Assembly (NCBI GenBank): GCA_965153355.1
Contig: OZ231126.1
Location: forward strand, 17,174,001-17,238,000
Source: Flaccisagitta enflata
Lineage: Eukaryota
Length of the DNA stretch: 64,000 nt
Reading direction: 5' to 3'
Positions 1-64,000 of this stretch are shown in pieces. The notes below the pieces were generated by a model that was not told the origin of the DNA, did not search any database, and saw nothing but the letters and a program-made list of their open reading frames with translations. How positions within the stretch are numbered: the first letter of the stretch is position 1; the number at the start of each line of letters is the position of its first letter. Position numbers and translations under genes: made by a program.

Positions 1-588
1 TAGCATGACACTTTTGAGATGTAAAAAACATGCAAAAAAGTCAATTTAAAGCGTTCTAAGCAGTAGGGAGAGTCTGTCAGCGTCGATTTTGAGCTGATTC
101 ACAAAATCACTCTATATAAGTATGCTGGAGGTGGTAAAACAGAGTTGGGGGATTTTGACTCACCAGGGGCCTAAATTTCAACTCTGAAATAGATAATGTC
201 AATAAGTAGGCACTTAGCGTTTTGACAAAAAAATGGGTCTGACGGTGGAAAAAGTCCAAATTTGAGAATTTTTTTGAAAAAAATACAATTTCAGCAATCC
301 CTGACTACATTTTCAGCTTTCTTGAAGCCTTTTTAGTTGGTTTATGGCTCTAAATTGAGTACAAAAAGATAAAGGTTGTTGTCGTTGTATACACTCAGAT
401 TTCATATCACTTTTTTTATCTGACACATTCATCTTCGTTTTGTTTTTTCCTCGACGTCTTTTAAATCAAAATTAGGCACTGCTTAGCACCATCATTTTCA
501 CTTTCTGTCGAACTGCTTGTCTGCCCATTTTAATCTATTCATACTTTGATATCTTACAGCCTGTCTTTGTCTTTCTCTCATGTCTCTA

Positions 589-1578
<990 letters not shown>

Positions 1579-1914
1579 TTGACTGCCGGAAGGAATACAT
1601 CGCGAGCTAACCCTTGGCTCTTGACTTCCGATGACAAATATGAAGAGAGCAAACTCATTTTCGGGGGAACAAAAGATTCCCCTATGGGCATGCGTGTATG
1701 CGTGTATGCGTGCGAGCGTGTATGCGTGTATGCGTGCGAGCGTGTAAACTTGGGTGTATGAGTGTGCATGTGCGTGTTTTCTTGCGCGTTTTTGAACCAT
1801 TGAGTGTTCGTTGGTAGAATGTTTATTCCGAAAATACTACCCAGTTTCAGGAATATAAAGAAATAGAGCGGGATTTTTCATTTCCTGGCGTTGTCATAAT
1901 CTTGCCCAAATTCA

Positions 1915-2122
1915 GCAAGTGACGCGGGTCACAATATCGTTGCTGACGGGTAGGCAGGAGCATACAACCCACATCCATACCTTCCCCGACCCTATGCTCA
2001 CTCACAAACAAAGACAATCATGCTTGCAGGATCATAGTTTCGCTGTTTTCCCACTTTTTAACTCAATCACCATGGACCATTGGACCAACGAACGGACGGA
2101 AAAAGTCTACGTGTCCGCAACT
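1915..2122 (-). mobile_element. Decayed DINE-like element, family A
   Basis: Reverse-complement termini (caagtgacgcgg ... gtgtccgcaact). Confidence 0.6.
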
Positions 2123-2667
2123 GGAAACGCAAATAGTTGCTTTTAGTTCATTTTGAAGGATATGATTTCAATAAATCAGTGACACTTTGGAATGACCGAA
2201 TGTCTTTTGAAGTCCTTTCATTGTGGACCAAGCAGAACTTCTGCAGTATTTGCTCTATTCAGTATTCATTCATAAATGGTGACTTTTTCATTTGAGCACC
2301 ACCAGATTCGTTAGAATAAAAGATTCCATTGTGAGGAAATCTACATATAGTTATGAGAGAAAAAAAGGTACTTTTCTTATAAAAACGCATACGACAATGA
2401 AAACGCAAATTTCCTAAAAAATGGCACCCAGCTACAGCTACAGCTATTTGTTTAAAACGACGAATGAACAAAGGAACCCTCATTGATTGTACCTATTGTT
2501 ATTGATTACCATGACTCTTATTAACTCTCTGTAAGAAAATGTCTATTGCTTTCCCGGAATCTGGAAATTTCTCATTATCCTTCCCGATACATCTGTGCGT
2601 TGTTTTTTTTTTTTTTTTCTAGATTAGCGCTCACTTGTTAGAAGCTTTGACGTCATTAACGTTTATT

Positions 2668-2911
2668 TAAAGTCGCGTGCTACGCGACTCTACACCCAGC
2701 TATGTTGGTCGGTCGGTTGGTTGGTTGGTCGGTTGGTCCCCTTTTTACTTTTTGGCGTTTTTGAGATTTGGTGGTCGGTCCCCTTTTTACTTTTTGGCGT
2801 TTTTGAGCTTTTTGAGCATACAGCTCCTGCCCAGATGCCCTAGTGACCTTCTCCAGCACTGCTCCTGCTCACCCACACGCGACTAGGGTAGCCGTGTATC
2901 CGGCCTTGTTT
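2668..2911 (+). mobile_element. DINE/Helentron-like non-autonomous element, family A
   Basis: AGTCGCG..CGCGACT 5' hairpin, GTCG/GTTG microsatellite, second CGCGACT, 3' GCCGTGTATCCGGCCTTGTT. Confidence 0.8.
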
Positions 2912-2979
2912 CATTGAAATGTGAACGTTTGATATTGACATTTTCTCGCGATTCCATCTCGTACAATGTTTTTTAACTT

Positions 2980-3129
2980 TTTTTAGGTGCGACAACGAAC
3001 TGGCTTATATACCTGGTTGTGTCCGTTGGTATGTTGGTTGGTTGGTTGGTTGGTTGGTTGGTTGGTTGGTTGGTTGGTCGGGTTTGACGATCCACACGGC
3101 GCACCTTATTGAACAACTTGGCCTTGTTT
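2980..3129 (+). mobile_element. DINE-like element, family C (AGGTGCG...CGCACCT subterminal repeats); second copy at ~31105-31221
   Basis: Same architecture with a GGTT microsatellite and GGCCTTGT end. Confidence 0.65.
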
Positions 3130-3221
3130 TCTACTCATTTCAACTCACCGTATTCAATTAGGTTTGTTTCCTCGTTGTATTTGTTTTAACGTGCAGCTTC
3201 TTTCTCTTTGTCGTTGCCTGC

Positions 3222-3368
<147 letters not shown>

Positions 3369-3469
3369 TGTTCTACTTTTTCCTCTAATTCCTCTTCTTT
3401 TTTTCTTCTTGTTCTTGTTCATCATATTATATACTTCTTCATCCTCATTCTTATTCTCAATTTCACCTC

Positions 3470-3627
<158 letters not shown>

Positions 3628-3689
3628 CCACCAGCAACGAGCATGAGTTTGTATTCCGCCCTGATCATAATTGTACACTAATTAATTCA

Positions 3690-3858
3690 TTTTTAGTCGC
3701 GGACTAGCGACTCTATAAGAGGCTTTGTCCGTCCGTCCGTTGGTTGGTCGGTCGGTCGGTTGGTCCGTGGTGATTGAGTTGGAAAGTGTGAAAACACGCA
3801 TTTCCGTCCCTGCCCACCCGTCCGCGACTGGTATTGGCCGTGTATCCGGCCTTGTTTT
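3690..3858 (+). mobile_element. DINE-like element, family A
   Basis: AGTCGCGGAC ... GTCCGCGACT subterminal inverted repeats, GTCC microsatellite, terminal hairpin. Confidence 0.85.
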
Positions 3859-4364
3859 TCCGTGTGCCGCTTTGTCTATCATTCTCTCCTTTGTCTCCAC
3901 CTTCTTCATTTTCTTACACAAGAAAGCGATTCATGCCCTTTCTCTGTTTTGTTCCCTTTGTATCCTTGCTTGTCGTTATTTGTTATTATGTGAATTGGAT
4001 TGAAGATTGAAGAGTAGCGGAGTCGCGAAGTTGCACTCGAGTTTTCTCTTCTTTTCATATTGCACGACTTTGCGCCTGAAAGAACTCGGAGGAACATAAC
4101 GAAGGCAATCTTAGATATTCTTTATAGGGCATATAGGCTCGCCAACTCATCTCTACATCCTGTCGTGCCTGTCCCTCCGTCAGTTGGTCGGATGGACGGG
4201 ACGGATGCCGTGTCACAAATGTTTGACGAGCATCCTGGGGCGCACCCATTGACCTAAGTGACCGTGCTACGCTACTCCATGAGCGAGATTTTGGTTGGTC
4301 CCCCCCATCGCGTCCGTCTGTCGGTTTGTCCCTCGGTCGCTCCGTTACATTTATGTTTTCAGGC

Positions 4365-4529
4365 TTTTTAGTCGCGGACTAGTGTCTCTATAAGATGCTT
4401 TGTCCGTCCATCTGTTAGTCAGGAGGTTGATCCGTCGGTAATGCTCATGTTTGAAAGTGTGAAAACGCGCATTTCCGCTCCTGCCCACCCGTCTGCGACT
4501 GGTATTGGCCGTGTATCCGGCCTTGTTTG
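4365..4529 (+). mobile_element. DINE-like element, family A
   Basis: Same termini as 3690-3858. Confidence 0.8.
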
Positions 4530-4890
4530 ACATTTTCTCAGCATCCAAAGGTATTGTTATAGCTCCAATGTTCCTTCCCCCCCCCCCCGCTTCACTACTC
4601 CTACCCACCCACTCCACTGTTCCTGCCAAACTGCTCCTACTCACCCACAAGCGACTAAGATCGTCGTATATCCGTCCTTGTTTCTCGATTGCTACCGGTG
4701 CAGATATACTGTATACCGAGTGCAGATGTACTTAAAACAAAATCTGATTGCACAATGCACGTGACTGCTTGAAAACGTTTTTTCTGCTTCTTTCTCAGTG
4801 TGAGCAACTTCTTGACTCGTGATTGTGACCACTGACCTGTGACTTGAATCTTGAGTTACTTAATTCTTTCTGTTCGAAAGCACATACGTG

Positions 4891-4994
<104 letters not shown>

Positions 4995-5029
4995 AAATCG
5001 CCGCACATACAATTGCGGCGAGGTACTGA

Positions 5030-5248
5030 TTTTTAGTCGCAAGCACGCGACTCTACAACACGCTTTGTCCGTCGGTCGGTTGGTCGGTTGGTCGGTTGGT
5101 TGGTCGGTCGGTCGGTTGGTCACACTTTACTTTTTTTTATGATTTTATTACTTTGACCTCCCTGCTCCTGCCCAAATGGTCTGGTGACCTCAAATATGGC
5201 CCCTGCCCACCCGCACGCGACTTCGGTAGCCGTGTATCCGGCCTTGTT
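5030..5248 (+). mobile_element. DINE-like element, family A
   Basis: Same termini as 2668-2911. Confidence 0.8.
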
Positions 5249-5508
5249 ATCAATAAAATTTTCCCATTTCAAAATTTAAAAAAAAAACACTTTTGAGTTC
5301 TATTTATGGTGTTCTATTTCGATCATTCATCTCCAATTTTTCTGATACACCCCATGAATTGAGCGATCAAAGCATTGTGGAATGGAGAAAAAGCAGAAAC
5401 GGTTTCAATCAAGTGAAGAAAGGAAATACTCTGTTGCTGACAAGGATAGAAATGGGGACAGAAGGGAGACTGAAGACAGAGAGAGAGAGAGAGAGACAGA
5501 GAGAGAGA

Positions 5509-5596
<88 letters not shown>

Positions 5597-5752
5597 GCTA
5601 CTGCTGTTGTTGTTGTTTTCGTTGTTTTTGCGGTTGTTGTTAACGTTGCTGTTCGTGTCGTTGTTTTTCATTGTGTTGTAGAGTGGTTGTTGTTGTTGTT
5701 GTTGTTAGTCAAGGGTTTTTCCGGGGTTTTTGTTGCTTTTGCTGTTGTTGTT

Positions 5753-5846
<94 letters not shown>

Positions 5847-5855
5847 TTGTTGTTT

Positions 5856-5929
<74 letters not shown>

Positions 5930-6248
5930 GCTGTTGCTGTTGTTGCTGTTGTTGTTGCAGTAGTTGCTGTTCTTTTTCATGGTGTTGTTGTTGTTGCCAA
6001 CATCATTTTTCGTGTTTTTACCACGATTTGTATTTTTGGCATGAGGTTACAATCTACAATCGGGTCTGATGTCTGATGTCATGGCCTTTCTTTCATATCC
6101 CATTGTGCCTTAGGGCAGAGAGATCTCAGCTTTGGTTCTTTTCCCTCCAACGAAAAGCTCCATTCGTGGATTACCTCCCTCCACCCAGCTGCATGTACAG
6201 AGTTGCAGACTCGTACTTGAACCAAAGGTACAAAAGTTAAGGTAACAT

Positions 6249-6360
<112 letters not shown>

Positions 6361-6624
6361 CATCTCTGCTATCTATAAAGAGTCATTTCAGGAGATTTTT
6401 TACCATATTGATCGCATGTCGGTATTCTTTTTTTTTTTCTTTGCCTCCCCGGCCCCGTGCCCCCGAGGTCCATCTGCTTCGGGTACCAGCACACGCGTCG
6501 TGCTCATCCATACAGTCATATTGTTTCTTGCCTTTTCCACAGTCTCTTTCCTTTCTTTTATTCTTGCTTTCTTTCTCTCTTTCTCTCATCATTCTTTCTT
6601 TCTTTCTTTCTTTCTTTCTCTCAT

Positions 6625-6716
<92 letters not shown>

Positions 6717-6717
6717 G

Positions 6718-6752
<35 letters not shown>

Positions 6753-7119
6753 TGCTTCTTTCTTTCACTGCCTCTTTCTTTCCTGGCTTTTTCTCGATCT
6801 TGGCTTCTTCCTTTCTTTGCTTCTTTGCCTTTCTTTCATCTTTTTCTTTTTGTTGTTCTTTCTTTCTTGCTTTCTTTTTTCTTTCTTTACTTCTTTTTGT
6901 TTTTTATACCTTTCTTTCTTTCTTTCTTTCTTCTTCACACCTTTCTACCATTTTTCTGCTTTTCTTTCTTTCTAGTTTTCTTCTTTATTCTTCCTTTTTT
7001 TTGCTTCTAAGTTTATTTATCACTCCATCGATGACATTTCCTGTTCGTCTGTCTGTCTGCCTTTCTGTTTGTCTTTGTAACTCTCTATCTGTCACTCCGT
7101 CTGTTTACCAGTCTACCTG

Positions 7120-7212
<93 letters not shown>

Positions 7213-7561
7213 CAAATTCATTCTCATAGACAACAGAAAAAGAAAATGATGGAGGCGTGTGTGTCTGTCTCTGTCTCTGTCCCTCGCTGTCCCTCTCGTG
7301 TATCGATGACCCTCTCAACTTCATCGTAGGCCATCTTTCCCCACTTTATCATCATGATTCTTTCTCTCCTTTCTCCTTTTTTTTTTCTTTTTCCTTTTTG
7401 GTTCCACTAACTGCGTTATCTCGCACTCTGGCACTCTGGCAATTTTCTCGAACAAAAAAAAAAAAGATTTCTGCGATTTTCTTTTCCTTTTAAAATCTTT
7501 GCATTTGAATTTTCCGTACGATTATCTATCTTCCTTTTCCTCACATTTGATTGGTTTTTCT

Positions 7562-7986
7562 TAGGACTCGCAATAGTTAACTTTAACTAGCTAGTTAACT
7601 AGTTAAAATTTTAAAAACCCCTATAGTTAACTGGTAGAAATTAACTAGTTAAAACAGTTAAAAATTTCTATGGAAATTTGGGAAAAAATCACTTATTTTC
7701 CCCCCAAATAACATGATTTTTGGTAAATTTTTTTGGTCATAAAGAAAAATGTGGACAATTGTAACACACAAACATAGCAACTCAAAGATTTCTTGCCACA
7801 AACAATAGAACAAATATAAAAGTATTGATTCCTGCAAGAATTGTATCAAAAAAGTTACGGTTTTGCTTAAGTCTTGCTTTTTATCAGGAAAAATTTTTAA
7901 CTATTTTAGCTAGTTAACTAGGTGTAAATTGTAGTTAGTTAACTGTTAACTAGTTAATTTGAAAACCTTAACTGTTGCGAGTCCTA
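7562..7986. mobile_element. hAT-type MITE
   Basis: TIR TAGGACTCGCAA[T/C]AGTTAA; 8-bp TSD GTTTTTCT at 7554-7561 and 7987-7994. Confidence 0.85.
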
Positions 7987-8285
7987 GTTTTTCTTCCCCT
8001 CGAGAGCAATGAAGAAAAAAGAGGACATAAAAAAAACAAAGTTTTATAACGAGGTTGAATACTCAATACTCCCCCCTCTTGGTAGAGCTAGTGAGAAGGC
8101 GTGTGTTCGGATCAGATCAGTTCGTCACAAATCCATGTCCACACGGACTTTTCGACTGATGGGACGCTAACAATAACGGATGGATAGACTAATGGATTGT
8201 GCCAATGGATGCCGAATCGATGTGACAACTGACGTCGGTGACGTTTCACTGAAACTTTAAGATTGTGTTCAGATAATGTCTACTA

Positions 8286-8515
8286 CTATCTTGCTAATGA
8301 ATACATCACCATCTGAAAAGAAGCATCAACTTTGGAAGAGTATCGCTCCTAAAGAAAAAAAAGTTACAATTACCAGATTGGTCTGATTTTGAAAATTTGT
8401 TTTAACTTTTTGAAATACAACCAATTTGGTAATTTTAGCTTTATTCTTTTGGGCTCCATACTCTTGTAAATTTGATGCTTCTTTTCAGACGGTGATATAC
8501 TTATTAGCAAGAAAG
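8286..8515. mobile_element. Palindromic TA-flanked MITE
   Basis: The two halves are degenerate reverse complements (CTTGCTAAT..ATCACCATCTGAAAAGAAGCATCAA). Confidence 0.7.
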
Positions 8516-8803
8516 TATCTCATACAATAGAGGCATCATTGATCTGTTTTAAACAATTTTTGATGACATGATCTGTGCGTCCTCAGCTCGCCTCTGAATT
8601 TGCGTAATCTTAGGCTCAGGTGCTTCTTCGTCTTCTCCAAACACGCTTTTTAGTCGCGGACACGCAACTCAGTAAGAGGCTTTGTCCGTCCGTCCGTCCG
8701 TCGGTCCGTTGGTCCGTTGGTCCGTTGGTCCGTTGGTCCGTTGGTCTGTTGGTCCGTAGAGGTGATCGGGTCAAAAAGTGAGAAAACGAGCGTTTTCGAA
8801 GCT

Positions 8804-9281
8804 TTTTGAGCAGCGGCCCCGAAGGGGACGAAGTCCTGTAGAACACAGGGGGATTTTCCTTCGTCTGTCATTCCATTCGTCCCCCCAGGCTCTCTCAGGC
8901 CTGAAATTTGCCCTCTCAGGCCTGAAATCTACCCTCTCAGGCCTGAAATCTACTCTCTCAGGCCTTGAATCTGCCCTCTCAGGTCTGAAATCTGCTCTTT
9001 CAGGCCTGAAATCTCTCTTTTCAGGCCTTATCCCCACTCTCGCAGATTCAAGGCCTGAGAGGGAAGATTTCAGGCCTGAGAGGGTAGATTTCAGGCCAGA
9101 GAGGGCAGATTTCAGGCCAGAGAGGGCCTGGGGGGCGGACAGAATGACGGACGGACGAAAGTCCCCCTGGGTTCTACAGGACTTCAGGGCCGCTGCCCTG
9201 CTTCCTTTTACTCCAATTTACAATCATGCAAAGCAGGGCAACGGGTATCGCTGACCACATATTGCCTTTGGGCGACCTGTT
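8804..9281 (+). mobile_element. DINE-like element, family B, with inverted 21-bp minisatellite
   Basis: GCAGCGGCCCCGAAGGGGACGAAGTCCTGTAGAACACAGGGG and its inverted copy; 3' tail GCAGGGCAACGGGTATCGCTGACC. Confidence 0.8.
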
Positions 9282-9322
9282 GTGTATGTATTTGTGTTGG
9301 AAGGGGGGTTGGGTGGGGCGTT

Positions 9323-9486
9323 TAGTGAAAGTCGAAGATTTGGCTTCGGCATCGACCTACTGACCGGGACACTACCCTAATTTCGGAACCGAAGTCGAAG
9401 TTGTCATCCAGCTTCGGTTTGCAGGAGTCAGGAGTCAGTATGTAGTAGGAAGAAGGTTCAAAGTTGGATCCTTTTAAAGGAGAAAA

Positions 9487-9585
<99 letters not shown>

Positions 9586-9756
9586 GAGAGAGGAGAAAGA
9601 GAGAGGGAGAGAGACAGAAAGGAAAAAATAAGAGAGAAACAGTGAGAGAGTGACAGATGGGGAGAGATAAAGTTAGATGTTTTAATTCAAAGAATGTAAG
9701 AGTATGTTAGGAAATGTAAGAAAATATAAGATAAAGAGAGAAAGAAAGAAAGAAAG

Positions 9757-9817
<61 letters not shown>

Positions 9818-10397
9818 AACAGAGAGAGAGGGAGAAAGAGAGAAAGAGAGAAAGAAAGAAACTAAGGGAGGGATAAATAAAGAAACAGAGAAAAGAGGGA
9901 GAAAAAAAAACATGAAAATAAAAATACAAATGATTGAAAAAAAATCATTTAAAGAAATATCAGAACCACTAGTTGTGCCTTAGAGATTAACTTAAACTTT
10001 AAGAAACAAGCAAATATTTGTATTGATATGATCAAATAAAAGAAATTTCACTTATTAGTATTATACTATTTCTCACATTCAAAAACAAAAAGAAATGATA
10101 AATCAATAAAAGACTTGAAGTTATTTTTTATAAAAAAGAGAAATAAAAGGAAAAGTAAAGCAAGATGAAAAAAAAATAAAAATAAAAAAAAAATAAAAAT
10201 TTGATATTTCTTTTTATAATCTAAAAAAAATTTGATTCAATCAAAAAATTGAAGTAACTTCAAACTTCGGTTTCGGACTTCGGATTTGGTTTCGGATTCG
10301 GTTTCGGATTCGGTTTCGGATTCGGTTTCGGAAACAAAGTCACTGTAATCTTTGGCTTCGGTTCGACTTCGGTCTACCTACCTTCGGTCTAACACTA
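9323..10397. mobile_element. hAT-type MITE with internal AG/AGAC microsatellites
   Basis: TAGTG...CACTA termini, subterminal TTCGG repeats, 8-bp TSD GGGGCGTT at 9315-9322 and 10398-10405. Confidence 0.8.
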
Positions 10398-11148
10398 GGG
10401 GCGTTAGGTGTGGATCGGGGTTAGCTGCCCCTGCCCACCCGTCCGCAACGATATTGTTACCCTGCGTCACTTGTTCCTTTACAATCAGGAGGCTGACGGT
10501 CCGTTTTGTCCTTTTTCAAGAGGAAGGGGTATTCGTCTGTTTTCGTCGATGATAAAACGAATAAACGACCATTTTTTTCCGTATGCCCATCCATCAATCT
10601 GGTCAATCGAATTATGAACTTTGCGCAAAAAAATATTAAGCCACAGTTAAACCCCGCTTTTTACGGAATTTCGCATCTAATAGCTACTAATCATTTGTCA
10701 CTTCAGCCTGTTTTCTTTCATTTCTTTTTTCGGCTCTAGTAGAGTTTGGCCTATGACAGCTGATATTTGTTGGTCTCTTAAGATTCATTGGAGAGGGATT
10801 CAACTGCATTTGTAAACCTCGACATGTTTCCAAACTGCAAGCCTGAAAAGGCATTTTAACACATTTTAATGGGCGTTGATCTCGACAGTGATTTCTACGT
10901 ATAAAGAAACTCTGAAAGGAAACTCTTATACGCATATAGTATAGACCATGTGAACTACAGCCTCGCTTGAAATGGTATCAACAGGAATATTGGAGACCTC
11001 TGCGGCAATATCAGTCTTGCTCACTTATATCTTTTTGCCATCCTTGATCATCTCCCTGTTTGGTTGCACAACATGATTTTAAAGAACACTTTTTCTCTAT
11101 ATATTGCTATGGCGTAAAATCTAATTATTGGATTAAGAATGAAGTTAC

Positions 11149-11733
<585 letters not shown>

Positions 11734-12035
11734 AATCACTTCAACCATAGCGTCATCTGACGATGACAACGACAGGCGTTGCCAACGAGTTGGCACCACA
11801 CTAGAGTTCACAATGAAATCAAAGAAAATGATTTAAGCGAGCGACTCTTAGCCTCTGGGACAAATAGTGGCGCACCGACATTTTGACGAATGAAGAGAGG
11901 GATGGACAAACCCAAATTTACAGACACACGGAGCAATCTAAAAAGACAATTTGAGTTAAGACCCGCTATATCGGATTTATAAGTTACGGATATCCGTCTA
12001 TAAAGGATGTGAAATCTTGGTAGATTCGCATTCTT

Positions 12036-12487
12036 TTTTGGGCAATGGCCCCAAAGGGCCAATGTCCTGTAGGATACATGGGTGAATTTCCAAACATCTA
12101 TACATCTATACATCTGTTTGTCCATCTGCCCCCCCCCCCTTCCTCGAACCTTCTCCAGCCTCAAATTCCCATTGAATAATATGGAAAATTTTCAAAATGC
12201 AAACTTCCCATTGCATAGCATGGAAAGTTGATGATCAAAAGAATGTGAAATTCTAATTGAATAACATGGTGATTTGATGGTAAATTGAAAAAAATGCAAA
12301 ACTCCCATTGAATATCATGGAATATTGTTCATGTGTCCTCCCAGGACATATGGAAATTCACCCCTGTATCTTAAAGGACATTCGCTCTTTGAGGCTGCTG
12401 CCCTGCTTTCACTTCACTTCTTCAGCTTATCACTTCAAGCAGGGCATTGGGTACCACTGACCATGTGCGATCCTTGGATGACTTGTT
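12036..12487 (+). mobile_element. DINE-like element, family B variant with TCCCATTGAATA repeats
   Basis: Family B termini; homologous to 53109-53570. Confidence 0.75.
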
Positions 12488-15400
12488 TCTTGCATTGGTG
12501 TTAACAGAAATCCGCCTATAACAGAAAGAAATTGTCTGTTCCCTTGACATTCGTTATTGCGAGGATCAACAGTATTCATCATTGGGCATCCAAGGGAACA
12601 TTGAGGCCTCGTTGCAAACCAGGGGGAGAGAAAAAAATGGTCTGAATCTAACACGAACCATTAGAGAAAATTGGAATGTTTTCCGGTGATGAATGTTCAA
12701 AATGGGGAAAATGTTCAAATCAAAAAATCATAAAAAGGAAAATGATTTCATAGAGAGGAGAAAAGTTCCTTCTTTTGGACTGTCTTCATTCTGATCTGAT
12801 TCATCTGATTTGAACCATTCGTTTGGTGTCATTGTGATTGTGACAGACTGCCATTTTCAGACGGGGGGGGGGGAGAGTAGAAGGTGTGTCCGAACTTAAT
12901 TTGCAAACTGTCTATCGTGAATTTCTTGCTCAGCCGCCGTTATCTCGTTATTTTTTTCTCGTGCTTAGACAAGATCTGGCGTGTTAGATGACAAAGTCAC
13001 TATACGAATACGGATGAACGTTGGACGGAACACATACATGTAATCGATGATCTTTTCATAACAGCGATACTCGTTGCTTCCTCGAGAATGCCTCACTGAA
13101 CCCAACCAGAAAATATGGCATTATTTCAATTTCCCTCCGTGAAGCAATGAACACCGCCTTACCCAACAATAGTCAACTGTCAACCCTCAAAACCGAATCC
13201 GCTCCAAGAGCTTGTAAAAAGATCAACCACTACTTTTTCTGAGCTTCCCAGTTACTCAAGACAGATAAGTGTTAAGTGTTTAGTTCCGTTTAACAGCAGA
13301 ACAGAATAAGCATACGGTAAATGTTTCCAATCGCGGTCCTCGCAAACAAACAACAAGTGCTACCTCTCCTACGATGATTGTTGACGGTTTAAACAATTAA
13401 CGGGTGTTCGAATAAAAATTGGAGACAGTTTTTGATAGGTTAGCTTTTTTGTTTGGGCACCTAGGAAAAAACAATGAAATAACAAAAGATAGCGGGTAAC
13501 ATAACTAACAGTTTGGTGAAAGAATTTTAATTTTATCATGCACCATTGCAAAGAAAATCAAAATAAACAAATTCCTGGTGAAAAATTTCTACAGAGCCCG
13601 GGACAAAAGGGTAGTTTCCCTAGTCAGTGCTGCACCAGTGTTTTTGAAGAAAACTAAATTGTCTTTTGTTTTCTTGCTGCAGCTTTTTTACAAAGGAGAG
13701 GAGGCCTAGAGCTTGGTAGTCAAAAGATTCATCTTACATGTCCTAAACATGTAACAAGTAATACCCTCTGAATCAAAGACACTTCCTCAATGCAATCTAT
13801 CTTAGCCAAGCAAAGCCAAGCCAGGCCAAACCAAGTCAAGCAAAGCCAATCCTTCCTGATCCAAGCCAAGCCTCAGTCCATGTCAAGCTAAGCAAGGTCA
13901 TTTCACATTCAAAAACAGTTAAGGCAAGCCCCTCTAAGTCATCCATGTTGCCTTCAGACAAACAAAGCAAACCTTGGTTGTGATGAACTTACTGCATCCC
14001 GGATTCCCAATTTTCTTACTTTTGCTAATGTATTTTTGTGGTGGGCTAAAATTGTATAACGTAAAGATATAAGCGAAACATGTCAATGATGAAATTTGAT
14101 CAAAAAGGTTTGATTGGAAACAAAGCCATCAATTTTTGAATCAAGGATCTCTACTTCACAAACCAGATTTTACTCTTAGCCTTGAAATTTTTCAGATTTT
14201 TTTTTTTGCTTTAGTATTTCATGTATTGTAATCTCATGTTTTCTGATTGACAAGATAGGAAAGATTGACTCTAATTCAGCTATAACAGCTTTAAAATGGG
14301 CCAACAGCAATATGCAAATAAGGAGGTGCGCAGATCATCCTCAACAAAAATGTTCTTAAACACTAACTTTTAAGAATAAATAAACAAATCAAATATTCAT
14401 GGCTGATTGACCAAGAGTTAATCTAACCCAGTTGCTTAAACCACGAAAGATTTTATAATTGAACCATATTTGAATCTATGCTGTTAACATGCATATTGTG
14501 CCTACCATCTTAGAGGAATGATTTGAATTATTGCCATTTGATTAATACAAACTTGGAACAAAAAACATGAAACGGCAACAAAGAGGGCTTGCAAATAAAA
14601 AAAACAGCAATATGCAAATAAGAAAAAGCAAAAAAGAAAAGCACTGTACTATAGCTGCTTGAAATAGACAAAATGGGATGATAATTGTGGTGGATGAGAG
14701 GAAAGATTAAATCCTTTTGTTCATGCAAATGCAACAGGCCATATTTAACTATTATATTTATTGACTTCTTCCTCTGTTAGTAAGTCAATCTGATATTTGA
14801 TTTTGTGCTTTTGATATACATATTTTAGTCACAACCATTTGGCTAAATGTATACCCTTTTACTTAAACATTTTAATGTAGCCCACATGTAAAGATATCAT
14901 ATTTGTCATTTCAAAAATTGACAATTTTGGCTGCCAGCAGCATTGAGGGCAAAAACTTAGTGCCATGGATATGGAAACAGTAAGCTACCAATCTCAATGA
15001 AAGTAACTGCTTTATGCAAATGAAGTCAGAACATCACTACTCTTTTTTCTTTTCTCTTCAACAATGTACCATCTCATTTGCATATTGTAGCATCAAATTT
15101 CATGGTTGAAATCTTGGTAAAATAAAGATTTTTTCTCCTTGTAAATACAGTGTGGATATCATTTTGATTCAGGGTTAAGGTGACTGATATTTACAAAGAG
15201 ATATTACAAGTGTGGTTAAACAAATTTAAAGATGAATGTTAATCTTTAAAGACAAACTCAATTGTGTTGGCCATTCATTTTGAAAAAATGCAAATACATT
15301 GGACAGTTTATTTTTCAAAAAATGCATATCAGACTTAAAACAATTAGAGTATGAATGGAAAGATCTTTAAGTGGGACACCATGGATTTGAACTCACTTAT

Positions 15401-15579
15401 ATTCATTTTGTATATCCCTTTTCAATATTTGACATGTTCACTGCAGCCAGATTTCATTGCAATGTACTGAATGAACAAAAGCAAGAAGCAGCTACACAGC
15501 TCCTTAACTTTAGCAAAACTGAACTCACTATAACACCTTGTGAATTAAGGGATTTAACACCTTGTGAATTAAGGGATTT

Positions 15580-17230
15580 AACCAATCCTAAAGAAGTCAA
15601 ATAGATGCTCTCATGATAGTCGTAAAATTATATTCTTGCTCCAAGGACATTGCATAATTGAAAAGACTGAGTTAGTTATTACACAAATGGGCCAATGATC
15701 ACCATGGGTTGATTCAACGAACCTATCAAAATGACAACAGGAGGCCATTTGACAGGCTAACATAGAGCTGCAATATGCTAATGAATTAATTGGTCCCTCT
15801 ACTCTGAACACATGACTGAGGAACAACTGGTTGATTCCATTCCATAAATCTTAAATAATCATGCTTACTCGGTCAAAGGATTATCCAAATAGTTGACCAT
15901 ACCAAGGGTAAAGAGGTATCCCAAGAGAGAAATTCATTGTTTGACTATGCAAAATTCATCTTTTCTTGTTGTGTAAGATCTTACAGATGATTCATTTTTT
16001 AAAACATAATCAAACAGTAAGGAGTGAAATGGATGCTACTACAGTTGCGGTCAACTGATCTAGTTGCTTCAAGAACATTGCGCACTAATTGTTTTTACAT
16101 CAATTGTTGGACTAGTGAACCAGTTCCCCAAACGAGATGAAATAACCTGCCTCTAAAACTGACATTGGGATGGCTACTTATCAGGTACTAAGAGAGCTGC
16201 AATATGCTAATGAGATTAACGGTCTCTCCTCATTCAGTGTTATCAATGCAGGCACCATGGTTGACAGGAGAGACTAGAGGAGAACTAGTTGGTTCATGAG
16301 TTCTGATGCACAACAGGCTGGATCTGGATGGCTCATATGCTACATGCCATAAGAGCATTTCTTGACTACTGGGGCATCAAGATGGAATGAGAAAACACTA
16401 TCTTTAGACTATCTTTTCTCTCTTAGCAGCCTATAAGAATCAAAAGGGTAGGCCCTTTGAGGACAGTCAAATGTTGGGAAAGCATTCCGAATAAGATTCC
16501 ATCTTTTCAACAAGCTGTTACTGAACAGAATCAAAGGTTTTTCTCATCGGGAATAGAAATTTAAGGATTTGATTTTACAAAAAGCTGAATATTGCAAGTT
16601 CTATTCATAGTTGCGGACACGCAACTCTATAAGAGGCTTTGTCCGTCCGTCCGTCCGTCCGTCCGTCCGTCCGTCCGTCCGTCCGTCTGTCCGTCCGTCC
16701 GTAAGCACGAGTCAAAAAGTGGAAAAACGTGCATATCCGCCCCTGCCCACCCGTCCGCAACTGATGGCCGTGTATCCGGCCTTGTTGTGTTCGTGCTAAC
16801 TCTGAATATGTCTGTCTACCAGAATAAACCAAATCAAATTATGCATTTCCATTAGGTGACCCAGTATCATTTCGTCCATGCAGAATTTTGATAATCTTGG
16901 AAATGATCATTCAAGATCTCTAATGATGATCAAAATAGCGATCAAACTGTAAATAGTCAAGTGGATGCCATCATAATTGTTGTTGATCAAAATAGCGATC
17001 AAACTGTAAATAGTCAAGTGGATGCCACCATAATTGTTGTTAAATGATCTCATTGCTTCAAGGACATTGCACATATCAAAAAAGTGTCTTGACCATTGAA
17101 ATAATGGACCAATGATCTACTTGGCATGAATGAAAGTGCCCATAAAATGGACATTCAGGAGACTATCTATTAGGTTACTATAGCGTAACAATATGCTAAT
17201 TAGATTATTGGTCCCTGTTCTCAGTCTTTT
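15580..17230 (+). repeat. Left array: 3 copies of the ~260-bp octamer module (~15580-15810, ~16005-16250, ~16995-17230)
   Basis: Shared ordered motifs AAG[G/A]ACATTGC ... CCA[A/G]T ... GACA..GGA ... CAATATGCTAAT; homologous to the reverse complement of the right-array units. Confidence 0.8.
16608..16786 (+). mobile_element. DINE-like element, family A (young, CpG-intact)
   Basis: AGTTGCGGAC...GTCCGCAACT, (GTCC)n, terminal hairpin. Confidence 0.85.
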
Positions 17231-18439
17231 AAAGGACTCTAGTTGCTTGGAAAAAGCTTTATTTAAAAGACTGTATTTACATTTCATCCATTTTTGAGGA
17301 TGTGAGCAATGCTAATATGACACTGGTCAATTGATATAAAAGCTCCAAGGTCATGAAAGATATCTATTGTAATGGCCCATAGGTCAGGCAAACCCACTTT
17401 AGAAATCGTTTCAAGCAGCAGTTCTGGTTCAAAGAGCAAATCATCAATGAATCAAAAACCTACTTGTGTTTTAAGTAAAAGTTCCCTAGTTTTTCTTCAG
17501 GTTACCCAACACTCAATTAAAACGATTTACAGACATAGATCCTTTAGGTGATATGATTTTACTATTTACACATCAGAGTATGAAATGATTGAAACTACAT
17601 AATGAGAAGTATCCTCTGACATGAAAGAAAAAAGAAAGGTGAACAACAAAAATCAACTTGTCAGTTCATGGGTTTCAAAAAAAAATATTTTTGTAGTCAA
17701 CAGCAAAGAACATCTTACTTCAAGAAAGGATAGCTAATCTACTACAATATGCAAATGAGATTGACACTGATTCAATCTCCTTAACCTTTAGAAAGTCAAA
17801 ATTTTTCCTGACAAAACAATATTGTGTATTCATAAATCCAACATCTTCAGTTGCAAACTTGCTGTGTAGGTCCATCAGTCCAATTGTCTATTTGTATCTT
17901 TTTTAAAATGTGTTTTTTGCTATACTGCCCCTGACTACCCATCCGCAATTGGTGACTGTGTCTGTGGCCATGTTGGTTTATGATTAAAGGCAAAAAAGTG
18001 ATTGGTTGCATCTTCAAAGTTTGATGAAATCATCTGCATATTGCAGAAACTGACTTGGTCTGATCAACGTATTGATCCATATTTTGCAGTTGACTTTTTT
18101 TCTTTTCAATGATTAATCATGACTCTTGATAATATATTAATCGCTTAAACCTTTTTTATCTGCCTCTTAAATTGGAAGCAAGAAACTATCTGTCAATCAA
18201 TCTCACTCATTGAAAAAAGTTTTAAACTTTCATCTTCAATAACATAAAACCAAGGAAAAATTTTGCAGGGGAGGGTAGAAGAGGTACAGATTGTTATAAA
18301 TACCATTTCTTTCTTTTCAAAGAAAATATAGTCTTAGGAAAGTAAGTAGAGCTTAAACGCATAGCAAGGGTTTAGAATTGCAAGTAATGTTTAAGAATGG
18401 AAATTTAATTAGGTCTAGGGGTTGAGAATGATGGTAAAG

Positions 18440-18870
18440 GTGTACAGTTTAGGGCTTGTGGGAAAGGGGTTGGGATAAGGAGTAGATTTAGGTGCAGGGT
18501 TGAGTTCTTGGGTAGGGGTTGAGTAAGGGGTGGAGTTAAGGGAAGGGGTGGGACTAGGGATAGAAGTTGAGTTTGGGGTGGGGGGAGTTAGGGATAGGGG
18601 TGGAGTTAGGGTAGGGGTGGAGTTAGGGGTGGAGTAAGGGGTAGAGGTGGAGTTAGGGGTAGGATTGGGCGAGCTAGGGGTAAGGGGTGGAGGTTGAGTG
18701 TGGGGTCAAAGGTCCATGGTGAGGGTCGAGTCAAGGGTAGGAGTGGGGTAAGAGGTAGGAGTGGAGTTGGCAGCAGGGGGAAGTTAGAGGTAGGGGCTAG
18801 TCTAGGGTTAGGGGTGAGTCAAAAGGTAGGGGTGAGTCCAGGGGTGTCTGAAGGTAGGGGATAGGGCACA
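18440..18870 (+). repeat. G-rich degenerate telomere-like tract (GGAGTTAGGG-type)
   Basis: Dense GGG/GGGG runs; followed by a decayed family-A 3' end at ~18870-18900. Confidence 0.75.
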
Positions 18871-18905
18871 TGACTGGGGTAGCGGTGTGTCCAGCCTCTT
18901 CATCC

Positions 18906-18957
<52 letters not shown>

Positions 18958-19033
18958 CTCTCTCTGTATCTCTCTCTGACAAAGAATCATCGCCATTGGT
19001 TCGTCTTTTCAGTGTTGCGAATCCTGAGAAGGA

Positions 19034-20702
19034 TTTTTAGTCGCGTGCACGCGACTCCACAACCCGCTCTGTCGGTCGGTCCGTCGGTCCGTCGGTCCGT
19101 CCGTCCGTCCGTAACACTTAGCTTTTTTGTGTCGTTTTTGGTCATTTTGGGTCGTCTGGAGTTATTTTGAGCCATTTTTTTGTTGTGTTTGGTCATTTTT
19201 GGTCATTTTTGGTCATCTTTGGTTGTTTTTAGTCATTTTTGGTCATTTTTGGTCATTTTGGTCATTTTGGTTTTTTTTTGGTCATTTAAGGTCATTTTTG
19301 GTCATTTTTGGTCATTTTCGATCATTTTCGATCATTTTTGGTCATTTTTGGTCATATTTGATCATTTTTGGTCATTCTTGATCATTTTTGATCATTTTTG
19401 GTCATTTTTGGTCATTTTGGTCATTTTGGCCATTTTGGTTTTTATGGTCAGTTTAGGGCATTTTTGGTCATTTTTGGTCATTATTAGTCATTTTTGGTCA
19501 TTTTTGGCCATTTTGGCCATTTTGGTCATTTTGGTCATTTTGGTCATTTTTGGTCATTTTTGATCATTTTTGGTCATTTTTGGTCATTTTTGGTCATTTT
19601 TGGTCATTTTTGGTCATTTTTGGTCATTTTTGGTCATTTTGGTCATTTTGGGTCATTTTTGATCATTTTTGGTCATTTTGGTCATTTTTGATCATTTTTG
19701 GTCATTCTTGATCATTTTTGGTCATTTTTGGTCATTTTTGGTCATTTTGGTCATTTTTGGTCATTTTTGGTCATTTTTGGTCATTTTTGGTCATTTTGGT
19801 CATTTTTGGTCATTTTTGGTCATTTTTGGTCATTTTGGTCATTTTTGGTCATCTTTGGTCATTTTTGGTCATCTTTGGTCATTTTTGATCATTTTTGGTC
19901 ATTTTTGAACATTTTCGGTCATTTTTGATCATTTTTGATCATTTTTGGCCATTTAGGTCATTTTTGGTCATCTTTGGTCATTTTTGATCATTTTTGATCA
20001 TTTTTGATCACTTTTGGTTATTTTGGGTCATTTTTGATCAGTTTTGGTCATTTTGGTCATATTTGGTCATTTAAGGTCATTTTTGAACATTTTTGATCAT
20101 TTTTGATCATTTTTGATCATTTTTGGTCATTTTTGGTCATTTTTGGTCATTTTTTGTTTAAGTCTGCTGGTTTAAGTCTGCTGGTTTAAGTCGGCTGATT
20201 TAAGTTGGCTGGTTTATGTTGGCTGGTTTAAGTCAGCTGGTTTAAGTTGGCTGGATTAGGTTGGCTAGTTTAAGTCAGCAGATTTAGGTCTGCTGGTTAA
20301 GGTCTGCTGGTTAAAGTCTGCTGGTTTAAGTCTGATGGTTTAAATCTGCTGGTTTAAGTCTGCTGGTTTAAGTCTGCTGGTTTAAGTCTGCTGGTTTAAG
20401 TCTGCTGGTTTAAGTCGGCTGGTTTAAGTCGGCTGCTTTAAGTCGGCTGGTTTAATTCTGCTGGTTTCGGTCTGGTTTTGGTCTGGTTTAAGTCTGGTTT
20501 GAGTCTGGTTTGAGTCTGGTTTGAGTCTGGTTTGAGTCTGGTTTGAGTCTGGTTTGAGTCTGGTTTGAGTCTGGTTTGGGACTGGTTTGGTTCTGGTTTG
20601 GGTCTGGTTTAAGTCCAATTTTCGAAAAAAAAAGATCAATAAGGAGTCAGGTCAGTTTAGTTATTTTTGTCCTGCACGGGACTTATAGGTGTTGGCCTTG
20701 TT
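19034..20702 (+). mobile_element. DINE/Helentron-like element (family A variant) carrying (GGTCATTTTT)n and (GGTTTAAGTCTGCT)n satellites
   Basis: Starts TTTTTAGTCGCGTGCACGCGACT, has a GTCC/GTCG microsatellite, ends GGCCTTGTTT, and is inserted into a T-run. Confidence 0.75.
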
Positions 20703-20735
20703 TTGTGAACATGGACTTGATGAAGGAGAGGATGG

Positions 20736-20765
20736 TTAGGGTTAGGGTTAGGGTTAGGGTTAGGG
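20736..20765 (+). repeat. Interstitial telomeric repeat (TTAGGG)5
   Basis: Direct reading. Confidence 0.95.
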
Positions 20766-20819
20766 TCCATAGCCCAAAATTTTCTAAACACCATTTCTAA
20801 CATATTCTGTCTATTTCTG

Positions 20820-22845
20820 TTCATGTCTCTTGCCTCCTCATGCCTGCTCATGTCTCCTTTTCTCTCTTCATGTCTCCTTTTCTCTCTTCATGTCTCCTCA
20901 TGTCTGGTCAAGTCTCCTCATGTCTCTTTGTGTCTCCTCATGCCTGCTAATATCTCCTTATTCCTCTTCATGTCTCCTGTGTCTTCATGTCTCTTTAAGT
21001 CCATTCATGCCCGTTCATCTTTGCTCATGTATCCTCATGTCTCATGACTTTTCATGTCTTTTCATTTTTCTCCATATTTCCTCATCTTTTTCATTTCATG
21101 TTATGTCTACTCAAGTCTCTTCATGTCTCCTCATGACTTTTCATGTCTCTTCATTTCTTCGCATGTCTCTCCAAGTGTCCGCATATTTCTTCATATCTCA
21201 TCATGTCTCCTCATGTCTTTCCAAGGGTCCTCATGTCCCTTCATATCTCATCCATTCTTTACATGTATCTTCATGTCTCCTCATGTCTCCTCATGTCTCC
21301 TCATGTCCCTTCATGTCCCCTCCATTCTTTTCATGTGTCTTCATGTCCCATCATAACTCTTGTAGTTTTCTCCTGTTTCTTCATGTTTCTTCATGTCTTT
21401 TTATGTCTTTTCTATTCTTTTCATGTCTCCTCATGTCTCCTTATGTTTCCTGATGTCTCTTCATCTCTCCTCATTTCTTTTCATGTCTTTTCATGTGTCC
21501 TAATGTCTTCTCCGGTCAATTCATGTCTCCTTATTTCATTTTATGTCTTTTCATGTCTCTTTATGTCTCTCCACAAAGATACATTAAGAAACATGAAAAG
21601 AGATGGAGAGACATCAAAAGACAAGAGAAGACATGAAAAGACATGAAAAGACATGAAGAGACATGAGACGACATGAAAAGACATGAAGAGGTATGAAGAA
21701 GCATGAAGAGATATAAACAGACATGAGGAGATATGAAAAGACATGGAAAGACCTTAGCAGACATGAGCGACATGAGGATACATGAAGAGACATGAGTAGA
21801 CATTAAAAGAAATTAGGAGACGTGGATAGACATGAGAAGACATGAAAGACATGAAAGACAAGAAAAGACATGATAAGACATGAAGAGACATAAAGACACA
21901 TGAAAAGACTTTAAGAGACATGAAAAATATGAATAGACATGAGGAAACATAAAGAGAAATGAGGGGACATGAGGAGACATGAGGAGACATGAAAACACAT
22001 GAAAAGACATAAAAAGAAATGAGGAGACATGAAGAGACATCAGGAAACATGAGGAGACATGAGGAGACATGAAATGATTTGAAAAGACATGAGGAGACAT
22101 GAAGAGACATGAAGAGACAAAAAAAATGAAGAAACATGAGGAGACTACAAGAGACATGAGGAGACATGAAGACACATGAAAAGACATGAAGAGACATGCG
22201 AAGACATATGGAGACATGAAAGGACATGAGTCGACATGAAAAGATATGAAAAGATTTTGTACTACATGGAAAGACAGGAGAGACATGAAAAGTCATGAGG
22301 AAACATTAGTAGACATGAAGAGACATGAGAAGACACAAAGAGACAAAAAAGACATGAAAAGACATAAGAAAATAAGGAGATATGAAAAACCGTGAGAAGA
22401 CATAAAGAGACTTAAAAAAAAAAGAAAGAGACATGAAAAGACATGAAGAAACATGAAGAGAAATGAGGAGACAAGAAGAGACATGAGAAGACAAGAAGAG
22501 ACATGAAAAGACATAGAGAGATGTGAAGAGACATACGTAGACATAAAAAACATAAAGAGACATGAGGAAACATGAGGAGACATAAGGAGATATAAAGGGA
22601 CATGAAAAGAAAAAAAACAACATAAAGAGACATGAAACCACATGAAGAGACATGAGGAGACAAGAGGAGACAAGAGGAGACAGAGAAGACATGGAGGTAT
22701 ATGTGGAGACATAAATCATGAAAACAGATGTGGAGACATGAGGAGACATAAGGAGACATGAAATGACATGAGGAGACATAAAGAGTAATGAATAGACATA
22801 AAGGGATAAGAAGAGACATGAGGAGACACATGGAAAGACATGAAG
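20820..22845. repeat. Degenerate 10-bp satellite (TCATGTCTCC)n switching to its reverse complement near 21575
   Basis: Direct reading of the repeat units. Confidence 0.95.
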
Positions 22846-23233
22846 ATCCTCTACTTCACTTACAATCTTTCCCTGTAGTCTTCTGAGGAAAAGGTTCATG
22901 CAAACCCACACAGCTAAATGCACCTAGGCTACACACAGACTTTGATTTTCCAAGATCAAAAAAATTCCATTTCTTTTTCTCTCCCTATCTCTTTTTTCAA
23001 GACAACAGCCTGGCCTCACATGTTTGACTTGATCGAGAGAGAGAGAGAGGGAGACATGAAGAGGAATAAGGAGATATTAGCAGGTGTGAGGAGACACAAA
23101 GAGACATGAAAAGACATGACCAGACATGAGGAGACACAAGAGACACAAGGAGACATGAAGAAACACAAGGTGACATAAGGAGACATGAGGAAGCATGAGG
23201 AGGCAAGAGACATGAAAAGAAATGGACTTTGGA

Positions 23234-23256
23234 CCCTAACCCTAACCCTAACCCTA
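23234..23256 (-). repeat. Interstitial telomeric repeat (CCCTAA)3+
   Basis: Direct reading; inverted partner of 20736-20765. Confidence 0.95.
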
Positions 23257-23349
23257 CCACCCTCTCCTTCATCATGTTCATGTTCACAAAAAATCCTTCT
23301 CAGGATTAGCAAAACTGAAAAGACGAACCGATGGCGATGATTCTTTGTC

Positions 23350-24265
<916 letters not shown>

Positions 24266-24301
24266 AGAAAGTCACACTCTGTCACACTCTGTCTCTTATC
24301 C

Positions 24302-25470
24302 TTTTTGGGCAGCGGCCCCGAAGGGGTCGATGACCTATGCTTTCACACATATGGGGGATTTTCTCCTTCTCCTCTTTCTTCCTCTACGTCCTCCCCCCCT
24401 CAAATCCTAGTCTCGAAGCCCAAATTCCAGTCTCGAGGCCCAAATCCCAGTCTTGAGGCCCACATCCCAGCCTCAAGGCCCAAATCATAGCCTCCAGGCC
24501 TAAATCCTAGCCTGGAGGCCCAGATTTCAGTCTTGAGGCCCAAATCTCAGCCTCAATGTCAAAGTCTCAGCCGAGAGGCCAAGATCCACGCCTTGAGGCC
24601 CAAATCTCAGCCTCCAGGCTAGGATTTGGGCCTTAAGGCTAGGATTTGGGCCTTGAGGCTGGGATGTGGGCCTCAAGACTGGGATTTGGGCCTTGAGACT
24701 GGAATTTGAGCCTCGAGACTGGGATTTGAGGGGGAGGGACGGAAGAGGAGAAGGAGAAAATCCCCCATATGTGTGAAAGCATAGGTCATCGACCCCTTTG
24801 GGGCGCTGCCCTGCTCCCCCTCAACTTCAACCACAACCTACAGTAGATGTCGTCTAGACTTGGAAATACGGGGGAATTCTTTACAGGAAGACAAATAAAC
24901 TTAAGAGACTGATATTTGAAATATAAACTAATAAAAGGATGCTTTATTGCCCATGGGTGTTGGTTGCTATGGAAACACATTTCCATGTATTCATGCCAAA
25001 GTATCAATATTTTGAGAAATTTTTTGAGGGAACATTGTTTAAAATGAAATTTGCTACAACTTTCCCACAGTATGTTCTGTAAGAATATTGCTCGTTTGGC
25101 GGTTGCTAGGGAGCATCACAGGGCTGTCACACATAGTTACGCTCCCTAGCAACGGCTAAACTAGCAATATTCTTACAGAACTTATTGTGGGAAAGTTATA
25201 TCAAATTTTATTTTAAACAATGTTCCTTCAAAAAATTTCTCAAAATATTGATACTTAAGCGTGAATACATAGAAATGTGTTTCCATGGCAACCAACACCC
25301 ATGGGCAATAAAGTATCCTTTAATTAATCTATATTCCAAATAACATTCTCTTAAGTTTATTCATCTTCCTGTAATGAATTCCCCCATATTTCCAAGTCTA
25401 GACGACATCTACTGTACATAGGCAGGGCACAGGTACCGCTGACCATCTAATGCTTTTGCGGCTATTTCCT
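24302..25470 (+). mobile_element. DINE-like element, family B, with a nested MITE
   Basis: Family B termini, inverted 21-bp repeats; tail GCAGGGCACAGGTACCGCTGACC resumes after the MITE. Confidence 0.75.
24841..25414. mobile_element. Near-perfect palindromic Tc1/mariner-type MITE
   Basis: ta|CAGTAGATGTCGTCTAGACTTGGAAATA ... TATTTCCAAGTCTAGACGACATCTACTG|ta; arms of about 280 bp. Confidence 0.9.
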
Positions 25471-28235
25471 TAATCATCCCTATTTCTAAATTCACCCCTC
25501 CCATGGGACTAAACCCTAACCTTGAAATCAACTCTCAAAACCTAAGCTTAATTGCATCTTTTATGCCTTTTGAATGTCTGAACTGAAACTCCTCAAAAGA
25601 TAACTAATCTGAGAATTTGTTTTCAATGTTAATCCTTTGACATTTTAATAAAAGATAAGCCCCTTATTCCTGTCCCCCCAAAAAACCTATACGATGATAA
25701 CAAATGTTGAAGTGGAAGGTCATAAACATTCCTTTTGAATGAGTGAGATTTGTTGACAGACAGTGTCCTCCCACCAGAACAAGACATGAAACAGAAAGAT
25801 ACTTGAGAACTGGACATCTTCAAGAGTCAAGATTTATTATAGAATACAATAAATTCATACATGCAACGTGGCTGAGGATTTTGATCAGGAGAAGACAATA
25901 TCTGCAATATGCAAATGATTTCATGGATTTTTAAAGGAGTAGCCAATCTTCCTCTTGACAAAAACTTGCTTTCTAAAACCAAAAATGTTTGATTGATTGA
26001 TTGATAAACATCATCAAAAAGATTTTGCCTACAGAGTTCTGCATCTATTGACTAAAATTTTTGCCAAATCCAAATCATGGCCATTTTTGTAAGAGGAGAA
26101 CAAGATTTTTCCATTCGTTAACATTTTGACTTTCTTCAGGCCAGATTCAATATCATTTGCATATTGTAGAGTGCAATTAAACCTCTCTTGTTTATGATTT
26201 TAATCAATTTTTTTTTCTTATTACTTCAAAAATGCCTTTGAATGAAATCCATGAACTATAGATTTGATCCATATTTTGTTCATGTCAAAAGATATCTTTT
26301 GTGATGTAGGTTTAAAAGTTTCTTTCACTGTGATATAAAAAGTATTTTTGAAAAGGAAATATGCCAGAGCAAAATTACACTTGGCTGCATTGGTTTTTCT
26401 TAGTCTTAATTATTGGGGCTCACTGCAACCTAATCTTATATCCTTAACAATATCTTTGCCCTTCCCTTTAGACATCGCCACGAACCTGTCAGTACCCTTT
26501 TGACCCATTCATGGGCAACCTTGCCATTTTTGAATGAGAACTGACAGACAGAGAACCATCCATATGTCTTCCACCCATTTTCCCGACATTTTATGCAGCT
26601 AAAACAGTAAAAAAGGCTTAGAAGGAGCACTGTCAATCTCATTTGCATATTGCAGCACTACAGTGACCTAGAAAAAAACTCCCTGAATACCCTTTTTTTT
26701 AAGGCATCGATTGGTCTCTAGTAGATCATCGGTCCATAAGTCTAAAAATCAAGTCCATCTCTTGATATCTGCAACGCTTAAGAGTCATTCTGTAATTGGA
26801 CCCCTATCATATTGGAATTCATTTTGCTCTTAACAGTCTAAAAAGACCAAAAAAAAAAAACTTCTTTTCAACAAAACTGTGTTACTTCTCAAAGGGTGAT
26901 AGGCTGACTTAGCTTACCTGATAACTAATCTTTGCGTTTCTGAAAAAGTGTGAGTTTAATTCAGTTCCTCTCTTCAGGTCCCCTGACAAACCAGTCTATG
27001 CCCTCAACATCTGTTGACTCACGAGCCATCTGATCAGTTGTTAGTGAGAATTGAGAGATAGAGAACCTTCCACTTGTTCCCCCCCCCCCTTTCTTTTCAA
27101 CCAATGTTGAAGCCAAATCAGTATGGAACACTGAGAAGGTACACTGTCAATCTTATTTGCATATTGCAGCACTACAGTAACGTAGACCAAACTTCCTGAA
27201 TGTCGTTTTTTGAAGGTGTATGAATCAGCATTTTGTAGATCATTAGTCCATCAGTCTAACATTCATGTCCATTTCTTAATATCTGCAAAGCCTCAGAGCC
27301 ATTCCATACTTTGACCACTATCTTTTATGACTTGGTTTTGCTCCTTTCAGTCAGACAAAGACCTAGAAAATCCCAAATACATAGGGCATGTACAGAAAGA
27401 TGATACATTAACTGTGATCATCCCAATTATTCAGGAAGTTCCCTTCACACCTATCGACTGGCTTTTAACAAAACTAACAGATGAAGACCTATAAATCTGT
27501 CTTCTTTTTTTTTATTGGTTCATGCAGCTAAAACAGTATAAATATTGGGTAGGGACACTGTCAATCTCATTTGCATATTGCAGTTCTATAGTAATCTAAT
27601 AAAAACATCCTGAATATCATTTCTTTCAGGGGTATAAAATGATCTCTAGTAGATCATTGGTCCAAAAATCCAATACATAGGTACATAGCAATGCCTAAGA
27701 GTCCTCACATAATTGGACCATTTTTATGTTGAAATTCATTTTGCTCCAAATAATCTTACAGAGACCAAAGAAATAACATCTATCGGTGCTTACTTTGCAT
27801 AGTAATAACATGTGTCTCACTTTTTTCTTCCCTTAATGAATTATTGACTTGCGAGCAATTTGGCAAAATGTGAAAGAGAACTGATTATCTTCTACCCCTT
27901 TTTTCAGCATACTATGCAGGCAAACAGTATAAAAGACTCAGAAGGGACACTGTCAATCTTATTTGCATATTGCAGTCCTATAGTGACCATAAAAAAAGTT
28001 CCTAAATGACATATTTTCAGGTGCATAGATCGGCCTTTAGTCGATAATTAGTTCATCAGTCTAACAGTCAAGTCCATTTCTTGATATCTGCAATGCCTAA
28101 GAGCCATTGCATAATTTGAGCACTACCATTTTGGAATTCATTTTGCTCCTTACTGTCAGATAAACACTTAAAAGATTTTTCACCTCGGCTAACATGAAAA
28201 ATAATTGCATTTTTGAAAAACTGTTAACTCAGTTT

Positions 28236-28733
28236 ATGTTTGCAGACACGCATCTCTATAAAATGCTTTGACTGTCTGTTTTTCCATTTGTTTGTCTATA
28301 GAGGTGATTGAGTAGAAAAGTGGAAAGTTGAGCGTTTTGGATACATTTTGTGTGTATGGAGTGGGGCGTTGGGGTTAGATGCCCCTGCCCACCCATTCGC
28401 AATGAACTTGTGAACCTGCGTCATGTGTTCTCTTCAGATTTCCTAACGAACCAGTCTATGCCTTTTTCACCCATTGACTGATGAGCCATCTGATCAGTTG
28501 TTAGGGATGATTAAGAGACAGAGAACCTTCCTCTTGTTTTCCACCCCTTTTTTTGTCACGTGCCAGTGACTCTACAACCACCTTTGTCCATCTGTCCGTC
28601 AGTCGGTTGGTCCCAATTTTACTTTTTTTTATGATTTCATTTCTTTGACCTCACTGCCCCTGCCTGAATGGTCTAGTGACCTCAAATGTGGCCCCTGCCC
28701 ACCCGCACAGTAGCTGTGTATCCGGCCTTGTTT
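28236..28733 (+). mobile_element. Two decayed family A elements (~28236-28430 and ~28550-28733) inside the right array
   Basis: CCCCTGCCCACCC cores and family A ends with CpG-to-TpG/CpA changes. Confidence 0.7.
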
Positions 28734-29594
28734 CAACCAATTTTGCAGCCAAATCAGTATGAAACACTGAAAGGGGACCCTGTCAATCTTGTTTGCATAT
28801 TGTAGCTCTATAGTGACCTAGAACAAACTTTCTGAATATTATTTTTTTTCAGGTGCATGAATCGGCGTTTTGTAGATCATTAGTCCATCAGTCTTGCAGT
28901 CAAGTCCATTTCTTGATATTTGCAATGCCTCAGAGCCATTCCATAACTTGACCACTACCTTTCATTAATTGATTTTGCTCCTTACAGTCTTACAAACACC
29001 TAAAAAATCTAATGAACCTGAGGGCTGAGGCATATACAAAAATTATTTATTGCAGCCCAACCTTTGAATTGGTAAATGCCCTTCACTCCCATTGACTCAC
29101 AAGTCAAGACTCAAGAGCAATCTGGTTGGTTAACAATACAGCTAACACATAGATAATCATACGTTTGTCTTCAACTCTTTATATTAACCTTTCATGCAGC
29201 TGAAACAGTATGAAAGATTCAGTAGGGACACTGTCAATTTCATTTGCATATTGCAGCTCTATAGCGACCTAATAAAAACTTCCTGAATGTCTTTTTTTCA
29301 GGGGCATTGATTGCTCTTTAGTAGATCATTGGTCTAATAGTCCAATACATAGGTTCATCACTTGACTTCAGCAATGTCTTAGAGTTATTTCATATTTGGA
29401 TCTCTTTCATAATGAAATTCATTTTGCTCCTAACAGTTTTACAGGGACCCAAAAAATAACATTGAACCACGCATGATTAAGACATAAAGGTTATCTCAGT
29501 TCTTCCCTCATTCAACCATTGACTTGCAAGTGATCGGGCAAAATATAAATGAGAATCAAGAGAGAGAGAGATTCATTCAATTGTCTTCTACCCC

Positions 29595-30104
29595 TTTTTG
29601 GGCAGCGGCCCGAAAGGGGATGAAGTCCTGTAGAACACAGAGGAACTTTTGTTTGTTGGTTTGTTTGTCCATTTGTTTGTCTCCCCCAGGCCCTCTCAGG
29701 CCTGAAATCAGCCCTTTCAGGCCTGACATCTGCCTGCTCAGGCCTGAAATCTGCCTTCTCAAGCCTAAAATCTGCCCTCTCAGGCCTGAAATCTGCCCTC
29801 TAGGACCTTGAATCTGTCCTATCAGGCCTGAAATATGCTCTCTCAGGCCTCAAACCTGCCCTCTCAGAGTCAGGACTGAGAGTGTAGATTTCAGGCCTGA
29901 GAGAGCCTGAGAGAGCCTGAGAGAGCCTGACAGGGCCTGGGGGAATAGATTTACAGACGGAAGAAAGAACAAACAAAAGTCCTCCTGTGTTCTAAAGGAC
30001 TTTGTCCCCTTTGGGGCCGCTGCCCTACTTCCTTTTATTCTGATTCACAACTATGCAAAGCAGGGCAACGGGTATCGCTGACCACATATTCTTGGGCGAC
30101 TAGT
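29595..30104 (+). mobile_element. DINE-like element, family B, inserted in the right array
   Basis: Family B termini, inverted 21-bp repeats, T-run insertion site. Confidence 0.8.
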
Positions 30105-30894
30105 TTCAAGGTATTATGAAGCCAAAATAGTACAAACGGCTCAGAGGGGACACTGTCAATCTAATTTGCATTTTGCAGCTCTATAGTGACCATAAAAAAA
30201 CTTCCTGAATGTCATTTTTTTCAGGTGCATAGGTCCTCCTTTAGTAGATCAATTGTACATCAGTCTAACAGTCGAGTCCATCTCTTGATATCTGCAATGC
30301 CTAAGAGCCATTCCATACTTTGAACACTATTATATTGGAACTTATTCTGCTCCTTGCAGTCTTTAGAATACCTAAAAAATCATCTAAAATTGCAAAAGGT
30401 CGAGGCATTTCTGTTTGTTTAACTTAGTAATTCTCTAAGAGGTCCTAACATCTATGCTTTATACACTCAGTAACTCATGGGCCGTCTGATTATTTGTTAT
30501 TGTAAATCAAGAGATAGAGAAGTGTCCACTTGTTTTCCACCCGCTTTTTCAACTAGCTTGGCAGCTAAAACAAAATGAAATCTTGAGAAAGCACACTGTC
30601 AATCTTATTTGCATATTGCAGCTTTATGGTATCCCAGTAAAAACTTCCTCAACATTTCTTTTTAGATGCGTGAATCGATATTTTGTAGATCATTAGTCCA
30701 TCAGGCTAACAGTCAGGTCCATATCTTGAAATCTCCAATGCCTCAGAGCTATTCCATAATTTGACCACTATCATATTTGATTTCATTTTGCTCCTCACAG
30801 TCTAACAAATGAAGGTGACTGGTACATAAAGCATTTTGCTTATTTCAAATGAGAATTCATAGAGGAAAGACTGCCCTGTTGACCATGTATTAAG

Positions 30895-31045
30895 TTTTTA
30901 GTTGCCGACACGCGACTCTACACCTCGCCACGTTGGTAGGTTGGTAGGTTGGTAAGCTACTAACTTTTTTGAACTGCGAGCAGTTTTTGCATTACGGCCC
31001 CTGCCCAACCATCTGCAACGGTCTTGCCATAAATCCGGCCTTGTT
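30895..31045 (+). mobile_element. DINE-like element, family A
   Basis: Family A termini. Confidence 0.7.
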
Positions 31046-33516
31046 TATATTAGCCATTCTATGCAATATGAGATAGAGTGACCTATGACCACAGCTGCAT
31101 TATCAGGTGCAACAAAGCACCTATAAAACTGGCTGTGTCCAACGGTTGGTCAGTCGTTTGGTTGGTTGATTGGTAGCGCATTCATTTGATGATCCACATG
31201 TCGCACCCTACTTGGCCTTGTGTATGTTCTTTTAAATCATCAACAAGTAGAGTGACAGAAATACACAGCAACATCATTATGCTAATGAGATTCTCATATC
31301 ATTTTGATTTTTGTTGTTGGAGAAATGGAACTAAATCTAGTTTGCATATTGCTGCATGCGTTTTAACCTGCTATGGTTGTCTTTTTTACTTAGTACGGGG
31401 TTATTTGATCATGTCATATGGTCATTGAATGTAAGCAGGAAAAAATTTTTCCTCACTGCAGTAATTCTCATTTTCATCTGTGACCTCAGGCAAAATCCTT
31501 ATTCATCACAATGGTAAACATGAAGCTTGTTTAATAGGTCAAATCATATTAATTCAAGGAAACGTAACTTTGGCAGAACCTAACACTTTGCTGTTACAGT
31601 CTGTCTCGCTCTAATTATCTCTCTATCTAACCAGTCATTGATCAGTCCCTCATAATTATTTCTGAGATTTTTATTTTGTTATTTTTTTTTCTTAGTGCTA
31701 TAGGTCGCTGTAAGGTGCGCAAGTGTCAAATACTATTGTACTACAGTTTTGTAGTACTGCCCCTGTCTTACTGATTTGGGCTTGATCATTTTCACAGGAG
31801 TGTTCACTTTTTTTTCCATGGTATAATAATCACCACATTTGAATTGTAGGCCTTGATTACTCATACTTTAGAAGCCGTATTTTGATTTAGTTTTTGATGG
31901 GGCTTTTATCCTTTGACAATATAGTTAACTAGCAGGTTGAAACAAGCGTAGATCAAGCTGTTGAAAATCATAAAATTGGAATTGAACTCTTTAACCAAAA
32001 AAGAAATAGATGCAGTTTGGGTCAAGTGTTCTTTCCACACAGCACAGAGCCCAAACTCACATTTTGAATACCTTGTTTTTGTTTTACATCACTGAAGATT
32101 CAAAAAGAAACTTTCAGCAATATGTAAATAAGGATTGATACAAGCTGCTGTGAATGTCTGATTCAAACTTTGAAAGTAAGTAAAAAGAAATCGTTTGCAT
32201 ACTGCAGTCATGTCAATTCTTAATGGCTTGGCATCTAGCATCATAAATGAGAGATATTTTTGTATGCTTAAACAATTTTTGCAACACAAACTTTCAGTAG
32301 TTTGATAATTGAGATATTTGGTCTTGTGCTACTTCTTTATTGCCTTCAATATTACCTTTGTCCTACAAGACACAAATGAAATCAATTTTAGAGAACTAGT
32401 CAATTTCTGGGCGATAAGAATGTTTTTACAGCTCATGTAGTTCATCACAGAATTTTTTTTGTGAATAATTTTCTCACTTTGAATTTAAAAGTGTCAGATT
32501 CATTGATGAAATATTGAAAAACAATTATGTCACTCAATCCAAGTAAATCACATGCAAGTTGAAAAAAGGCTTCACTCATACTTTAAAGTCTTTTGTTCTT
32601 TTGTTTTCATTGCCTAGTTTAGTGGGAAAACTCAAGATGGCATCAAACTACAGCAAATTTTTCTTTGCGGTTCTACTGCTGCTGTCCCTGCAGTTTTGGA
32701 CCTCTCACAAGACTGGTTCTACTGCTGCGGTTCTACTGCTGCTGTCCCTGGAGTCTTTGACCTCTCACAAGACCTTTCAAGTGCAGATCAGAGGTTTCAA
32801 GTGCCTTTTGCTCTTTTTTTCAGGAAAGATGAGAAGAGACTGAGAAAAAAGACAAGTGGTGGCCCTCTTTAGTCTGATTTAGACATGAAAAAAGGGAACA
32901 ACGCCATTGTTTATTTTGGTTGTTTTGAAAGAAGCTAAGACATAAAACAACTCGTTTTTTGTCTTAGATTAAAGAGGAGACTAAGACCTTCCTTTTGGTC
33001 TACAAAACATGCATGTTGTGCTTCCCTAAATGTGTTTTATTCATGACTTTTTGAATCTTTCATTTTTAACTGTTTATCTGTTTGTTTACACTAGTAAACA
33101 GAGACCATGAGCCATGACTTGTTTAACTTAAGCTCTATGAAGCATGATCTACGTCCAGAAAAAAATCGCACGTCTCTAGCTGCTCTGGTTTAGATTTCAA
33201 TTTTTATTCAAACACCCGTTATACGCTCATTGTCCTGTAATCATTGTTTGTTTTGGTAAGACACATCAGGCCAAATAAAAAATGGAAGAAGTAAGCTTCA
33301 ATATTCGCACCATGGCAGGAAAAATGCCTAAGCGTTTCTTGTCCGTTGTATTTGCCGAGTAATCTAAAAATGGCAAAAACTAATGGAGATGGAATGGGCG
33401 TTGCTAAGAGGCGCCCACGAGGCGGTCAATTTGTTACGATTAATAGAAAAACGTCAAAGCTTCATTGTTCTTCATTCCCAGTACGACGAGCGCTCACCTT
33501 CCTCTATCCGTTCTGT

Positions 33517-34098
33517 TACATTCATCTCAAATGGCAAAATGTGTTATGCCAAGACGCATTATCTGACAAGTCTGGTACTTTTTTTACCTTAAGGTACATT
33601 GTTTGACGTTTTTTGTGTTTAAATTTAATTGGTCTGGGTGATATAGTTTAGTCACAGCATCAATTTGAAGTTAGACAAGTATACACGCAAAAAAAATTTT
33701 ATTCAATAAAAATCATTCTCGAGGCAGGGGTTATTTTCAAACCGTTCAAGCTGCAGATGTCAGATTTGTCTCAAATGAACAAAAAAGATTATCATCCTCC
33801 AATTCATTCTTTAGTTTAACAAAAAATTGATACTTATGCTTAATTTGTCAGGAAAAAACTGCAACTTAAACAAGAATGGTTATTGCAAGTGAAGGTAAAT
33901 TGAGCTCAAGCCCCTGAATACTTATATTGCTTCAAATTGATGTTGTGGCCAAACTACTTGACCTAGACCAATGAAGTTTAGACACAAAAAACATCATACA
34001 ATATACTTTAAAGTAAAAAAAAAAATCCACACCTGTCAGATGATAAGTTTGGGGCTGAAAGCTTGATACTTTTTGCCATTTGAGATGAATGACCCTGT
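33517..34098. mobile_element. Tc1/mariner-type MITE with long inverted arms
   Basis: CATTCATCTCAAATGGCAAAA ... TTTTGCCATTTGAGATGAATGACCCTG|ta; left tip eroded. Confidence 0.75.
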
Positions 34099-34213
34099 AT
34101 AACGTCCATCTATCTCTGTCTGTCCATAGCACTTTTCATCTTTCTGGAGGAAAGGTTTTCCGGGGGAAGGGGGCTGCCATATTGCTATTGGGATCCCTAC
34201 TCATCTATTTGTA

Positions 34214-34650
34214 CAGTACTATGGGAGCAATAAGGACCTCAGATGGAGGGTCATTTCCTGCTGCACTATCTTAATGAAGTAGCTTGAACTATGGCTTTTC
34301 TGAAAGCTGATTGGCAAGAGCTTTGAGTGGACATAGTTTCATACCTCTAGCTGTAACTTTTGACCAAAAAGAAAAAAAGTGCAACACCTCTCTGGATTGA
34401 ACCCGTGACTCTGAAGAGAAGAAAATGTCACCCTCAAGTTCAGCACTCTACCAACAGAGCTATCGCACCACATGCAATGATAATATATCAATTTTCAGTT
34501 TTCTTTTGAATCACTTGATGTGGAATTATATGTTCACTCAATACCTTGGACCATCAGCTTTCCAAAAAACTAAAGCTTAAGGTTCTTCCTTCAAACAATA
34601 AGAATATAGAAGGCCCTCTTTGTACTGCCCTTATTGCTCCCACCGTGCTG
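34214..34650. mobile_element. TA-flanked MITE containing a tRNA-like segment
   Basis: TIRs CAGTACTATGGGAGCAATAAGG / CCTTATTGCTCCCACCGTGCTG, TA on both sides. Confidence 0.8.
34381..34469 (-). pseudogene. tRNA-derived segment (Pol III A and B boxes)
   Basis: Minus strand GGTGCGATAGCTCTGTTGGTAGAG ... GGGTTCAATCC followed by a T-rich tract; no intact cloverleaf. Confidence 0.6.
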
Positions 34651-34661
34651 TATGCAACATC

Positions 34662-34820
34662 TTTTTAGTCGCGGACACGCGACTCTACACCTTACCGTGT
34701 CGGTCGGTGGGTCGGTCCGTCAGTCCGTCGGTCCGTCACATTTTTGAATTCCGAGCGGGTTTTGCATTACTGCTCCTGCCCAACCGTCCGCGACTGGACT
34801 TCCGTGTATCCGGCCTTGTT
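34662..34820 (+). mobile_element. DINE-like element, family A
   Basis: AGTCGCGGAC...GTCCGCGACT and terminal hairpin. Confidence 0.85.
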
Positions 34821-35027
34821 TATCTATCTTGACTCCACACTATCCTCTGTTAGATATTAATTTTTTATCAAAAATCACGAAGCTAACGCTTTTCTGCCCT
34901 TTCCCCCCCCCCCTCCCATATTTTCCCCCTCAACACCCTTGAAAGCGAAAGGGTACTCGCTATGAAACGTTGTTAACAATACCATTTGTGGTGTAGAGGT
35001 GGTAGAGTGTGCCATCAGTTTGTCTAG

Positions 35028-35914
35028 GGGTGTGTTTCTACTCAAAGACACAAACGCGATTCTAAGGTGGGTTTTGCAAATCGCGTTTTTACTTCACTCT
35101 TCCTGAAAAAAATTGGGGCACAAGGTAAATTCAAACCAACTCCAAGTTGTCTAATGAAATCGATTCTTTTAATTCTAAAGTAAACGCCCTAACCAACCAC
35201 GCCATTAGGACATTCATTCAAACATGTAAAACTTCGGTGGCATATTTTTACAACATTGGATCACTTTATGGGGGTTCAGTTCTGTAATGGCTATCTTATT
35301 CAATTGCCTTTCTATTAAAGCAGAAATGATTTCAGATCTACTATGCGAATTAAAAAAAAAGACGCACCTTTGTATTTGCTGATAAAACTGACTTAAAAAG
35401 TACAAAAAATTTTTTACAGAAACAGTGATTTTGAAGATTTTCAAATTATCTTTCATTCTAGACCAATCCCAGATCTGTATCTTTAACGGTTTAGGAGCTA
35501 GAGCTCTTTAAAGTGAGACACCATTTTGCTGAATTGCATCTTTTTCAAAGGGACTGCAAAAACAAATTTGGCAACGTTTTTACTCAAACTAATGCCATTT
35601 CCAAATGAAAAAAGATAGAGATACCAGATTGGCGCCAAATGAAAGTTTTTCAAGAGCTTCAAAATGGTCTAAGATTTTAGTTAGTTTTTGTGATTTTCAA
35701 TGGCGCAATCAATCATTCAAAAGTGCGTCTTTTTTTTTAATTCATATAGTACCTTCGAGAGTCTCAGTGGCGCAGGTGGTAGTTCTATGAATCAGATCTA
35801 TTTTGAGCGTGGGTTCAATCCCTGCAAGTGGCAAATATTTTTCAGGATGAGGGTGGTTAAAATCGCGAATTTCAAAATCTACCTGAGTTTGTGGCTTTGA
35901 GTAGAAACGCACCC
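35028..35914. mobile_element. MITE, possibly PIF/Harbinger-type
   Basis: TIR GGGTG[T/C]GTTTCTACTCAAAG[A/C]CACAAAC at both ends; TSD unclear. Confidence 0.7.
35760..35831 (+). pseudogene. tRNA-like segment (A box TGGCGCAGGTGG, B box GGTTCAATCC)
   Basis: A/B-box spacing is tRNA-like; no intact cloverleaf. Confidence 0.5.
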
Positions 35915-36176
35915 TTAGTCCGTTTCCTCTCTGGGATGTTCCCCGTGATCGTTCACGGCGGTTAACGATTTGTTCAACGCCATGATGGTCATTACGGGTC
36001 TAAAAAAGCCAATGAAAAAAGTTTTGAATTGCAGTAGATGTCGTCTAGACTGGGGTATGTCCGTATGTGTGAGAGCTCATAACTGGAATAGGAATACTCA
36101 TTGCCCTTAAAGAATGGAAATGAGGGTTGACGGTGGATTATGGCAGGTTTTTGAACTAAAATCTCCTTTGAATTAG

Positions 36177-36253
<77 letters not shown>

Positions 36254-36525
36254 CCCTCCGTGAGTGTAAAAACGCGCGTTTTAGATGCTGATGTGGTGAC
36301 TGTATTTTTGCATGAATGTATGTGTGTGTGGACGGGAGGCGAAGTTTCTACGCTCCTGCCCACCCGTCCGCGGTGATACTGCAACCCCAGACTACTTGTT
36401 TGTCAAGAACTCCTCCAATAAAGTAAGCTTTAATGGCCAGCCAATGGCAAGTTCTTTTTTCTTTGATGTCTTTATTTTTTTTCAACGGAATATTGGCCGT
36501 CCTCCCATTTCAAGCTTTCATGATT

Positions 36526-36609
<84 letters not shown>

Positions 36610-36851
36610 AATGGGGCAGACAGGCACAGACAAAGAGACGGGGAGTCATTCATAGCCTTCAATTTTCAAACGTTATGCAAAAACTTGTAAAATAAGTTTT
36701 AATGCAAATTTTCCAACAATTCTAAGCATCTTTGTTTTTTACACCAGCAAACCGCTGGCAACGACGCCATACGTAATGCACATCACCGCTGCCCCTGTTG
36801 AGCTTTTGGCCTCCTTAATTACATGACCTACCGCTCTGAATGAGTTACTTA

Positions 36852-37447
36852 CCATCTTGGCCTTAAAGATCCGGACAGTTTTAAAGTGTTATAACCCGTT
36901 TAATTCTAATCACAGTGAGATCTTTTTTTTTTTTTTTTCAAAATTCGCATCTTTACAAAATCTATCAAATGAGAACAAGCTGATTCCTGTATCTTTATCC
37001 ATCTAGAAATGAGAGACGAATGAAGAAAACATTTCCTTTTTGCAAGTGTGGTGGGCCAATTTTTGTTTGTTTATGGAAGATGGTGCACTGGCGCATTGCG
37101 CCAAATGTACTGAAAAATCGATAAGTTAAGCTCGTCTAGGGTTAGCCCAGATCAATTTGGATCTCAATCCAATTCAGATCTCAAAGATTCAAACGGAAAA
37201 CCTGCAGAAACTCTGGAAAACAACATTCAAAGCAGGGCTGAAATGAATTACATTAAACGTTTGAAACAACATCACTCCAGACCACCTCCAGTCTCTCTAC
37301 AAGTCCATGCCAAAGCGTATGCAGGCAGTGGTGGATGCCCAGCATGGACATACTTAATATTAGATGCATTTTGATAGGTTTGCTGCTCACTTTTGGTCAA
37401 CAAATTAACTTATACACCTACTGCCCGGATCTTTATGGCCAAGATGG
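36852..37447 (+). mobile_element. Tc1 internal-deletion derivative with a transposase C-terminal remnant
   Basis: TIR CCATCTTGGCC[T/A]TAAAGATCCGG[A/G]CAG with TA flanks. 37262-37363 translates *NNITPDHLQSLYKSMPKRMQAVVDAQHGHT*Y*, the Tc1 'SMPxR...GGxTKY' end; SPD/DLNPI remnant near 37145. Confidence 0.88.
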
Positions 37448-37482
37448 TACTTCTTTTTCTTTCAGTTTTCCATATTCATCGT

Positions 37483-37689
37483 TTTTAGTCGCGTGCTACG
37501 CGACTCTACACCCCGCTTTGTCGGTCCATTGGTCCGTCCATCGGTGCGTCCATCCGTCGGTCTGTAACACTTTCTTTTTTTTTTTTGCGGTCTTTGGCCT
37601 CACTGCTCCTGCCCAAATGATCAAGTAACCTCAATTACAGCCCCTGCCCACCCGCACGCGACTTGGGTAGCTGTGTATCCGGCCTTGTA
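37483..37689 (+). mobile_element. DINE-like element, family A
   Basis: Family A termini. Confidence 0.8.
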
Positions 37690-38160
37690 TAATCTCAAAT
37701 GAAGGGCGTCAGTTTTGTTCTAAATCTAGACTAATCTGGTGACATTAATTAAATTCATTTTGATGAAAATGGGTCTACTCGAAACAATTGCTCACATTTG
37801 AAAATTACCTTTAAGAAAGAAAATACAGCCAATCCAAGATTTATTCAATAGTGTCATTTTCAACAAAGTTATTATATGGCCAAAATGTGCACCTCGCATA
37901 CAAAGCACGTATGGAATGAATGAATTCATGAATAAATGAATGAATGATCTGGGGAAAATGAAATGTTTGAAGGCTAGCTTGATAAAAATTGATTGAAAAT
38001 GAAAATTGAATGCCAATGGCTTTAGCCCTTTTAAAGCCTTCTTTTGGTAAAGTGTGACCTACGGACAGACAAACAGATGGAGAAAGTACTTTTAGGTATG
38101 CGCCATGCGGGGACGCACATTAAAAGGCAGCACAAAAATACAATCCTCAGTGGCCTCTAG

Positions 38161-38462
38161 AACAAGTGACACGGGATCCCGATATCGTTGCGGACGGGTG
38201 GGCATGGGCAGCCAACCCCCATCCACACCTAATACCCCACCCAACACCCTTTCCAACACAGACACTTACACAAAAAGCTGTAAAACGCTCGTTTTTCCAC
38301 TTTTTGACTCATGCTCACGGACAAACGGACCAACGGACCATCGGACCGACGGACCAAAGGACCGACGGACCAAAGGACCGACGGACCGACGGACCAACGG
38401 GCCAACGGACCAACGGACCGACGTACAATGCCTCTTATAGAGTTGCGTGTCCGCAACTAAAA
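38161..38462 (-). mobile_element. DINE-like element, family A
   Basis: Reverse-complement termini; ACGGACCA/ACGGACCG repeats. Confidence 0.8.
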
Positions 38463-39318
38463 AGCCTTTTCCCCTCTCCCAGCACAAACTGAATATTTGA
38501 TAATCTTTCATTCTACATTCTTTTTTTTTTTTTCCTACAGATCATTTTAACAATTCCAGTCGAGGACGGGCGTGCTGAGTCTTTAAACATGAGTTTTTAT
38601 ACTTTTTTACCCGAGCGATACGGACAAAAGGCCATACGGATGGACCATCATGGACGGGCAGAGTCTTTGATAATTGTAGAGTGACGATTACGCGAATAGA
38701 TAACCTACTCGGGGTAACCTTTTTAGTGCGAATTTCGCACTTCATTGGAGTAAATTTCTACTCAAGTGGGAGTTCCCACTTAACTGGATCTGAAAATTTA
38801 GCATGTCATTTCAGTTCCTACTTCAGTGGCTGCAGAAAAAAGAGCACTTATATCTTCATCTTAAATTCTTCATAAACATTGCTCATAAATAAATTTCTAA
38901 AATTTTTCTAGTGAAAAATATCTAATTTATATTTCATTTTATATTTTTTTCAAAAAATTTCCAACTCTTGATAACCATAAACTTATTTTTTTAACAATTT
39001 GTTATTTTTTACTCTTTTCATTTTTTTTTTATTTTCAGCAAGAAAACAGAAGTTGCATATGCCTTACAAAATCAAAATCAACAGAGAATCATCATAATCA
39101 TTTTTTTCAAGTGAAAACCAATGCCACTATAGTAGGAATTCTCATTTCAGTGGATTGAAAATTCACTTGAAGATTGTTCTAATAAGGATTCGCACTTCAG
39201 TGACTAGACCGCCTACTCATACATTACCTGCTGTGGTTGCGTCGTTCCATTTGCGTTGTTCCATTTAAGATATCTTGCCTTCTTATCAGCATGGTATTTC
39301 TTTCTTTCTTTCTTTCTT

Positions 39319-39419
<101 letters not shown>

Positions 39420-39568
39420 TCATTAATTTAGTTTCCCAGATCCTGGGGTTCAACCCCTTTCAATCAGATTGTTTCTCGCCTCAATGTTCATTGTTTCCAT
39501 TGATTTGAATATTTGGTTTCCGTGCTTGAGTACGTTACCCCTGAGACAACCTCCTTCTTACAGGAGAA

Positions 39569-39629
<61 letters not shown>

Positions 39630-39669
39630 GAGAGAGAGAGAGAGACAGAGAGACCGAGACAGACACATT

Positions 39670-40029
39670 TTAGACCTATTTAGACTTGAGGATTAAATCA
39701 GCAGGAGGAGCCTTGGATTTTTTTGTTTATTATAAGAGGGATGATTTTAGTTTTAAGACGTGAATTTCCCGTATATGGATAGCTGCATCCCTAAAAAATC
39801 AGCATTAGGAGTTTTTTATAGTCAATTGATACGTTATGCTAGAATAAACTCCAGTTTCCAGGCTTTTAAAGATAAAAGTAAGTGCTTATTTGATAGACTA
39901 TCAAAACAAGGTTATAAACTGGAGGATTTAAAAAGGCAAGGTCTAAGATTTTTTAAAGATAGAAATAATATCTTATTGAAATATAACCCAATTAACGGAA
40001 ATGACTTTATCAAAGATCTTTTTGCTTAG
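39670..40029 (+). pseudogene. Penelope-like retroelement RT C-terminal remnant, frameshifted
   Basis: YLDLRI...VYYKRDDFSFK / VNFPYMDSCIPKKSALGVFYSQLIRYARINS...RLSKQGY matches the pattern of the PLE RT end and thumb region (from memory). Confidence 0.75.
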
Positions 40030-40939
40030 CTGTAACAGGGTTGGATTGAACGGGTCCGGTCATCACCTTGTTCAGTATTGGCAAAATAATCAAAAGTTTA
40101 AAAATAAAGATTTAGAATTCTTCTTATATTGATAATATAATGTTTTCTAGGTTTTGAATGACTGAAGGAATAATAAGTGTTAAAGTAAGAATTATTTCCT
40201 TTTGTCAAAAGATACATACAGTGGAGGGCACCTTTTGGTGTGTGCCGCCTGTACCTGAGTATTGGAGTTAAAGGCACGAAACTCAATAGGGTATAGGTCT
40301 CCAACTGATGACCAGAAGCTGTATGTATCATTTAATTTAGAGTCAGAAAGCTTTTTTCTTTACCTTTATTAGTGTTTTTTGGACAAAATATACCCTTCAT
40401 GGAGACCTATCATCCCATGATATATCTTCTATGAAGATGAAGGCCTTTTTCCCTTTAATCATTTAGTATGGTAACCTTATCCCTGTAGTAAAAATTCACC
40501 ATCACCCAGCCCCCTTAATTGAAGAAAAGGATCAAAACTGGGGATATGGACACTTCAGTTCCAATTTTTCAATTAAGTTTATCTTGTATTTAGCTGAATT
40601 GGAAGTCCCATCCAATGCCAGAAGTCAGCGCTAGTATTCTAAGGTTACTACTTAAGCCCCTTTTAATATTTGATATTCTTTTTTAATTATCTAAGTTAAA
40701 ACAAGAGTCTTTTTATCTGTATAAAAATACTAATCCAAAGGTTTCTGATAATTACTTCTTAAACCAAAAAGTTAGGGGTTATAGCCTAAGATTGGATTTG
40801 TATGTATATGAGTGGAAGCATATATTCTACAGAAATAAAGTAACTTTTGCAATCTTTTTACAAGTAATTTTTTAACTATATTTTTCTATTTTTGTTGCAC
40901 ATGTCATAGTGACAGAGGCAGAGAGACAGAGAGAAGTGA

Positions 40940-41330
40940 TAGTCACAAAAGCCATAGGTGGCCAGCGATACCCAATGCCACTGAGTTTGAGCATGTGTAA
41001 GGGATGGGGTATCATGAGGAATTTTTGGGGCTTTGGGGTTGGGATAAAGGCTTTTAGGCCACAAGACTAAGTTATGGGTCCCAAGACCGAGACTTGGGTC
41101 CAGTTCTGAAATTTGGGCGTTGAGGTTGGGATTGGGGCCTTAAGGCTGAGACTTTGGCCTTGAAACTAAGATATGAGCCCCAAGGCTGGGATTTTGGCCT
41201 TGTGGCTTGGATCTGAGCCTGAGTGCTTAAGCCTCAGGGGGACGAATTAAGAGGTGAGAGAGGGAAATTGCCCCATACAGGCCATTAGTGAAAGCATAGA
41301 TCCTCGGCCCCTTCGGGGACACTGCTTGAA
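40940..41330 (-). mobile_element. Decayed DINE-like element, family B
   Basis: GGCCAGCGATACCC tail, degenerate 21-bp repeats, CCCTTCGGGG. Confidence 0.6.
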
Positions 41331-41333
41331 AAA

Positions 41334-41866
41334 CAGGCCGCCCAAGGGCAAAATGTGGTCAGTAGAGTTCGGCGATCTGGCTTATAAAAATCGGTGCAAT
41401 TAGGTTCAATTATTAAATTAAAAATCGCGAATATAGGTTCGGTTCAGATACTGCTATAACCGACTTCCGGTTGCGTTTATTATCGATTTTTATTTGCATA
41501 CTGACATTTTTTTTTTTTTGCATGATGATAAAGTGTGGATCATTTAAGAATAGCACTGATATTTTTCTTTTTTAAATCCTGCACTTTATTATTTATTTAC
41601 TTTTACTTTTTTTATATTTCATTGTTTTTTAGATGTGTCACTTTTTATCTTTTTTAAATTTTTTCTATTTTCTTATTTTTTTATTTTTTTTACTTTTTTT
41701 ACTTTTTTTACTTTTTATTCATTTTAATTTGTTTTAAGCTTTTCTTTTTTAACTTCTGTATTTTTTTATCTATTTTTCTATTTTTTATGTTTATTAAACT
41801 TTTGTTTACTTTCAAGTTATAAAAATTAAGCAAATGATCATCAAATTTGATGGATGCTAATATCAG

Positions 41867-41927
<61 letters not shown>

Positions 41928-42745
41928 CAGAGAGAGAGACAGAGAGAGAGGGAGAGAGATGATAGAAAGTCAGGAGAAGGGGGATAGGGGATATGAATTA
42001 AAGAAGAAACCGAGTCACTCGATCGGTTTATTGTTGTATTCCGATTTCCGGTCATTGATAAAATCGTAACCTAGTTTAGGTTATTATCGGGTACCCTTCG
42101 ACCGTTAGTGGTCAGCGATACCCGTTGCCCTGCTTTGCATGATTGTGAATTTGTGTGAGGGGTAGCAGGGCAGCGGCCCTGAAGGGGACGAAGTCCTGTA
42201 GAACACAGGGGGACTTTCGTTCGTCCTGCCTGAAAATGTTGATGAGATGCTATAATCAGCTGATTGAAGGCCTTCAAGAGTATGAAGGCTTTTCCACGGC
42301 TTACTTGAGGCTCAAGAGGCCAGGTTTGAGGCCATCAGGCCTGACCGGGCAGATTAGAGGCCTGACAGGCCAGATTTGAGGCCTGACAGGCCAGATTTGA
42401 GGCCTGACAGGCCAGATTCGACTTGAGGGGCTAGATCTAAAACCTGAGAGGGCTAATTGGAGGCCTGGGAGGCCAGGTTTGAGGCTTGACAGGCCAGATT
42501 TTAGGCCTGCAAGGCCAGATGGGGCCTGAGAGGCCGGATTTGAGAGGCTGGAATTGAGGCTTGAGAGGCCAGATTTGAGGCCTGACAGGCCAGATTTCAA
42601 GCCTGAGTTGCCGGATTTGAGGCGTGAGAGGCCTGATTTGAGGCCTGAGAGGCCTGATGGGGGGGACGGACAAACGGACGGACGGATGAACGAAAGTCCC
42701 CCTGTGTTCTACAGGACTTTGTCCCCTTCGGGCCGCTCCCCAAAA
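41334..42745 (-). mobile_element. Family B element with a nested 8-bp-TSD insertion (41363-42107)
   Basis: GTGGTCAG duplicated at 41355-41362 and 42108-42115, splitting the family B tail. Confidence 0.7.
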
Positions 42746-43796
42746 AGGAGCGAATGGGAAAGCAAGCAAGATGGAGTGGGGATGAAAGGTAGTGGGGAGG
42801 AAAGGAAGTGGGGGGGGGGGGAAGGATGGGGAGAATGAAGGCGATTTTCTAGCAAAGACTCGAGAAAATGAAGGAATAAAATAGGAACCGAGTTTCAAAG
42901 GGAAAAAAATCATACGAGGGCTTACACGTCGATCTTCAAGAAAATAAGATAAAGGAAAATCGAAGAGAAGAAAAAGACAATTCACCGTGTAGAATAAAAG
43001 AAAATAAAAGAATAGAATGAAGAATCGGAAGAAGGAGGAGAGAAAGAAATTGGAAACGTTGCAGTGAATGGATCGATGGTGCGCTGTCAAGTATGGTACA
43101 GATGTAACATTCGCAATTACGCAGTGTTGTACGGGGACCTCTGCCTCTGGCTAGATCGCTGCTACGGGTCCTTCTGCTATCCAGCTTTGACTGTCACTGC
43201 CTCGCCTCCTTTGCTTCCTCTTCCTCCTCATTGGCTGTTGCTCTGCTTCTCCTCTGCTACCTGCCTCAATCCCCTTTTACTCTGCTCTTCCTTGCTGACT
43301 GCTGCATCTATGGTCTAGCGTCTGGGAGAGGCTCCCTCACCCATCCTTAAGGCGCGCCTCTCTCTTCTCCTGCTCATTTATGTTGTTGATGTTGTTAATA
43401 ACCGGGGGAGCCTACCCGGGCGAGATGAGCATGAATCGGCATCTGATTTTTATACAGGCCATGCGATCCACCATGTTGGGCCATGCCATTGGATCTTTTT
43501 GTGTAAGACTCCTGTCAATGTCGTGTCAACATGCTGTCTGCTTCGACCATAAGGGGAGCATTATTTCCATCATAACTACAGCTACACGCTACGCTACCAA
43601 TGCGACGTCTGAGAGGGTAACCTAGACGGGAATCGATCCCGCGAGATTGTTGGATTTTCTTGGTTTTCAAATTCCCAATGAGTATGAATCGAAGAAGGAA
43701 TTGGTATTTTCTTAGAGACAGTGTATCGAATTTCGAAACAGCGCATTGGTGCTAGATTGGGCAATGTGTTTCACATATATACCGACAATTCAAACG

Positions 43797-43859
<63 letters not shown>

Positions 43860-44130
43860 CCCTAAATCTGTGTTTGTCACGTACATGCGATCGAGGCCGC
43901 ATAGCAGATATGCTTCGCTTTTTGTCGCGGACTCGTGACTCCATCATAGGCTTCGTCTGTCCGTTGGTCCATTGGTCCGTCCCTCTGTAGGTGTCGCATT
44001 ACCGCCCCTGCCCGGCCATTCGCATCGACTTATTTACCCGGCGGTACTTCTTTTCAACATGCATCAAAGTATCGAGGTTGAAGAAGGCTAAAATGGCCCT
44101 CAAATAATGGAATTTTGGACGTTATTTTCT

Positions 44131-44221
<91 letters not shown>

Positions 44222-45432
44222 AAATATTTTATTCATTGCTGATACACAACCCTTTTTAGTCCAATTAGTCCTTTACATCATTTTATGAGCAATAAAAATG
44301 TTAAGACATGTTGAAAGGGGTTAAAAGTATAAAAAAGTGTTAGAAGACGTCTGTCTGTCTGTCTGAATGTCCCACTTAATCTAAAAGTACCGACGCTCGC
44401 GACGCTGGTCTAATGACCATGTTTTAAACTCACATTTTAAATTGTTTTCATCGCCATTTTTGCACGGTTTAACGTGATCTGGATTTGATAAATGTAAGGC
44501 AAAACTATTCCACCAACAACCTCATACGTGAGTTTTTAACATCGAATCCACAACAAACATCTTACAATAAAACATTCAATTAACAAATGTACATGAACCA
44601 ATTGTAGGAACCCTTTGTACCATCAAACCAACATATTCAAACCGGCATATTAACCATTTCAGAAGAAAAAAAACCTTGGAACCAACTTACAAATCAATCT
44701 TACAACCAATTTAGACAATGTACCATTTCGCCTAAACAACCAAAAGAATCACGGACAAAAAAAAACAGCGAGAAGAGAGAAAAAAAGAGGTATTTGTCAA
44801 AATTCGCGCCGGAATTTGAAAACGAAACCCACTAAAGTCTAAACTCTTTTTTCTTTTGCTTTTTCATTTCCTAGAATTCAGCTTTTGCGAACCGACTGTG
44901 AAAAGAGAAGAATAGACGAGAAAAAAATACTCGAAGAAAAAAAAATGACAATCGAGAAAAACAGGTGAATGAAAAATGGGTCCTCAAAACGAGGGAAATG
45001 GAGTCACTGGAGACACTGACTGGGCTTGAAGAGGAAAAAAAAACAAGGAAAAAAAAAGAACAAGGAAAAAGTGGGAAAATTCGGAGAGAAAAAAAAACAA
45101 GACAGAAGAAAGGGTGAAGGCCATGGATGGCAAAAAGAGATAAAAAGATAATATAAAAAAACAGGAAATCTTGTTTTTCAAAAGAGGAAGAAAGGCGGAA
45201 AGAAAAAAAAGGAGAATAGAAAAAACTAACACAGTGACAAAAAAAACGGTTATTCGACATTTGCAATTGGAAGAGCAAACTCAACCGAGAGTGAAAAGAA
45301 AAGGAAAGGGACAAAGGAAGAAAATAAAATAGAATAAAAGAAAGAAATGAAATAAAGAGGGAACGACGGAACATGACAAACTAGAGAAGGAGAAAAAAAG
45401 AAAGAAGAAGAGTATTAAGAGACAATAAAAAG

Positions 45433-45541
45433 ATGATGTTGATGGAGTTTGAGAACCCGGCTTTTGTCCCCGACGGACTCACCGCAGATAAATACGAAAG
45501 TGACGACTATGAGGGTGACAGCGAAGAAGAGGATGGAGTGG

Positions 45542-45636
<95 letters not shown>

Positions 45637-46270
45637 CGGAAAGACGGTTTTCTGACGACTGGAACGCCGACAAAGAGCAACGCCAACCAAGCCGACTACG
45701 TTCGCGACTCCCACGGAAGGGGAAGGACGAGGGGAGAAAAGATCATGAAAATGATGATGAGTTTGGGTAATGGTGATAAAGGAGGGTCATCGACGGGAGG
45801 AGGAGGGGGAGTGACCGGTGGAGAGGGGAATGATGGCGAGAGTAGAAAAAGAGACGAGAGAGCAAACGGAGAAGAAGAAGGAATGAAAAATGTAAGGAGA
45901 GGAAATACGAGAAGAAGAGAAGAAGGAGGAAAAGGAGAGAGGGTAGAGGGAGAAGAAGAGGAAGACAGGAGGAAGATGGAGATTTCCCCTTTTGGGAAAA
46001 AAAGGGAAATGAGAAAAGAAGGAAATGGAGAAAATGGAGAAGCAAATCTGGTCCGAGTCGCGGAAGGCGGATCAAATCAAAGCCGTCGGGGAATTCTCAA
46101 TGGAGGATTCGATTCGCCACCAGAAACGCCGTCACCGTCACCACCGCCGCCACCACCACCGCCGCACTCGCCTCCTCCGCCGCCGCCACCGCCGCCGTCG
46201 TCAAGGGAATCACCGCCACTCGACAGCGACCGGAAGTGGCGCAATCAAGTCAATCAAACACACACTTTAG
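45433..46270 (+). CDS. First coding exon of a giant low-complexity protein with a C-terminal Jiraiya/TMEM221-like domain
   Basis: ORF starts at ATG 45433 and encodes acidic, polyQ and polyP tracts. A donor (TTAG|GTAATG) follows 46270 in phase 1, matching the acceptor at 55316. A possible upstream acceptor (ttttcatttcctag) ends at 44874. Confidence 0.7.
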
Positions 46271-46595
46271 GTAATGTTCGATTCTAGAAATCTAGGAATC
46301 ATTTTATTTGAGAAGTGGAGTTGATGGTGTGGGGTTTAGGAATCCTTTGGGTTAGAATTGGGAAAAAAAATTAAAAGAGGGTACGGGGATAATGGATTAT
46401 GGGGAGGTGTGGGCTAATGGATGAATCTTACACAAAGAGTTGAGAACTGACAAGAAAACTCGAATGAAGAATTTTCTGTCTACAAACCGAAGTATTCGTA
46501 ATATGGGACTTCTTAAAATGGCAGTCTTGGCAGTGGTACTTTATATTGGCAGTGCTTTCTACATTGAGCGCATAAATTTCTTTTTTCAATATTTA

Positions 46596-47561
46596 CAGTA
46601 GATGTCGTCAATACGGGGAACTAGTTGCTTGAATATCTTATCTGAAGAGTGATCAATATTTTGTTTGTCAAATGTTTGATTAGGCTCTAAAGGGTTGACA
46701 ATGACTTTTCAGACAATGCAAATTGCCACAAAAGCTCTAGATTCCAACTTGTACCCTATGAAAAAGGGTAAGCACATCTCGCTATGCTTTAAGAGTAAAA
46801 TGTTGAGATGTTTGGTTAGTTCTGCTAGATTCAAAGAAATCTTTTAATGACCTACCATATAACGCTGACAACATTAGCAATTCATGCAAAATTCTATTTG
46901 ATTTGCATAACTCGCATTCTACAGGGTGTATCATGCCAAATTAGATATAAGAAAACGATGGCATTCTGCTTCTAAAAGTGCAAAAATAATTTTGAAAAAA
47001 GATTCAAAGAGCACATGAGCTCCGGTTTTTTGTGTAAAAATTTCATGGGTCTGGGTCATTTATTGTAGCCACAATATCAATTTGAAATGAATTGAGCATT
47101 TAGAGGGGAAGCACTTTGAACATGATTTTGATTCTGAAAGTTTTTTTTTTTTTTTTAATTGCTCTCATTTCTAAACGACTTAAGTTACAGATGCCAGATT
47201 GGTCCCAAATTAAAGCTTATCAAATTTTCTTTAATTTGAGACCAATCTGGCAAATGTGGCTCAAGCCGTTTAGAAATGAGAGCAATTCAAAGAAAAGCTT
47301 TCAGCATCACAATCATATCCAAAAAGTTTCTCCTTTAAATGCTCAGTTCACTTCAAATTAATGTTGTGGCTAGAATATTTGACCCAGACTCATAATATTT
47401 TGACACAAAAAACCGGAGCTTGTATGCTCTTTGAATCTTTTTTCAGATCTATTTTTGCACTTTCAGTAGCAGAATGCCATCGTTTTCTTATATCTAATTT
47501 GGCATGATACACCTTGTAGTATTGAGTTCCCTTATTTTAGAAGTCTAGACGACATCCTCTG
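46596..47561. mobile_element. CAGTAGATGTCGTC-family MITE with a nested palindromic MITE (46922-47516)
   Basis: Outer TIR related to 24841-25414; inner ta|CAGGGTGTATCATGCCAAATTAGATATAAG ... CTTATATCTAATTTGGCATGATACACCTTG|ta. Confidence 0.85.
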
Positions 47562-47620
47562 TACATTTTTGACCGTAAAAACGTGGTTTCCAAGCTATTT
47601 GTCGTTTTTTTAAAATTCAT

Positions 47621-47663
<43 letters not shown>

Positions 47664-48721
47664 TGAGCCATGAGATGTTTTAGCTTTAGAAATGGAAGAA
47701 AACATTGTTCAAGTTCTTTTTTGTCGTGAGATAGAGAAGTTAAAAAATGTGCGATGAATCGAGTCTCTTTAGATTGGTAAGATGACCTTTATTTCTGTCC
47801 GTTTTTGGCTTTTGAATCACGTAAAATATCGAACATTATGGTGTCAATTTCGTGTCAGTGCGAGATTGCATCTGTACCACCCCCTCCTCCCCCCCACCTC
47901 TTTCCGTCAGTAACCCCATGATGTCTGTTTCAAAAAGTGCCTCAACATGCAACAATGCTCTAATTTTGGCCAAAAAAAAAAACATATTTTTTCCACTCGG
48001 AGAAGGGCAAAAGAAAAACGAACTTCCCCCTGTCTCCTCTGGAGGTAGAAGTGACGGGCTAACAAAAATGTACAAGAAGTTCATGATCATGTTAACTGTC
48101 AAATGGAAAACAAAAACAGAATGACATCCCTCCCATGAGAAATACCATGATGTATCTAAGAAAGGAATTCAAGCTAGAACGTAAGGTCGCTCTCACAAGA
48201 GCTTTCATGGCAAAAAGTATCAGAGATCGCAGATTCCCAAAGGCAATAGATAAAGTTGCTTTTCCACGGCAAATATAAAGAAAGCCGCACACGACATATC
48301 TTTACGGGGCACCGATTTTCCTTTGACGTCTATTTCGGTCAAAATGTCACAGTTGTGATGTGACCTTAACAACAAAGGCATTTAGCAGTTTGTTTCCCAT
48401 TTTGTGACTTGTGAGAGAACCGCTTCCTAAGGATCGTTGAATTGGGAATAGACCACATAAGGGTCACACCATCACGACAAGCTTAACAGAGCGCGATGAT
48501 GGCAACAAGAGCAAACGGACGTAATGAGATTCCCTTTTCTTGAACCTATACAGCGAGGGGTTGCAATATCTTAGTGGAAGGGGATAGAATTGTTATTCAC
48601 TACTCCGATGGATGGAGCAACAAATGGTCGGATCGCCAACAGTCGCTAGTCTAGTCTAAACGGAATCTACTGTACCAGTTTTATTTTTACTTTTATTTTA
48701 CTTTATTTCTGTTGCTTTCCC

Positions 48722-49310
48722 TTTTGGGCAGCGGCCCCGGAGGGGCCGATGACCTATTATTCCACATAGGGCAATTTTCTCCGGTTTCCGTTTTCCGTCC
48801 GTCCGTCCATCCGTCCGTCCGTCCCCCCCCCCTCCCCCAAGCCTCAAAAAAAGCCTCTCAGACCCCAAATCAGGCCTTTTCGACTCCAAATCAGACCTTT
48901 CTGACCCCAAAGCAGGCTTCTCAGACCTCAAATCGGGCCTCTCAGACCCCAAATCAGGCCTCCCAGACCCCAGATCAGGCTTCTCAGACCCCAAATTAGG
49001 CCCCTCAGATCCAAATCAGGCCTCAGACCCCATGTCAGGCTTTTCAGACCCCAAATTAGACTCCTCAGACCCAAATAAGGTCTTTCAGACCTCAAATCAA
49101 GCCTCGCAAACCCCAAACCACGCCTCTCACACCGTAAATCAGACCTTTCAGAGCCAAAATCAGGCCTCTCAGCCCTCCAAACCAGCTTCTCAAACGGGAG
49201 AAAATTGTCCTATGTGAAATCACTGCTGCCCCTCTCATAATCTCATTCCCACATACACTAACATAGGGGCATCGGGTATCGCTGACCATGTAACACTTTT
49301 GCGACTATTT
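48722..49310 (+). mobile_element. DINE-like element, family B, with 21-bp minisatellite
   Basis: Family B termini; (CAGACCCCAAATCAGGCCTCT)n. Confidence 0.75.
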
Positions 49311-50121
49311 TTATCTCATAGGAAAGCATTTTGCGTCTATACCACGAATTTGTTTGTGACCCGATAAAGAAAGAGAAAGGGAAAAAAACTTGAGCACAAA
49401 CATTTGCGGGTCAGAGTCTGACAGATCGTGCAAACAAACTAACGCCACCTAAGTGGATGAAGGGGATATAAGAGGAAACAAACTGGGATACATTCTCCGA
49501 GTCATTGCCCCAAAAATGGATGTATATATGGTTTATTATTCAACTAACAGGGTGAGCAAAAAAATTGGTATTTACATATTATCACTGAAACCATACTTCT
49601 AGATGGCCCAGTAAGATGAAATTTGAAACACAATCTCACAATTTGGCCTACTGATTGCTTAAGTGCATAGGTTTTGCATTCAACTTCCCTGGTTTGCGAA
49701 AAAGGTAGTTTTGTTGTAGGTATACTCTTCAATTTTACTAGATTTTTACCGGGTTTCACTTCTTACTTCTTTTTTATCTAAGAAATGTCATTTCAGCAAA
49801 AATCATATGGTGAAATGTTGAGATGACAAGCTTTTGAGTCGGGTAGTACTGACCATGTCCGCCAACGTCTTGCTTGCCTAATCTGTCGACCAAGAAACGC
49901 CACACTGAGCTTAATGTTAATGTTCTCCCTCCCTCGCTGAGTGTAAAGAAGAAACGATGGCCTTTGTCTCGACCGACAAACGACCTTTTTGCTCTTTCAT
50001 TTGCATATGTTCCTTCACATAGACGGGATACAAGCCTTTATTTGCCGTGGTACTACTATTGGGGTGAATATCCTCGTGTGCACCGGAAAGTTGGGTGTCC
50101 CCTATGGTTGGAACTTCAGGT

Positions 50122-50315
50122 TTTGTTAGGCAGCGGCCCAAAAGGGACCAAAGTCCTGTAAAACATAGAAGGACTTTCATTTGTTTGTCCATCCGTTTGT
50201 CTATCCGTTCATTTGTCCCCCCCCTCAAGCTCAAATTCACTCAAATTCACAATCATGCAAAGCAGGACGTTGCCATTGAGTATCACTCATTCCATATTGC
50301 CCTGGGGCCACTGGT
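50122..50315 (+). mobile_element. Truncated family B element
   Basis: GGCAGCGGCCC..AAGTCCTGTA head; CAATCATGCAAAGCAGG tail. Confidence 0.6.
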
Positions 50316-50476
50316 TTACGGCTAACGATTGGGTTAAGGTTGGGGATTGGGTTGGGTATAGGGTTGGATATGAAATTAGGGTTAGGCCTGGGCCTGGAGC
50401 TAAGGATGGGTTTGTCTAAATAAATTTCAGCTTTTAATAGCTTAAGACAGCCCTAGTGATTTTTTTGGGAAAAATA

Positions 50477-50798
50477 CAGGCCTGTATATTGTTCCGTATC
50501 CCCCCCCCCCCGTGGAGAGGGGGAAATAAAGGATTTGGAGAAAGGGAAGGAAAATGAAAAAGAAAAAAAGAGAAAAAAAGAAAATTTGGGGAAAATATAA
50601 CTTTTGGCAGTAACAAATCATAGAACATGATTAGTAAAACACAATTTAACACTTAACTTAAAATACACTGTTTTATCGCTTTATATAGAAGAAAATCATA
50701 CATTTGGTAACGCGACGCAATGTATTACAGGGAAGAGATTCAAAGGCTGGGGGGGGGGGGGGAAATAATCAAAGGTTATGGAACTACATACACCCCTG
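50477..50798. mobile_element. hAT-type MITE
   Basis: CAGG...CCTG termini, subterminal poly-C/poly-G, 8-bp TSD GAAAAATA. Confidence 0.8.
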
Positions 50799-51032
50799 GA
50801 AAAATAGGTGCACGAGTATTTACAAAAGAAATCTCTGAAAGCTGTTTCTCTTTTCTCCTTATTTTACTAAACATTGTCTATGCCATAAAGCACACTCCTG
50901 TACGAGCGTGATTCAATTTTCTAAGTCTAATCAAGAATTTTTAACTTCATCTTTTTTTTTCTACTAGATTAGCATTTCTTTTTTAGTTGAGCATAATCAG
51001 TTTTCTCTTTTTCCATATGGACATTTATTTCT

Positions 51033-52110
51033 TTTTTTAGTCGCGTGCTACACGACTCTACACCCCACTTTGTCGGTCGGTCGGTCTGTCCGTCCGTCCA
51101 TCCGTCGGTCCGTCACACTTTACTTTTTTTGGATTTTTGCGGTCTCTGGCCTCACTGCTTCTGCCCAAATGATGCATTGACCTCAATTACGGCCCCTGCC
51201 CACCCGCACGCGACTGGGGTAGCCCACAGTGCTCCGGATGCTACCACCACAAAAAATAAGTACCCACCACCCCCCTATCACCCGCTAATCACCACCCATT
51301 TACCTACACAGTGCTCCGGATCCCACCATCACAAAAAATAAGTTCCCATCACCCCCCTATCACCCCCTAATCACCACCCATTTACCTACACAGTGCTCTG
51401 GACCCCACCACCACAAAAAAAAAGTACCCATCACCCCCCTATCACCCCCTAATCACCACCCATTTACCTACACAGTGCTCCGGATCCCACCACCACAAAA
51501 AATAAGTACCCATCACCCCCCTATCAACCCCTAATCACCACCCATTTATCTATACAGTCAGCGGACAAAACACAATAGGTATATATATCACTCCGCTAGT
51601 TTTGATCCAACCCTCTGATGTTGAACAGAATGCTGTAAACAACAACTGGTTGTTAAAATTACAGCCGGCTGTTAAGTGACAAAGTTGGCAAAAATCCAAC
51701 TTTCATCAAATAGAATGAGACTTGCAGATTCATAATCCTGATGAAATTATGAGAAGTTTGATACGTCACACTTAACAATTTTTGTAAGAAATGTTTTTTT
51801 TAACATTATATCATAATTGAATTAAACATTGATAAAATTTTTTATATTTTCATATAAAAGTATATATTGTGACATATCAAACTTCTCAAAATTTCATCAG
51901 GATTATGAATCTGCAGGTCTCATTCTATTTGGTGAAAGTTGGATTTTCACCAACTTTGTAACGTAACAGCCGGCTGTAACTTTAACAACCAGTTGTTGTT
52001 TACAGCATTCTGTTCATCATCAGTGGGTTGGATCAAAACCAACGGAGTGATATAAATACCTATTGTGTTTTGTCCGCTGACTGTATATAGCCGTGTAACC
52101 GGCCTTGTTT
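51033..52110 (+). mobile_element. Family A element interrupted by a ~78-bp tandem repeat (x4) and a palindromic MITE
   Basis: Family A head at 51033; repeats at 51225-51555; terminal GCCGTGTAACCGGCCTTGTT at ~52090-52109. Confidence 0.7.
51555..52083. mobile_element. Palindromic Tc1/mariner-type MITE
   Basis: ta|CAGTCAGCGGACAAAACACAATAGG ... CCTATTGTGTTTTGTCCGCTGACTG|ta. Confidence 0.9.
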
Positions 52111-52358
52111 TCTAAGCGTCTGATTTGAGCTGCTCAATATGGAAATTGGCAGTGTACATAGGAAACTGCTCACCAGGGATGTTGAGAGGGGATGACATCC
52201 TCGCCCAAGGCAAGGGGCATGGGAGGGGCCCCTGGAAAGAGCAAAAAAGAAAATGGCTACCCAAAGGCAGTGAGTGGTCAGCCATAACTGTGGCCTGCAT
52301 GAGTAGGTTGTGATTTAAATTGAGGGGAGCAGGGGAAAAAAGGTTGAAAAAAAAAATA

Positions 52359-52694
52359 CCGTATTTTCTCCATAAAGCGCCCCCCCTCCAAAAAGCGCCC
52401 CCCCCCATTGTTTTTCTTAGTGTCACACTCTTCAGAAAAGATTTGCAGAAAATATAAAGTATAATGATGTAAAAACACAACACAATGAGCTATTTTCACT
52501 GACTTTCTGATAGATATATGCAATGAATATCTCTATTTCAAGTCAAATTTAGCATTTTGATTGCCTTTCATGAAAAAGATGGATCGAATAATAGTTAATC
52601 TTCAATACAAAGGGGGCGCTATTTGGAGGGTCAAAGAGCAAAGTCATATTTCAATTTCAAAAGCGCCCGGGGCGCTTTTTTAGAGAAAATACGG
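52359..52694. mobile_element. TA-flanked MITE (pogo/Tc1-like CCGT termini)
   Basis: ta|CCGTATTTTCTC..AAAGCGCCCC ... GGGGCGCTTT..GAGAAAATACGG|ta. Confidence 0.8.
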
Positions 52695-53108
52695 TAATGA
52701 TAATTGAATAGGGCTCCGGGCTCCTAAGGATCTAAGAAAGGGTCGCCCAGACATACACATTTTTCCAAGCTTCCGGGGAGCACACATTTCCCCTATAAAA
52801 TTTCCGACACACCTTTCCCCCCTCCCTCCCTAATGCTGATCATGCTGTGTTCAACAGTTTTTTATATTGTAGATGATGGAAAAAACTTTTGTGAAATGCT
52901 AGAATGACACTGCTCAGAAGATTCCGGCCATTTTACAAACTTTTATGAGATTTAAAAGGTAAAATGATAACATAATCTACCAATGTCAATTGTGCCCAAA
53001 GGCCAAGGCATTGCATTGCCTCAACTTCATGAGGCACTTATTAGAGAGGATAAGCGGATTAGGGGAAATTTGAAGAAAGGAAACAACAAACAAACAAACA
53101 AAACTTCC

Positions 53109-53570
53109 TTTTTGGGCAGCGGCCCCAAAGGGCCGATGTCCTGTAGGACACAGGGGTGAATTTCCAGATGTCTGTACGTCCATCCGTCTGTACGTCCCCC
53201 CCCTCCCGAAGCTTCTCAAGCCTCAAATTTCCATTGAATAATATGGGAAATTGATAAATTACAAACTTCCTATTAAATAACAAAGAAAATTAACACAAAA
53301 GTGAAAAACTGCATGATTCCCATTGAATAACATAGAAAATAATGAAAATTGAGAAAAATGTCAAATTCCCATTGAATAACATGGTAAATTGACAAGAAAT
53401 TGGAAAACATGGAAAGTTGCTACCAAGGCCTCAAATATGCCCTCTCAGGACGTCTGGAAATTCACCACTGTGTCCTACAGCTGCCCTGCTCTCACTCCAA
53501 TTCTTCAGCTAATCACTCCAAGCAGGGCATTGGGTACCGCTGACCATGTGCGATCCTTGGATGACTTGTT
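53109..53570 (+). mobile_element. DINE-like element, family B variant with CCATTGAATAA repeats
   Basis: Homologous to 12036-12487. Confidence 0.78.
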
Positions 53571-54681
53571 ATCTTTATCTCTTTCTCTTTCTGTCTCTTC
53601 TTTTCTTTCGTTTTTCCTTTCATTCTTTCATACTTTTTGATTTTTCCTTCTTTCTTCGGTTATTTCTTCCTCCTACTATTTCTTTCTTTTTTTTCTTTCT
53701 TTTTTCTGTCTTTTTTCTTTCTTTCTTTCCTTTTCTTTTCTTTCTTTCTTTCTCTTTTGTTATCAAGTTCCCTTTTTTCCCTTCCAAGAATTTCCGACGT
53801 GCCCCTTGCCTTTCCGAGGAGCGGCGCTCCCCGCTCCTCCACAATGTGTATGTCTGGGGTCGCCTAAAAGAAAAAGGCTGTAAAAAGGCCAGGAGGGACA
53901 AAGGGGGCCCGGGTGATGTGGATAAAGAAGTGAGTGGAGGGGCCCGCCATTTTTTTTTCAACGTCCCTGCTATTCGCGGCTTATTATTCTGGTTTGTTCC
54001 ATTCCAAATTTGACGATAAGACCGCTTCCTTCCGAAGGCAACATTTGTGTTTCAAAGAAGGTCAAAATAGAAAAAATGTATAAATCAAAATATAAAAATA
54101 AATGAATGAAAGTGATTTAGATAGCTCAGACATCATATTTAAAGGAAAAATTTGCATTTACTTAGCAAGAGGACCAAGTTTAGCCAATGTTACCAAAAAA
54201 ATTGTTTTGAAAATTTATGCTTATTTCATTTTTGGTCACTGACAAGGGGCTGGTCGAAATTCTAAATTTGCATAGGAAATGAAAAAATGAAAAAACAAAG
54301 AACATAGTTCTCCTCCTAAATCGATTACAGAGAGAACTATGTTTTTTAAAATGCAAAATTTCGACCTCAGAAAATGAAAAAAAGTGTAAGCAGAAATTCA
54401 CTAAAAAACATCATTTTCATGCTTATTTTCATGTTAAACGCATTGTTCAAAGTAAATTTTAGGTCAGAATATGATAAAAATGTATGCACCATGTGTCCTT
54501 AGAGACAATTTGTCCACTTGACGCATTCCAGCCTCATTATTGTCCTGATAATAATGCAATAAGTATTCTGAAACACTTCATTTTTCTTCATAAATTTTCT
54601 GTCATAATGAAATCGACTAAGATGACCAGAAATATCTTTAGCTTTGTATCTGATCTCATGGCATCGGCGCTGTAAAAAAAA

Positions 54682-54878
54682 AACAGGTGACGTGAAGTCG
54701 CAATATCTTTGCGGACGGGTGGGCAGGGGCAGTGGGCAAGCGTCCCCCCCCTTCCCCTCCCCCCCCCGCCCGCAAGATATACAAAAACCGTATCTAAATC
54801 GCTTATTACGGACCGATGGGCGGACGAAGGACCGTCGGAGCGACCGACGGTCAAAGCCTCTTGAGCGTCTGCAACTAT
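54682..54878 (-). mobile_element. DINE-like element, family A
   Basis: GCGGACGGGTGGGCAGGGG core; ends GCAACTA. Confidence 0.65.
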
Positions 54879-55199
54879 AAAGGGAGCAGCAGCTTAAGGA
54901 AATAATGAAATTGATTTTGTTTCACTCTATTGGCCGTTGATGAGATTTCCCATCTTACGGATACGACTATTGATTGAATCAACCCAACAGTGACAAATAT
55001 CAGATAATTTTTTACACAATTGTGACACCACGAGACTAAACCAATTAAGACCAAGCACATATTCAGCAGAAATGGATAGAAAAATAAGTTAAGTGAACAT
55101 CTTTCTAGGCATAAAACCATACAAAAGATCTGCGCCTCATCTTGATCTTGTTGAGAATCTGTATCTTGTTGAGAATCTAAAGAGCTTATTTTTTCACCA

Positions 55200-55306
<107 letters not shown>

Positions 55307-55316
55307 TTTCTCACAG

Positions 55317-63457
<8,141 letters not shown>

Positions 63458-63475
63458 GGTGACCTCGTCGATGCT

Positions 63476-63609
<134 letters not shown>

Positions 63610-64000
63610 CTTTTTTTCTTCAGTGAAAACTTTTCCACGTATCTTGTGCGTCTTACGCCTCATGAAATATTCGCATTCATCAATCACTGCCGCCCACTGG
63701 ACAAATCAAAAGAAATAAAAAACAAGGCACACCTGGAAACTGCCGAACTCTAACTCGGGGATGAAACCTTCCATGACGTTACCAACTTCCTTAGATGAGG
63801 ATGAAACTCAGTTTTATTACGTGATTAAACGCATTTAAAAGCATTAAAAATTCTGTATACATTTTTGATGTTAGAATCACCATTTGTTTTTGTTCGTTGC
63901 TTTTACGTATATGATATTTAGCGATCAAGCATGCAACATTTTGGTTGTTAAGAATTGTGAATGCGCACATTGTTAAAAATGTGATTAAGGGGAAAAAATA

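What the first reader, a model, noticed from the sequence alone, without database searches (positions are those of the whole stretch)
13400..33219. ~20-kb mirror-symmetric locus with TA-flanked inverted termini and long, diverged arms
Seen: the ends are a 23-bp inverted pair with one mismatch, each bordered by TA. The arms (~13400-18480 and ~25470-33219) are collinear in inverted orientation. For example, 18024 ATGAAATCATCTGCATATTGCAGA matches the reverse complement of 25901-25924, and 18189 TCTGTCAATCAATCTCACTCATT matches the reverse complement of 25738-25760. The arms are clearly diverged while the tips are nearly identical, and no protein-coding cargo is visible. Established: TA TSD plus short TIRs characterise Tc1/mariner elements. 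Inference: either a giant non-autonomous foldback transposon carrying regulatory/ncRNA cargo, or an ancient inverted duplication of a non-coding locus whose shared tip is a promoter motif (it contains TAACGG, a Myb-type core, and AATAAA).
Basis: partly seen in the sequence, partly recalled or inferred. Interest (0 to 1): 0.85.

Follow-up and report, generated by a model that had tools for sequence, protein, structure and literature searches.

The report
Decayed palindromic repeat locus, mobility unproven
This is an old, badly eroded mirror-image duplication of non-coding repeat DNA in an unidentified eukaryote; it looks like a foldback transposon, but nothing here shows that it ever moved.

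Summary
The 24-bp inverted tips are real: 13398-13421 and 33198-33221, 23/24 identical, with no third copy in the window. The arms are not continuously homologous. What exists is a collinear chain of inverted islands around a centre near 21573:
- mirrored 10-bp satellite arrays flanked by mirrored (TTAGGG)n
- 18978-19041 / 23286-23349
- 17560-18239 / 25707-26344 (71% identity)
- a ~450-bp repeat, with 3 degenerate minus-strand copies on the left and a plus-strand array of 8 full units on the right

Each unit keeps a conserved box containing ATTTGCAT. 20 of its 21 window hits lie inside the locus, in mirrored orientation.

The outer parts of both arms, between the outermost boxes and the tips, share nothing except the tips. 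I found no coding remnant, no Rfam family and no conserved RNA fold.

The TA flanks are palindromic and lie inside the inverted repeat, so they are not evidence of a target-site duplication. No longer flanking duplication exists.

Best reading: an ancient in-situ palindrome of satellite-bearing DNA, later invaded by satellites and MITEs. The main rival is a giant foldback-type non-autonomous transposon. Deciding between them needs the source genome, which no tool here holds.

The parts
13398..13421 (+). Left tip: a 24-bp inverted repeat whose outermost 2 bases are TA.
   Evidence: It is 23/24 identical to the right tip, does not extend in either direction, and has no other partner in the window.
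13422..14307 (.). Left outermost segment, with no detectable partner in the right arm or elsewhere in the window.
   Evidence: No BLAST or nhmmer hit. The inverted global alignment scores no better than shuffles.
14308..15087 (.). Outlying copies of the conserved box at 14308 (-), 14608 (-) and 15070 (+).
   Evidence: 15070 (+) mirrors 31275 (-). 14308 or 14608 (-) mirrors 31334 (+).
15579..17364 (-). Three degenerate copies of the ~450-bp unit (15579-15806, 16007-16336, 16995-17364). They are in the opposite orientation to the right array and are interrupted by a dispersed (GTCC)n-bearing element at 16592-16790.
   Evidence: They are 59-66% identical to the right units over 226 shared columns.
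17560..18285 (+). Left inner junction. It is the inverted partner of 25659-26344 and includes one degenerate unit and box-like motifs.
   Evidence: E 3e-19 and 1e-7. One search gives one gapped alignment, 17560-18239 vs 26344-25707, with 430/605 = 71% identity.
18907..19041 (+). (CT)35 plus a 64-bp unique anchor. It is the inverted partner of 23286-23428, which carries (AG)n.
   Evidence: 88.8% over 143 bp. (18978-19041 vs 23349-23286, 93.75%).
19124..20615 (+). Satellites found only in the left arm: TTTTTGGTCA x104, a 14-mer x22 and an 11-mer x14.
   Evidence: They have no counterpart in the right arm.
20701..23291 (.). Central palindrome. From the outside in it has a ~36-bp unique end, then (TTAGGG)5 at 20734-20766 mirrored by (CCCTAA)4 at 23233-23256, then 10/20/30-bp satellite arrays that change strand at 21571-21576.
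   Evidence: I16: 196-nt arms with 6 nt between them. (20701-20977 vs 23291-23050, 78%)..
23598..25416 (.). Insertions found only in the right arm: a MITE-like element with a 21-bp minisatellite (23598-24382), a 20-bp-repeat hairpin (24380-24749) and a 578-bp palindrome (24839-25416).
   Evidence: I1: 281-nt arms, 90%; I7: 175-nt arms, 85%. (relatives at 8802-9276, 29593-30100, 42108-42750 and 53105-53250).
25659..26344 (-). Right inner junction, the partner of 17560-18285.
26488..30889 (+). Tandem array of the ~450-bp unit: 8 full units plus partial ones. Repeat insertions interrupt it at about 28253-28641 and 29529-30036. Units 2-4 resemble units 5-7, indicating a 3-unit duplication.
   Evidence: E 1e-93 to 1e-119. 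(R2/R5 84%, R3/R6 83%, R4/R7 85%).
31275..31351 (.). Outlying box copies at 31275 (-) and 31334 (+), mirroring those of the left arm.
31352..33197 (.). Right outermost segment with no detectable partner. It holds a 60-bp tandem duplication at 32666-32773.
33198..33221 (-). Right tip.

Best explanation
The locus is the relic of one ancient inverted duplication (a palindrome) of non-coding DNA that already carried a short tandem array of a ~450-bp repeat.

Shown
- Two arms run outward from a spacer-free centre near 21573.
- They carry the same landmarks in the same order and in opposite orientation: a 10-bp satellite, (TTAGGG)n, a 64-bp anchor next to (CT)n/(AG)n, a ~700-bp unique junction, the 450-bp repeat, outlying copies of its conserved box, and finally the 24-bp tip.
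- Each arm then changed on its own. The right array grew by a 3-unit duplication. The left arm gained 1.5 kb of simple satellites. MITE-like and hairpin elements inserted on the right. Point divergence reached 29-41%.

Inferred
- The duplication arose in place, by fold-back priming at a broken end or by a template switch.
- The locus is now an inert structure that does nothing sequence-specific, apart from being prone to hairpin formation and unequal exchange.
- The conserved box and the tips survive either through a binding constraint or as slow-decaying patches.
For: Inverted, collinear anchors
- Searches give every non-dispersed match between left and right as inverted, and the matches are collinear.

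The 450-bp unit
- A profile of the unit finds it only in the two arms of this locus within the 64 kb.
- 12 plus-strand rows all lie in 26147-30889. 4 minus-strand rows all lie in 15611-17350 (E up to 10). At E up to 1e-3 the counts are 11 and 3.

The conserved box
- AATCTNATTWGCATATTG has 21 hits with up to 3 mismatches, against 0.68 expected. 20 of the 21 lie in 14308-32135.
- 6 of 7 hits left of the centre are on the minus strand. 10 of 13 hits right of it are on the plus strand.
- Fisher one-sided p = 0.012, but array copies are not independent.

Shared unique sequence
- The junction pair 17560-18239 / 25707-26344 (71%) is present in both arms. This requires duplication, not a mere inversion.

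No sign of mobility
- No transposase remnant: 0 of 125 and 0 of 28 frames reach a Pfam cut-off.
- The 10 bases on either side of the tips are not a direct repeat.

Arm-specific change
- Arm-specific satellites and insertions are shown.
Against: - The tips are 23/24 identical, yet the segments just inside them share nothing detectable. The best-preserved unique arm sequence is only 71% identical. Under uniform neutral decay an isolated near-perfect island exactly at the outer edge is unexpected.
- The box is more conserved than the rest of the unit. Between right units it is 87.9% vs 73.6% (28 pairs). Between left and right units it is 78.3% vs 59.0% (24 pairs). This points to a constraint that an inert relic does not explain.
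- The layout matches that described for the foldback transposon Tetris (PMC4079207, sections 10 and 17 read): tip, non-repetitive domain, tandem-repeat domain, inner domain, non-coding middle.
- The window is rich in small foldback-type palindromes, so such elements are active in this genome.
- Copy number in the genome is unknown.
Confidence: 0.45

Rival explanations
1. It is, or was, a giant non-autonomous foldback-type DNA transposon of the FB / Tetris / Galileo kind.
- The 24-bp tips would be the terminal inverted repeats recognised by a transposase encoded elsewhere.
- The mirrored arrays of the 450-bp unit would supply many copies of the conserved box as secondary transposase-binding sites.
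- The middle would be dispensable and free to fill with satellites.
- Selection at the family level for transposition would keep tips and boxes while the rest of the arms drifts.
For: - The tips are sharply bounded on the outside and near-identical.
- The boxes are conserved above background and sit in mirrored orientation.
- The modular layout parallels Tetris: a flanking domain, a domain of ~220-bp tandem repeats, an inner domain and a non-coding middle, with no ORFs (PMC4079207, sections 10 and 17 read).
- In Galileo, transposase THAP-domain sites recur in the tandem repeats of the long inverted repeats (PMC3688188, abstract read).
- The left tip lies 2158 bp from the outer end of the left repeat copies, and the right tip lies 2309 bp from the outer end of the right array.
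Against: - No target-site duplication can be shown. TA is part of the inverted repeat. The 8-10 bp on either side differ: TTTAAACAAT vs TACGCTCATT.
- Arm identity is 59-71% and the outermost stretches share no homology. Described foldback elements have homologous arms from the tip inward.
- The size is 19.8 kb.
- There is a single copy in the window and no transposase fragment.
- The E-value of the tip pair is modest (0.007).
Confidence: 0.3
2. The palindrome is real, but the 24-bp tip pair does not belong to it. The two tips would be unrelated short fragments of some dispersed repeat of this genome that happen to lie on either side.
For: - The repeat-masked window holds 36 clusters of inverted 24-mers with up to 1 mismatch.
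- It also holds 36 short BLAST pairs of similar score, nearly all pieces of multi-copy families.
- The tip pair is the shortest possible such match: a single 24-mer window.
- Nothing adjoining it is homologous.
Against: - The tip has no third copy in the window, unlike most of the other short pairs, which belong to families with several hits.
- The pair is inverted and brackets the symmetric locus. It sits at similar distances from the outer ends of the two repeat arrays, 2158 and 2309 bp, which a random pair would rarely do. This is my own post hoc estimate, not a tool result.
Confidence: 0.15
3. It is a host functional element.
- One version is a homotypic cluster of octamer-type (ATTTGCAT) protein-binding boxes acting as an enhancer, insulator or chromatin platform, duplicated in mirror image.
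- The other version is a long inverted repeat transcribed into hairpin RNA that yields small RNAs.
For: - The box containing ATTTGCAT is kept in 8 of 8 full right units and in the innermost degenerate unit of each arm. The three left copies carry the variant ATTAGCAT.
- It is more conserved than its surroundings.
- Several near-perfect hairpins lie in the middle.
Against: - No known RNA family reaches threshold.
- The units share no conserved fold.
- Arms at 59-71% identity would not form a long duplex.
- No expression or binding data can be consulted.
- That ATTTGCAT is the POU/octamer site is recalled knowledge, not a test.
Confidence: 0.1

Closest known systems
Foldback transposons with modular arms, e.g. 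Tetris of Drosophila virilis (PMC4079207, sections 10 and 17 read). FB of D. melanogaster and the sea-urchin TU elements are recalled, not read.
   Same: - The order of modules from the outside in is the same: a non-repetitive flanking domain, a domain of tandem repeats a few hundred bp long and variable in number between arms, an inner domain, and a non-coding middle of variable content.
- There are no ORFs.
- The tandem repeats are prone to expansion.
   Different: - Tetris arms are true inverted repeats up to 1,735 bp long, homologous from the tip inward, with 8-10 bp target duplications.
- Here the arms are 5-8 kb and only 59-71% alike.
- The outermost stretch of each arm shares nothing but a 24-bp tip.
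- No target duplication is demonstrable.
- Copy number is unknown.
Galileo (P superfamily) long, internally repetitive inverted repeats (PMC3688188 and PMC3573991, abstracts read).
   Same: A short protein-binding sequence recurs in tandem repeats inside both arms. The conserved box here could play that part.
   Different: - Galileo has a transposase gene or recognisable relatives of one, and 170 copies in one genome.
- Here there is no coding trace.
- Binding of the box by any protein is untested.
Tc1/mariner-derived non-autonomous elements and MITEs. The family features are recalled.
   Same: Short terminal inverted repeats with TA on each side.
   Different: - The TA is indistinguishable from the end of the inverted repeat.
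- 19.8 kb is about ten times the usual size.
- There is no DDE/D remnant.
- The tip does not begin with the CAGT-type ends I recall for Tc1/pogo.
Genomic palindromes formed by fold-back inverted duplication (recalled general knowledge).
   Same: - The centre has no spacer: 6 nt lie between the arms at 21571-21576.
- The arms are collinear and inverted.
- There is no target duplication.
- Only a single copy is seen.
   Different: The near-identical isolated tips and the selectively conserved box are not expected of a neutrally decaying palindrome.
Short satellite-like arrays scattered in euchromatin and carried by non-autonomous mobile elements, as reported for oysters (PMC7492417, PMC8268682). 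Also conserved boxes inside satellite monomers (PMC3694981). For all three I saw only the search listing and the start of the abstract.
   Same: A short array of about 10 monomers of a few hundred bp lies outside heterochromatin-like context. It has one conserved box per monomer and repeats inserted into it.
   Different: - Those arrays are described as flanked by Helentron-type ends, not arranged as mirrored arrays with inverted tips.
- No relation of sequence could be tested.

Membership tests
Tc1/mariner non-autonomous element | TA target-site duplication flanking the terminal inverted repeats | tested here: inconclusive
   TA is present on both sides. But TA is self-complementary and forms the outer 2 bp of the 24-bp inverted repeat, so a duplication cannot be told from the repeat itself.
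Tc1/mariner non-autonomous element | Terminal inverted repeats related to those of an autonomous partner, and a DDE/D transposase or its remnant | tested here: not met
   No Pfam family reaches its cut-off in 125 frames of 40 aa or more or in 28 frames of 70 aa or more. Relation of the tips to an autonomous element elsewhere is not testable with these tools.
Tc1/mariner non-autonomous element | Multiple copies in the genome with different flanks | not testable with these tools
   No eukaryotic genome collection is on hand. Within the window there are only the two tips.
Foldback transposon (FB/Tetris/Galileo-like) | Long terminal inverted repeats that are homologous from the tip inward | tested here: not met
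   Homology at the tip stops after 24 bp. 13422-15578 vs 30890-33197 aligns no better than shuffles. Inverted homology resumes only further in.
Foldback transposon (FB/Tetris/Galileo-like) | Tandem repeats inside both arms, in opposite orientation and variable in number | tested here: met
   The ~450-bp unit has 3 degenerate minus-strand copies on the left and 8 full plus-strand units on the right. The 10-bp satellite arrays are mirrored at 21573.
Foldback transposon (FB/Tetris/Galileo-like) | Target-site duplication of 7-10 bp | tested here: not met
   The ten bases outside the tips are TTTAAACAAT on the left and TACGCTCATT on the right. They are not a direct repeat.
Foldback transposon (FB/Tetris/Galileo-like) | Several copies or rearranged copies in the genome | not testable with these tools
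   No collection holding this organism is available.
In-situ genomic palindrome (inverted duplication) | Two arms with the same unique landmarks in the same order and opposite orientation | tested here: met
   Anchors, from the inside out:
- 20701-20977 / 23050-23291
- 18907-19041 / 23286-23428
- 17560-18239 / 25707-26344
- the unit arrays
- boxes at 15070 / 31275 and at 14308-14608 / 31334
- the tips

In-situ genomic palindrome (inverted duplication) | Single locus, no empty site in relatives, and even divergence along the arms | tested here: inconclusive
   Divergence is uneven: 59-71% in units and junction, 94% in the 64-bp anchor, 96% in the tips. Uniqueness and orthologues are not testable.
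Hairpin-RNA / small-RNA locus or known ncRNA | A known RNA family, or a conserved or extensive duplex structure | tested here: not met
   Rfam gives 0 matches at gathering score. The 21 sub-threshold rows score 27-43 bits against cut-offs of 65-137. The unit alignment folds at -2.04 kcal/mol with 5 pairs. Expression is not testable.

The most novel reading that the evidence does not exclude
The locus is one copy of an unusually large (~20 kb) foldback-type transposon family. Only two kinds of short sequence would be kept by selection for mobility: a 22-24-bp terminal repeat and a ~30-bp box that contains the octamer ATTTGCAT. The box is repeated about ten times per arm in mirror orientation and would act as a multimeric transposase-binding platform. 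Everything else, including most of the arms, would be free to diverge and to breed satellites. That would be a foldback element whose arms are symmetric in motif grammar rather than in sequence.
Probability: 0.2. Interest if true: 0.55.

Novelty: new member of a known kind. Interest (0 to 1): 0.3.

Why it matters
As it stands this is an anatomical description of a repeat-rich, non-coding stretch. Long decayed palindromes and foldback-like structures with internal tandem repeats are well known.

It would matter somewhat more if the tips and boxes proved to be the working parts of a mobile element. That would show how far the arms of a foldback transposon can diverge while the element keeps its binding-site layout. 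It would also give a clear case of a transposon seeding satellite arrays. The mirrored, selectively conserved octamer-containing box is the one feature that a neutral relic does not explain.

Tried and rejected
- **Continuous arm homology.** BLAST, nhmmer in 400-bp pieces, global alignment of the outer segments with controls and k-mer chaining found islands only. In one search the inverted chain has 5 links at k = 11, 2 of which are the tip itself, against a maximum of 3 in shuffles.
- **A private partner for each tip.** None was found. The 14-base core of the tip alone is not significant: 33 of 100 shuffles give 2 or more matches.
- **Homology continuing outside the tips**, as with paralogous flanking genes. 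None was found.
- **Transposase or any protein remnant.**
  - Pfam found nothing above cut-off in 28 + 125 frames. The sub-threshold rows were 8 and 2.
  - 28 further frames outside the locus gave one hit above cut-off: DUF3043, 27.8 vs 25 bits. It lies on an (RE)n frame over a CT microsatellite, and I regard it as a low-complexity artefact.
- **Known RNAs.** Rfam at gathering score gave 0. The E-value scan gave only hairpin look-alikes. There were 0 tRNAs.
- **A conserved fold in the units.** None was found.
- **Naming the organism through the only long ORF (55181-63457).**
  - The word-indexed search gave no hit at E up to 1e-3.
  - The exhaustive search of its last 959 residues gave 2 weak hits (1.4e-4 and 8.1e-4).
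  - The Atlas gave its best score of 0.79, below the usable range.
The (TTAGGG)n runs merely argue against an insect; the telomere types are recalled.
- **Sequence strings in the paper library.** Only two unrelated yeast papers matched an 11-mer.
- **Not done.**
  - No genome-wide copy search was possible.
- The genome collection holds bacteria and archaea only, and the annotated collections hold phages, plasmids and E. coli.
  - No complex or structure prediction was relevant.

Full report
**Setting**

The window looks eukaryotic and very repeat-rich.
- Tandem Repeats Finder masks 13,612 of 64,000 bases.
- There are no tRNAs and no Rfam matches at gathering score.
- The only long open frame is a 2,758-codon low-complexity ORF at 55181-63457, outside the finding.
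- Short (TTAGGG)n runs occur inside the locus. From recalled knowledge of telomere types, this argues against an insect.

**The tips**

13398-13421 reads TAACGGGTGTTCGAATAAAAATTG. The reverse complement of 33198-33221 is the same with one C-to-T change.
- With up to 3 mismatches these are the only two matches in the window, and 0 of 100 shuffles had two.
- The next-best ungapped match to either tip is 16/24, no better than 5 shuffles gave (16-18).
- Local alignment of 1 kb around each tip returns exactly the 24 bp and nothing more. The score is 22, against 11-15 in 30 shuffles.
- The pair is not chance in a random-sequence sense: 0 such inverted pairs appeared in each of 40 first-order Markov simulations.
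- It is not rare in this window, however. The masked window holds 36 clusters of inverted 24-mers with up to 1 mismatch. The window-against-window BLAST E-value of the tip pair is 0.007.
- The flanking TA is real but is the outer 2 bp of the inverted repeat. Being self-complementary, it cannot be scored as a target duplication.
- The ten bases beyond the tips (TTTAAACAAT and TACGCTCATT) are not a direct repeat.

**The arms**

Left-versus-right BLAST shows no continuous inverted homology. It does show that every match not belonging to a window-wide dispersed family is inverted. Sensitive searches add detail.

*The ~450-bp unit*
- A profile built from eight right-arm units finds the unit only in this locus.
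  - Plus-strand rows all lie in 26147-30889: 8 full units with E from 1e-93 to 1e-119, plus partial ones.
  - Minus-strand rows all lie in 15611-17350.
- nhmmer with 400-bp pieces of the left arm places the left copies at 15579-15806, 16007-16336 and 16995-17364.

*The junction*
- One search also shows a unique junction, 17559-18285, matching 26345-25659 in inverted orientation.
- One gapped alignment covers 17560-18239 against 26344-25707, with 430 of 605 aligned columns identical (71%).

*The outer segments*
- Nothing in 12800-15578 finds a partner.
- A global alignment of 13422-15578 with the reverse complement of 30890-33197 scores 90. Block shuffles give 89 +/- 8 (n = 40) and the direct orientation gives 102.

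**The middle is symmetric too**

It is partly mirror-symmetric.
- (CT)35 plus a 64-bp anchor at 18907-19041 matches 23428-23286 next to (AG)124. The 64 bp are 93.75% identical.
- 20701-20977 matches 23291-23050 at 78%.
- Both of those carry a short telomere-like run: (GGTTAG)5.5 at 20734-20766 and CCCTAA repeats at 23233-23256.
- Between them, arrays of a 10-bp satellite (also scored with 20- and 30-bp periods) run as TCTCTTCATG up to 21570 and as its complement ACATGAAAAG from 21577. Only 6 nt lie between the arms (pair I16).
- The rest of the middle is arm-specific.
  - On the left: three simple satellites at 19124-20615 and a G-rich minisatellite at 18514-18845.
  - On the right: a MITE-like element with a 21-bp minisatellite (23598-24382, relatives at four other places in the window), a hairpin of 20-bp repeats (24380-24749) and a 578-bp palindrome (24839-25416).

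**The conserved box**

Aligning the units shows a ~30-bp stretch that stands out...CTGTCAATCTNATTTGCATATTGCAG....
- It contains ATTTGCAT. I recall this as the octamer bound by POU-domain factors, but that is a lead, not a test.
- The 18-mer AATCTNATTWGCATATTG has 21 hits with up to 3 mismatches against 0.68 expected. 0 of 100 shuffles reached 21.
- 20 of the 21 lie in 14308-32135. The exception, at 41486, has 3 mismatches.
- Left of the centre the strands read -,-,+,-,-,-,-. Right of it they read -, then + nine times, then -,+,-.
- Read as a mirror image, the two patterns agree except for the outermost weak hit at 32118. In particular the odd '+' at 15070 is answered by the odd '-' at 31275.
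- A weight matrix finds 17 sites at 10 bits or more against 0.2 expected, all in 14308-31334. It was trained on 15 of these sites, so it is circular for them.
- The box is better kept than the rest of the unit:
  - 87.9% vs 73.6% among right units (28 pairs)
  - 78.3% vs 59.0% between left and right (24 pairs)
  - 79.1% vs 60.6% among left copies (3 pairs)
- Arm against strand gives Fisher one-sided p = 0.012, with the caveat that tandem copies are not independent events.

Mirror symmetry therefore reaches out to about 14.3 kb and 31.35 kb as motif order, even where alignable sequence is gone.

**What is not there**
- No Pfam family reaches its cut-off in 28 frames of 70 aa or more or in 125 frames of 40 aa or more covering both arms. 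There is no transposase trace.
- The permissive Rfam scan gives 21 rows of 27-43 bits against family cut-offs of 65-137. The listed positions lie in palindromic or tandem-repeat DNA such as 21501-21674, 24231-24338 and 24496-24692. I read them as generic hairpins.
- Eleven unit bodies share no fold: -2.04 kcal/mol and 5 pairs.
- 'ncRNA cargo' is therefore unsupported.

**Interpretation**

The unique junction is present in both arms and the landmarks are strictly collinear and inverted. This means one inverted duplication of a segment that already held the repeat array. A simple inversion, or independent insertions, would not give this.

Right units 2-4 resemble units 5-7 (83-85%). The right array thus grew later by a three-unit duplication, while the left copies only decayed.

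Two histories fit.
- **(a) An in-situ palindrome.** It would have formed by fold-back priming or a template switch and then decayed. This explains the spacer-free centre, the absence of a target duplication and of any coding trace, and the single copy. It does not explain why an isolated 23/24 tip and the boxes outlast their surroundings.
- **(b) A foldback-type non-autonomous transposon.** The module order matches Tetris: flanking domain, tandem-repeat domain, inner domain, non-coding middle (PMC4079207, sections 10 and 17). In Galileo the repeats inside the arms carry extra transposase-binding sites (PMC3688188, abstract). That would account for conserved tips and boxes. But described foldback elements have arms homologous from the tip inward and 7-10-bp target duplications. 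Both features were tested here and not met, and 19.8 kb is several times larger than those elements.

I put (a) at 0.45 and (b) at 0.30. The remainder is split between the tips being a coincidental pair of repeat fragments (0.15) and a host function for the boxes or hairpins (0.10). The Tc1/mariner label specifically has nothing in its favour beyond an uninformative TA.

**What stayed unchecked**

Copy number of tips, unit and junction in the source genome, empty sites, orthologous loci and expression were not checked.

Papers seen:
- PMC4079207: outline plus sections 10 and 17.
- PMC3688188 and PMC3573991: abstracts.
- PMC3694981, PMC7492417, PMC8268682 and PMC5139131: search listing and start of abstract only.
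- Statements about FB, TU elements, Tc1/pogo ends, telomere types and the octamer site are recalled.

**Verdict**

This is a real but ordinary kind of object: a decayed, mirror-symmetric repeat locus of about 17-20 kb with foldback-like anatomy. The one unexplained feature is the selectively conserved, mirrored box together with the near-identical tips. Interest 0.3.

Noticed in passing
window 55181-63457 (+): One uninterrupted 2,758-codon open frame. It is rich in polyQ, polyN, acidic and Ser/Thr runs and has hydrophobic segments near its end. There is no Pfam domain above cut-off. No relatives appear in a word-indexed search. An exhaustive search of its last 959 residues gave only 2 weak hits.
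   Followed up: partly
window 20734-20766 and 23233-23256: Short interstitial telomere-type runs, (GGTTAG)5.5 and its complement. They sit in mirrored positions on either side of the central 10-bp satellite palindrome.
   Followed up: partly
window 8284-8517, 24839-25416, 33519-34091, 46916-47522, 51551-52087: Five self-complementary, foldback/MITE-like palindromes of 235-613 bp with arms 76-90% complementary. 33519-34091 and 46916-47522 share sequence, so they belong to one family. The first of that pair lies 300 bp outside the right tip.
   Followed up: no
window 8802-9276, 23598-24382, 29593-30100, 42108-42750, 53105-53250: About five copies of a MITE-like element with ~45-bp inverted ends and an internal 21-bp minisatellite (TGGATTTGAGGCCTGAGAGGC or its complement). 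One copy interrupts the right 450-bp array and another sits in the middle of the locus.
   Followed up: partly
window 16592-16790 and at least 14 other places (e.g. 3678-3857, 4367-4527, 8638-8799, 28558-28732, 30895-31045, 34643-34820, 37485-37689, 51027-51219): A dispersed ~180-bp element carrying a (GTCC)n microsatellite. Its copies lie in the same orientation in both arms, so they are later insertions and not part of the mirror structure.
   Followed up: no
window 19124-20154: A 1-kb array of about 104 copies of the 10-mer TTTTTGGTCA, followed by 14-bp and 11-bp satellites. It is present in the left arm only.
   Followed up: no
window 32618-32800: A 60-bp tandem duplication (32666-32713 / 32726-32773, 94%). 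It lies inside a short open frame that starts with ATG and reads like a hydrophobic signal-peptide-like stretch. No family hit.
   Followed up: no
window 54875-55318 (-): The only Pfam hit above a curated cut-off in the window: DUF3043, 27.8 vs 25 bits. It falls on an (RE)n frame over a CT/AG microsatellite and is probably a low-complexity artefact.
   Followed up: no
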